In this document: one piece after another, positions 1-64,000 of the stretch | Layout: every line of letters begins with the position of its first letter | Position numbering within the stretch: the stretch's first letter is position 1 | NCBI GenBank assembly: GCA_030295235.1 | Contig: AP026138.1 | Location: 62,001-126,000 of the forward strand | Length of the DNA stretch: 64,000 nucleotides | Origin: Fistulifera solaris | Taxonomy: Eukaryota | Reading direction: 5' to 3' | Notes under the pieces: model-generated | What the model was told of the DNA's origin: nothing | The model's input: only the letters and a program-made list of their open reading frames with translations | Databases searched by the model: none | Made by a program: the position numbers and the translations under genes

Positions 1-1127
1 CGTCTCCTCGAGCTCATCAGCGCAGTAGCAGTTTTACACGTCATACTCCATCGGTCGGTTCCGACTCGTCCATTTCGGAACTCTTGGCACAAGCGAAAAG
101 CCACACCAGTCGCCACCAGCGCTCGGGCAATTCGGTCAACTCGGCTCCGGCCATGACGGCCGCTCAGATTCGCGCTCATCACGGTATCCAGCCCCGTACG
201 AACGATGGTACGTCGGTTTCCGACATCATCAAAAGTTTGGAAGCCGACAATGCAAGTCGTATGCGACAATCGGGTAGCAAACGTCATTCGGACGCGTACT
301 CGACGCTGAGTCGTGATGCATCGGTGCGTTCTGCCAAGGAGCGGTTGCGTCGACGACGGGAAAATGAACGTCGGCGCACTAGTCATCCGGATGATGCTTC
401 GACCGAATCGGACGAAGATGCCGAGTCGTGGTTGATGGATGAAGTGACGGGCGCCTTGGGACCGAGAGGCATCGCTGCCGATTTGGAATCGTTAAGCGGT
501 CGATCGCACAAATCTCACCGGAGTCATCATTCCCGAAAATCACGACCCTCCACCCGACGCCGCAACCCCAACAGTGGAGAATCGGTGGACAGTCACGGCA
601 GTAAACGCAGTTCGGGTAGTCGTCGCAGTCGTTATTCGCATCGTTCGACGAAATCGTACATGTCCCAAATGTCCGAACAAAGCCGCAGCGTTGCCAACGA
701 CTTGTTGCGTCTTGAAATGCAACTGGCCATGGTGAATCCCAGCAGTGTCTTGAATCCTGATTCGACCCGCTCTGCTCGCAGCCGCCGTAGCAGTAGTGGC
801 AGCACCGCACCCCGCCGCACTCGTATCAGTGTGGTGGCTCCCCCCGGTAAATTGGGTATCATATTGGCCAACAAAGCCGATTCTCGGGGTACTGTCGTGT
901 CCGGCGTCCGCACCAGCAGTGTATTGGCTGATCGTATCAGTCCCGGTGACCGTATTGTCGCCATCGATGGGGAAGACGTGAGTCTCATGACCGTCTCGGA
1001 AATAACGACAATTATGGCCCGCAAGAGTGAGTATGATCGGACCTTGACGGTGCTCACGACACCGAAACCGACGTCGCCCGAATCATCATCGGCCGCTTCG
1101 CCACGGGACAATCGTTCACGTGGATGA
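1..1127 (+). CDS. Ser/Arg-rich protein with C-terminal PDZ domain (5' partial)
   Basis: Frame is open from the window edge. C-terminus VVAPPGKLGIILAN...VVSGVRTSSVLADRISPGDRIVAIDGEDVS is a PDZ signature. Confidence 0.8.
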   Translation, partial: SPRAHQRSSSFTRHTPSVGSDSSISELLAQAKSHTSRHQRSGNSVNSAPAMTAAQIRAHHGIQPRTNDGTSVSDIIKSLEADNASRMRQSGSKRHSDAYSTLSRDASVRSAKERLRRRRENERRRTSHPDDASTESDEDAESWLMDEVTGALGPRGIAADLESLSGRSHKSHRSHHSRKSRPSTRRRNPNSGESVDSHGSKRSSGSRRSRYSHRSTKSYMSQMSEQSRSVANDLLRLEMQLAMVNPSSVLNPDSTRSARSRRSSSGSTAPRRTRISVVAPPGKLGIILANKADSRGTVVSGVRTSSVLADRISPGDRIVAIDGEDVSLMTVSEITTIMARKSEYDRTLTVLTTPKPTSPESSSAASPRDNRSRG

Positions 1128-1283
1128 AATGTTATCGAGAACAATCAAAGTAAAAAGAAAGAAATAAAGCAAGCAAGTTATGATAATAACGAATAAGCAA
1201 AGAATTTGTCCTATCTTCGTGACTTTGTGACATATCAGTTCAGGAATTCCGTCTGACTCAAAATACAGTAAGAAAAGCCGAAT

Positions 1284-1777
1284 TTTACTATAGTCCACAG
1301 TGTTGGCCGTATGTCGCCACGACTGCAAGTCAGTCATGAGTCTAATTTCTCTCGAGCAAAACTTCTGCCTACAGTTCGTTCATTCGTCAAAACGTCTTGA
1401 GCCACACTTATCGTTGTTGCGAGGAGATAGTCGTTAGCAGCATTTGCATTACATTCTTTTTATTTAACGTCGAAAAGCCAGCGGAACGCTGTCTTCCGTA
1501 TTTACTATGGACCAAAGTGTTGGTTTTACGAGACCACGATTGCATTTCAGTCATGAGTCAAATTTCTCTCGAGCAAAACTTCTGCCTACAGTTCGTTCAT
1601 TCGTCAAAACGTCTTGAGCCTCGATCGTAGTTACTGCAATGAAATAGTCGTTAGCAGCATTTGCATTACATTCTTTTTATTTTACGTCGAAAAGCCAGCG
1701 GAACGCTGTCTTCCGTATTTACTATCGACCAAAGTGTTGGTTTTACGAGACCACGATTGCGTTTCTGTCATGAGTCA
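1284..1777. repeat. 217 bp tandem duplication, ~2.3 copies
   Basis: Unit TTTACTAT...CACGA(C/T)TGC...GTCATGAGTC begins at 1284, 1501 and 1718. The two full periods are near-identical. Confidence 0.95.
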
Positions 1778-2171
1778 TGAATCGATACTATGGTGTTTAT
1801 CCCTTGACCGAGCCAGATAGTCATTTCATCAACATTTTTCTTCTTTTAGCAATATTTACTATTAAGATGATTGACCTGTTCTACAACATTCAATGTTACA
1901 GCCAACACTTTTTCCGCCTCCTGAAAGGCGCTCTAGCTTAACAACCCATCGCAGACAACACATTATGCTATAGTCCGTCCCTCCGTCGACCCGGTTCTCG
2001 TCTGTCAGTGATCCGATTAACCGCCATCATCACCGTCAAACAACAAAACGCAAAGAAAAAACCCATCAACGCAAAATAACGAAAGAAACACATCAGAAAA
2101 AAGCCCAACAACTGCATTCCTTCCTATTATCATTCGTTCCTTGTCATCTAAGTATCAGCATTCGTTTTTAT

Positions 2172-4151
2172 ATGAGGATATTTCAGGTTTCGCCCCTGTG
2201 CTGGTGGATCATGTGCTGTTTCAGCGCAGTCAGGATATCGGCCTTTACGATGACGAAGCCTTCCTTTGTTCCTTCTCCACTAAAACAGCATACTATACAA
2301 TCGCCGCGTCTGGCCTTTTTTCCTGCTATACAGTTACAAATGGCGGCGGATCCTTTGGAAGATGAAGAAGAACAAGATGTTCCGGATGATTGGAATGGTG
2401 AAGACGATATCTTGTTGTCGTTGGACGGTCTGGAAGATATCAGTGATATTGTGCTCGAAGAAGACGATGATGTCGTAGTCGAGGAAGAGGAGGATGAAAC
2501 CGTGAAACGATCGGACGACGAAGAAGACGAAGACGAGGATGAATTGGAATTAGTATTGGAAGAAGAAGATGAGGACGAGGAAGAAAAGGAAATTGTCGAA
2601 GAATACGCGGTCGATGAATGGGAGGAAGACGAGGAAGAATATGTTGAAATTTCGGCAGGATCGGCCGATTGGGACGACGATGACGATGATGATAGCAGTA
2701 TGGAATGGGATGAAGATCCGGAGGATCCCCAATTTGCGGCACAAAAAGCGTTGGTGGACCAAGCCATTGCCGCTTCCATCCAACGGGCACAAGATGAATC
2801 CTTTGAACCCATCGAATTCATCGTAGACGAGAATCAATTGACACCGGAACAGGAAGCAGTGTTGGAACAGTCGCCTCTACAAAAGCAAATTGAAGCCATG
2901 ATGAAAAATATGGAATTAACCGAACAAGATGTACAAGAGATTGGCGATTTGGAGGAAGCCATGGCGGCAACGCCCGATCTCATGCGCGATGATCCGTATC
3001 CGACCGAAGCGTCTCCCGACTATGTCCGCCCACCCGGTGTCACGGACGACTTATTGAGAGAGTACGATGCCACGTACAAACGAATGGAACAAGTAGTTGA
3101 CGAAGAACCATGGGATAAGGTAGTATTACGGGAATGGCAAGGCTACGAAGGTCTATCGAATGAAACCCTGTCGGAAATGGAGGATTGTTTGGAAGAAATG
3201 GGTGGGAGTGCGTACAATGTCACTCGCTGGTTGCTGTACGACCTCCAATTCAACGTCTCCAACTTGATTTTGGCGGCCGTCAAACACAATCGCGAAGCCC
3301 CGGTATTGTTTCAACACTGGTACCCGCAGTTGGTCACCTACAAACGGTATCAACACGCCCGCGACCGCAATTTCGATTTCAATTGGGACGATGTGGAACA
3401 AGCGGATTTGGGTGAATTAGAGCGCTATTACCAGGGATTCGGATATGACGAAATTCCGACCAAGGCGCCCGCTGAGACGGGAATTATCAGTTTGGAAGAC
3501 TTGGACGAAGAAGAAATCAAAATGGCCGCCTTTGAAAGTTGGATGACGGATGTTTACAATCCCGAACACGATCGCAAAGACTTTGATGATGATGACTTTC
3601 AAGACGAGGACAATGTGTTTTCCGAGTTTTATGAAGCACCCCAGCATCCCGATTTACCCACGATGGAGGAAGCCATGGAAGATTTGGAAGTGTGGAAAGA
3701 GCAATTGGGTGAAGACGCCGACGATCCGGCCATGGCGGCGTACCGCGACCGTATGGGTCAAAGTTTCAAGTACAAGGTCGTCCGCGATGAAGAATTCGAA
3801 CGCGAATTCCGTGGACACCTGATCATTGCCTGTACTGCTGCGGAAGCCGACCTCGATGTGGCCGAACAAATTACGCTCCGCTTTGAGAAAGAGTTCGGCA
3901 AACAAGTTTTTGTGGAGACACGCGTGTTGGCCTTGGCTCGTGAAGAAGACAATGTGTACGAGATTTGGCTGGAGAGTTACGACATTGAATTATTACACTC
4001 GAAAAAGCGGGCTCTTTCCAATTTCAAAGACTGGACCGGTCCCGCCGATGTGGATGCCGCCCAAATTGACTTTTTGGTAGACCGAGTCCGTTATCTGATC
4101 AGTGACGATTCACGGTATAGTTACCGGATGGAAATGGAATATGCGGAATAA
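2172..4151 (+). CDS. Highly acidic protein of unknown function, probably plastid-targeted
   Basis: 659 aa ORF. Hydrophobic N-terminus ends in ISAF, followed by a transit-like segment, a long D/E tract and a globular C-terminal region. Confidence 0.75.
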   Translation: MRIFQVSPLCWWIMCCFSAVRISAFTMTKPSFVPSPLKQHTIQSPRLAFFPAIQLQMAADPLEDEEEQDVPDDWNGEDDILLSLDGLEDISDIVLEEDDDVVVEEEEDETVKRSDDEEDEDEDELELVLEEEDEDEEEKEIVEEYAVDEWEEDEEEYVEISAGSADWDDDDDDDSSMEWDEDPEDPQFAAQKALVDQAIAASIQRAQDESFEPIEFIVDENQLTPEQEAVLEQSPLQKQIEAMMKNMELTEQDVQEIGDLEEAMAATPDLMRDDPYPTEASPDYVRPPGVTDDLLREYDATYKRMEQVVDEEPWDKVVLREWQGYEGLSNETLSEMEDCLEEMGGSAYNVTRWLLYDLQFNVSNLILAAVKHNREAPVLFQHWYPQLVTYKRYQHARDRNFDFNWDDVEQADLGELERYYQGFGYDEIPTKAPAETGIISLEDLDEEEIKMAAFESWMTDVYNPEHDRKDFDDDDFQDEDNVFSEFYEAPQHPDLPTMEEAMEDLEVWKEQLGEDADDPAMAAYRDRMGQSFKYKVVRDEEFEREFRGHLIIACTAAEADLDVAEQITLRFEKEFGKQVFVETRVLALAREEDNVYEIWLESYDIELLHSKKRALSNFKDWTGPADVDAAQIDFLVDRVRYLISDDSRYSYRMEMEYAE

Positions 4152-4662
4152 AATGATTATAATCAATTTGAATGGAAGAAATATGCTTATTCTTAGACTT
4201 TACAAACTGCACTTCGTAAGGCGTAACCTTAGCGAAGGCCTTATTTTCTCTGTACCGGTCCGACTTTATTTACTTAGACAATTTGAGGTGCACGTGTTTC
4301 GTCATTGGCCTATGGCCTTTCGCGGGTGAGGAGTGTGGCAACAAAAGTACAAGCGCAACACCCGACCCCCTGCAAACGCCGCGTGTTCCTTCGTCTTTTT
4401 GTTCGAAAAAGGAACAAAAGGTAGCGCGTTCGTCTTGCTGTCACAATGGCGGAAGCGTAATGTTGCAGAGAAGAAAGGAACATAATAAAACGACGGAGAA
4501 TTGATTTCACTTGCAATTTCGTAGTAATTGAAAGTAATCGATTGATAGCCAGAAAAAGAAGTCAAGTCAGCGAAAAGGAGCAAGTGATTCCTGTAAAGAA
4601 AAAGAGAGACTATTTTCGGGAGAGCGCACTACATACATTCCCCGAAAACTCGTTCTTCTGTC

Positions 4663-6065
4663 ATGCGTGTCCTTCTTCGTCAGCCAAGAAATAATAATAG
4701 TGACGAAGAAGAAGTATACGATAGTGTTTCAGTCAGCGAAGCCGAGCAACCACAGCAGCAAGAAGAAGTCAAGTCGACACGGCCCTCCAGTCCTTTCTTA
4801 AAAGAGCCTTCTTCACCGAAAGACTTCGCAGAGTCACCAACGTCCAAGAAACGCCCACGATCGCCTCTTGATTCGAAACCTGCAGCAATCATGGTCGATG
4901 GCGGTCGTCGTCGACGATGGGACGACGAAGAACTCGTTGAAAATCAACCTCCTCTTTTCGTACGCATAATTCAAGAAGAACCCACCGCTCATCGTCGGGA
5001 GACAAAACCTTCCGAACGAGCCTTTCAAGAACAACTTAAGAAGGAACGCGGCTTGGAAATTGTCGAACAAGCGGGAGACGGGAATTGTTTGTTTCGTGCG
5101 GTCAGTTGGCAAGTCTACGGGGATGCTTCCATGCACGCCGAAATTCGAGAACGCTGTATGGATTTCATGGCCCGGGATCCCGAACATTTTGCGCCCTTTG
5201 TGGACGGAGATTTTGCTGCCTATGTAAAACGCAAACGGCGTTTGGGGGTGCACGGTAACAATCCCGAAATACAAGCCATGAGTGAATTGTTCAATCGACC
5301 CTTTGAAGTGTTTACGCCCGATCGCGGTATCGAGCCTCTCAATATCTTCCAATCCAATTACAAGACAAAGGATGTACCCATTCGTTTGTCGTATCATGAT
5401 GGGAATCATTACAATGCGGTGATAGATCCCCTAATGCCGACGGCCGGTTTGGGATTGGGGTTGCCCGGTTTACAACCCGGTTTGGCGGATCAATTGCAGC
5501 TGGCCAAGGCGGTGGTCGAATCGGATCAGTTGGCGGATGAAATTGATTTACAAAAAGTCCTGGAAGTCTCTCGAGACGATGAGTTACAGCGTGCTCTCAA
5601 AGAAAGCAGTGCATTGGCGGTGGAGAAGGTTCGTCATTTTGATACATTTTTTTCGTCCGAAAGTCGCTCACATACAAACGCTATTCCTCTTTTTTTCCTT
5701 AGATGTACGATCCGGCGGATTATATAACAGAGGGAACGGGCGACGACGACTTTGATCTAGAGCAAAAGGTTTTATTGCAGTCACTCGAAGAATATCGTCG
5801 TCAAGAGGAAGGTCAAAAACAACGAGCGAAATCGTCGAGCCCCGTGGCTGCAGCGCGGTTGCCGGAGGTCGCCGGCACGGCTTCGTTGGCAGCCTCTGCC
5901 GTAGGAGTGGCGTCTCTTCCCACGACACGGCCCATGGATGAATATCCTGCGATAGTACAAGAGCTCGTCATGAATGGATTTGAATTACGGAAAGTGGTGC
6001 ATGCCTACGAACTGATCGGTGATGATTTTAATGACTTGTTGGCCTTTTTGATGTCAAATTGTTAG
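4663..6065 (+). CDS. OTU-domain deubiquitinase (OTUD5-like) with UIM and C-terminal UBA-like domain; intron 5629-5702
   Basis: Catalytic GDGNCLFRAVS and SYHDGNHYNAV motifs, and UIM-like DDELQRALKES. A phase-0 GT..AG intron joins ORF 4663 to ORF 5703 in frame. Confidence 0.9.
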
Positions 6066-6089
6066 CTACGAACTAAGTGATGACTTAGC

Positions 6090-7569
6090 TTAATAATGTT
6101 TAGAAGAGTTGCATAAAGGTAGTTTAGGTAGTCTATAGTTTTCCTGTTTTCTTTTCCGGGCGCAATTGGCATGCGGTTCGGGCAAGCCTTTCACTTTTTC
6201 AATGTGATCTGTTTTGGTGTAACGATAATTGTGATCGCCCTTGCCCATATAATAGCGTGATGTGAGGACATCAGTCGAATAGGAGCTACTTCGGACACCA
6301 ATAAACACATCGGCATTCAATGCTAAATCAAAATTGACCACCGAATGGAGCAACGATCCGTGGTCGACTATGTCCGGATGAGCTTCGTAATACTCTTGCA
6401 CCAGACGCTCTCCGCATTCCAAGACTTGTACCTGCCGCGAACCGACCCTCCATCCCTCACGAACAAGACGATTCAATGTTTTTAAATTGTGTTGCGCATG
6501 CGCTTGGCGTTCGGAAGACTGCTTGGGTGCCATCATTCCCGCCCGTGACACGGCAATGACCAAACCAGTCACCTGTGAATAGTTGGTTTCCAACACCGTC
6601 GCGACTTGCTGCAAGATTTGGGTCAAATTGCGTTCCATATCAATCCCACAGACGTGCGCCATCATGTCCATTTCCAAGCGGGCATGCAAGACAGCATAAT
6701 GGGGTGTAGGAACACATTGCTGTGCGACCGCACGCCATTGCGGTGCCGGACGGAGGGCTCGATACACCCATTCATCGATCTGCGACAATTCCTTTCTAAG
6801 CGTGCTTTTTCTTTTCGTATACTCCAAGTAATCATTCCACAATCGTCCTGCTTGAATGCCACCGCCGTACACGACAGGATGCTGACAATGCTGAACCAGT
6901 GGTAAGAAGTCTTGTTTGCGTGGATTGAATTCTTTGAGTTGTTGTGTGGCAATATTTTTGAGGGGGATGCAAATACCCCCGTTCGAGTGCGGCTTGTTGC
7001 AACGGGTTCAAGGTTATGTTAACGATCGTTCGCGGCATTTCCCAACAATCGGAATTGTGCAAAGGTTCCGATATCAAAAGAGGCAACTGCGGATGAAATT
7101 GATTCCAAAATTCAACATCAAAGACCCATTCCATCGGTATCGGATACCATTTGGATACATTATTTGTTGAAGTGACAATTTGCGTCGACCAGAGAATCGA
7201 AGGTAAAAAGATTTGTTCCAGTTCATGCTGTTTCGCATACAAAACAAAAGCCATCCACCGTAACACTTGATTGCGATAGCCACCCAACAAGCCCGGTGGA
7301 GACAAGAGAGCTAATGTGGAATTGGGAGATTGCTGAATCGGGTGTTTCGCCTCACGAAGGAAATAAGAAAGCACATGATTGCTGCTGGAAGATAAAGTGA
7401 CGTCGAGACGATGCATCGCGAGCAGAAGACATAGTAGATAACCCGCAAAAAGGAGCAAAACGACAACATATTTTCTCCGAAAACGACAGCTCGAGAAGCG
7501 TCTTTGCGGCAACCAGCGACCGTGCTCAAGTTGTATTTGCTGCTCGTGTCGCTTCCGTACAGGACTCAT
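6090..7569 (-). CDS. GDP-fucose O-fucosyltransferase family (O-FucT/POFUT-like, GT-B fold), type II membrane protein; frameshifted near 6870-6960
   Basis: N-terminal TM (YVVVLLLFAGYLLCLLLAM). GGYRNQ, YAVLHARLEMDM and ADVFIGVRSSSYS match the fucosyltransferase motifs (GxxNQ, HxRxE, FIGxxxSTFS). Confidence 0.75.
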
Positions 7570-8022
7570 GCGTACATAGATTGGAGTATGACCATGAACG
7601 GATAAGTCGAAAAGGATCTATCTATTTGTTGACCGATTCTAGAGCAAGGTAGTCTATCATCAATATTGTCATTCATTTTTCATGTCAAAACTTCCATTGC
7701 AATTTGGTACTATACATCAAAGTGTATATTACCTTTCGTCAAGACTGGATTTCAGTCATGAACTAATCTTCTATTATTTGCCGTTTATTACTTCGCAAAA
7801 GCCATTATGCTTTGTTTGCTATAGATATTTGCGTTGTAATTCGTAAACAAACAATGATTATATACAATACATTTAGCGGTGTATTTTATAAGTACATGAA
7901 GGAAACGTATGACTCGCGCGTCGGCGATGATTCATAAGAAAAGGAAGACGAGTGAAAAATTTTGATGAGAATGTATAATAGCACTATCTCATGGATTCTG
8001 GCCGCTCGCACACAGCCAATCT

Positions 8023-11000
8023 TTACGCGAACACGTCCGGCCATTCCTCAGAAAACTCGCTGTAGCCCCAAGACTCGACATCATCCCAATTGACGATTTG
8101 CATGGACAAAGGCACGACAGCTTGCTTCGCCAGGCCGGGAGGACTCAAGACACTGCGAAGTAACTGCTTATTGTACGGTTGGTGAAGCAGATTGGTTTGA
8201 ATCCTTTGCACGACATCGAAATGGTTCTGCTCATCGCTCAAATCTCGGTCGTACTCAAACTCTTCGTACGGAATGGAATGCAGGGCAAAATAGTTTCGAG
8301 CTTGTTTGTAGTAGCGGGTCGTCTTTTCAATGAACTCCTCTAGTTCCGACCGATCAATCTCGATGGCATCCTCTTCTGTGGTTCCAACGTTCGTCCACTT
8401 CTTCCTTGCCTTGGCAATCTGGAATGAAACGAAGATTTCTAGCATGTTCCGCCTCCAAAGAACCACATACTCTGTCTCCATGTCGGAAAACAAAGACATG
8501 AACCGCTGTATAGTGGTATTCATCAGCCGTGTAATCTGATCGGGGAAAACCTTCAGGACGAAGTACGCCTGTGGAAGATGCGACGGAATGCGATGAATGA
8601 AATCGAGCACTGCCGCCGGATTTTCAAGTCGCTCCGAAATCACTTTTGAAGCTCTTCGATCACCTTGCGTTGAGAAGAGTTTTGGCCTAACTCTGCAAAT
8701 GCTGTCACAAAGATCTCATCAGGCGACGCGAATTTCCGTGCAGAGAGAGGGCGGTCCGCATCCCAACCACAGCCACGCTGGATCTGGTCGATAATGCGAC
8801 AGAGGACTCGTGCAATGAGCGACATGTCGTCTCCGAAAAACTCGTACATGTTTAACACATCGACCTTTGACTCTTGTCTTGTTGCAAGGTTCTTGATGAA
8901 AGCAAAGAACAGGTTTGATCCTGTGCGGGCATTGGCAACCATTAGGATCGGTTGATGACGTCGTGCACCAGTGCTCGAGGGTTCGCAAATGAAATTGGAT
9001 CGGTCTTGTTTTTGACGAAAGAACGTATCGTTTTTGAAGTGTGTTCGGCAACGTTTTTTCCAATACAAGTTCTTGTTGCAATTGGTCGTTTGATGCATTA
9101 CTGATAACTAGCGACTCACCGCCTGTTGGCACCGCCAAAATATCTGGCCATTCCTCGGAAACTTCGCTGTAGCCCCAAGATTCGACATCGTTCCAGTTGA
9201 CAATCTGTTTTGAAAGCGGCACAGCAGCTTGCTTGACTAGACCTGGTGGATCAAGTACGCCACGAAGTAGCTCCTCATTGTAAGGCTGACCCAGAAGGCT
9301 CGTTTGGATTCGCTGCACGACGTCGAAATGGTGAGCACTGTCGCTCAGATCTCGGTCGTACTCAAACTCTTCGAAAGCCATCGACTTCGAAGCGAAATAG
9401 TTACGAGCTCGCACGTAGAATAGCGCCGTCTTTTGGATGAACTTCTCCAGCTCCGAGCGATCCACTTCAATGGCATCATCTTCTGTCGTTCCTACGTTAG
9501 TCCACTTTTTCATCTGTTTGGCGATCTGGAACGACACGAAAATCTCCAGCATGTTGCGACGCCACAGAATGACGTACTTGGTCTTCATCTCGGAGAATAA
9601 TGCAATGAATTGTTCGATGGTAGTGTTCATGAGCCGGTTGACTTGATCGGGGAATACCTTCAACACAAAGTACGCTTGTGGAAGATTTGACGGAATGCGA
9701 TGAATGAAATCTAGCACACCAGCCGGATTCTCAAGTCGCTGCGATACCACGTCTTGAAGCTTCTTAATTACTCGAAGATGCGAAGGATTACCACCAAACT
9801 CAGAGAGTGCCGTTGCAAAGACTTCTTCGGGCGAAGAGAATTTGCGGTCTGCATAAGGTTTTTGTATACTCCAACCGCAACCACGTTGTAACTGGTCGAT
9901 AATGCGACAAAGAACACGCGATACCAGAGCCAAATCGTCGCCAAAGAACTCATAAAGGTTGAGGACGTTGACCGAATCTTCCTGTTTGGATGATAGATTC
10001 TTGATGAAGGCAAAGAAAAGGTTCGATCCTGTGCGAGCGTTCGCGACAATCAAAATTGGCTGGTGAGGCTTTGCGTTTTCGAGAGAAGTCCCGCAAACGA
10101 AATCAAAACTGTTGTCACGGAAGTCTGCCTTGCCGATGGGGCGAATTTCGTTCACAGCAGCAGTATCAGTCTTGCTCGTCGATACGGTAGACACCGCCAC
10201 CGCGCTATTTTCTGTGCCTGGAAGCTCTTGATGAGCAGGAAGTGCTAGAATGTTTGGCCAGTCATCCGAAACGTCGCTGTAGCCCCAGGACTTGACATCC
10301 TTCCAATTGACGATCTGTCGCGATAGTGGTACAACAGCCTGCTTAGCAAGTCCGGGTGCGTCTAAAACGCTTCGTGATAACTCTTCATCGTACGGCTGGT
10401 GGAGTAGTTCTGTTTGGATCCGTTGCACGACATCGAGATGGCGAGAGCTGTCGCTCAAGTCACGATCATACTCGAATTCCACATACGTGATCGAAGTACA
10501 ATCAAAAAAGTCTCGCGCTTCAAGGTAGAACTGAGTGGTCCTTCGAACGAACTGCTCGAGCGTCGAGCGATCCACTTCAATCGCATCGTTTTCGGTTGTT
10601 CCAACATGCGTCCACTTGTTCCTTTGCTTGGCAATCTGGAACGACACGAAAATCTCCAGCATGTTGCGGCGCCACAGAATGACGTACTGGGTCTTCATGT
10701 CGGAAAATAGAGCAGCGAACTTTTGGATGGTAGTGTTCATGAGCCGGTTGACTTGATCGGGGAATACCTTCAACACAAAGTACGCTTGCGGTAGATGGGA
10801 AGGAATACGATGAATGAAATCGAGAACGGCCGCCGGATTTTTCAATCGCTGTGATATTGCGCGCTGCAATTCGTCGATCACTTGTCGTCGGGAAGGATTG
10901 GCACCAAACTCCGAGAGTGCGGCTTGGAACACTTCATCGGGTGATGCAAACTTTCGATCATAGTAAACGTTTTGCATTTCCCAACCGCATCCTTTTGAAT

Positions 11001-13608
11001 CTGGTCAATGATGCGAGAAAGAACACGTGCAATGAGACTCATATCGTCCCCGAAAAACTCGTACAGGTCGAGGACGTCCACTGCGGAATCTTGTTTGGAA
11101 GCGAGACCCTTGATGAAGCCGAAGAATAAATTGGATCCTGTTCTAGCGTTGGCAACGATCAAGATCGGTTCATGGGGAATCAGGTCGTTTCGAGTTGCTT
11201 GGCAGATAAAATCCACGCCGTCGTCGTTATTGTGGAGGTCCACCTTGCGGATAGGACGCAGCTGATTCAAAGTATCTTGCGAGGCTTGTTTCGCAACAAC
11301 AAGATCCGTCATGATCTCGGTCGTTCCAAACGATTCTTCTTGGGAAGGCAGCGCCAATACATCGGGCCATTCTTCCGCGAATTCACTGTAGCCCCAAGAT
11401 TCCACATCGTACCAATTGACAACTTGCATCGAGAGGGGCACCAGCGCTTGTTTGGTCGTTCGGGGACCATCCAGTACGGCACGAAGCAATTGCTCATTGT
11501 AGGGTTGATGGAGAAGGTTATTTTGTATTCGCCGCACGACCTCCAAATGCTGCTGTTCTTCCCTCAAATCGCGATTGTATTCGAATTCTTCAAACGGAAT
11601 CGAGTTGGACACCAGGTAGTCTCGGGCTTGCCAATAATAACGCGTCGTCTTTTGGATGAACTGCACCAGTTCCGGACGTCGAACCGCAATGGCGTCTTCT
11701 TGCGTTGTACCAATATTCGTCCACTTCTTTCGTTGTTTCGCGATTTGGAAAGAAACGAACGATTCCAGCATGTTGCGGCGCCACAAAAGGACGTATTGGG
11801 TTTCCATGTGAGCGAACAGTGATACGAAATCGTCAATGGTCGTTTTCATGAGACGGTCCACTTGATCGGGGAATACCTTCAAGACAAAGTACGCTTGCGG
11901 TAGATGAGACGGAATGCGATGTATGAAATCGAGCACACCGGCGGGATGTTCCAGACGATGGACGATGACCCGTTGCAGTTCCTCAATGACGTGTCGTCGG
12001 GACGCGTGTGTACCGAGTTCTTCGAGTGCCGTCTCTAACACGGTGGCCGGCGAAGAGAATTTCCGCGTGGCATACCGTTGGTGGGTCGTCTCCCATCCAC
12101 ACCCGAGTTGAATGCGATCCACAATTTGACAAAGGACGCGTGCTAGGAGCGCCATGTCATCGCCAAAGAATTCGTACAAATTGAGGACATCGACTGCAGA
12201 TTCTTGTTGAAAGGCCAAATTTTTGATAAAGGCAAAGAGCAGATTCGATCCCGTCCGCGTATTGGCAACAATCAATATGGGTTGATGCGGTTTGGCTCCC
12301 TGGCGCGTAGTTGGACAAATGGAATCGAAAAAATCATCGTAGTCTTGAATTTCCACCGCGGGCGTAACATCTTGTAGTATCGGTTCCTTTTTGGTACTCA
12401 TTATTGTTTCCGTCGTATAGGACGGCGAAAACAGATCGGGCCATTGTTCGGTCGATTCGGCATATCCCCACGATGCGACATCCGCCCAATTGACAATTTG
12501 TTGCGAGACCGGCACGAGTGCTTGTTTTGTCGTCCCCGGTTGTTCCAACACCTTTTGGATGACGGTTGCGTCGTGCGTTTGCTGCAAGATTTGGGTATGA
12601 ATGCGTTCCAGGACCGCCGCATGCTGTTGCGGGTCGCGCAAATCCCGATCGTATTCAAATTCTTCGAAAGAAATGGCGTGTTGCGTCCAATAGTTTCGCG
12701 CCTGTAGGTAAAAAATCGGCCGTGTGTTGAACAAACCAATCGAGTTCGGATTTTGTCACGGCAATAGCATCATCTTCTTTGGTACCGACATTCGTCCACT
12801 GTTTTCGTTGTTTCGCAATCTGAAAGGAAACAAAGGTTTCGAGCATGTTGCGTCGCCACAAGAGGACGTATTGGGTATCCAAATCGGTCCATAACTGCAA
12901 GAAATCCGCCACGGACAGTTGCAATTTGTCGCTCAAATGGTAAGGAAACACTTTGAGGACAAAAAACGGTTGTAACGAGCGTGACGGGATACGATGCAAG
13001 AATTGCAATAGTGCGGAAGGATGCAAGAACCGTTCCTCAAACACAGTTTCGAGTTCGTGCAAGACGTGTTGTTGGGCGGGCGTCGCATTGAATTCCGTCC
13101 GCGCCGTTTGCAAGACTTCGTCGGGTGTCGCAAATGGTCGTAACGTATATTTCTTGCGGGTATTCCATCCACAACCTTGACGCAATTGATCAATAATGCG
13201 ACAGAGGACTTGCACTAACAACGTTGCATCGTCCCCAAAGACTTCGTACAATTGCAACACTTCGACTTCCGACGAAGAGGCCGCCAAATTCTTGAGGAAA
13301 CTAAAGAAAAGGTTCGAACCCGTCCGGGCATTCGCGAGAATGACCATCGGACGATGCGGTTTCGTTCCCGCTGCCGCCGTGTGACACACAAATGGGTTCT
13401 TGTCCAACAAAGACAACGTCAAGGGCGGCGCTTGCTGTAACAGCGGATCAAACAGACTCGTGGGAACTTTGTGTCGGACAGTTTGTTGATTGGCAAGCAA
13501 ATGCTCCATGGCTTCTTGATAACTCCATTCGGTCGCAACGGAAATGAGCCACAAGACGATCACGAGCGAAATGAAACGACACGAAATCGATTTGCGGCGT
13601 TGTGCCAT
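8023..13608 (-). CDS. Giant type II membrane protein with five tandem NodH/Stf0-like sulfotransferase domains (~1,860 aa once indels are corrected)
   Basis: ATG at 13608 (MAQRRKS) followed by a TM helix. Five ~1.1 kb repeats each carry AN(A/T)RTGSNL (near 13325, 12255, 11140, 10035, 8925), FVLKVFP, LWRRNMLExFVS and KQAxVPxSxQxVNW. Split across overlapping ORFs by single-base shifts. Confidence 0.85.
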
Positions 13609-14784
13609 TATTATATGGATTGATTGCGTGTAAATGAATGAAAGAAGAAGAAACCAATGCTCTCGAATGGCTGGGAGAAGGATTGCAACAACAACAACAA
13701 CAAACAAATAAATAATCAATGTCAAAGAGTGTCAACACACGGTAACAACAACCACCCGACAAATGCCGAGGTGCTTTGGGTGGATCAGTGTTTGGCACCA
13801 AGCTTCGGCTGTTCCCTATTTCCACAGTTCCGTACTGACGCGAATTATGCCCTCACTCCGGGCTATTGTCAAGGGCATAGTTCTTGTAGGAATTTCCGTT
13901 GCATTTCACAGTTCGAATTCTCAATCATTTACAGAGATAGGGACTGCCAGTACCGATTTAGAATTTTAAATAGTAAACTGCTCTACAGTTTACTAGAAAC
14001 ACAGTTGGGACATTTTTCACAATGAACGCCAACAGGATTTTCAAATTTCGAATATCGTTCGACGAACTGTTGCTCAATAAGTAAATCGGTCCGTGAATGA
14101 AGGGGGCAAGATTCCAACTGGAACATTCGACATTCCCGCATTGCACTGTTATGAAGCATACTCCTGCGCAGGGCCTAAATCGAAAAGAGTGGCCATCTGA
14201 CAAGCATTTTCGGAAACTGTGTAGTCAATTATCGAACGGGGCACGGCTAAGGCTCAATAATTAGCTTTTTAAAACCGTACTTATGTTACTTATTAGAAAA
14301 AGAAGAGCTTCGTTTGGCTTCCGTTTCTCTAACGCGAAACGCGCACCGTTCATCGAAAAAAGGGATTGGCTAAGGTATAGTGTTTATTGGCTATAAACTA
14401 CTCGAGTATAAGGTTATTAACAGGCTGCCAGATGCCAGCAATAGGGAAGGGAGATCGATTAATAATCGACTTGAGAATTATAGTCGCAAGTCGCAACTGT
14501 TATGGTTCAGACTCCGAGCTTGAATTTTGAACAAGCAACAGATAACCAAAGGCAACAACGCCACAATTTACAACAGCTCGAAAACTAGGGAGAATCCTCA
14601 AATGCCAAATATCCTAAATAATACTCTTTGCCTACAGTTGCAGTCTCGGGCCAGGGAGTCTCCAACTAGGTATGGTGGTCACGTGCTTGGCTTCGCATCG
14701 AGCTAGGTACGGCTCGCAAGTTCGATTCTAATTTTAGGTCAGTGATGGATCAAAACATATATCATTCCTAGTCTACATACAGCA

Positions 14785-15977
14785 TTATAATTCTTGTTGT
14801 TCGATGCGATAATACAGCATTTGACTCCACAATTGATGCGGTCCGGGCAAACAAAAGTGCGTCCCATCAAAACTCGCATCCGCCCGCGCCAACATGAGCG
14901 GCGCCGTATCCAAAATTTGAAACGGACGTCGCCGTTTTTCACTGGCGAGAATCCGCAACAACAATTTATTTTGCATGGGTTGTTCCGGGGAATTGCCGCC
15001 ATAGAGACTCCATTTGGCGTGCATGTTGGTTGGGAACCGCCGGCTTGCGAAGAATTCGTATTCCAATCGCCAGCGCCGCGGAGAAAATGCCGTGGTTCGG
15101 TCGTTCGAACAAAAATGTGGGAATCGGGCAAATGACCGTAACGGAGATCCTGCAAATGCGACAGGAGTTTCGTGTAATTGGTGCTCCATTCCGGTCCTTT
15201 CACGCCGCGTCCACAATGATGTCCGTAATTCATGACCAAATAATCGTGCGGTTGCGCGTTTTGTAAGAAGGTCGGTACTTGCGGCAATGCTTCACCACAA
15301 AAATCCGCCAAGCGTTGAATGGTGCGTTCCGCTTCTTCCTGCGAATAATCCAAAATGTGCATTAGTTCACACCGCAAGACTTGCGCCCATTGTCGTGTGA
15401 CACTATCGCCGATCAAATAAATGGTCCGATTGTGCAACAATTTTCGCACACGCTCTTTGTATATCGCAGCATCATACGGTAACACTTGATACGGACCATA
15501 ATCGGATTCCCAAACCCAGGGATCACTCGCATTCAATATACCGGGACTGTTGGCGACGGCTTGTTTCAAAATCGCGCGATGACGGGATTGTTTCGCCTTG
15601 TCGTTACTGTATTTCCACGCATCGGGATCGTGACAATTCCCTTGTCGTTCTTGATCCAGACATTGCAAATGTGCGGTCGAATATTGCAAAGCTTGATGCG
15701 GTCGATGCACCCATCGTCCGGCGGCGGAAGCGGCTTCCGGTGTGCTGTGCACCCGCCACAACAAATCATATTCGGGAAGAGCTGTTGTTGTTGCTGCAAG
15801 ATCCGAAGAGTCTTTTGATATAGGAGATTGAGAAACGGGCGGAAGGATGGTTTGAAGAAAGGAAACCAGACAGGAATAGTAGACGGTCAACACTGTCACG
15901 GCGGCAAAGACACGAACGATCCACGTCATGGTGTTGTTGCGTAATAAAAGAGAGCGCCAGAAAAGAAAAGTTGTCAT
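14785..15977 (-). CDS. PC-esterase/TBL-like SGNH O-acyltransferase, type II membrane protein; frameshift near 15030
   Basis: N-terminal TM, IYLIGDSVTRQW (GDS motif), LVMNYGHH, and C-terminal FDGTHFCLPGP (DxxHxCxPG motif of TBL/PC-esterases). Confidence 0.8.
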
Positions 15978-17413
15978 GAGCGATGAATAAGATGAAAAGG
16001 AAAAGGACGATAAGTTATATTAGAAGGATCAAGAAGGAATGGACGCACGAGCGAGGCAATGCAAAAGACAAAGTGTTGATGTTTGATTTTGTTGTTCGTC
16101 TCCGTTTTTCCATGCGGTTCTCGAAGAAAGAAGCACTGTCCACTGTCGCTCTGGGTGTAATAAGTGTTATAGGCCAATCACGAATTCTTATGTCACACAG
16201 TATCAGTGGTACTTTTGCTGTAAAATCAAAAAGGGGGCTTATGGTTTCCAACAACTGGGATGAAAAAAAAGAAGGAAATAACACGGGATGAGGGATGAGT
16301 GCCTTTGTAAATCGTCCAGCAAAAGTCCAAACACAAAAAATAATCCACAATGCAAACATCTACTTTATATCAGAGTGTAGTAGAGGGAACTGCATCAAGA
16401 CTGGATTTCGCGAGGAGTCACGCGCTGAATCTCTAAACCTAAAGATGATTTTCTTTTTGTTATATATCGTGATTTTCGCATGGATAATCACTCACTTGTA
16501 ACTTGTAACTGTCATCGAGCACATACCGAAAATGGGGAACTGGATTGCCGACGAGCCGTCATCTCTAGCTAGAGAACGATGGTTGCCGTTTGCTACCGTA
16601 AAGAACGTCATCGAATGGCAGCATGAATTAAGTTTCAGCAACAGTAGATGTCGAAATCACAATGCATCCGCCATCGGATACCTAAAGGCGAATTGTTGCC
16701 CCGAACAGGCCAAGCTTTGCGGCACTGGCGTCCGCGGCTATACAGCGTGACTGCACTTCCGTCATGAGTTACGACTTTTCGAGGCTCTCTGCTACCTATT
16801 GACGTTCCTCCTGCTTGATACAACTTTGTCATTTACGTAAAGCTTCATTGCAACTCAAATTTTTAAATGCATCTCCCTGTTTGTATCGCGATCAGCGTAA
16901 CAAATCGATGTTCCCCAACTTTACTACTCCGGAGTATATACATTCGGAGTGTAAACGACCTTTGTCCACGACTGCATTCAGTCATGAATTCATTCAGCTA
17001 GAGACTAGAGACACCCAAATTTTATACCTAAGCACCGATCGCTCTGCAAGCTTGCTGAGCTCACGAAAGTTGCGAAGCTCATAGCAACCCAGCATTGCTT
17101 GCTTTTTGTTTCTTGCGTGGAATTCGACTAATTCTTTCGAAAAATAGCACCTGCACCTCACTTAAAATATACTATAGAAAGAAGGTGTAGTAGAGTTTCA
17201 CGACAAAATCCATCCGCACTTTTTTTTGCTGCGACCTTATTATTTGCTGCGACGACGCGATACCTCGTTTGACGATGATCACTTTCATGAAACGAGATCA
17301 AGTTAAAATTACCATCACAATCGTACAATAACAAAAAGAATGGACTTAAATAACACACATACTAGAGAACCTACTGAAATTTGAGCGAAAACGACGCTGA
17401 AAATGAAGAGAAT

Positions 17414-19833
17414 TCAAAGCCTTGACACCGCCGTTGTGTTGGTCGACTCGGCAAACAAATCCGGCCATTCTTCCGCTACCGCACTGTATCCCCACGACTT
17501 TACTTCATCCCAATTTTGAATCTGCGCAAAAACAGGCACAGTGGCCTGTTTGGCTAAGTGGGGATACGCAAAGACATCTTGAATGACTTGCTCATCGGAA
17601 GGAAGATGCAACAGTACGCTTTGAATCTTCCGGGCAATATTCGGATGACCTTTCTCGTCGACCAAATCTCGATTGTATTCAAATACGTGGTACGGAATGG
17701 ATTTGCTATCAAAATAATCTCGCGCCTGTGTGAAATAGCTGACGAAGTTTTGAATGTACCAATCGAGTTCGGGACGCTGAATGGTGATAGCGTGTTCTTG
17801 GCTGGTTCCCTGGAGCGTCCACCCATTCGTTCGCTGAGCGATGTTTGCGGAAACGAAGATTTCCAGTACGTTGCGTCGCCACAGGACGACGTATTCGGGG
17901 CTCATGTCGGCGAAAATGGAAGCATATTCTGCGACTGTCGTTTTCATCTGATGAAAGATGTAATAAGGGAATACCTTCAAAGCAAAGAAGGGCTTCGGTA
18001 ACAACGAAGGAATTCGGTGAATGAAGTTCATGAAACCCGCTGGCTTGCTGTAGCGCTCCGTGAACGCCTTTTGCAGTTCTTTTAAAACGGTTTGTTGCGA
18101 AGACATGTTGAATTCTGCGAATGCCGCCGTAAAAAGTTCTTTCGGAGACGCAAATGTGCGGTCAACATACGATTCAGTATCAGTATTCCACCCGCAACCA
18201 CGTCGGATATGATCGATGATTTGAGAGAGGCCATTGACATGAATGTTGAGCTGTTCCGCGTAAACTTCGTAGAGCAGTATGCCGTCGACTTGGTCCACGT
18301 GTCTCTCAGCCAAGCGACCGATGAAGCTAAAGAAAAGATTCGATCCAGTTCGTGCATGAGAGATCAACACGATGGGCTGATGGCGCTTTGCCGTGGCAGG
18401 CGCGGTCTCGCAAACGAAATATTGCTCTTCTTTGTTGCGTGGCTGGCTTTCCTGGACAACAATTCGCTTTTCCGATCTTAATTCATCGTCAACGGCGGAG
18501 GCCTTATTGTTTGCTGTGATCGTCAAGATCTTTTTGGGAAACAGATTTGGCCATTCTTCCGCTACCGCGCTGTACCCCCACGACTTTACTTCATTCCAAT
18601 TCTGGATCTGCTCCGAAATAGGCACAGTGGCCTGTTTGGCTAAATGGGGATACGCAAAGACATCTCGAATGACTTGTTCGTCGGAAGGAAGATGCAACAG
18701 TTCGCTTTGTATCTTCCGGGCAATATTCGGATGGCCTTTCTCGTCGACCATATCTCGATTGTACTCGTATTCATGATAGGGAATGGATTTGCCATCGAAA
18801 TAGTCTCGCGCTTGTTTGTAGAAACCGACAATATTCTGAATATACCATTCTAGCTCAGGGCGTTGAATGGCGATGGCGTCATCTTTGGTGGTTCCCTGGA
18901 GCGTCCATCCGCCACTCTTCTGCTTAGCGATCTTCAGCGAAACGAAGATTTCCAGTATGTTGCGTCGCCACAGGACGACATATTCCGGGTTCATGTCGGC
19001 AAAATGGCAGCGTACTCCGCTACTGTCATATTCATTTGATCAAAAATATGATAGGGGAATACTTTTAATGCAAAGAAGGGCTTCGGTAGCAAGGAAGGAA
19101 TACGGTGAATGAACTGCATAAACCCAGCTGGCTTGCTGTAGCGTTCAGCGAACACCTGTTGCAATTCTCGTAAAACGGTTTGCTGCGAAGACATGTCGTT
19201 GAAATCTGCAAATGCCGCCGTAAAAAGTTTTTTCGGTGACGCAAATTTGCGATCAACGTACATCTCGGCGTTTGTATTCCACCCACAACCACGTTGGATA
19301 TGATCGATAATCTGAGAAAGGCTTTGGACTTGAATATCGAGCTCGTCCGCGTACACTTCATACAGCATTATGCCGTCGACTTGTTTTTCGTCTTTCTCGG
19401 CCAATCGCCCGATGAAACTAAAGAATAAGTTTGATCCGGTTCGCGAGTTAGATACCATGACGATGGGCTGATGACGCTTTGCCATATCGGGTGCTGTCTC
19501 GCAGACGAAGAAATGCTTCTCTTCGTTTTTCAGTTTTCGGCCGTCTTCAGTCTGAGCCAGCTGCTCTGCTTCGATGTTAGACTTCACGCCTTGTTCCTTT
19601 CGCAGATTGTTTTGTCGGACGACGACCTGCGTTTCCTGTGAATGCTCCTGAACAATCATTTTTACGGGAACCATGGGAAGTGAAGCATCCTTTTCCCTCT
19701 GAAACATGTTCTGCTGTTCCGAGAGAATGATTTCGAAAAATGCTCGGGAGCTCCATTCGGTGGCTATCGAGACGCACCAAACCGAGCAGAGGAGTGCCAA
19801 CAGGCTGTGTGGATACGTTTTTGGACGACGCAT
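17414..19833 (-). CDS. Two-domain NodH/Stf0-like sulfotransferase, type II membrane protein; frameshift near 19000
   Basis: ATG at 19833 (MRRPKTY) and a TM ending SIATEWS. SNSRTGSNLFF and SHARTGSNLFF motifs, each followed by FALKVFP and LWRRN(I/V)LEIFVS. Confidence 0.85.
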
Positions 19834-21171
19834 ATGTTTAGTACGGATGAAGCGTGTAACGATCAGCAATGTTTGGGTCAATTGCAGTGATGAGATGAAC
19901 GGCATGAGATGGTGAATGCGACGTCTCGATGATCAGTGGATGTGGATACGAATCGACTGACTTTTGTTTTTGTGGCACGCTGCTCCCTCTTCGAGCAATA
20001 TTTCTGAATGTTTGGGTTTATCGTTGATCGTTGCTCGTCTAGCAGGGGCTGTTTACTTTAGCTCTGTGACCTTTGTTTGTGACAGACGAAAAAAATGTCG
20101 GGATCACGCAGTAGAGACTATGAATTATGTATTCAGCATTCAGCCAGTGAGTGTGGTGCACCGTATTGCCGATCTGTTCACTGTTCACCGAAAGACACAC
20201 AGCTTATTCGCAATTATCTACTTTTTACGGTCTTCTTTTGGCACGCTTATAAGAAGCAAGAAGACGGGGATAGAGATGAGAAATTGAACATGAAGAATGA
20301 AGGTTGAAGGTGCTGATGACTGATGATACATGAAACGGGGTAACTTGAAATAATAGGAAATTACAAGCATCTAGTAATTTTACGGAGTATAACAATGCCA
20401 GGTGCCAGGTAAGATACCAGGTAAGGGGTAAGGGTTTGCAATTTGCATCTCTAGTAGGTAAGTTAGTAAGCATTAGTTGCTGGTTGACGCCTCTCCGCTT
20501 CCGCTCACCTTTCTCCGTTTGTCGTACTTTTGTGCCATGGGCCATGGGTGCCATTATCCATTATCCATTGGAAATTGGAACACTAGACTAGACTTATAAG
20601 TTAAAGCCAAGATTGGGAACTGGGAGCCAGAAGCCAGAAGCCAGAACCCATAAATTTGTAGGAAGTGTTTGGCATTTATTATGTAAAGCATAAAGCATGT
20701 CAAAGGTTGACGTATCATCAATCATGAAAAATGTGCTCGGAGTATCAATGATAAATGTTAAGCCATCCGAACTCGAATTCAGTCGAAAGCCGAGCTACAG
20801 GCTACGCAGTAACATTTGCTCATTGCATGCAGAATGCAGAGGAGTCGTCAGTTTTAACTTTTAACGGCTTTCAGGAAAGAAACAATGACAATATTTACAA
20901 ATAATAAAAGCTAAGCCGCAATCCGCTATCCGCAATTTTTAGCCATGGCAGTCGTGATAGTGATAGGCCTAAACTATTATTCCCGATGTAGCTGAAGCCC
21001 TTTTGCCTTACCCTCTAAGCCGATACTGGTACTTGGTACAAGCACAACAAATTGATAAATAATTTCGGGTGAGCTCCTGCATAAAATTAGCTGATTCTTG
21101 CAACACGAATTAGAACGACTTGTTGTTTTGTGGTTATCAGTAATGTTCCATGTGCCTCGTGTATCTTGAAC

Positions 21172-23655
21172 CTAGGCTAAGTGCCCCGGGAACAAATTCT
21201 CCCACTCATCAAGAGGACGGTTATATCCCCATTCGACTACGTTATTCCAGTTCACAACTTGTTCGTTCAGTGGTAAAGTAGCTTGCTTTGTCGTCCATAA
21301 CCCCTGCATAACATCGTTGGTGACCTTCGAATCAGGCCTATGCTGCAAAAGGTGCTGCAAATGACGAATTGTTTCTTGTTGACGCGACTCCTCGGACAAG
21401 TCTGTCTGATACTCGAACGCGGTATAGGTCACATTGTTTTTCGCGAAAGCTGTCTTGATCTGGTGATAAAAGTATGTTGTCGACGCCACATAGTTTTCAA
21501 AGGCGGTCTTGTCGACCTGAATAGCATTCTCGGCTGTAACTTCTACGTTCATCCAGTGATTTGTGGAAAGCGCAATTTGCAAAGATACATAGGCCTCCAA
21601 CAAATTTCGTCGCCACAAGACGATCACCACCGCATCTCGAGGAATTTGTGCGATGAATGGCTCTATCGAATCTCCTAGATGCTCTGGAAATACTTTGAGC
21701 GCGAAGTAGGACTGCTTGGGCGATGGAATTCCTTGCAGGAATCGTATTAACGCCATGGGATCGTCATGTCTTTTTTGAAATTGGTCCTGGAGTTTCTGAA
21801 ACAGTTCCGTTCCGCTGTGTTCGGTCATTAACGATACAAACATATCCTCGGGCGCCCGGAACTCTTGATACTTTGGAAAATATTTCATGGCTCGGTCACC
21901 CATCTGACACTTGTCCTTTAAATGATCGATAATCTGGGACAAAGCAAATAGCTTCAAAGAATCACTGGCTTGCGGACTGAGTAATTCCACTAGGTTCAGC
22001 ATATCAGCATCGGGCCAAACGATACCGAGCATTGCCAAAAAGTTAAACAGCAAGTTCGACCCAGTCCTTGGTGTCCCAAAAACGAAAATAGGCCGATGAG
22101 AATTCTCTTCCGTAGTAGGGCAGATGAACCTTTGACTCTCCATATCGTTTGTCACCGGACTTTCAGTTATGGTTGTATCGTTTACTGGTATATCGACGGG
22201 AGCGTCCGGAACGGATTCGATTCCAAACAGATCATCTGACCACGTTTCTTTGTATCCCCAATCGTCTCGTAGCTGATTCCAGTTCAATATTTGATCCGGC
22301 AGTGGAGCGTCCTTGACAAAGTCGGGCAATTGTAAATGCTGTTGTGTCGCTGGCAACTGCAACAACGATTGTAGCTTACTCCACGTCGATAATAGCTCAC
22401 TGGCACTCGCGAGATCGCGATGATATTCGAGTAGCAAGGATTGTTTCGGTGCCTTGGTTTGCAAGAAGTATCGGATTTTCCCAAAATATTCTTTCGTCTG
22501 TCCCACATAGCGTTCCATCGGTTCTTGTTCTACCACCATCTTGCTTTCGGCGGGCCAATCAGTGGAATGCTCTTCCAACAGGACACGCTGGTGCGCCGCG
22601 TACGATTGCAACAAATGCTGTCGATAGATGACCACAAAGGCACTGTCGTGTTCTTGCAATTCGAGCAAGAAGGCCTCGAGTGGCATATGAAAATGCTTCC
22701 ACTCTTCGCGTTGCAACAAAAAGACAAAATGGGAATGGACCGACGGAATTCGGCGAATAAAGGCCAACCATTGCCACGGCCGCAAAAAGCGATTTTGAAA
22801 TTTGCGCATCAATTCGAGGTACAAGTCGCGGCCGCTGGATTCGGTCATGAGTTGGGCAAAGAGGGCGTGAATGTCTTGTCCAAAGGTGTCTTGTTGCGGC
22901 GTGTACCATACGTCCGGATCGCCGATCTGACAATTTTGTTTCAATTGATCAATCAAACGAACCAGTAGTGGTACTTGCTGTCGATCGTCGGCAAACAAAT
23001 CCGACAATACCAAGAGATGCGGATCTTGGGCCATGATCTGCAACAGAGTCTCGGCCCCGGAATGGGCTTGTGTTAATAGGACAATTGGTTGATGTAGGTG
23101 AAATTCCGCGGACTCGGCCACGGGACAAAGAAAGGGATTCTTGTCGTTCGTCGTCTCGTCAGCATTGTTGCGTTGTGGAATGGAGTTCTGGGGCGGTGGT
23201 GGCATTTTCTTTGTTGTGGCGGGCGTCGTTGGTTTCTTTTCTTGACCGAGCCGTTTCGGTCGTTCTTTGACGCGTCGCTCCTCCACGGCGCGATACACGA
23301 CTTGCGGTTGATGATGATGATTGAGTTCGGGAGAAGGAACGTACGGATGTCGTAATAAAGTCGTAATACTCCAAACGCTAAAGAGCAAACTGGCCATGCC
23401 AAACAACACAAAGGCCGGATTTTTGACTATCATGATATCTTCGTGCGGTGTTTTTCGTCGATACGGAGTACTACTGTGATTTGAATTGTTGAGAGAAAGC
23501 TTTTGACGCAAGGAATTGGAACGAAATAGGAAATTACGAGCATTGTTGGAGGAAGGCGGTCGTTGCGATGACTCCGTGACATCTTGTTGTTGCAACGGCA
23601 GCATAAAGTAATCCGCCGATTTGCTGCGTCCGATCGTTCGTTTCCGTGTACTCAT
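21172..23655 (-). CDS. Two-domain NodH/Stf0-like sulfotransferase, first domain degenerate
   Basis: Intact 827 aa ORF with TM (FVLFGMASLLFSVWSITTLL). Domain 2 has GTPRTGSNLL, FALKVFP and LWRRNLLEAYVS. Domain 1 has the divergent TQAHSGAETL. Confidence 0.88.
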   Translation of the reverse strand: MSTRKRTIGRSKSADYFMLPLQQQDVTESSQRPPSSNNARNFLFRSNSLRQKLSLNNSNHSSTPYRRKTPHEDIMIVKNPAFVLFGMASLLFSVWSITTLLRHPYVPSPELNHHHQPQVVYRAVEERRVKERPKRLGQEKKPTTPATTKKMPPPPQNSIPQRNNADETTNDKNPFLCPVAESAEFHLHQPIVLLTQAHSGAETLLQIMAQDPHLLVLSDLFADDRQQVPLLVRLIDQLKQNCQIGDPDVWYTPQQDTFGQDIHALFAQLMTESSGRDLYLELMRKFQNRFLRPWQWLAFIRRIPSVHSHFVFLLQREEWKHFHMPLEAFLLELQEHDSAFVVIYRQHLLQSYAAHQRVLLEEHSTDWPAESKMVVEQEPMERYVGQTKEYFGKIRYFLQTKAPKQSLLLEYHRDLASASELLSTWSKLQSLLQLPATQQHLQLPDFVKDAPLPDQILNWNQLRDDWGYKETWSDDLFGIESVPDAPVDIPVNDTTITESPVTNDMESQRFICPTTEENSHRPIFVFGTPRTGSNLLFNFLAMLGIVWPDADMLNLVELLSPQASDSLKLFALSQIIDHLKDKCQMGDRAMKYFPKYQEFRAPEDMFVSLMTEHSGTELFQKLQDQFQKRHDDPMALIRFLQGIPSPKQSYFALKVFPEHLGDSIEPFIAQIPRDAVVIVLWRRNLLEAYVSLQIALSTNHWMNVEVTAENAIQVDKTAFENYVASTTYFYHQIKTAFAKNNVTYTAFEYQTDLSEESRQQETIRHLQHLLQHRPDSKVTNDVMQGLWTTKQATLPLNEQVVNWNNVVEWGYNRPLDEWENLFPGHLA

Positions 23656-24112
23656 AGTTCGCTTCAGGTGACGTTAAGAGAAACGATGTTGTGACGATAG
23701 ACGACCTTTGGGTCGCAATCTTTCTTGGAGCAGCGAAGGAATACTCCGCCGCACCGATAATAATGAAACGAAAAAAGGGGGTCAAAAAAGCGCGCGCCGC
23801 GAGGCCAACATTGCCCCCTACAAAAAAGTGTAGAAAGAAGTCGACCCGGGACTCAGGTTCTACTAGAGTATCCAGAAAGCAGTAGGAACTTCTCCATAAT
23901 TTCTGTCTTCGATGACTGTTATTGTGACCGAAACAAGACCGAATCCAGTCCGGGACTGACGGAGTCACATGGCGCATGGCGGCGGGCGGCGGATGACGAT
24001 GATAAAAAGCGCAACACAATAAGACACAAGATCTTGTTTTTCGTCTCTCGCCCTACCAGACTAATATTATTATTCATTCTCCTCACTATTCATGTTTCCT
24101 TCACACACAATC

Positions 24113-25644
24113 ATGACGCGACACAAAGCGTTTGCCTGCCTACTAGCTTCGTTGGTTGTTTCGGGTTTATTTTGGTTGAATTCGTTCAACACACAATGGG
24201 AAAAACGACTGATTTCACCGACGGTCGAGCAACTCATGATGCAGGACGACGCTGCGGCAACCAATAGTCCTACTGTATCTCCGGCTTTACTTCCGGAGTT
24301 ACAACCAGAAGAACAAGAGGAATACGGGGAGGAATACGAACTGGAAATAGTTGACGAGGAAGAGGAGGAAGACGAACAGAATATAGACGACGAGGAAGAC
24401 GAGGGAGATGAACACTACATAGACGAGGAAGAGTACGAAGAAGAAAAATACAAACACGCAGAAGAAGAGAAGGAAGAAGGACAATACGAAAAGAAGAGGA
24501 GGAACATGAAGAGGAGCCCCCAATGATTGGAAACAATTTCTGAAGAAGAGGAAGCTTTAATAGATGATTACGAAGATTCCGATGTTGAAAGTTCTTCACC
24601 GTCATCGGAGATGGAAACGAGTTCGGGGGATGAACTGATGGAAGATGACGAAAATTCGGCTCTCGAAACGACATCAACGATGGTTCCTGCGTACACGTTC
24701 CTTTGCGACACGGCCCCGCCTCACGCACAACCCTTCGAGCCGATCATCATGATGGCAAATGCACGAACGGGCTCCAATCTTTTTTTTAGTTTTCTCGGAC
24801 GCTTGGCCCTCTTCAACATGGATCTACTGCCACTCTATGAAATCTTTGGGAATGATTCACGATTGTTGGCACAATTGCTGAATAATATCGTGGAACAAAT
24901 TGAAACAGGATGTCAATGGGAGGACTTTGTCGTCGATCGAACCGCGACGGATCCCGAACAACTCTTTGCGGCAATGGCCACCAGCAGTGATTCGACTCAA
25001 CAACGGATATTGGAAGAATTGCAACATGTCTTCACCCACCGTTTAGAAGATCCGGCGCCCTTTTGGAATTCTTGCACCGCATTCCATCGACCATGCCACG
25101 GGCCTACTATGCCTTGAAAGTGTTTCCGTTTCATGTCTTGGATTTGATGAAGATGACCGTCACCGATTTCTTGGCCTTGTTCGAGAGTATGCCCGAGACG
25201 CAATACATACTACTGTGGCGACGCAACATGCTGGAAATCTTTGTTTCCTTCAAGATTGCTCTCACACGCCAAGGATGGGTCAACGTCGCTTCGACGCAAG
25301 ACAATGCCGTGCAAGTGGATCGTACCGAATTGGAATGGTTCGTGCAACGTCTTGCCGACTTTTATCAACAAGCCGGCGATTATTTGTCAACCAAGTCCTG
25401 TCATATCTTTGAATACGATCAGGATTTGAGTAATGCGACCCAACAATTGAGTACCGTTCAACGCATCCAGACGGAAGTCTTGCAATTAGCTTTAAATGAA
25501 GAACAAGTGCAGATGGTCGTGGAGAAAGCCGGAACCACGAAACAAGCGGTTGTGCCATTGTCACAACAGATTGTCAATTGGGAAGAAGTGCAAGAGTGGG
25601 GATACAGTGAATCGTCCTTGGATTGGCCGAATCTATTTCCGTGA
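24113..25644 (+). CDS. Single-domain NodH/Stf0-like sulfotransferase with Glu/Asp-rich stem; indels near 24490-24525 and 25060
   Basis: ATG at 24113 (MTRHKAF), TM, acidic linker, then MANARTGSNLFF, YALKVFP, LWRRNMLEIFVS and KQAVVPLSQQIVNW. Confidence 0.82.
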
Positions 25645-26032
25645 AAAAGTGAGGACCCGTTTAATGATTCGGCAAGTCTAGTCGATGGACCGAAGCAATG
25701 GAAGTGGCTCGAACCATACTTCGTGTCCTTGAAGTAAAACTTTGAATCATCAGCGAGAAGAAACAACTTTCTTTGTGATCTTCGGTATGGAATGAAAGGT
25801 GATCTCGTTTCCGATCTGAATCGTGTTTCACCGAAAATTGGACGTGTGATTCACGGACGAAGCAAGGGAAAAAGGACGATAAGAGGGATCACGGCGAGCA
25901 TAAGATTTTCAGGAGATCCACAAATAATGCGAAGAAAACGAAATAGGTTTTGAGAACGCACTTGATGCATGATTGATTCGCATGTTCATTTCGTTTAGAA
26001 GGAACCCGATTGTGCCTACATTTGAATTGACA

Positions 26033-26827
26033 ATGGCCAAGTTTTCCAAGGACTACGCGTCGATTCCCTCCATCGCGGCCGACATCGAACATGGTCCAGA
26101 CCAGCACCGTTCTGCAACGTCGATCTACCACAGTTCCTTCCGTACACTCATCTGGGCTACGGCAGCGGTAGTGGGTCTCACGCTTCTGATTTGTTCCATG
26201 GCTCATGATTGCGGTATTTGGCAGTCGAGCCAATCAAATATGCCCATGAATGCGACGGATCCGTACGCCATGGAAGGTCGAGCCAAGTACGATGATTCGG
26301 ACATGATGTCGAAAGATGAATCCAGCCCCGTTCCGGTTGGCCCTGGAGGACCTCCGCCGCCTCTTCCACCCAAACGATTTTCGGAAGCCAGACACGGTCA
26401 CAAGAATCACAACCATGACAAGTCGCATCACCATCACCATGACGAGCCTCATCATAATCGTCATCACCATCATCATTCCAAGCAAAGTACCAAGAGTAAA
26501 GATGAACCCAGTGAAAGCGACGATGAGAAGGGATGGATGTCTTCACTTCACGCGTGGTGGAACAATATGGCAGATAAAGTCGATGAGGAGGTGCACGAGA
26601 AAGAAGATGAGAGCAATGACAAACACGACGAAGATGATAGCGATGACAAAGATGAAGATAGCGATGAAGACAGTGACAAACAAGACGAACAAAACGAAGA
26701 TGATAGCGATGATATGAAAATGGGAAACATGACGGAGGAAGAGGAATCCGTCGTCGTCGTAAAGCATGCAGCGAACGACGCGTTGAATGAACCAGATATG
26801 ACGACCGATGAAAATGGCGACAATTGA
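26033..26827 (+). CDS. Single-TM protein with His-rich and Asp/Glu-rich low-complexity domain
   Basis: ORF from MAKFSKDY with TM LIWATAAVVGLTLLICSMA, then HGHKNHNHDKSHHHHHDEPHHNRHHHHHS and an acidic tail. Confidence 0.7.
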   Translation: MAKFSKDYASIPSIAADIEHGPDQHRSATSIYHSSFRTLIWATAAVVGLTLLICSMAHDCGIWQSSQSNMPMNATDPYAMEGRAKYDDSDMMSKDESSPVPVGPGGPPPPLPPKRFSEARHGHKNHNHDKSHHHHHDEPHHNRHHHHHSKQSTKSKDEPSESDDEKGWMSSLHAWWNNMADKVDEEVHEKEDESNDKHDEDDSDDKDEDSDEDSDKQDEQNEDDSDDMKMGNMTEEEESVVVVKHAANDALNEPDMTTDENGDN

Positions 26828-27032
26828 TGCTGGAGCAAGATCAATTTTCGTTGATATTTTCCAGGTAATTCATGTAAAGATTTAGTCTCTCAAGTTTTGT
26901 CGTAACAACATCATAGTCAGGTTTTGTCAACAATATAGCTCGTTCTCTTTTCTACAACTAGCAAGACTTTCTTCGATCAAAAAATAGAGGGAGAAATCAA
27001 ACAGCTTGTTTCTTTATTTTTATTATTCTTAT

Positions 27033-27721
27033 TTATTTGGTCAACTTGGACAAAATGGCCGCTCCCGCCAACGACGCCCCCGCCAAAGGCACCGCCACAC
27101 CGACGGCCAACGTTTGCAGGGCGACATTCGTGACGGAATCATCGGGAATGAGAGCGACGGCGGCCGCCGCCGCCACTAACGCTCCGATGCCGGCCCCTTG
27201 AATGACGGCCGGTGGCGTCGCAATGGCCGTCGCCAAGAGGGGCAGCGCACCCGGTGCCAAATCCACCACGGTGGGCAAGATTTTCAACAAATCCGGGCCA
27301 CTGGCTTCCACTAGAATCAAAATATCGGGATATTCGGCGGCTAACGCGAGGAGTGGTTCGACTTTGGACAGCGAAATCCCGGCCGCTTGGGCTTTACTCA
27401 ACAAGCCACTGGCGGCGACTTTGGAAAGCAAGCGTTCTTCTTGAACTTTGGTCAAAAGCGATTTGACAGCGACATTGTTACCGACGGTATCGACTTCGTC
27501 GGCCAGTTGTGCGGCCGATAACGAAGCGTAGGATCGAGTAGGACTCGGAACGACAAACGCCGAAGAAACGGTGCACAAAAGTGCTACAAGCAAGAACGAA
27601 ACGGAAGAGAGGGCGACGAGAAACGTGGAGGTGAGAAAATTGAACAAGACGAGTGAGTAGTCGGTTGCCTCTGCTTTCGTTCGCTTCACATACCGGTAAT
27701 AAGAAACGTCAACTTGACCAT
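27033..27721 (-). CDS. DUF1118-family plastid protein; intron 27584-27693
   Basis: Spliced N-terminus MVKLTFLIT-ALLCTVSSAF is a bipartite plastid signal. LLTKVQEERLLSKVAASGLLSKAQAAGISLSKVE plus two C-terminal hydrophobic helices resemble DUF1118. Confidence 0.75.
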
Positions 27722-28402
27722 TGTTATTGTTCAAATTAGAATACAGGGAAGAAGAACAAATAATAGAGGAACTACCAGGTACAGCAACAGCAGCAACAAC
27801 AACACCAACAACCGAAGCGCAGAATTGAAGACGTAAGGATCGGCGGAGGAGAATAAGGTAAAGCGGGGCAAACAACGCGCCACAAACGTATGCGTGCGCA
27901 TCCGGCACTCACGCCGACGTCATCATGGTAGCAACGGACGATGTACGAACGAAAGAGCGGATCGGGACTGCATTCGATTCCAGTCTCGGCTCCGCAACTT
28001 CACAATATTCGGAACCTGAACCGACATGATGCTTTTGTCATGAGATTAATAGTTTGTGACGATACCCTAATCATTTCACGGATTCCAGTCAATTCATTCG
28101 TTCATTATGGAAGACAGCCATTGATTGGATCAGCGACTGGTTGTTTCGCGCGGATCTTTCTTGCCGGCCGGTCCGTCTCACGACCGTCTGTACGCAGTCC
28201 GCAAGCAGGGACGCAATGAGAGATGAGAGAGTTTTTTGTGAAGGCGATGCGACGGAGGAGAGAAGATGATATTATGATTCCTATGTCACGGACCCTTTGT
28301 TCATCTCTTATATAGCATTCATTCGACATTCACCTTTCTCTCTACTTCTATAAATAGAATTTCCTCCCCTTTCGACACAACCAACACAATTCATTACAAA
28401 AG

Positions 28403-29620
28403 ATGGCGAACGAAGAAGCGCGCAATTTGTTGGATCAATTAATGGGCAGCGATCGGAATGCGCCGTTGCCGCCCGGTGCGGCGGTTCCTCGGAAACGCCG
28501 CGGCGCCGAGGAGGCGTCGTCCACCGCACTATTGTTACCGGGCAAACGACAAAAAGTTGTTTCGATCGGGATATTGATCCTCTCTATACGGCATGGGGCA
28601 TCGATGTGTACGAATTGTTTAAAAATACGAAATCCGATTTGGGGATGACCAATCCGAATGTCGTCGATGAACACGCGCATCAAGAATTTTTGTCGCTGAC
28701 GAAAGAACAACAAGAAGAAACGGGATATTGGTATTTCTTGTTTCCAGAAATTACAAGAATTGGTCCGACAATGCGATCGGATTGTCAGTCGGAATCACGA
28801 AAAATTGAAACAAGAATTGTCGAAAAAATTATCCCAACGGGGTGGACAAGACTTTGTCGAAGATGTCGAAGATGCGGCCGTCGAAGCGTTGGTGGCGGAT
28901 ATGTGGCGACTCGAGGACATGACGGGGGAGTGGCAGAAACTGGTGCAACAACTGGATGAAGTGTTACTGGAAGAAGAACAGGCCAAGAAACAATTGGAAC
29001 CGATTTTGGAGGCGAAGAAATTGGCGCAAGCTGAAAAGAACAAAGAAGAAGAACAAGAAGAAAAAGATGCTGAAAACAAAGAGTCATCAGAGGAAAATGA
29101 CACTCAAAGGAATAATGAGGATGCCACGGAACTCAAAGCATTGCAAATGGAATTGGGAAAGGTGGCTTTGAAGAAGCAGCGTCTATTGTTTGAAATCAGT
29201 CACATCATGTCCTTGTTGGCACCATTGCAAGAAAGTGTACAGAGTCAACGTCGCAACTTGGACTATGTCAAATCGGATATTTCCACCGACAAGACCGTGT
29301 GCGAGATATCGGGCAATTTCATGTCGAGTCGGGATGCCGATGAACGCATTGCGGCACATTATGCCGGAAAACAATATGTGGGATGGAAGTTGGTGCGCGA
29401 CAAGTACAAGGAAATGGTGCAAACATACGGGCGGTATGGGCCTCCGCCACCGGCGCAACAACAAAACGTGCCGCCGCCGTCGTCGTCGTCGTATCAGCGA
29501 GGACGTCCTATGCCACCGCATGATGCTGGTTATGGTGGGGGTCATTGGGATCGACGTGGTGGAGGTGGATACGATCGTCGTGCACCGCCGGCTCGAGCGG
29601 GTGGGGGATGGCGTCGATAA
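28403..29620 (+). CDS. LUC7: LUC7-like U1 snRNP splicing factor; indels near 28555 and 28740
   Basis: N-terminal EARNLLDQLMGSDRN, ELFKNTKSDLG, and zinc-finger-like VCEISGNFMSSRDADERIAAHYAGKQYVGW. RG-rich tail. Confidence 0.88.
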
Positions 29621-30786
29621 AAATCGTGCTGCAACTGAGAATTAGACTTTTTGTCTTTGTCGATGTATCTTCCTAGCTATTCAATGCAATGCGCGTCCAT
29701 GTCGCTAATACGTAGTTGCTATAGTCACAACATTGTTGGAAGAACGTGACACAGCTTGAAACTCATCGTTTTAATTAGCTCTTTATCCTTTCTTTTGCAA
29801 GAAACAGCATGCAAATTACTCGTCGAAGAGTGGTTTCTACTGATTTGTAAAAGAAAGAGAAGCTTTGATACAAGTTTACCGGTATTGTATGCTAGCTTAG
29901 GATGCTATGTGCTATGTCGTTAGTCGTTATGCCGCATGCCAGCGATCACTCTAGCTTCAGCGTCTGTACGTCCATCGCCGGATCCGAATTCATGCCGAGG
30001 TCCACGCGGCGGTCGATCGGCACTCAAAGCGGTATTCAAAAGCGGAAACTCCGCCCCCGTATCTAACGCTCGCCGGGTCGCTAAATCCATCATCACTGTG
30101 CTTTTGATGTACATTGGTGGTCTAAGCAACCTCGCTTGATACTCGCCACTATCGAAGTTAAGCACGGACGAATGTGATACATGATAGTAGGAAAGGATTT
30201 CAAAACAGTGCTTATAGCTTTCTACGTGTATTGAAAAAGGGAATAGACTGCAAACGGTTGGCGGAACCCGATTTCGCCTATTTAGGAAATGCAGACCCCA
30301 CACTTAGGAAATCGAAATTGCAATTCTGCCTAAATGTGTAACCGTTGAGGACGCCTTCCTCCACGATACTCAGTCCATCACAAAATCGGTTGAACGTCTC
30401 TTTGTTGTCGTTGAACGCATCTGTTCCGCCCATTCAACGAGTCCAACGTTCGGTTGGTAGAGGTACGTTGCTACGAAGTGAATCGTAAACACGACCATGG
30501 AAGTTCCGCCCACTCTGCGGCGTCTTCACGCTGAAAAGCGGCTCTTTTAATGCGAGTCTATCATGTGATTGCTTTGATTGATCGACGTCTTTTTCCTGGG
30601 ACTCGGCGATTTCGTCTTCTCTCTTTACTCCAGTTCATCGATTTCTCACAGAACGTACTTTTGATTTTGTTGTTGATTCACGAAACGCATAGAATCTGGC
30701 AGGCATCCTCTTTTATAGACATTATCAACTGCCTCAACGTCGCCCGCCCGTTTGACAATTATTGCTTGTGTTTGAAATTTTGCATT

Positions 30787-33364
30787 ATGGAAGCTGTGGC
30801 TAGCAAAAGTGAAGCAAAGACCCCGCCTTCGATCATTACGGTCGATCCCAATAGCAACACTAAAGAAGATGAACGACAAAGTACGAGCAGCAGTAAAGAT
30901 GGATCGACCGCCCGGACACCCAAGCACGCCAACAAACACGCTACAGAAGGAAAGGAACCATCGCGGAAAAAGAATCTATTTCCAGGCTATGAAGATGGAA
31001 GAATGAATGATCGACATTCGTATCCACCCGTTCACGGAAACCCAGCAATTCATATTTCCCCCACCGACAACAGCCGCCGATATTACGGAGTCGCGTATCA
31101 CAACAATGGCGGACAGTATCCTCCGACGTACGATCAGCGGTTTTATAGTGATTACCCGGGTTCCAATTATCATCCGCAAGGTCACTACGGACCTCCACGC
31201 ATGCCCATGTATCCTCCTCGCAATTATCCGGTCGGTAACTCATGGGGTCCACCACCGGCATCCTTTCCTCCCGGTCGCCATCCGCCGTCACATCCGGTCA
31301 GTCGTGCGGTGTCGAGTTCCTTTGATCGCAGCATCAAAAGTCGAGAAGGTCGTGGACCAATGGAGGCTCCGGTGAGACATGAAGATCGAAATAATATTCC
31401 GGACGACGGTTCGTGGAAGCTTTTGAATCAGGTGCATTCGGTCGACGAAGACGACATTCAGAAGCGATCGCAAAGTATGGCGGCGAATGCCAATCTACAG
31501 CCGACGGGTTCGAATCATAGTAGTTTGACGAATTCGCCCACGGAAGGATTGGAAAGCGGAAAGAAGGATGGACCAGACGCCGAGAAACTCAAGGCTTCGC
31601 TGGATTCACTATCGGGGGCCATGGAGACGGAAAAGAAACCGCTCAGCCCAGGAGGATCTACGGGGTCATTGGATTTAATGAAATGCCCTAGTGGTAGCAG
31701 TCAATTGTTGCTGCCGTCACATCAACGGAGTCTTTCTCAGTTTTCGTTGCCACACTCGGATTCTCTCATGGATACGGGGAAGCGATCACGCGGCGAAGGC
31801 AAAGACCACGAATGTCGGGTCGACGTGGATACGAAAGAGGAAGACGACACGGGTAGAGAATCCGCAACGGAACCAGATGCTAAGCGAAGTCGTAGAGAGT
31901 TGACGATGAAGAAGAAAGGAAGTCCGCTGTCGATTGCTTGCAGTCCACCAGCATCCCCCTCGCGTTGAGAAGAACAAGGGTGAGACCAAGTTGTTTCAGC
32001 CGCAGCCAATATACCCAAACAACAAAGGTCGTCAGTCGCCTGGTTTCTACGATGCTCCTGGCTACACTTATTCCATGGATTTGGGTCAATCGTCGGACCG
32101 CGCGGGTCAAAACATGACACCCACTCCAATGATCGTCGATTCGGATCCGCGAGGCCCTCCTGGATTGGCTCAAGTTTCTTCGTGGGATTTGCAACAGCAA
32201 GACAGCTTTGGAGCGGGCGGAAGTGTCACGGGTGGCACTGGGGGACTCATGTCATCATTCAGTTTCCGCGATGATTATCCTATGCTATCCGCCAGCACGA
32301 GCATCGACAACGATGTTCATTATTCGCAAAGAGAACGAGAGCATCACCAACACATTGAAACGCGCAATCAGTCGTTTGACAGCCAGTACCGCGGTAACTT
32401 TGGACGATCCGACAGCATGATGAGTTACGAACGTCATGGTCCATACGATAGTGCACATCCCGCTTACCCGCCCCACCAACAGTTTCCTCCACACGCGCCG
32501 TCGTGGGGATCACAAGCCAGTTACCATTCGGGCCCGATGTATCCTCCTCAATACCGCGGGGGCTATCCAATGATGCGTAGTTTCTCCGAGGACAATAACA
32601 ACAATGGTCGATCAACTCCACCGCCTGGAGGCATGCGCATGCTACCTCCTGGCTTTCAGCCACCGCCCGAGTTCTTAGCACCGCCGAGCCGTGTGAAGCA
32701 AAACGTTCAAGAGAATACGATCCTGACATCTCCGTACAATGCCAACCCCAAGGCCGGTCCTTTCGGTTGGGGAAAGGAAGAAGATGCTCGGCTGACGGAA
32801 CTGATGAAGAAGTACAAGAACCCTCACGACTGGGAACCCATCGCCAAGGAACACAACCGGGGTCGCACCGCAAAAGAATGCCATGAGCGATGGATCCGAT
32901 ACTTGAAGCCCGGTGTTCGCAAAGGCCAATGGACTGATCAAGAAGATGCGATTGTGATGGAAGCTGTAGCAACTTGCTCCGAACAACCCTTCACGAGATG
33001 GTCCGATTTGGCGCAGCGTCTTCCGGGTCGCGTCGGCAAACAGATTCGTGACCGTTGGGTGAATCACTTGAATCCCAATATCAACCACTTGCCCTTTTCT
33101 CGTGAAGACGACTTACTGCTTTGGGAGGGACACAAGCGACTAGGGAAACGTTGGGTGGAAATTGCAACTAAATTTTTCCATTCGTCCCGTTCGGAGAATC
33201 ACATCAAGAATCGGTGGTACAGTGCATCGTTTAAGAAGTTTATAACAAATGAGTTCGGCCCGGATGCCTATTCGGGTGGGGAAAAAGAAGGACGATGCGT
33301 CTCCGTCCGCGGTCAAGAAGAAAAAGCCGACGTCCTCGTCACCTCGTCAAGCGATGGGAGCTGA
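30787..33364 (+). CDS. Three-repeat (R1R2R3) MYB transcription factor; frameshift near 31960
   Basis: Three Myb repeats: WGKEED...RTAKECHERW, KGQWTDQED...GRVGKQIRDRWVNHLNP and FSREDD...RSENHIKNRWYS. Long Pro/Ser-rich N-terminus. Confidence 0.9.
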
Positions 33365-34203
33365 ACAAGAAGCATAGATAGTTTCAAAGACGAAAGAGAT
33401 TTGGGGGCTCTTGTTTTAAAATGATAATGATTCATACCGAGATTTTTTAATGAAATTATTATTTTGAAAAACGACGCTTTGAATTTAAACTTTTTAGCAC
33501 GCAATAGCACCATATCGGGTCCCAGTCGTGTCGATGGTTATCAAGTAGCCTTTTCGCGGCCTTTTGCCATTTTCGCGCACGATTCGAAGTCCATAGTCGT
33601 TGTCGACCAAAGTGGTTTATAGTGATAAAAAACAAAGTCGGATTAGAACTCTTAGTGCTCTAAAGCCTCGCTTCCTCTGACGAATCATCATTAGGTGAAA
33701 ACAAGTTGGGACTGGAGGCCATTGGGAGCTAGAGAAGGGAGCTAGAGAGAAGAGAGACTAGATAACAGCTACTTGTACCAGCTTGAAATCTTATTGCGCT
33801 AGATAAGATTTTGTGTTTTGTGTTTTGTGGGTTTGTGGGTTTGTGGCTTGTGCATTATGTTCACTTTTCTATGTTCCATGAATTCAAGACCAAAGACCAC
33901 ATGCTAACCGCAACAAGCGAAGTGCGAAGTCTAGAAATCATAAGGAACTTAGTGCTGCATAAAGTGGCTTCCAGTCTGAATTCTGAATCAGTTCTTAGCG
34001 GTTTGCTTGGACAAAGAGCAAATCGCAAATTCCCAATCCCGAAAACGTGGGTAGGACATAGAATAAAGATCTTATTTACTCTGCTTCTCATACTTCGTTT
34101 GAAACGAATGTCCACAACCCCGCGATCAACAATCAGCGAAAAGATATGGTACTCACCTACAACGTGGATAGGACTTAAAATATAACATTGAATTATTATT
34201 ATT

Positions 34204-34500
34204 ACTAGCCGCCTTCGGCGTCTAGCCCCTGCGGGGGGCTTTTTTCGTTCTCGCCCTTCCCGCAAGCGGGGGTTCTCGATCCCCGGGGATAGCGTCACAC
34301 CCGTGATTCGGACACCCGGGACCAGCGTTACGTTACGTGACACACACACGGACACAGCGCGCTATTATAAATAGATAGATTCTTTCCATTTGCGTGGTTA
34401 TGACATGCGACATGTGACTTGGGCGCTGAGCAGGGAACAGGTTGTGGGTTGTGGTTGTGGGTTGTGTGTTGTGTGGGTTGTGTGGGTTGTGTGGGTTGTG
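34204..34500 (-). mobile_element. Candidate non-autonomous Helitron-like 3' terminus with adjacent GT-rich microsatellite
   Basis: Minus strand reads AGCCCC-CCGCA-GGGGCT AGA CGCC-GAA-GGCG G CTAG|T, i.e. GC hairpins just before CTAG followed by T. A (GTTGTGTGG)-like repeat lies at 34440-34500. Confidence 0.4.
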
Positions 34501-35236
34501 AGTTCCTTTGCATTTGCAGTACACAATTCAAACTTCCAAAATTTTCAGAGCACAATCTCGTTGGGTTGCATTTTCTTTTCCTCAACCATGACCTGATTTA
34601 TGATTCACTACTTAGTACTAACTACGTAACACTGTTAAATTCCATAAGTCGTATCGCGTATCGCGTATCGTTCTGCGGAAGGCATGATGCACGCTGCAAG
34701 CATTTTACTTCACGATCTGAAGTCTTAAGATCTTTGGAAATCGCTCATCGCTCATCGCTCATCGCTCGCAACGCGCAAGTTGCGCAATGCATTGGAAATT
34801 GGAAGAAGTCGTGCAGCTTGTAGCTTGCAGTTAGGCCCAAGTACTGGTAATGCGCAATGCATAACGTTGTACGTTACGGAGTACTTACTATGCTAGTATG
34901 ATGTGGCACGTGAAATGAGAAATATGCTTTATGCAATGCCCGATGCAAGGAATAAGAAATCCGGACATAGTCAGTTGTTGTAAATTTTTAGCTAGGAAGG
35001 CGGAGCCAAAAAATGGAGTAGAACATGAAACATGAAAGAAAGTTTAGTGGTAGGCAGGAGGCAAATACCTCCTAAAACTAGGTTTGCCATGCTCAGGTCG
35101 ATTGGGCCTTTCTCTTTTAAAAACAGAAATCATGAACGGCTGCTTCACTTTGTTCTTATGGCAGGCTTTTCACTGATTACATAAATTTTGCTCTTTGTCT
35201 TTCGATCAGGACATCCAACAAGAACAAACAACAACA

Positions 35237-35754
35237 ATGCGTAACGCGACTTTGATCGTCCTTGTCTTCGTAGGTATGTACATTCCCTCTTTGATCATGC
35301 AGGGTTCTTCAATTGAAATAATTTCAAACAGACGCTCACTTTTAACATTTTCTAGGATGGGCATCGGCCTTGTTTGACCGCCGTTTTCAGCTCTGTGGCC
35401 ACCGACGAGCCGTGGTCAGCTGCAACTGCCGAGATCCTGTCGGAAGGGGCAAGTGTGCCGACTCGGCGCTGCTCGGTTACAACCATTGCATCAAGATCGA
35501 TACGCTTCTCACGCCGGAAGTGTGCCAAGAAGTGGCCGAGGGCTCCGAGAACGTTCGCGGAGTAGAGTTTGTCGATCTTTTGGGGTTTCGTACTTGTCGC
35601 ATCCTTTTTGACTCGGGTCTCGACCTGAAAGGCTTGTGTCCTGCTGGTTTCCTCCCAACGCTCGGATTTTTTTGGAAGCGGTGAAATCAACGGTGTTTTG
35701 CCTGCCCTTGGCACTACGTGCTGTCGTTGCAAGCTCAATTTGCCTGTTATTTAG
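35237..35754 (+). CDS. Small secreted cysteine-rich protein; intron 35274-35355
   Basis: Spliced signal peptide MRNATLIVLVFVGWASA joins ORF 35370 in frame. Many Cys. Stop at 35684, or at 35754 if a homopolymer indel near 35670 is corrected (...TTCCRCKLNLPVI). Confidence 0.65.
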
Positions 35755-37168
35755 TTTGATAGCCCTAACATTCATTTAATGAAATAAGTTTTCTTATTCA
35801 TTGCTCATCGCTTCTTTTTGAACGTAATCCACTTCGTGTATTGCAATGTAGTGTTTAGTGATGTCGCACTCGCTAGGATACAACCGTCACTGCAACTCAT
35901 TCTCGATGTATTCGCGTCAATTGGTTGCCCGTTCGACCTGCATCCTGCATACAGCTTCTGAACAAAAACACCGAAATCGGTAACGAATAAGCGTGGTCTG
36001 ACGGAACAAAAATGAAGGATCACACTGGAACGCAGTAGATCCAACAAGGTGCAGAAGAGGCATCGCGGTGCTGTTCGCTGGCATTGTCAGTGCTTATCAT
36101 TCATCGTCACGAGAAAGAAACGTATTTGGCTCATATTATTTGTCGTCAAGGCTTGGTCGTCAACGCCAGTTGGGTCATGTTCAATCGACGCCGCATAGAG
36201 TGCAAACGAAGCCGTAGGGAACAGCCGAGACGTCGAATCGTTGCGATTAAAAAGAACGGTTCGATCATGGTGTTCGATCATGTACGTTAATTCTCTTTGT
36301 TGAGAGAATTGTGACTGACGCCGGATTGGGTCCATATCTTCACTGGCTTCCACCGCCAACATCTTTTAGTGAGAGAAGTGTTCAAATCGATTGTCCTTCG
36401 GCTCTTTCTGCACGTATAGTTCCAGTTCATGTATTGCACTGTTTTGTTTATTGTTGTCGCAAGCGCTCGGATACAGCCGTCATGAAGGCCGGTCGTGATG
36501 TAGTCGCTGATACTTCACACACTTTAAGATAAAAACACAACACGGAAGGGGAAAAAAGTACAGTATCACAAAAGAGCGCATCGAAAAGCTTTGGATCAAA
36601 CACGCGGAAAAACCATCACATTGCTGCTTGCTTGCATAGGTAAATCACGGATCATAAGATATCGACACATTTTTAAGCAAGTCTCGATGTCTATCCTCGA
36701 GAATGGGCCAGTGCGCTATCGACGCATGCGACTGCGGTAATGTTCTAGCGATAGAGAACCGCCGAGACGCCAACCGTCCAATCGCTCTGAGCACAGATGG
36801 GACCATCAAGCGGAAATAGTGTTAGGCACTTGCTGGGGGTTTGCCCAATATCGCGGACGTGTACTCTTCGGCCATCCAAACGGTCGTCCGCCATTCTTGC
36901 AAGCGGGTATAGGCTTTACACAAATGTATTTGACGGCGCATTTCAACGTTCGTAGCTTTCTCAATAATTCCGGCTCCGACATTTCGCCTGAAGGCTTCTA
37001 GTCGGATTCGAAGTAGCAAATGCATCTTTCGTAACAAAAAACCGCTTGTTATTTTATGCGCCACTTTCCACAATCGATTCGTTTTGTACAAATAAGAAGC
37101 CGGGACCTTTCGAAAGTCACTCTTTCGTTTCCTAATTCATAATTTTTACACATTGATTCTCTTCTCTT

Positions 37169-37735
37169 CTATAACAGCTTCAAATGATCCGTGACACCGG
37201 TAAAGACCGAAGTCGGCCCAAAGACACCCAATACGGTCCGTGACCCTGCCGCAATTTGCGTTCGTCCCGCATCTTCTACTAGATAATAGGGAATCCCTCG
37301 ACTGCGCACCAACGCACGAATGCGCTCTAATTCTTCTTGCGTCGGACACTGCACCGCAATTTTCGCACATCCCGTTTGTTGCCATGCCTGCAAAGCAATC
37401 GGACATTGTCATGCCATCCGTTGATAACATCCAACGGCCGCGTGTCCGCATTGTGCCGCAATCTTGCCTTTGCCCATTTTGAGTTCTGTATTGACGACCA
37501 AAACCATTTTGTACGGTGCGTGTCGTATCGTCCAGTTGGCGGCCGTCAGTGCGTTTGTTTCATCAGCTGGCGGATCGTCGTCCGAATAGTCGTCTTCACT
37601 TTCATCATCGTCTTCTTCACTGTTATTGTTGTTATTGATGACTACGACAGTCGGCTTGAAATACCACGCCAAAGTAGGTAACAACGCACCCGCAATAAAG
37701 TACATCCATGCTGGTGCTGTTTCGTTCGAATTCAT
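37169..37735 (-). CDS. PTH2: Peptidyl-tRNA hydrolase 2; frameshift near 37410
   Basis: [27 protein letters not shown] and [20 protein letters not shown]...TDHLKLL motifs, with an N-terminal TM. Confidence 0.93.
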
Positions 37736-39158
37736 TTTGTTGAAACAGACGGTTCGCTGCTTTTAAATTAGACGCAACACAAGTCACTGCGGATTATTGC
37801 TTAATGAAGATGCGTTCGTTGGGATTTCGAGGCGAAGGAATGACAAGAAAGATGCATCTATCATCGTCTCGCATCGCCGTCGTCGTTGTCGCGTTGTTTG
37901 CGTTGTTAGGTGTTATAGCTTTGTAGCCAACATGACAAATGGCAAATGGCGGATGACAGAAGGACGAGAGGGATTTCGAACTTTTGACTATACTCCCATT
38001 ATGTAAGTGCCTAATACCACGACTAAATTTGAGTCATGATTTCTCCCTCTTCTTACTCCGTATTACTCCGTATTTTTTTTTTGCACCGTTTCTACTTTCT
38101 ACGTATCTTGTTTTTAAAGTTAGTGACTAGTGACTTGTGACCTTAAAGCTCAAAGTTCAAGAAATGTAGAGTTGAGAGTTCTGATGTTGGATTTGGATGT
38201 CTTAGGTCCCCTTTGTGACCAGAAAAGAAGGTATTTTGACTTAGACATAGCAAATACTCTGTAGCTTTACGTAGTACGTAGCACGGTTGTACCGGAGTGC
38301 TGAGTAGCCAATAGCCAACGACCAACGACCAACGACCGCTCACCGCTCACGGAAGCGACCTTTCATCACGACTGCACTTAGTCATGAATGCGCCCCTTTG
38401 GTTCTTTGGCTCGAGCGTGGGTCATCGAATAATCCCGTTTCTGGCTTTTCTTTTCTCGCGTAGACTAGAAAAGAACTTTAATTCATAAATAATAGTGCTG
38501 CCAGCAACCTAGATCCTAGATACAGAATATATGGATGACTGATGTCTGTTATCGGGCCCTGCATCGAGGATGTAATGACTCAGACTGGTTTTGACAGCTT
38601 ACCATCCATACCATTATTTGTTTGATGGAATAACGTTGACCCGTACGCGTGGTTGATTGAAAACACACACGATTGCTGAATGGACGACTCGTGATAGTCG
38701 TGAAAACACCGGACGAGTCTGCTCTTCGCAACTTCCACATTGCAGTTTTGCATGAACCTTGTTTCAAAGCCAAAACCAATGTTCTTTTTGAGTTTGTTTC
38801 CTCTCTAGATGTGGACTGCTTGGTGATCTGAATCAAAAACTATTCTCTAGAGCCATCCTAATTCTTGAAAGGCTCGGGAGTCATTGTCTCTCCAAGTTTA
38901 TTATTTGATAGTACCATACAGCATTGTGACCTAAAAAGGACGAATTACAGTACTAGGCAGAAGGCACATCGTTATTCAAAAGCTTATGTAGAATTATTCT
39001 TTGGTCACACGTGTTTGCTTGTTGGCGACGCGCAGAGCACGCAACACGCGAGATCGACCCGTTGAACGGCATTTTGTTTTTTTTTCTTCGTGACAAAAAG
39101 CAATAAGGTGTCTTTGGTATAGACTTACTTTTATTGCCGTCACTCGAGGAGATTCCCA

Positions 39159-41037
39159 ATGATGTTGTTTGTTCCGTTACTCTTCGGTGCAACAGCAACA
39201 ACTGCACATGTGATACCGTTAGTGCCGCATCACGTGCAACAACAACGACGACAATTATACGAAGGGCCGTCGACGAAGTTCGAACGACCGCATCGTTATC
39301 CCCGTTGGCTCGAAGAACGCGAATTAGACGATATTCCGGTCGCACAACAAATAGCGGGTCTCTTTCAAGGTTACGGTGTACGTAGTTGTCAAATCATCGA
39401 TGCTGTTGTTCTTGCTTCCTTGCAACAAACTCACTCACTGCTTTTTAGACACATTACGCCGATTTATGGTGCGGAACACCTCCGCAACGTCAAACGGTCA
39501 TTGTCGATACGGGTTCCGGCATTACCGCCTTTCCGTGTTCGCAATGTCAAAAATGCGGTGTCCCCGATTATCATATTGATGCCTTGTTTGACGAATCGGC
39601 CAGTTCCACGTTTTCTGTGTTAGAGTGTGGCAGTTGTTTGCACGGCAGTTGTGACGCCACGAAACAACAATGTCAAATGGGACAATCGTATCAAGAAGGG
39701 AGTAGTTGGCGAGCGCAAGAAGTCATGGATCTATGTTATGTCGGTGGCTTGCACACGGAACCTCTTACGGAAACGCACTCTCAAAGCAACCTCGATCCAA
39801 GGCACGCCTCCGATTTGGCATTCTTGATGAAATTTGGTTGTCAAACCTCGATCACGGGTCTCTTTGTGACACAATTGGCCGATGGCATTATGGGTATGGA
39901 CAAGGCCGAAAGCAGTTATTGGAAACAATTGGTTGATGCCGGTCGCGTCGATCGCGCCGCTTTTTCCTTGTGTTACAGTCGGAGTCCGACGGCCGCCCGG
40001 GAAGGAACGGCCGCGGGAGGAATGAGTTTGGGTGGCTCGGACGTGAGATGGCACGAAACGCCCATGGTCTTTACCGATCAAACCGGATCGTCGAGTGGAT
40101 TTTATCAAGTCTATTTGCGCAAAGCGTATTTGCGCAACAGTGCCGATCACAAAATTCACGTCATTGAAGGATTATCGGAAAAGGACATGAATCAAGGCAA
40201 TGTGATTGTGGATTCGGGGACGACGGATACGTATTTTCATCAAAATTTTGGTCGCAAATTTTATCCACTCTTTCAAGAACTGACGGGAGAAAAATTCGGT
40301 CACAAGGGTATGTCCCTGACACAAGAACAAATTGATGCCTATCCGACCATACTGTTGCAACTGTCGGGAGATGTCGTGCGCAACAAACAAGTCGCCGAAC
40401 AGCACGGCGGTACCGTTCAGGGATTGGTGGGGAGTTGGATCCGGATCATCCGTACGATGTCTTGTTGGCCATTCCACCGTCGCATTATTTTGAATATGAT
40501 GCGGACGACAAGAAATATTATGCGCGTTTCTATGCGGATGAGAAACGGGGCAGTGTGTTGGGTGCCAATGCTATGATGGGACACGATGTCTTGTTTGATA
40601 TTGACAATAAAATACTGGGATGGGCGGAAAGTCATTGCGATTACAATCAATTGGTCGAACGCTATGCGAATGGAAATTTGATTCCGGATGATCCCATCCC
40701 CAAACGCGAAGATCAGAAAAAGAATTCGGAGGAACCATCGAATAACGATGAAGAACGGTTCAAGCCGGAAGACGAAGACATGTACAGTCGAAGCGAACCG
40801 CCACCGAGCATGCAATTGTGCACCAGTAGCACGTGCCAAATCGGTGTTACGGTGTTTGTGGTCGGCGCTGTGATTGCCGTCGGTTATGTGCTGGCCCAGC
40901 GAACCACTCCTGGTTATAGTGGTGTGGGCGAAGAATTGACCGACGCGGAATTGGAAATGCAGTCTCCGCCCAGTATGCACTATCGTGACGACTATGATAA
41001 TGATGATGACGACAAGGAAATGCCTTCCATGACATAG
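39159..41037 (+). CDS. A1 aspartic protease, plasmepsin V/ASP5-like, with C-terminal TM; intron 39378-39448, indel near 40435
   Basis: Signal peptide, spliced GYG|THYADLWCGTPPQRQTVIVDTGSGITAFPCSQCQKCG, second catalytic IVDSGTT, VLGANAM, and TM IGVTVFVVGAVIAVGYVL. Confidence 0.88.
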
Positions 41038-41176
41038 CCTATAGAAACGCACGGAGTAACAATAATATAAGCAGCTCACTTTCTAAGGTATTGCTACCTG
41101 TCAGTATTACCCGTAGTCCTCTTCTGTATGCGTTACGTTGAAAATAAGTCCTCTCTTCATAAAATGCATGTCACTC

Positions 41177-42555
41177 TCACATGAACAACTCGGGTTTGCG
41201 TACTCGAATGAATTCTTCCAATCCATTCCAAAAGGTCGCGTACGCCACTTGATCCAATCCCCGCTTGTCGCGATTCAAAGTGGCGACGTGGACCGCCCAC
41301 GTCGCGACTTCGGGTGGCAATTGATCACCTTCCATCGACACAAAGAATCCATACACTTGATCAAAGAGTGTTGCCGGTGTCTGATATCCCTTCAACCAAT
41401 CCTTGAATTGCCAACTCTGTCCCAAAACAATCACGGCCACGACGCGATCCCACGCCGCTTGGCTGGTCCCCAGTTTGCGTGGATTGTCCATAATTTCGTA
41501 TTCGATATAGCGGCCGGCTTCTTGGGGACGCGTAAAAGTCGTCAAGGGATTCCGATGTTGATTCTGTTGGACAATTTTCTCGCGGGGTACGTATTTGGCA
41601 TTCGCCAAGAATTCATGCGCATTCACCAACGTCAGGGGTGCCGTCATGCCCTTGGGGACCAAAATGACGGGTTTCTGTCCCATTAAATGGGTCCGCAACG
41701 GTTTCGTCGTTGGACTCGTCATGACTTTGGACGACGATGATTTCTTATGGTGATGATGCTGCGACGATGAACCTTTCGTGGCTTCTTGAAACAATTCCAA
41801 GACGCGTGACAAGTCTTTTTGGGGATTGACGGCCCGCAAAATGGAAGCCGAATTTCCGACCGGGATTTCTTGTTGCAGAATGAGTTCGGTGCGGGGACCG
41901 TGTTCTTGTAACAACTCCGGTGTCACGGCAAAGCCGTCTGCATTGAGTGCCTTCGTAATGAGTTGCGCAAGTCGTTGTTCTTCTTCGTCGGCTTGTTGTT
42001 GTTGCTGGAAAGGCTGACGTTTGTCAACAACCACATTCAATCGATCAAACAATTGTTCATTGGTCACGAGCGGTTTGGGTTGTTTGCTGTGGGGCTGTTG
42101 TGATGATTTGGAGGAATGATGCGATTTCTCTTTGCGTGCTTTTTTTCGGAGGCGGTTCGGTCGTCGTCGTAATCGTTGTTGGAACACCCACCATCGCTAC
42201 GGGTACTTCTGCTGTGTCGGCAGAGACAGCCGCCGAAAAAGAAAGCGACGACGAACGCTTTATCGGTGGCTTTGACTGGATCAATGACATTGTATTTCTT
42301 GCATTCGTTACGATATTGAATCAACCCCGGATGCAATAGTTGCAAAAACAAGGACGCGGCCGAATAGGTACACGATTTCGATGAATCGGATATGGCTAAA
42401 GGCGTGTTGGCTGTAATCTTGTGACCCGAGTATTGCAATGTATCATTCGCAAAGACAACTTGCGGAAGAATGTTTTGTTGTGTCCATTCTTGCAAGAAGC
42501 GTATGGCTTCGCTTGCGGCGGAGGAATTGTTTGAAGTTGCGGCGGCTTCTGTCAT
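41177..42555 (-). CDS. CDC73: PAF1 complex subunit CDC73/parafibromin; indel near 42190-42235
   Basis: C-terminal PVILVP...LTLVNAHEFL...WDRVVAVIVLGQSWQFKDW...RDKRGLD matches the CDC73 C-terminal domain. Confidence 0.9.
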
Positions 42556-42775
42556 TCTCGAGTTATTGTAAGCGAGATAATCAATGAAGAAGAAACGAAG
42601 TGAATAATTAAACTCAAATTGTTATTGTTATGTTGACAATACCATTCGGGTCAAATGAGTTTCTAAGTACTCTTTAGGTCTATACTCATTGCCGTCACGT
42701 AAAAGCACGTAGAAAACCATGAAATGCCGATCGCAGCAAGATTAAATAAAGCTCTTCAAACCATTCATTTGATTG

Positions 42776-43735
42776 TTACTCGTTGTCATTCTCTTCGTCG
42801 CTTGCTTCGTCATTCTCATTTTCGCTGTTGTTCTCTTGATCTTCGTCGTTTGTGTCGTTGTGGGCGTTCAGCAAATCGTCAATCGTTGGGTCTCTGAAGA
42901 GTTTGCCTCGTTCCGACTCGACCAGATTGTTGCCGCCTTTGTCGTCCACAATCAATTTCAAAACACGCCGCAATCGCTTCCACACGTTTAGAAATGCTTG
43001 AGGTGAAAGATGGTGCTCCCATGCCTCTTCAATTGATCGTGCAAGCGCATCGCAATCGGGTCGTTTTCCGTGATGAACCTTTTCGACCTTGTTTTGAATG
43101 CTCATCCAGACTCCGAGATCAAGCATGTTTGTTTCGGGCGACCGAGGAACTTGCCAGACAATCTCAACGTTGTATTCGCTCTCCAATTTTCGTCTGTATT
43201 CTTCTTTGGCTAGCTGTGTTCCGTGTCCTCCTGCGTTATCCATCACCAGATAAATTTTCTCGTTCTTGTCCACCCAGTGAAATTTTTCTCGAAGTGCTTG
43301 ACCGACTTGGTGCATAATGCTCAGCATGAAGGAAGAATCACAGGAAATGTCCACCTCGACTTTATGCCCTGCCGGGTAATAGCAACGAACTTCAAGCTCT
43401 TTGATGTCGAAGTCACACAGCTGATCATCCTCGTCTAAAGGTCTCTTTGTGACTGTGTTGCGAAATTGCAGGACTGCAGCCACTTCGTCGCGAAGCTCAT
43501 AGAAATCGGAAAGTGCATCGAAAAACTCGCCCACTGTCATATCACCGCAGATGTCTTTCAAATCATTGTAAAGGGCTCTCCAAGAGCCGTTCTTGATCTC
43601 GTTGTTGATCGAAATGCTGTCGTGAAACTTGTAACTTGGTGTTGCTCGGCTGTACTCTTTCTCTTTACTAACCCTTTTCATAAAGACTCTTCCGTCAAAA
43701 TCTTTCGACTTCTTGGGCCTTGCAACAACGCCAAG
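42776..43735 (-). mobile_element. Tc1/mariner DD39D-type transposase catalytic region, partial
   Basis: GVVARP..DFDGRVF upstream. IYLVMDNAGGHG...WQVPRSPETNMLDLGVW has exactly 39 residues between the two Asp. First catalytic Asp and TIRs not seen. Confidence 0.75.
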
Positions 43736-43886
43736 GTGATTTTGTCGTCCGATTGACGAACGTAGCGCGGAACCCTTTCGAATGCAAGCGCCAGTGCATA
43801 TGTGATGGCGTTTTCGATCTCATCTTCTCTCGATAGTGGCACAGCAAAGATTTCTTGTTCTTGTTCTTGTTCAAGAACAGCGTTAG

Positions 43887-44513
43887 CTAGTAAGTGCAGA
43901 TTTTCTTGTTCATTTGCTGGGCGTACATGCTCGATTTGGTGTTCGCGGAGTACGTCTGAAGCAAGGCGGCATTTTTGCGGAGCTTGTCATCGGTCATCCC
44001 GGGAGGTCCCGGAGCTAACTCAGAAGCAACCATACGGGCACATTCCTTGACCTTAGAATACAAAGGTTGCCCAACACAAAAGTAGAAAGCCTGCTTGCTG
44101 TGTGGTGGACGATAGATGGAAATATGAATTTTCTTTCGTCCCATCTTGTCCACGAGTGTATCAAGCGCTTCTTTCATCACAAAAAGTTTTTCGACTCCCA
44201 AAACCACTTTCTTCTCCAAAATTTTGACATAAATCAATAAAGGACATATGTTCTCCCAATCGACTGAAGTTGCGTAGGAAATATCATCGTTTTTATTGTT
44301 TTCTGGCAATAATCGCCACCAGATACCGGGAGTGGCATGGCGAAACAATGCCACGACAACCGACCAAATATCTTCGCACTCCGGGGCTCTGCTTGTGTTG
44401 TTTTGCACCGATCTATCACTCCTTCGTCGCTTGTTTGAATGGTGCAAAACAACACAAGCTCGCCCAGAATTGATTTCACTGCTGCGTCGTCGAGTCGCCA
44501 TGGTCGGATGCAT
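43887..44513 (-). CDS. Hypothetical protein upstream of the transposase, possibly the same transcript
   Basis: Coding-like part of ORF 43887..44963 from MHPTMATRR. No motif recognised. Confidence 0.4.
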   Translation of the reverse strand: MHPTMATRRRSSEINSGRACVVLHHSNKRRRSDRSVQNNTSRAPECEDIWSVVVALFRHATPGIWWRLLPENNKNDDISYATSVDWENICPLLIYVKILEKKVVLGVEKLFVMKEALDTLVDKMGRKKIHISIYRPPHSKQAFYFCVGQPLYSKVKECARMVASELAPGPPGMTDDKLRKNAALLQTYSANTKSSMYAQQMNKKICTY

Positions 44514-45425
44514 TTTTGCGCGATAATGTCGTGAAGAAAAAATGTGTTCAGTGGGAAAGGCAAGGTGTCGCTTCAAACGGTATACGATTTCTGTCGTAGA
44601 AACACACTTATGTATATAGTAATCGTGTCCTATATATTTTATAGTACTCAGAAACTCATTTGACCCGAATGGTAAGAAGAGCAATAAAAAAATACAAGCC
44701 GCATAGAAACGCGTCGGCAACGGAACACGACCAGACGTTTTTCGTGACTGGAAAGCAGTCGTGGCGAAAACGGAAAACACTTTGGGTCCATAGTCAATAC
44801 AAAAAGCAAACATCCGCAAGGCGTTTCGACAAGAAGAGTCGAAACGAACCGTATCAATGCTGCGCAAGATGCTAACTGGCTGTAAAGAGTATTGTAGCTT
44901 ATTCATTTTGCTGATTTGAATGTAAGTTCGGTATCCGTCTGGCTCGAAACAAAAACGACTCATGACTGAAATGCAGTCGTGAAGAAAGCGTCGTCTTCAC
45001 TTTGGGTCTATAGTAAATTCGAAGAACAAAATTAATTATGAGCTTCCTTCATTCGTATGTAGCATGCTGCTCTTGCTCCGCTTCTGGGACCACTCGCTCC
45101 TTTAAAATTAATGCACATTAATCACTTCAAAGCATGAGAAAGGCAATGATTTTTGGAAATGCATACTTATTTTCAGCACTGCCAAAAAGCCACTGGAGGC
45201 AAAAGCATTTACCTATAACCCTAATAGTCTCAGGTCGCGCGCAAAAAAATGCGCGCTGCGCTGCTGCAAAAACGCAGCAAAACACTGCAAAAAATAGACC
45301 TATAATCAAGCTAGACTATATAATGAGATCTTTTGGTTTCATGCATTTCCTTGTTGCGAACAAAAGTTACTTCAAATCTATTCTATTGTTCGTTTCTTCT
45401 TTTGCATTGTTCACTGCTCTTCAAG

Positions 45426-47891
45426 ATGTACATTCCTCCCGCATTTCATCATTTCAATCCCAACGCCGACGAAGAATTTGATGCAACGGATATAGTCAAA
45501 TTGTTGGAGTTTCCCATGACACCGGAAGAGGAGCAATTGTTGTTTCCAGCCGCGGATAATCATTACTACTGGAATGATATTCCGACCCTGAAAAGCGAGA
45601 TGCTGAAGCATTTGCCTACACATCATAATACGCGAAAGATTTTTCAGGATGACGAATTGTTGCGTGAACATGTCAGTTTCATGGAGTTTCGGCAACCGAA
45701 AACGCGTTTGTGTAAGGCTTACCGAGCCGTTACAGCCTACTTGGAAGCGAAAAACTGGTCCCATTCAACCATTCACGTCAATTTCGCGCGGGGCTTGATT
45801 GACTGCGCGCCGATGCATTTGGGATTTCACACGCTGGCGATTCCGGAATGGTGTTACTGTCCGCTCGCCTTGCCCGCGTGGTGTCAGAAGTATCAGATTG
45901 GGCAACTGGAACAATCCTTTTGCAAAAAATGTCACCAGAAAGCCCCACGGGCATTTTTGGATCACGTCAAATCAATGAAGCGGCGTCCGATCGGAAATGA
46001 ACCAGACCGTCCGGTGGTGATCGAAGAGCTGCACGACCTCCTGTTTGTGTTCCTGCACGCGTACTATGAGCATTACTTAGTGCACTGGAAGCAGCACCAT
46101 GCTTTTTATCCGAAAGACTCGCCTGACTGCAAGCTCGTTGTGGGACGAAAGTGGGCGCGTATGCTGCGCTACCGTGAGCTGGGACTGCAACGCCAAGAGC
46201 AGTTGAGACGAGAGACATTGGAACACCAGAAAAAATTGGAACAAATGCAAAAAGTGCGGGAAAAGTTGCAAGAAATCTTGGTTCGAGAGGAGATTGAGTT
46301 GAGGGAGATGCGGGATGCTGTTTTTGATCGCGCACAGGAAGTTTTGGGAATTCGAACCGACAAGAAGACAGCAAAGGAACGTCAGCCCTACACTACAGTT
46401 TCGTATGCAGCAAGTAAGATGAAGTGTGGAGGCAAAATTCAAAATATCTTGGTGGATCACTATGTCGCTAGGGATTCAAAGAAAGAGTACAAGAAAGTGT
46501 GCTTTGTGGATTCTTCGTTTAAGCAGATGGAGTTGCTATGGAAGAATCGCACACACCCTGTTCTCTTTGAGGATTCCATCAATCAGCTGACGGAGTCGTT
46601 CTTTTGGGAATGGATGCTTCTCCCAGCGAAGGTAAGAAAGTCACCCTATATCATATTAAAGTGAGAATCCGTCTCATAATTGTCCATCCTGTTGCAGGGG
46701 ATGATACCATTGAAAAGGCCAAAGATGAAGGAGGGCCAACCCGACAATTCCTTTCGGAATTCTGGCGATACTTGCCGCGCATCGAAATTCAAGCAAAGAT
46801 TACCAACGGAAATGACAAGGGTTTTAAGCTATTTGAGCAGAAGGAATATTTGCAGCCCAAGATTGATTATCAAATTAATCTGCTACAGGAAAACGACAAA
46901 AGCGAGGTCAAGCGCTGTTATCGTGCAGTTGGTCGGGTTATTAGCTTCTGTATATTGCATGAATTCCATATCAGCCACGTTGTTTTATCAAAGATTCATC
47001 GAAACTATTTGCTCCGTGGTATTACGCCAAAGGATGATGAATATGACAAGACAGAGTTGTTTTACGATTTGAAAGAAATCATGGGTAAAGGAAAAGATGA
47101 CAATAATTATGTGTTTGAAGCGTTGAAGGCAATGGGAAGCGACGAGGAAACGGATTTCGTTGCACAGTTGCGACAGCATGTACATGACTACTACATTGAT
47201 CAGTATCAAATTTTCTTAGATGCCATGCAAGAAGGAATGAGACTAGGTAAGTTTCAATTGCCACTTCAACAATCAATTGACGCAAGCCCTCCTCACACAG
47301 TTTTCTTTCCTATGTTTCTAACGTTTCACAGATTTCTTAGCCAGCCATAGGATTCCAGAAATATTCAAGACAACTCGTTCGTGGCGAGTTGATGAATTGG
47401 TTTTCGGGAAAGCTAAACTCAACGTCGAAGACGTCATCGCCGCCTTGCAACCAGACTACGCAGACTTGCATGATGAGGCCACCATCACCCAGAGAATCTT
47501 AGATCGAGTTGAGGTCCAAAGAAAGGTGCTGCATAAGGACACTATGACAAAGGCAGAGGGCGTGCTTGTTGATGTGATTCGTTCAATGGCGAATGATGAT
47601 CCAGACTTTTTGGCTACTTTTGTTATGTATGTGCTAGGATATGATTACTTGCCAGTGGAAGTGCCCATTGTCGTTGAATTCACCTACAACGAATTTAGGG
47701 ATAAAAACGCGAAGGATACCATGGAAGATGACAAAAACCAAAACAATGCTCTACCAATGGCCCACACCTGTGTGCACGTTTTGAAATTGCCTGGCACAGC
47801 ATACGATGCCGATGAGCATCTTATCCGAACAAAATTGACAATGTCTTTGGATTACTTGAAAAATACGCAGTTAAGTTTTAACACGACATGA
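45426..47891 (+). CDS. HECT-like E3 ubiquitin ligase with Cys/His-rich N-terminal region; introns near 46632-46697 and 47247-47331
   Basis: AKDEGGPTRQFLSEF, YRAVGRVISFCIL and LPMAHTCVHVLKLP (catalytic Cys motif). The second intron restores the frame to ORF 47397; the first junction also needs an indel near 46602. Confidence 0.8.
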
Positions 47892-48074
47892 GTCAGTCAT
47901 AGAATTAAATAGGTCTTTTGCATGTTCGAATTGTTGCCTTATTCTTTGTGAATTTTAATTTTTAGTTCGCTTCGAAACAAAAGTTTTCAAATCTTTAGTT
48001 TGTCGTCTTGCGTTGTGCACCTGAGCCCCTTGAAAAAGCAATGCATCATCAACTTGTGCCTCTAGCTATGATTG

Positions 48075-49548
48075 TTATGAACTAGTTTCAAAACAAAGCA
48101 TTAACATGATTTCAAAGCAAATGAGCCGATCACCGGAATGATTTCGTAAACCCTTCGAGCCCCGAAAGAAGCGATTAAAAGAATCTAGCTTATTGATGGC
48201 TGATCCGTCTGTATAGTTGAATCTATTCAGACTCCTGACTTTGGTTTTTCTGTTCTTGGAGAGTAGGTGTTGAAGGTGGCAGTGATAGGGCCCAAACGCT
48301 TTGTCTTTCACTGATAGCTTCAATTCGCAAAGTTCTTTGTGGTCTACTAAACCTTTCAAGATGGTGTCCACGTGCGAATCCCATTGCAAATCACTGCCAC
48401 AAGCATACAGATCAAGAATTTGTAGATTGCAGGTCGCTTGAGCAGCACAGATCAATGCTTTTACGACAGAATTGGGTATTTCCACATCCTTGATGTTTTG
48501 GAAACGGGAAACTGACGTTGAGGCCCATCGTAGCAATGCGCCGGAAGAACGAAAGCACGGTGTTCCGCACTTTCGGGTAATTTAAAGCCGCCGTTACGCA
48601 ACTGAAACCGAATTTTAAATTCGACGAAATGACCCAAAGCCGCCAGGCGCCGGAAAAAAGGAAGAACAACGTCCGTTGGAGATTCATTCGTTCCTTTCAT
48701 GGTTGCTGATGACGATACACAATTCACGAGCTGGAATGTGCAATGCCTCCAAACGAGCGTTCCGTAAAGACGTGGCTTCCATATCACAGCGACGTCGCCG
48801 CACCTTTGCCGAAAGCCAATGGAGGGCAAGCTCGTTGTGGACGCACGGGAAACTCAATGCATCAATTTGATTTTTAAGTTGTAAGAAGCGTTCCAGATTT
48901 GCCTTCGGAATGTAATGAACCAAATGATGAGGTACGCATTTCAAGCGCTTCATCAAACGCCGTTCCTCTTTCATTTCGAGTTGACAATACTGAAACCGTA
49001 ACGTTGTCTGTTGTGATCCCTCTGCTATTGCCGTACTTTGTTGCGCACTTAGTTGGATTTTGTGAAGCTTTAAAGGGACGTGACGGTGCTACCTGCAACA
49101 TGTGCTCGAAACACGAAGCTCCACCGCCTTTAAAGTTGGAATACAACCTCTAGCTTTGAATAAGAACATAGGAGCTTTTATCGGTAGGTTTCTCCAGGCT
49201 AATGAAAAAGGCCGCCGTTTCTGTAATGGCACTCTCCGATGGCCCATAAATCCTAAATGCGGTACCCCCGCCCTCGTATTGCACAAGGAGTGAACTTTTT
49301 TGACAAGGCGAACTGCTGTTGCTGAGCCAGTGGGGAAACAGGTACGTGAGAGTACCATTCTCTCGCCATATCGCCAAACAATCCTTCTAGCGTCCCAATT
49401 CCTCGAAACTATGCGGGTTTTGAAGTAACTTGTACCTAGGAGCTGCTCCAGTATCGTACCAATGCCCCACTTGCCCGGGGTTCAAAACAGTGGGTGGCAT
49501 CACATCGAAAAGCGGCGTCGAGGAGAAGTCCTGATTCTGTTCATTCAT
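48075..49548 (-). pseudogene. Degenerate copy of the RNI/LRR-like family
   Basis: Homologous to the two neighbouring copies (AIWRENGTLTY, MLQVAPSRP, SFNRFFRGS). Has an in-frame TAG near 49388, where the paralogues encode Tyr, plus multiple frameshifts and deletions. Confidence 0.75.
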
Positions 49549-50162
49549 CTCCATCGGATGAGATAGAGTGAACTATTGCGAATGTAGATTGCTTCTAAAG
49601 GGATACCGTGGGTTTGTATAATGCAGGCAAGGGTGTGAAAGAAGATATTAAGAATGTTATAGAACGCAAGCTTTTCTTTACATTGTATAGCAATCGCAGC
49701 GCCAGTATGGTGAAAACAAAGGTGAAAAACCAAAACTTTTTCGGGACTGAAAACGGCGGTCTTGGCAAAATAACGACCTATAGTCCCCTCCGTCATATTT
49801 TTCTGGGTTACAGCAAATAGGCAATCAAATGTTAGCAGAGGCTATACAGAAGCTCTTTAAATCGATGGTGCACATCGAACTAAGCAAGAATACGAAAATG
49901 ATAGAACTTGGTAAAAATCAGGATTAGAAGCTAGCATTTAAAAAAACAAGATCACTCCGATGTACTTGGACTTCTACCGACAGGCTCTGCAGGTCGCGTG
50001 GAGATGTAAAACGCTTTCTTTTCATCGTTAAGGTGAAAGCATAGAGATAAGCTGCACTTTCGTGAAAACAATGCTATCCCGAGACTCAAAGTCGCCTTCG
50101 TTTTCGCGTCGAAGTGGTTTCCTCAGTAGTTTCCCTAGAAGAAGTTTTACCACTCAGTCCAT

Positions 50163-51605
50163 TCAAGCCGGCAATTTGAACCAAGTCAAACAACGCATCG
50201 GTATGATTGGATAGCAAAGAGCCGTGCGCCGAAAACTATTTGAGGCGCGTCTGACCAAGGTGGTGGCTACCAGTGGCGATCGTTTCGATAATGGCGTAAC
50301 CTCTAGATCCGCGGAGCCACGATAGAACTTATTCAGCGAATATAGCTCATCAATCGAACTTCCATCCGTATAAAAGCGTTTCAGTTCATCCATCACCACG
50401 ATCTGTCTGTTCTTGGATAACAATTTCCGAAGATGACAAAAATTGCGACCAAATGCGTCATCGCGAACCTCCAAGATTAAGTTACGAAGAGCTTTGTGGT
50501 TTTGGAGGCCCCTGCAAAGTGTCTTTACGTGTGGATCCCATTCCAGATCTTCGCCTTGAGTACATAGATCGAGAACCTGCAGCTTGTCGTTTGCATGTGC
50601 GGTGCAAATCAGCTCTTGTATTACAGAATCCGGTATAGCAAAGTCGTTGTCAACAAACAGAAACCGAACCTTGAGCTCAATAAAGTGACCCATATGAGCC
50701 AAACGGCGGAAAAACGAAAGCATGATATCCGTCGGAAAAGCGTCTCTGTCGAAATCTTCGATGCGGATAAAGAGTTGACGTGCCGGTATGTGCAATGACT
50801 CCAGATCAGCTTGTGACAGTGATGAAGCCAGAAGTTCATATTCAAGTCGACGCACGTTCGCCGAAAAGGGAAGAAGTGCAAATTCATCATCCAATAAAAG
50901 AGGCAAACTTAACTCGTCTATCACACCATTGAGTGCTAGAAGACGTTGCAAGTTTCGATAGTCTAGTGGCAGACTCTCTTCAAATTTCAATAATGCCAGA
51001 GAGGACGAGTAGCTCTCGAGTGCATCTAAAAAGGCAGTGCCAGAATCTTCCAGCTCGCAGTCGTTAAAGACAAGCCGCACCGGATGAGGTCTGGTTGCCA
51101 GTATGGTAGATTGCTGTGTACTTAGGTCAATGTTGAAGAACTCCACTGGACGTGACGGCGCTACCTGGAACATGTGCTCCAGACAGCGCGTGCCAGCTCC
51201 ACTAAAGTCGAAGGCGCGAGTGCTTTCAATACGAAGACAGTTGCTTTCGTCCGTCGGCTTCTCTAAGCACATGAAATAATCAGCGGTTTGATTGATTGCC
51301 AGATTTGATGAGCCACAAATATGCAACGTGGGTCCTCCGCCGCGATACTTCAAAGTCAAAGCATTTTCACGAGGATAATCGTCGCGACCGTGTGGCGTCA
51401 AATACGTGAGAGTGCCGTTCTCGCTCCATATCGCCATGCAGTACTTGTAGCTATTTAACTCTTCCAGACTATTCGGTTTCCGCAACAATTTGTAGGTGGG
51501 AGATTCCCCCGCGCGTTGCCAGCGAGCGACTTGCTCGGGACGGCAGAGGAAGGGCGGAATCACTTCAAAGAGAGCAACCGAGGAGGAGTCATCCTTTTCC
51601 GACAT
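50163..51605 (-). CDS. RNI/LRR-like lineage-expanded family protein
   Basis: 480 aa ORF with ARWQRAGESPTYKLLR, AIWSENGTLTY, LQVLDL and LYSLNKFYRGS, shared with neighbours. The 3' end is probably frameshifted. Confidence 0.75.
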   Translation of the reverse strand: MSEKDDSSSVALFEVIPPFLCRPEQVARWQRAGESPTYKLLRKPNSLEELNSYKYCMAIWSENGTLTYLTPHGRDDYPRENALTLKYRGGGPTLHICGSSNLAINQTADYFMCLEKPTDESNCLRIESTRAFDFSGAGTRCLEHMFQVAPSRPVEFFNIDLSTQQSTILATRPHPVRLVFNDCELEDSGTAFLDALESYSSSLALLKFEESLPLDYRNLQRLLALNGVIDELSLPLLLDDEFALLPFSANVRRLEYELLASSLSQADLESLHIPARQLFIRIEDFDRDAFPTDIMLSFFRRLAHMGHFIELKVRFLFVDNDFAIPDSVIQELICTAHANDKLQVLDLCTQGEDLEWDPHVKTLCRGLQNHKALRNLILEVRDDAFGRNFCHLRKLLSKNRQIVVMDELKRFYTDGSSIDELYSLNKFYRGSADLEVTPLSKRSPLVATTLVRRASNSFRRTALCYPIIPMRCLTWFKLPA

Positions 51606-51990
51606 TTGATATGAGAAGAGTGATAGACGCCGCTATGCAGATTTCAGTTGCTAGTGATTGCAGGAAAAGAAGCTTTGATAAAAAATGGTGAATACGATAG
51701 TAGTGATGATTGATGATTCACTCGTCTTTTGTTGTCATTGTCATTGTCTCCTTTCATCGTCATAATCGTCCGCGCCGCATGCATTCTCTAAAACGTGTAC
51801 TTCTTCTGTTGAATCTTTACTATACCGCAAATAAAAGAAGGGATGCGCCGATGGCCAGTCGGGTTGGCAGCAGCGACATGCGACATACTCCGTAGTACCT
51901 AGTATAATTTGAAAAAAAGCATTTTCTATCCCATTACCTGGTATGAAGTCAAGTATGAGCTAATCGGCATAAAAGACGCCAGCGCAATCA

Positions 51991-53562
51991 CTAAGATCTG
52001 CAGCGTTTTCGATTTCGTTCTAAATTGGCGTCCTGAGTTCGGTGCAAGGAATCGCCACCGTCATAAAGTTCATCCTCCTGTGCAAACTGGATCAAGTCAT
52101 ACAAAACATCGGTGTGATTCGAGCACAAGAGTGCATATCGCTGAAACTTGTTTCGGGCGCACTCCACCATGGCTGCTGCTCCTACCGCCAATCGATAGGA
52201 AAAGGGTTTCGCTGCTAGACTTTCCGAGCCGCGATAAAAGCGGTTAAGCGAGTAGAGCTCATGAATCGATGATCCGTCGGAATAAATAACACCTTTTTCA
52301 TTCGTCACTTTGATCTTCCGATTGCGCGATAGCAAACGTCGAAGATAGCAGAAATCGAGACCGAAGGCGTCGTTACCAACCTCTAATTTCAACGTCAAAA
52401 GCTCAGTGTGATCTTTCAGACCGTCCAACAGTGTTTCAACGTGCTGATCCCACCACGGTTTCTCACGTAAGTTACCTAAATCAAGAACCTGTAGATTGCT
52501 ATTTGCGAGTGCAGTGCGAATCAATTCTCCAGCGACACTAATGGGAATTCTCTTATTCGCGAGTGCAGTACGAAACAGATCCTCATCATGAAGTCTCATG
52601 CGATAATCGTTGAAAGCAAAACTAAGTTTCAGCTCGACGAAATGACCCAGTTGAGCTAGGCGCTGTAATAGACAAAGCACCGGCTCAGTCGGGAACGGTT
52701 CCCGTACACCGTCGTGTAGAGTGAGACTGAGCTTTTCTGCATTTATATGCAAAGCCCCCCAATCGATATCTGAGAGCAAAGGCGTCCAAATTTCACAATG
52801 AAGCCGTATCACTTTTGCGGCAAAGGTGCAAAGCATAATGTCTTTTTCCGCTTCAGTTTCAGTTTCAGCTTCATCCGCTTCATAATGCAAATCAGGTAAA
52901 GCAAGTTCTTCGATTTTGTGTTCAAGCTTGATGAGGCGCTTCAAATTTAAGAAATCGAACGGATCACATTCTTTAAATGCAAGGGAACCGATGGGCGACT
53001 TTCGTTTCTCGAGTGCTGTCACAAATGCTGTGCCCTGGTCTTCGAAGATGCAGAGATTGAATGTCAGATGTACCGGATAAAGGCTTGTAGCCATCGCTTG
53101 TGTCTGTGCTACGCTCAGCTTCACGTCATGAAATTCAATCGGACGTGAGGGTGAGGCCACCAACATCCGAGTTAAACATCGCTCTCCCGCGGAATAGAAT
53201 TCGAAAAATTCATGACATCCTTTGATGACAAGACGAGAGCTCTGGTCTGTTGACTTCTCTAAGCTCATGAAATAGGCAGCCGTTTGTGCTACTGCTTCGG
53301 CGGTGTCACCAAAAATAGCCAGCGTGGGACCTCCATCTTGGTAGCTCAATGTAAAAGTACAATCATCCTCGTCGGGAAAGTCATCGCTGCCGTGCGCCAT
53401 CCAATACGTAAGAGTACCATTATCCCGCCATATTGCCATGAAACTCATGTAGCTGCTCAATTCTGCTAAACAATGAGGCGTGCGTAGAAGCTTGTATGTC
53501 GGTGTTTCCCCTGCTCGTTCCCATCGAGCCGTTTTTCTTGGGTTTACAACGAAGAGCGCCAT
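51991..53562 (-). CDS. RNI/LRR-like lineage-expanded family protein
   Basis: 523 aa ORF with ARWERAGETPTYKLLR, AIWRDNGTLTY, LQVLDLGNL and LYSLNRFYRGS. Confidence 0.8.
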   Translation of the reverse strand: MALFVVNPRKTARWERAGETPTYKLLRTPHCLAELSSYMSFMAIWRDNGTLTYWMAHGSDDFPDEDDCTFTLSYQDGGPTLAIFGDTAEAVAQTAAYFMSLEKSTDQSSRLVIKGCHEFFEFYSAGERCLTRMLVASPSRPIEFHDVKLSVAQTQAMATSLYPVHLTFNLCIFEDQGTAFVTALEKRKSPIGSLAFKECDPFDFLNLKRLIKLEHKIEELALPDLHYEADEAETETEAEKDIMLCTFAAKVIRLHCEIWTPLLSDIDWGALHINAEKLSLTLHDGVREPFPTEPVLCLLQRLAQLGHFVELKLSFAFNDYRMRLHDEDLFRTALANKRIPISVAGELIRTALANSNLQVLDLGNLREKPWWDQHVETLLDGLKDHTELLTLKLEVGNDAFGLDFCYLRRLLSRNRKIKVTNEKGVIYSDGSSIHELYSLNRFYRGSESLAAKPFSYRLAVGAAAMVECARNKFQRYALLCSNHTDVLYDLIQFAQEDELYDGGDSLHRTQDANLERNRKRCRS

Positions 53563-54060
53563 TTTGAGGCAGGTATGTCGCTAGCCTTTGATTTTCGATT
53601 GCAATAGAAGATTTTATTTCTATGATAGATCTGGGTGCTTATTAGGACCTCTACACTGAAGAGAAATAGGGCATGATCGATGTTTCTCTAAAATTCTTTC
53701 ATGCAGGCTTGTTAGCACAACGCGCTCATCTTTTTCGGTGCGGGTATAATAAGACACATTTCGTCAGTTCCAGTACCAGTATGGTACGATACTGTATTGT
53801 GCATCATCTTGCCTTTGCTTATCACCATGTTCCTTATTGGAGTTTCGTCCTTGTTGGGGACTGACTTGTCTTGTCCCGAATGAACTTACATCACGATTTT
53901 AATTCACAAACCAGTACCGGTAGGTACCTGACCCTACTACGCGGCATGTGTAGAAATTTATTGACTACAATATTGGCCGAAAACACAAGAAACATTTTAA
54001 GAGCGACGATAGTCGGGCATTATATTCTTCCGTCACGTTTTAAATGGTCTTTATATACTT

Positions 54061-55617
54061 TTACTTCAGCTGCGCGAGCACTTCATCCGCAATGGCAATA
54101 GTCTTTTCAATATCAGCATCCGTATGTGCCATGGACATGAAACCTGCTTCGTACATACTGGGAGCCAAGTAGACTCCTCGCTCCAACATCATACGGTGCC
54201 ATTTGCTGAATTTCTCGCCGTCGGCCTTGTTCTTGGCATCGGCAAAGTTCTTGACCGGGCCTTCGCAAAAGAACCAGCCAAACATACCACCGGCAACTCC
54301 GGCAGTAATGGCGTGACCGTGTTTCTCGGCGGCGGCCGTGATGCCGTCAATCAATTTCTGTGCCTTACGCTCCAATTCCTCGTACACACCCGGCTGTGAC
54401 AACTTGTTCAATGTCTCAATACCGGCACGCATAGCCAATGGGTTACCGGAAAGGGTACCGGCTTGGTACATGGGACCGGCGGGGCGACCCATTCCATAAT
54501 GTCCCGACGTCCACCGTAGGCACCGACCGGAAGACCTCCTCCAATGACCTTCCCCATGGTCGTGACATCGGGAGTGACACCGAAATATTGCTGCGCACCA
54601 CCGTAAGCGACACGGAAACCGGTCATGACTTCATCGAATACCAACAGAGCCCCGTGGGCCTTGGTGATTTCGCGCAAACCTTCCAAGAACGCCTGATCGG
54701 GCTTGATGAAACCCGAGTTACCAACAACGGGCTCGAGAATGACGGCCGCAATTTCGTCCTTGTTTTCTTCGAAAATTTGTTTGACCGACTCCAAGTTGTT
54801 GTATTCGGCGCAGTAGGTCGCTTGGGTCGCCGATTTGGGGACACCGGGAGAGTCGGGCAAGCCCAAGGTGGCGACACCGGAACCGGCCTGTACCAAAAAC
54901 GAATCGGCGTGACCGTGATAGCAACCTTCAAACTTGATGATCTTTTCGCGGCCCGTGTAAGCACGCACCAACCGAATCATTCCCATGCAAGCTTCCGTCC
55001 CCGAGTTGGTGAAACGGACCATTTCGACGGACGGTACAGCGGCAATGACTTTTTGGCCAATTCGTTTTCCAGAGGACACGGAGCACCAAAGGAAGTTCCC
55101 TTCTGCATCGTTTCCGTAATGGCCTTTAAGACATCATCGTCGGCGTGTCCCAAAATGGCCGGTCCCCACGTACCGACGTAATCAATGTATTGATTGCCAT
55201 CCACGTCGTAGGCGTACGCACCCTTGACGCGGTCAAAGACGACGGGATTTCCTCCGACGGATTTGAAGGCGCGGACGGGAGACGAGACACCGCCGGGCAT
55301 GAGCTAATGATTGTGTTTGATGAGTTATAGGAAGAAAACGACGGAACGAACAAATGAATGGGTGTAGTTGAATGTTGAAGGAAAAGAAATGAATGAAGCG
55401 GCTCGTGTCAGACCAAACAACGTTCAATACTTTGTAAGCGCATCTTACAAGAGCTTACCTCCTTGGCTTCTTGGAAGATTTCTTCACTTTTCGTGAACGA
55501 GTACGTCTTGGTGGCCGTATCGGCATGCAAGGCCGAGTTTCTTGCGTAGATTTGTTGCGGCGCAAAGGCGGCCGAACATGAGAGAGTTAACGCACAGCAA
55601 GCCGCAGCGAATTTCAT
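54061..55617 (-). CDS. hemL: Glutamate-1-semialdehyde 2,1-aminomutase, plastid-targeted; intron 55304-55458
   Basis: SAAFAP presequence, [47 protein letters not shown] (PLP Lys) and [10 protein letters not shown]. Indels near 55065 and 54490. Confidence 0.96.
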
Positions 55618-56051
55618 TTTTAAATGTTGTTGTTATTGATGAATGAAAGAGGAAGGAAGGAATGCAACGACACGACAACTACGAGATGGCATTCTTTGTC
55701 AATGAATAGCAACGAAAGTTGAACCTTGTCAAGACGCGCCAAATAAGAGTTCCACGGGGTGGTACGTATGTGCAGTGGATCTTCCCAAGTTGAAGTTTGG
55801 TGAATTCCAAATTCCCTCTCGATACACCGTGACTGCAAAAGCAGTCGTGGATGATTCGTGGACGACTCTACACTTTGCGTATAACTTGTACGAAAAACAG
55901 ACCGCGAGACGATAACGAAAGAAAAATAAAACAAAAGTGCAGCCACATTATTTTTTGAGTTTGTTGTCATCAAACTTCAATGAAAGTAATGAACAAAATC
56001 TTCGAAATCGCACACAGAATCCTCATTACCACGTAAAAGTCAGTTATCCGA

Positions 56052-57125
56052 ATGACCGACGAATATTACGAAGGAAAAGAAACGGAATTATTGGAGCAGC
56101 CGCGTTGCACGCACTGTCAGCGGACACCCTCGACCAAGTTGTTGCGATGTACGCGTTGTAAAGTCGCGTGGTACTGCAACCGCACGTGTCAAAAAGAACA
56201 CTACCGACAGATGCATCGCAGTTTGTGTTTGGGGATTGCAGAATTTCAACAATACGTCCAAGAAGAAGAAGAGCGCATTCGTGCTGTGGAAGATGTGTTT
56301 GTGACGAGTACCGGTGATTTGTGGGGCTACGCCGAAACGACAGCGTATATGGAAGCGACGTATGCATTATCGGACTTGTATTGGCAGGCGGCGTATCAAT
56401 GTGAAGTCAAAGAAGTGTGGGAAAAGGCCTTGTATCATTTGCTGGAGCATTTACGGCTCGGGGCGATTGATACGAAAGGAGCCCGAGCTCGGGTGCCGTT
56501 CGTGTTGTTGGCGTTGAATCGTGACGATGAGGCATTGACCTTTATTCAATATTGGGTACAAGTGGATCTGGCCACGGAGGATGATCCGGAAATCATTTTC
56601 CGTGCTCACGAAAATACGAAAGAAGGGGACTGGATCTATGGGCCGGTGGAGAAAGATGGCCGCTATTTGGATATTTTTCAAGTAGTATCCGATGCTGACC
56701 CAAATGAAGTAGAAGTGCCATTTCTGGTAGCACTGGCGATTATGAAACTGCGCATTGTGGCGGCGTACGACACGGCCATCCAATCACTCCGCCTCGCCAT
56801 GACAGGCACGGCGGGACGTGTACACGAGGTGCAATCGGCCATTCAAGATATGCTCATTCGTGGTGATCTACAAAGTCAATGGGAGCAGCTAATTCGGTTG
56901 CTCGATGCGATTGATCATTTGAATCCTTCCATGCTCCCGGCGATTCTCAATCCCAAACCATTATTTCAGCAGCCACCACCGACACAGATCATGCCGGGTC
57001 ACCCTTCGGAAGCCTTTCGGACTCTGATGGATTGTCGACGATGCTTTTATCGCGTACCGGGTGCAGCGGCATTGCTCCGAAATCGTTTGGGTGAGAATCC
57101 GACCTACGATTCCGACATGTCGTGA
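56052..57125 (+). CDS. MYND zinc-finger protein
   Basis: CTHC...LLRCTRCKVAWYCNRTCQKEHYRQMHRSLC at the N-terminus of an intact 357 aa ORF. Confidence 0.88.
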   Translation: MTDEYYEGKETELLEQPRCTHCQRTPSTKLLRCTRCKVAWYCNRTCQKEHYRQMHRSLCLGIAEFQQYVQEEEERIRAVEDVFVTSTGDLWGYAETTAYMEATYALSDLYWQAAYQCEVKEVWEKALYHLLEHLRLGAIDTKGARARVPFVLLALNRDDEALTFIQYWVQVDLATEDDPEIIFRAHENTKEGDWIYGPVEKDGRYLDIFQVVSDADPNEVEVPFLVALAIMKLRIVAAYDTAIQSLRLAMTGTAGRVHEVQSAIQDMLIRGDLQSQWEQLIRLLDAIDHLNPSMLPAILNPKPLFQQPPPTQIMPGHPSEAFRTLMDCRRCFYRVPGAAALLRNRLGENPTYDSDMS

Positions 57126-57375
57126 TTTTCAAGGTTGTGGATTTGTACAAACGTTGCGTGGACCATCGCATCGATCTCGGGGAGGATGCACTTTATCCAA
57201 TCAGAATTGTTTGTCGTAGGGCAACAGTAGACAATTTAGTGGGATCGTTCTGCTGAGAGCGTACAGCTAGCTGCCCATTCATGCTCTTATTTTGTTACAT
57301 AATTTTGAAGTTCGATCACCATTTCAAAAAAAATCATGAAATGTTAAAATGCATTTTTACAGAAACAGGTTGATG

Positions 57376-58886
57376 TTAATTTCCCATCAAGCTCAGTAGG
57401 ACATCTAAATTGCTAGCGAGTAAGAAGGAGACAAATCGAAATTCACGTCGGTGCCAAAGCGCCCGGCCGAACAACGCGTCTCGTTTGAGGATGGATTCGA
57501 CGGATTGCAATTGTAGGACACCAAAGTACCATCGATTGAATTCCAATAAGAGACGCACTTCGGCCTCCCATTGCGATGCTGTAGTGGGGACCAGGGGCCA
57601 ATCGCCCATCGGGAAAACGACATCCATGTCACGCCGGTCTTCCAAAAGTTGTTTCAGCGATAACAGCATCGCGGCGTCGGGTGGTGAATTGCGTACATGC
57701 AATCGTAGCTTCCCAATCGTTCGACTCTTCCGTAAGACAGCCATCAACTCATCCCAATGATCTTTGAAACACAAAATATCGTGTCCGAGTTCCAGTACCT
57801 TCAATTGCTGATTGTTTTCAAGGGCAGATAACAATGCCTGGACTTGTTCCGTCGTAGGTGTTCCATAAAAATGAATGCCCAACTTGTTCAAGCCATGACT
57901 GGCGTCCAGTAGTGGATGATAATGAATCGAACTCCGTATCGGATCGAATCCCAACACAAACGCCTTGGGACGTATTATAAACACATTCTCGGTCGAATCG
58001 CCGTAGTCTTCTTCCACGATACAGTTTGTCATTTCCACATGATTCGCCCGGGCCCGAAAGGGCAGCCACGCATTGCGCAACGCCAAATTCACCAAACACA
58101 ATTTCGACAAAGGAGCACGGAGCACCAGCTGTGTGAATACTTCCTCACTAAAAGGATGTACGGATTCGAGTGTCAAGGAACCAAAGGGTGTCGTGCGTTG
58201 TTGCATACATTCGAAAAAGTGGAACCACCGCCCGCCAACCAACAATGCGCCAAAACAATGTTGACGGCATGTTCTTGAGTCGCCAGTACCGCCGAATGCT
58301 CTTGCGAGAAATCAATGCCACCGAATCGAACTTGTCGGAATGGATGGTGGGACAACAAGGCCGATAGCAAATCAGAAAAATGGAATTCGAAGGAAAATAC
58401 CGAATTGCTGTACGCTACCATCGATACAATGTGTTTTTGATGATCCGGTAACGAAAACAACCACGATGTGGTTTCTGCGACCGCCTCATGACACGTCCCC
58501 CAGACTTCGATTGGTGCTTCGTGACGATGATCATTGTCGAGCCAAATGAAGCGAAACACCAATTGGGAGGAAAATTGCGATTGCAACCATGTTCTTTGTT
58601 CCGGATCGTAGGTCGTATTGCCCTTGAGAAACAAGGATCGATCATCGATGCCAAAGACGTGCATTCCTGTTGACAACTGTGCGATGAGTGCCGTCAAAGA
58701 CGAAGGTGTTCGGAAACAGCGATACAAGTCCCAATGTTTTGTGGAAAATGAATGACATGCTACTTTTTGCAGGACGATCGAAGAAGACGACACGTCTTCT
58801 TCTGCGGCCTGCATCCATTCTGCGCTGCACTCAATACCGCAAAGATGGCTTCTTCTCCGGGACAAGCCGCGGCGGTTTGACGACAT
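57376..58886 (-). CDS. Divergent RNI/LRR-like family protein; frameshift near 58235
   Basis: EAVAETTSWLFSL, SAVLATQEHAV, LENNQQLKVLELG and EFNRWYFG parallel the motifs of the copies at 50-53.5 kb. Confidence 0.65.
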
Positions 58887-59921
58887 ACTTGTAACAGTTG
58901 CTGTGTCCGCGAATCAGCGTCGCCCGTGAGCGTTTCCTCACACGTAATTTCCAACAATTCTCGTTCCGGATATCCCTTTGATAGCGAAATAAATAATATT
59001 CGAGTCAATTGCTGCGTTTTAATTCGAAAATGAACGCAAGGAACCTCCCCCGCGTACACCAGGCTTCTTTGGGATCGTACGCCGCTTCAACAAAGTCGAG
59101 TTCGGCGTGACGGCGTTCCTCATTCGAGTCGTCCATTTAGCTGCACTTTCATTCAACAAACATGATCTATAGCAGATACCTCCTCATAGGCTCTCTCTAG
59201 TAAGTTAGAAGAATAAATAATCACAATGATAACATTATGCTTTCATTCATTCCATCATTTACAAAAAGAAGTAAGTCGGGTTCATTTTTTTTGTGTTGTG
59301 CGCTGGCCGTTGCGGATTCTCGGGTCGACTACCACTCCGACACGACTCATTCATGCTTCCGCTTTCCTCAGTCCGTGATTGGATTTAACGCATTCCCATC
59401 AACATGGTGCCAAAATTACATACGCCCTACTGGCACAAACACGAAGTTCGTAGTCCATAATCCAGTACCAAACTAACTTCGTTCCTACTGGTTAGTCCTG
59501 ACTGTGTCCGATCTTACGATCACATCTTTACTGAATTACTGAATTTCACCAGTCTTTGCTTCAAGGCAGGGATAAGTCGCTTATAAATACGACGGTCTTG
59601 GTCTCAAACAATTGTACTACGGTTGAGAACCGTTTGTTCCTATGACAGTCATTACGATCACGTTTGGTCGTGACTTTGATACTCAAAAGTAGTAGGGGCC
59701 ATTTTCGTTCGGAACAAATCACAACCAGTCTATTCGTGGCTGCATGCAGGCAATGCCGCCGCTTTCCCGCCGCAAAGGATTCCCCTACGCAACGATACGC
59801 GGGCGACGAGATGGCGACAAAAACACGTCCTCTTCTCAACATCATCATCAACAACAAAGCTTCTTGTGAATAACAACAACAATCTATTCCGCTATTAATA
59901 ATAACAACAACACAACACACC

Positions 59922-60605
59922 ATGCCACCAAGATCTTTATCCGATCGGAGTCCAGTTTGTGTCACGCACTTTGATGAAACCTTTCTGGAATCCTCTTCCC
60001 AATCGTCGTCATTCGACGTCAAAGGAAGCAATAACAAAAAGGCGTACAAGTCCCTCGCGTTTGCCCAAGAAAACGAAGTATTCGAAATTCCCCACATCAA
60101 TGACTTTACCGACGAAGATGTCGCCGCGACGTGGTACGATGCGGAAGAGTACGCCGAAATTAAAGCGGACTATCAATGTGTCATTTTCATGATGGAAAGT
60201 GGGGAACGAATAGACGATGATGAAGAACACACGACACGGGGATTGGAGTATCGGACACAACAGGGGGCGTGGAGTCGGTACGAGAACAAGCGGGATGCGT
60301 ACAATGCGGTGTTGGATGAACAGGATCGACATTGGAAGAAGGATATCGATGATCCCGAGGCGTTGCGACGTGTGTATGTGGAGCAAGTCGCCAAGTGTCA
60401 GAGAGCGGCCGAACAGCGAGCGGCACAAGATGAAGTGGATATGCGCGAAATATTGAGAGCGGATGCCTTTCGTGAAGAGCAACAGGTGCGGAGAAAAGCG
60501 TCGAAAATCAAACCCAAGTTGGTCAAGATGAAGGATGGATCCGATAGTAGTAGTGCGGTGCGCAAATCGTCACTTTCCAAAAAGTCAAAACGAGATAGCG
60601 TATGA
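59922..60605 (+). CDS. Hypothetical protein of a diatom-type family
   Basis: 227 aa ORF with F..EIPHIND...TWYDAEEY, TRGLE and AVLDEQ.R motifs, recalled from uncharacterised diatom proteins. Confidence 0.7.
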   Translation: MPPRSLSDRSPVCVTHFDETFLESSSQSSSFDVKGSNNKKAYKSLAFAQENEVFEIPHINDFTDEDVAATWYDAEEYAEIKADYQCVIFMMESGERIDDDEEHTTRGLEYRTQQGAWSRYENKRDAYNAVLDEQDRHWKKDIDDPEALRRVYVEQVAKCQRAAEQRAAQDEVDMREILRADAFREEQQVRRKASKIKPKLVKMKDGSDSSSAVRKSSLSKKSKRDSV

Positions 60606-61185
60606 TCACTATTTATTTTGCAAAACAAAAAAGATTCACAAAACATCCGTCAGGAACAAAACTACCATTCATAACGATACAATATTATGATTTCAATAAT
60701 ATTCTTTTGACACGCTATAGCCAAGAACTAGCTATAGTTAACTCTGCGTTGCGTTCATGATGAAGCGCCTATCATTCCCAACCATGAGGTGCATAGTCTC
60801 TTGCTGCTCGTTCTCTCTAGAGAGTCATCGCTCATCGCTACCCATGTTGTCATTGTCCTTGATCATCAACGTTGGCTAGCTAGAGAGGGAGGTCGTCAAC
60901 AGGCCTTTTCCTGGGTCCGCGATCCGGAGGAATCATAACATCGAATGCAACCGGTACTAAAAGAATTCTTCCGCCCGTTAGCGTACTAAGACAGACGGTA
61001 CTTACGTCGTACGTTGTCATTATTATGCTGAACCTTACTCTAGAAAGCAAAAATGGATGGAGCGGCTCCAAACTCCAAACGCGCGACGAACTTCCAACAC
61101 AACAAAACAGCCAGCAAGCATCCTAGCATTGCAACAAGAAAAGTGATTGAGCTATTCAAAATTCAACAAACTGAACTACTAAAAA

Positions 61186-63384
61186 ATGGTGAAAAAAGGA
61201 ATTGACAAACACACTGACAATTTAACGGAACGCAAGGAACCGCTGCAAGCGGTATTACTCGCCGACGACGCCTTTACCCGGAATCAATTTCGCCCGCTCA
61301 ATCTCGATCAACCCAAAGTACTTTGTCCCCTCAACAATGTTCCCCTTATTGATTATGCAATTGATTTTCTCGCCAGTGTCGGTGTCGAGCAAGTATTGGT
61401 CATGTGTGTGGCCGACGCCGTCGCCGAGTACGTGTCGCAACAATCCACGAGGAGTCGCCTCACTTTGACCGTCATTCAAGATGCATCCTTTTTGAATGCC
61501 GGCGACGCGCTCCGAGAACTCGACAAACGCTCAATTGTCAAAAGTGATCCTTTCTTACTGATGCACGCGGATGCCGTCATGAATATCGACATCTCTGCTG
61601 CCATGCTGGCGCATCAAAAACGTCACGAACAAGACAGTGCGGCCATTATGACGATACTGATGCGAGAGACCGGTGTGCCGGCCGACAATTTAGTCGTAGG
61701 AATGGATCCAAAGCAGCGGATCTATTATTACGATCAGTCTGTGACATCAATTCGCGTCCCCTGCTCCTTTATCAGTACACCCGTCGAACTCCGCTCCGAT
61801 TTGGTCGATTGCGGCATTGATATCTGTAGCCCCGATTTGTTGGCGCGATTTTCGGATAATTTTGACTACGGAGATATCCGACGCGAATTTGTCACCAACT
61901 CGGTGGCGGAAGAAGAAGAGGGATTGCAGAATATCATTTACGGACATGTCGTTCCCGAGGGATATTCCAGTCGTGTGACCGATCCGTATTCGTACGCGCA
62001 AACGTCCCGTGATTTGTTGAAACGATGGTGTTATCCCGTGGTACCGGAGAACTTGTTTGAAAAGGAGTTTTATCAAATGCAGCGACATTATTTGTACGTG
62101 GAATCGAATGCTCGAATCGCACGGAGTGCTACGATGGAGGGCCCCGGAATGATTGGTACCTGCACGATTGGTGAACATGCCAAGCTCACGCGTTGCACGG
62201 TGGGGAACTACTGCGTGATTGCGGCCGATGCTGTTTTGAAAGAGTCACATTTGTGGAGTGCCGTGGAAATTGGTCCGGGAGCAAAAGTGACACAATCGAT
62301 TTTGGCCGATGGTGCCGTCATCAAGGCGGGCGCCGTAGTCCATCCCGGATGCGTGATTGGTGCGGGATGCGTCGTGGGTGAAAATGTGGTGTTGCCGCCG
62401 TACACACGTCTGTCGCTCAAGGAAGAAAAGGAAGACGATTTTGGTGATGATTGGGATGACGATAGTAGCAACGACAATGAAGAAGCGGAAGATCGAGATC
62501 AGCCGTGTCTGGACACTCAATTGGTGGGACTCGATGGGAAGGGTCACATTTGGAAACCCAAACCAGATGACGAAGAATACAATGAAGATGATGAAGGGTA
62601 TTTATCGGTCGCGGAAAAGCTGAAGTCAGAAAGTATCGGGTACGACCGTGCCGCACTGGAGGCTCTTCGCAATTCTTATCAGCCAGAACCTTCCGACAAC
62701 TTTAGCGAAATCGGAGATGATGAAGGCATGCCGGATTACCTGGATGAATATAGCGGAGCTGTAACATTTAGCACGGACGCCGAACCTTTCGCCGCTAGCA
62801 ACAACGATGAAATCATTGGTCGTCAAAAAGGCGTGGATGTCCTTCGCGAACTGAAAAGCATCTGTATGGAATACGAAATGATAAGTCCTATTGAGAACCT
62901 GGCGATTGAACTCAATTCGTTCAAATTTAGCCAAAATGCGAGTTATAGTGACTGTGTAACAGCAGCGACGATGGCTATTTTAGAGCGAATGAATATCACC
63001 AAAGATATGAAAGACGTCAAAATGGCAACCGAATTTAAGAAGGCGTTGCAACACTGGGCTCCATTGCTGCAAAAGATGAGTATCACGATGGAGGAAGAGA
63101 AAGCGATTGTACTTGCCTTGGAGCGATGTGCGTGCGAAGAAACCGAAATGGGAACTGTTCTGTCGAGCGGCATGTCGTTTCGCTTTTTACTAACCGTCCT
63201 GGAAGACGAAGAAGTTGTCAGCGACAAAGCCATCTTTGCCTGGGCAGATGAGCGGAAAACGGAAGGAGATACTCCCCGCGGAAGACTATTTCGGTCCAAG
63301 GCAGTTCAGGAGTTTCTGGAATGGCTACGAGAAGAAGAAAGTGACGATGAAGACGAGGAAGACAGTGAAGAAGACAGCGATTAA
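61186..63384 (+). CDS. EIF2B5: Translation initiation factor eIF2B subunit epsilon
   Basis: EPLQAVLLAD..FRPLNLDQPKVLCPLNNVPLIDY nucleotidyltransferase-like domain, hexapeptide beta-helix, ENLAIELNSFKFSQN, and W2 domain (FLEWLREEESDDE). Confidence 0.95.
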   Translation: MVKKGIDKHTDNLTERKEPLQAVLLADDAFTRNQFRPLNLDQPKVLCPLNNVPLIDYAIDFLASVGVEQVLVMCVADAVAEYVSQQSTRSRLTLTVIQDASFLNAGDALRELDKRSIVKSDPFLLMHADAVMNIDISAAMLAHQKRHEQDSAAIMTILMRETGVPADNLVVGMDPKQRIYYYDQSVTSIRVPCSFISTPVELRSDLVDCGIDICSPDLLARFSDNFDYGDIRREFVTNSVAEEEEGLQNIIYGHVVPEGYSSRVTDPYSYAQTSRDLLKRWCYPVVPENLFEKEFYQMQRHYLYVESNARIARSATMEGPGMIGTCTIGEHAKLTRCTVGNYCVIAADAVLKESHLWSAVEIGPGAKVTQSILADGAVIKAGAVVHPGCVIGAGCVVGENVVLPPYTRLSLKEEKEDDFGDDWDDDSSNDNEEAEDRDQPCLDTQLVGLDGKGHIWKPKPDDEEYNEDDEGYLSVAEKLKSESIGYDRAALEALRNSYQPEPSDNFSEIGDDEGMPDYLDEYSGAVTFSTDAEPFAASNNDEIIGRQKGVDVLRELKSICMEYEMISPIENLAIELNSFKFSQNASYSDCVTAATMAILERMNITKDMKDVKMATEFKKALQHWAPLLQKMSITMEEEKAIVLALERCACEETEMGTVLSSGMSFRFLLTVLEDEEVVSDKAIFAWADERKTEGDTPRGRLFRSKAVQEFLEWLREEESDDEDEEDSEEDSD

Positions 63385-63581
63385 TGCATTAATCGAAAAT
63401 TTTTATCATCATAATTACTAGCCTTTATTCAGCCATTCAGCCATTTTCATGCATGTTCCACAAATGATGGTTCTTTGAAAAATTAGCAACGTCGTTTGCG
63501 CTAATCTTTCCTTGTACCTGGATCTGTTGCAATAACAATCCTCGAATCCGATAAAGCATACGCACGAAGAAAAATGCACGC

Positions 63582-64000
63582 TCATTTTGTCGCCGACTCG
63601 ACATCATAACCTAAATCACGACGACGACGAGCATGAGGAGTGAGTTCATCAATGTCATTTGTTGTTTCCTCCTCTTGCAATTCTTTCATCCATAAAGCTC
63701 GATCTTCTTCCGGTATTAATTCCATTCCCGATTGCAAGCAATCGACTAAAACATCCACATCGAAATCGGGATCGTTGTTTCGTAGATCTTCTAAAATATC
63801 CGCAAACGCATCGGTGATCATATTGACATAGGCCACACGAAAGTCTTCTTCATTCACTACTGCCGTAGCTTTTTCGTTTTGTTCATCCTCCGCCATTTTC
63901 GCACTCAATTCGTTCCAGGCATTCATTAATTTTGCGCGAGCCTCATTCAATGACGATAAAATCGTTTCGGGTTGTCGCCACGGACCGTTCGGATCGTTCG
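63582..64000 (-). CDS. Hypothetical protein (probably 5' partial)
   Basis: Helical acidic ORF (FRVAYVNMITDAFADILEDLR...LVDCLQSG) running toward the window edge. Confidence 0.55.
   Translation of the reverse strand, partial: NDPNGPWRQPETILSSLNEARAKLMNAWNELSAKMAEDEQNEKATAVVNEEDFRVAYVNMITDAFADILEDLRNNDPDFDVDVLVDCLQSGMELIPEEDRALWMKELQEEETTNDIDELTPHARRRRDLGYDVESATK

Follow-up and report, generated by a model that had tools for sequence, protein, structure and literature searches.

Adjoining genes for multi-domain sulfotransferases, a TBL protein and a POFUT-like glycosyltransferase in a raphid diatom: a candidate glycan-tailoring locus

Gene content and integrity of the locus

Six adjoining genes, in the order A, B, C, D, E and F, occupied positions 6090-25644 of the window, the whole 64,000-nucleotide stretch of DNA that was analysed. 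The first five lay on the minus strand. Gene A (6090..7569) encoded a type II anchored GT-B glycosyltransferase resembling POFUT1 and POFUT2 (PF10250-like), and gene B (8023..13608) a protein of the same anchoring type with five sulfotransferase (ST) domains in tandem. Gene C (14785..15977) encoded a type II anchored PC-esterase/trichome-birefringence-like (TBL) protein. Gene D (17414..19905) encoded a type II anchored protein with two ST domains, and gene E (21172..23655) an intact ORF of 827 aa, comprising an 82-aa tail, an anchor and the domains E1 and E2. The product of gene F (24092..25644, plus strand), likewise type II anchored, combined a low-complexity acidic stalk with a single ST domain, which brought the ST domains to ten (five in B, two each in D and E, one in F). 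The TBL gene sat between the ST genes B and D, and the POFUT-like gene stood at the edge of the locus.

The flanking genes were unrelated. Upstream lay those for a PDZ protein and an OTU protease; downstream came those for an acidic His-rich protein, DUF1118, LUC7 and Myb. When the window ORFs of at least 150 aa were scanned, no Pfam-recognisable unrelated gene appeared between A and F, and neither a fucokinase nor a GDP-fucose pyrophosphorylase was found among them. The gene order, the domain counts and, at the Pfam level for these ORFs, the uninterrupted run that a preliminary description had claimed were all borne out. It had also described a short N-terminal tail and one transmembrane helix throughout. 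In all six proteins a K/R-rich tail preceded a hydrophobic 19-mer (Kyte-Doolittle mean 1.45-2.67), supporting a type II single-pass topology for each; the tail was not short in gene E, where it measured 82 aa.

Only gene E formed a single open frame. The other five genes contained about 11 one-base frame breaks in the window (one in A, five in B, one in C, one in D and three in F), and most of the sites inspected adjoined short homopolymer runs. The break in gene A lay near 6964-6977, with a further indel near 6153; that in gene C lay at about 15027, and that in gene D at a T run near 19003. One of the gene B sites was at about 8645. Contigs of the public runs X1, X2 and X3 differed from the window by a single inserted or deleted base at 9008, 9053, 10992 and 12710 in gene B, and at 24488, 24529 and 25060 in gene F. 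Among the 12 of 58 indels that were listed, a correcting 1-nt indel was found at no fewer than 7 of the 11 break sites, in contigs that were otherwise identical.

Public proteins also continued across the breaks. P0051 (1862 aa) corresponded to gene B in six frame pieces at 98.4-100% identity, the exception being an 18-aa piece with 88.9%. P0019 (FisN_8Hh028) equalled gene C in two frame pieces at 100% identity, P0005 (FisN_8Hh026) matched the two pieces of gene A at 100% and 98%, and P0001, a relative of gene D, read through the gene D break. For gene F, P0004 matched the C-terminal piece at 98.5% and the repetitive acidic N-terminal piece at only 85.5%, while P0003 (FisN_8Lh032) showed 91% identity to the C-terminal frame piece. 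Because public proteins read through and the run contigs supply the correcting base, the breaks at these sites are errors of this assembly and not signs of pseudogenes. With one-base indels this frequent, a reading based on ORFs understates the integrity of the genes.

The overlapping ORFs were also considered as exons separated by introns. This was rejected, since the protein continues across each break and leaves no room for an intron. No introns were read from the run-contig joints, which were short-sided or came from divergent contigs. The X1 contigs covered all 30 bins, intergenic DNA included, and those of X3 covered genes B and E and the 5' portion of F, with none over C or D; this coverage has no bearing on expression, and an RNA nature of runs X1, X3 and X5 is a guess only.

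The locus is best explained as part of the H copy of chromosome 8 of the raphid diatom Fistulifera solaris, or of a near-identical strain. Genes A and C matched H-copy tags (FisN_8Hh026 and 8Hh028), and the other subgenome has 8Lh026, 8Lh028 and 8Lh032. Read from these locus tags, the arrangement is kept in the second subgenome of this allodiploid species. P0051-P0054, P0001 and P0004 were assigned to the H or L copy by identity and tree. Conserved linkage was seen only between the two homeologous copies, which are too close to each other to count as independent conservation. A tblastn search of seven environmental loci carrying relatives of gene A (41-53% identity, orthology uncertain, flanks short) gave no ST or TBL match. 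Two of these loci, L003 and L007, had several kb of flank, with bromodomain, Lips and KH-domain neighbours; the other five were too short.

A divergent sulfotransferase family

The five domains of gene B ran along the minus strand from B1 (13392-12429) through B2 (12329-11355), B3 (11210-10246) and B4 (10101-9136) to B5 (8993-8029), with a DNA repeat period of 1107-1110 nt. P0051 (1862 aa) likewise had five profile stretches. Gene D carried D1 (19509-18539) and D2 (18418-17453) on the same strand, with a repeat period of 1088-1091 nt and 79-86% nucleotide identity. In gene E, also on the minus strand, a degenerate E1 (23133-22225) was followed by a canonical E2 (22128-21190), and the single ST domain of gene F lay at 24698-25638 on the plus strand. 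Genes B, D, E and F are one family, the outcome of duplications both of genes and of the domains inside them. Since four of the six genes belong to one tandem family, the locus provides three independent items and not six. Beside this family, only two unrelated neighbours, A and C, carry the argument for a cluster.

Between B2 and B4, pN was 0.19 and pS 0.72; with pN far below pS, the separate domains appear to be under purifying selection. A recent gain of the extra domains of gene B (five versus three) was dropped as an idea, the synonymous sites of B2 and B4 being saturated and the tree unresolved. Five putatively catalytic ST domains in one polypeptide make an unusual architecture.

The ST domain measured about 320 aa and ended in a conserved NWxxVxxWGY...W motif. 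Two further motifs were kept together in nine of the ten domains: RTGS, which we take to be the strand-loop-helix motif (K/R-x-G-S/T) that binds the 5'-phosphosulfate, and RRNxLExxVS, presumably the R...S motif that binds the 3'-phosphate. The exception was E1, in which HSGA replaced RTGS and RQHLLQSYAA replaced RRNxLExxVS. The same replacements were present in P0053, a relative with 80.7% identity to gene E over the full length.

The window ST ORFs reached none of the Pfam gathering cut-offs for PF09037, PF13469 and PF00685. Their best matches, PF09037 (18.2 bits, cut-off 22) and PF13469 (18.9 bits, cut-off 27), were both sub-threshold. The NCBIfam search with the window proteins gave nothing, searches of PDB sequences with the ST domain, by single sequence and by profile, gave chance-level matches only, and a metagenome scan with the ST alignment gave 101 pattern matches and no relative. 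A profile built from five window ST domains retrieved 498 proteins at E<=1e-3, 33 of them at E<=1e-30. Among the 59 hits scanned against Pfam, more distant ones exceeded the cut-offs of Sulfotransfer_3, Stf0 or Sulfotransfer_1 (P0124, P0130, P0099 and P0111, for example).

The predicted structure of D2 (pLDDT 95.1, pTM 0.92) had the central parallel-sheet alpha/beta fold of sulfotransferases. In the VIA comparison the best 50 matches were all PAPS sulfotransferases, with Z 10.7-12.1 and rmsd 3.3-5.0 over 185-226 residues; they included Stf0 (1tex; Z 12.0, 208 residues, rmsd 5.0) and the ST domain of CurM (4gbm; Z 11.0). The CurM sulfotransferase domain was also the best Foldseek match (E 6.8e-5). 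RTGS followed the strand at 14-19 of the model, and RRNxLExxVS lay where the strand at 175-180 meets the helix at 184-197. We infer that the ten domains form a divergent Stf0/Sulfotransfer_3-like branch of PAPS sulfotransferases, predicted to be lumenal and probably using PAPS.

Relatives of the family gave a hint of its acceptors. GT2 was fused to this ST domain in P0069 and P0074 (E 1e-43 to 1e-46), P0067 combined GT25 with this ST domain and Sulfotransfer_1, and among more distant relatives P0089 and P0101 joined GT2 to ST, and P0159 joined ST to a DegT sugar aminotransferase. The fusions to GT2 and GT25 glycosyltransferases favour glycans as the probable acceptors of the window sulfotransferases.

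The TBL and POFUT-like proteins

P0019, identical to gene C, scored 50.9 bits against PF13839 and so passed the cut-off of 27, while the broken window ORF alone scored 21.5 bits. The motifs IGDSVTRQ (GDS) and DGTHFCLPGP (DxxH) were present both in P0019 and in the window frames of gene C, and the PC-esterase/TBL identity proposed at first sight holds on these grounds. Most of the match fell in the last third of the profile (positions 169-282), and no N-terminal region like that of plant TBL proteins could be detected in gene C. A relative of this TBL protein is encoded in Epithemia (locus ACA910_002454). Acetylation of the product is suggested solely by TBL family membership and by the GDS and DxxH motifs.

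Gene A had been described as a member of the O-fucosyltransferase family. The PF10250 (O-FucT) cut-off of 31.5 bits was not reached, either by P0005 (19.1) or by the window ORF (19.5), and a profile search of PDB sequences with gene A gave no match. Of 14 relatives, 12 matched PF10250 at E<=0.01 and three (P0009, P0013 and P0017) exceeded the cut-off. The model of gene A, with a pLDDT of only 71.4, had a GT-B fold that was closest to POFUT1 and POFUT2 (Z 17.3-18.9 over 255-284 residues), followed by FUT8, NodZ and AtFUT1 (Z 11.6-14.3); other GT-B folds gave at most 8.5. GGYRNQ, HARxE and SSYS, which we take to be the three motifs common to the POFUT-type fucosyltransferase superfamily, were invariant or nearly so in the 14 relatives. 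H244, A245, R246 and E248 were invariant in all 14; the HxRxx[D/E] arginine motif presumably binds the donor in PF10250 O-FucT and GT65-GT68-type enzymes.

The PF10250 superfamily also includes transferases of sugars other than fucose, and rhamnosyltransferases are among its plant members, so fucose is not assured as the sugar of gene A. A fucose-containing product, with fucose unproven, was the weakest part of the preliminary description. Among solved structures, the nearest relatives of gene A act on folded protein modules and not on polysaccharides.

Taken as a whole, the observation that started this work was partly confirmed, with corrections, and its interpretation partly supported. The three glycan-modifying families stood up through profiles, relatives, motifs and models, but the window ORFs all fell below the Pfam gathering scores.

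Possible function and comparison with known systems

The explanation we put first, tentatively and at a little under even probability, is that the locus encodes a set of glycan-tailoring enzymes of the secretory pathway. The product of gene A would act in the Golgi lumen, adding a sugar from a nucleotide sugar, most likely GDP-fucose. The TBL enzyme would O-acetylate the hydroxyls of sugars by way of a Ser-Asp-His acyl-enzyme. The ST domains would move sulfate from PAPS onto a secreted polysaccharide or proteoglycan (mucilage, EPS or cell-wall coat), and several catalytic heads on one anchor might give dense or multi-position sulfation. That the three families serve one product in a joint pathway, as the term 'biosynthetic gene cluster' implies, is an extension we infer from their adjacency.

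Incidental adjacency is the most serious competitor and has perhaps one chance in three. The ST genes would then be an ordinary tandem array, and the TBL and POFUT-like enzymes would act on other substrates, all in the Golgi and with no shared pathway. Tandem and intragenic duplication indeed accounts for four of the six genes, and the linkage was unseen in both informative environmental loci. Two studies report that diatom genomes often contain tandem arrays (PMC7335047) and that diatoms are generally enriched in sulfotransferase domains (PMC10328945). Against this, the array encloses the TBL gene, which sits between B and D, the sole further neighbour on that side likewise encodes a glycan enzyme, and both subgenomes have retained the arrangement. 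On a rough, post-hoc estimate that takes 2-3% of genes to encode glycan enzymes, such neighbours would be unlikely for any one array.

The targets could instead be secreted or wall proteins, or lipids. The POFUT-like enzyme would then O-fucosylate protein modules, and the sulfotransferases would act on protein residues, on protein-linked glycans of silaffin-like or adhesive proteins, or on glycolipids. Diatom silaffins are sulfated and glycosylated, gene A was closest to POFUT1/2 (Z 17.3-18.9), and tyrosylprotein sulfotransferases were among the best Foldseek matches of the ST model (E 5e-4). The VIA comparison gave these enzymes no edge over carbohydrate and small-molecule sulfotransferases, all at Z of about 11-12. 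Since the ST domain occurs in relatives as fusions with GT2 and GT25, and TBL proteins acetylate polysaccharides in plants, we regard protein or lipid targets as improbable. Decay of a dying tandem array would account for about 11 frame breaks in five of six genes as written, but is exceedingly improbable given the correcting indels in run contigs at 7 or more of the 11 sites, the 98-100% identity with which public proteins span the breaks in A, B and C (the 18-aa piece of B excepted), the homopolymer runs beside most inspected sites, and the low pN relative to pS between domains.

Diatoms release much sulfated, partly fucose-containing glycan, which affects carbon export. To our knowledge, none of the diatom enzymes for the sulfation, acetylation or fucosylation of such glycans has been assigned. 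For the secretory glycan-tailoring reading, the locus provides concrete candidates for all three steps in a species with reported CRISPR editing (PMC13276009). Diatom glycan structures and their pathway are named as open questions in a brown-alga paper (PMC11468063). The locus also defines a sulfotransferase branch below the Pfam cut-offs. An algal survey, according to a table footnote, keyed carbohydrate sulfotransferases to PF00685 and PF03567 (PMC4659905), and a search of that kind could miss this branch because it scores below the cut-offs. A literature search, with subscription journals outside its scope, returned no description of the present cluster or of multi-domain diatom sulfotransferases, and no paper with phrases for tandem sulfotransferase domains.

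A bolder version is unlikely as a whole, though somewhat less so than protein or lipid targets: that this is the first recognised diatom polysaccharide-tailoring cluster, with the multi-headed sulfotransferases as a polysulfation machine and the TBL and POFUT-like enzymes working on the same polymer. If true, up to five active domains per Golgi anchor would write the dense sulfate pattern of mucilage or of a fucose-containing sulfated polysaccharide, the interleaved TBL and POFUT-like transferase would set its acetyl and deoxyhexose side groups, and an ST family invisible to Pfam-based surveys might be the set of carbohydrate sulfotransferases so far missing for diatoms.

A parallel comes from brown algae, where FK-GFPP, sulfotransferase and hydrolase genes lying in microsynteny are proposed in two papers to serve sulfated fucan synthesis (PMC11468063, PMC6418280). 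In both cases stramenopile sulfotransferases lie with fucose-related or other carbohydrate genes, and the function is proposed from adjacency. Unlike the brown-algal locus, the window has no FK or GFPP among its ORFs of at least 150 aa, and has a multi-domain ST array with a TBL and a POFUT-like gene. Gene A shares the GT-B fold and the conserved motifs with POFUT1 (GT65) and POFUT2 (GT68), but these are PF10250 members, whereas gene A scores 19 bits against the cut-off of 31.5. Gene C is like the plant TBL polysaccharide O-acetyltransferases in passing PF13839 (through P0019), in its GDS and DxxH motifs and in its type II anchor, and unlike them in matching without the plant-like N-terminal region. 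The ST domains have in common with Stf0 and CurM the fold, the P-loop-like RTGS and the R...S motif at a strand-helix junction. They are only about 10-13% identical to solved Stf0-type chains and, unlike Stf0 and CurM, are type II anchored, with up to five repeats per polypeptide.

Gene block, frame breaks and origin of the sequence

Six gene-sized coding regions lie within 6090-25644; one is encoded on the plus strand, the other five on the minus strand. As the window is written, a single open frame covers only gene E (21172-23655, 827 aa); the other genes consist of overlapping ORFs in different frames. The protein sequence runs on across each frame junction, with no space left for an intron, and most inspected junctions adjoin a short homopolymer run, e.g. 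T6, A6, A4, T4 or C5. Homologous public proteins span the breaks as uninterrupted sequences. Gene B (8023..13608) aligned with P0051 (1862 aa) in six frame pieces that were 98.4-100% identical, with one 18-aa piece at 88.9%. Gene C (14785..15977) matched P0019 in two pieces, both 100% identical, and gene A (6090..7569) matched P0005 in two pieces (100% and 98%). For gene F (24092..25644, plus strand), the C-terminal piece was 98.5% identical to P0004, and the repetitive acidic N-terminal piece 85.5%. Contigs of three public sequencing runs matched the window letter for letter except where a single base was inserted or missing; the 12 indels listed, out of 58, include those at 9008, 9053, 10992, 12710, 24488, 24529 and 25060. 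None of the 12 falls at the breaks near 6965, 8645, 15027 and 19003, places that gapped contigs span. The read-through public proteins and the run-contig indels indicate intact genes whose frames were broken by errors of this assembly; a pseudogene reading was rejected on the same two grounds. Once these errors are allowed for, the six adjacent glycan-enzyme genes of the preliminary description are real.

Many neighbouring ORFs outside the block also overlap in different frames (30535-33364, 39449-41037, 45327-47891, 54061-55133 and 57376-58913), and at 54061-55133 an Aminotran_3 domain is split across two frames. Indel errors probably occur throughout the window's assembly, so ORF-based readings of the window understate gene integrity. 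At two intergenic places, ~7720-7770 and ~16950-16995, contigs of runs X1 and X2 break off or jump from one to the other, and the word depth at ~16976 was very high (190 vs ~17 elsewhere). The pattern suggests that genes B and C are flanked on both sides by a short element, repeated or of low complexity, which went unreported in a repeat search with a minimum of 40 nt.

Both flanks hold genes unrelated to the block: a PDZ protein, a protein of unknown kind and an OTU protease upstream, and an acidic His-rich membrane protein, DUF1118, LUC7 and Myb downstream. Directly downstream, at 25973-26827 on the plus strand, an ORF without a Pfam family encodes one hydrophobic segment followed by a low-complexity region rich in His, Asp, Glu and Ser that includes stretches of H and of D/E.

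Gene A was 99% identical to FisN_8Hh026 of Fistulifera solaris and 87% to FisN_8Lh026, gene C 100% to FisN_8Hh028 and 83% to FisN_8Lh028, and the C-terminal half of gene F 91% to FisN_8Lh032. These identities assign the window to the 'H' copy of chromosome 8 in this allodiploid raphid diatom, or in a strain nearly identical to it. Judged by locus-tag numbers, gene order is the same in the 'L' copy. Run X2, labelled as a wetland metagenome (2020), contained 68% of the words sampled from positions 14700-24699, and 53 of its 96 contigs on 6000-25700 were at least 99% identical, so this organism or a very close one occurs in an environmental sample.

A divergent branch of sulfotransferase domains

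Genes B, D (17414..19905, minus strand), E and F encode ten sulfotransferase (ST) domains of ~320 aa: five, two, two and one, respectively. The DNA repeat period is 1107-1110 nt in gene B and 1088-1091 nt in gene D. Single ST sequences gave only sub-threshold Pfam matches (Stf0 and Sulfotransfer_3, each E 0.0019), and no match was found in NCBIfam or among PDB sequences. A profile built from the five domains intact in the window, searched among 1.84 billion representatives, matched 498 proteins at E<=1e-3, of which 73 reached <=1e-10 and 33 reached <=1e-30. When 59 of the matched proteins were scanned with Pfam, the close ones had no Pfam family and many distant ones exceeded the cut-offs of Sulfotransfer_3, Stf0 or Sulfotransfer_1. 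The ST domain also adjoins the Stf0 and Sulfotransfer_3 clusters in a language-model atlas. The AlphaFold model of D2, the second domain of gene D, reached a mean pLDDT of 95.1 and a pTM of 0.92 from 34 aligned sequences. Its top Foldseek matches were the CurM sulfotransferase domain (E 6.8e-5), tyrosylprotein sulfotransferases, Stf1, Stf9 and Stf0, and in a second structural alignment the best 50 entries were all PAPS sulfotransferases (Z 10.7-12.1). The earlier family assignment is right at the superfamily level.

Nine of the ten domains keep both RTGS, after the first strand, and RRNxLExxVS, at a strand-helix junction, which we take to be the 5'-phosphosulfate and 3'-phosphate binding motifs. 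In E1, the first domain of gene E (22225-23133, minus strand), they are replaced by HSGA and RQHLLQSYAA. The same changes occur in P0053, a relative 80.7% identical to gene E, and E1 forms a very long branch in the domain tree. E1 may be a non-catalytic, conserved pseudo-enzyme domain.

Domains B2 and B4 share 67% amino-acid identity, with pN 0.19, pS 0.72 (saturated) and dN/dS roughly 0.09, indicating that the repeated domains are old and individually constrained. P0052, probably the relative of gene B on the L copy, has three domains instead of five. In the tree the first domain of gene B pairs with that of P0052, and domains 2-5 of gene B form one clade with domains 2-3 of P0052 (100/100 support, no internal resolution). 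Similarly, P0001 (443 aa), a relative of gene D, has one domain instead of two. Gain, loss or a collapsed assembly may account for either difference. The stalk of gene F between anchor and catalytic domain (24092-24700, plus strand) is an acidic Glu/Asp-rich repeat, in which a 66-nt unit occurs in four copies spaced 33-36 nt apart at 24317-24487.

P0069 and P0074 combine an N-terminal GT2 glycosyltransferase with a C-terminal ST domain of this branch, and P0067 combines GT25 with such a domain and a Sulfotransfer_1 domain. In more distant relatives, ST domains are joined to GT2 or to a DegT-type sugar aminotransferase. These fusions favour carbohydrate as the predicted acceptor of the window domains, short of proof.

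The POFUT-like and TBL proteins

Gene A scored 19 bits against PF10250, below the cut-off of 31.5; 12 of its 14 relatives matched at E<=0.01, and three exceeded the cut-off. Its model (pLDDT 71.4; top Foldseek E-value 4.7e-7) aligned best with POFUT2 and POFUT1 (Z 17.3-18.9 over 255-284 residues), followed by FUT8, NodZ and plant FUT1 (11.6-14.3), with unrelated GT-B enzymes at 8.5 or less. Among the 14 relatives, GGYRNQ, HARxE and SSYS are motifs with no or almost no variation. Taken together, these scores, structure matches and motifs place gene A, at a distance, within the fucosyltransferase-type GT-B superfamily; the proposed O-fucosyltransferase family holds at that level, but not by the Pfam cut-off. 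To our knowledge, all solved relatives use GDP-fucose. Plant PF10250 members include rhamnosyltransferases, however, which makes GDP-fucose a putative rather than an assured donor for gene A.

Gene C was correctly named a PC-esterase/TBL protein. An identical public protein scored 50.9 bits against PF13839 (cut-off 27) and contains the GDS and DxxH motifs, and 29 of 32 relatives carry a precomputed PF13839 match.

The block as a possible pathway module

All six proteins have a K/R-rich N-terminal tail followed by a hydrophobic 19-mer (Kyte-Doolittle mean 1.45-2.67), in line with the single transmembrane helix described earlier, although the tails, at 7 to 82 residues, are not all short. Judged from the sequence, this is the signature of a type II signal anchor, and we infer Golgi residence.

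A shared pathway for the six genes is plausible, at slightly less than an even chance, and 'fucose' is its least secure part. In its favour, three unrelated glycan-tailoring families form one unbroken block, the ST array encloses the TBL gene, one topology is common to all six proteins, and locus tags show the same arrangement in both subgenomes. On the other hand, four of the six genes belong to one duplicated family, and the close relationship between the two subgenomes keeps them from counting as independent conservation. Chance adjacency was judged unlikely by a rough estimate, not a computation, in which glycan genes are assumed to make up 2-3% of all genes. Seven environmental loci with gene A relatives gave no ST or TBL match; at two of them several kb of flank were available, and the neighbours there were bromodomain, Lips and KH genes.

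Our literature search turned up neither this cluster nor multi-domain sulfotransferases from diatoms. What stands out most is the five-headed sulfotransferase, together with a sulfotransferase branch that scores below Pfam cut-offs. For the shared-pathway reading, a study of brown algae (PMC11468063) provides a precedent in the microsynteny of sulfated-glycan genes.
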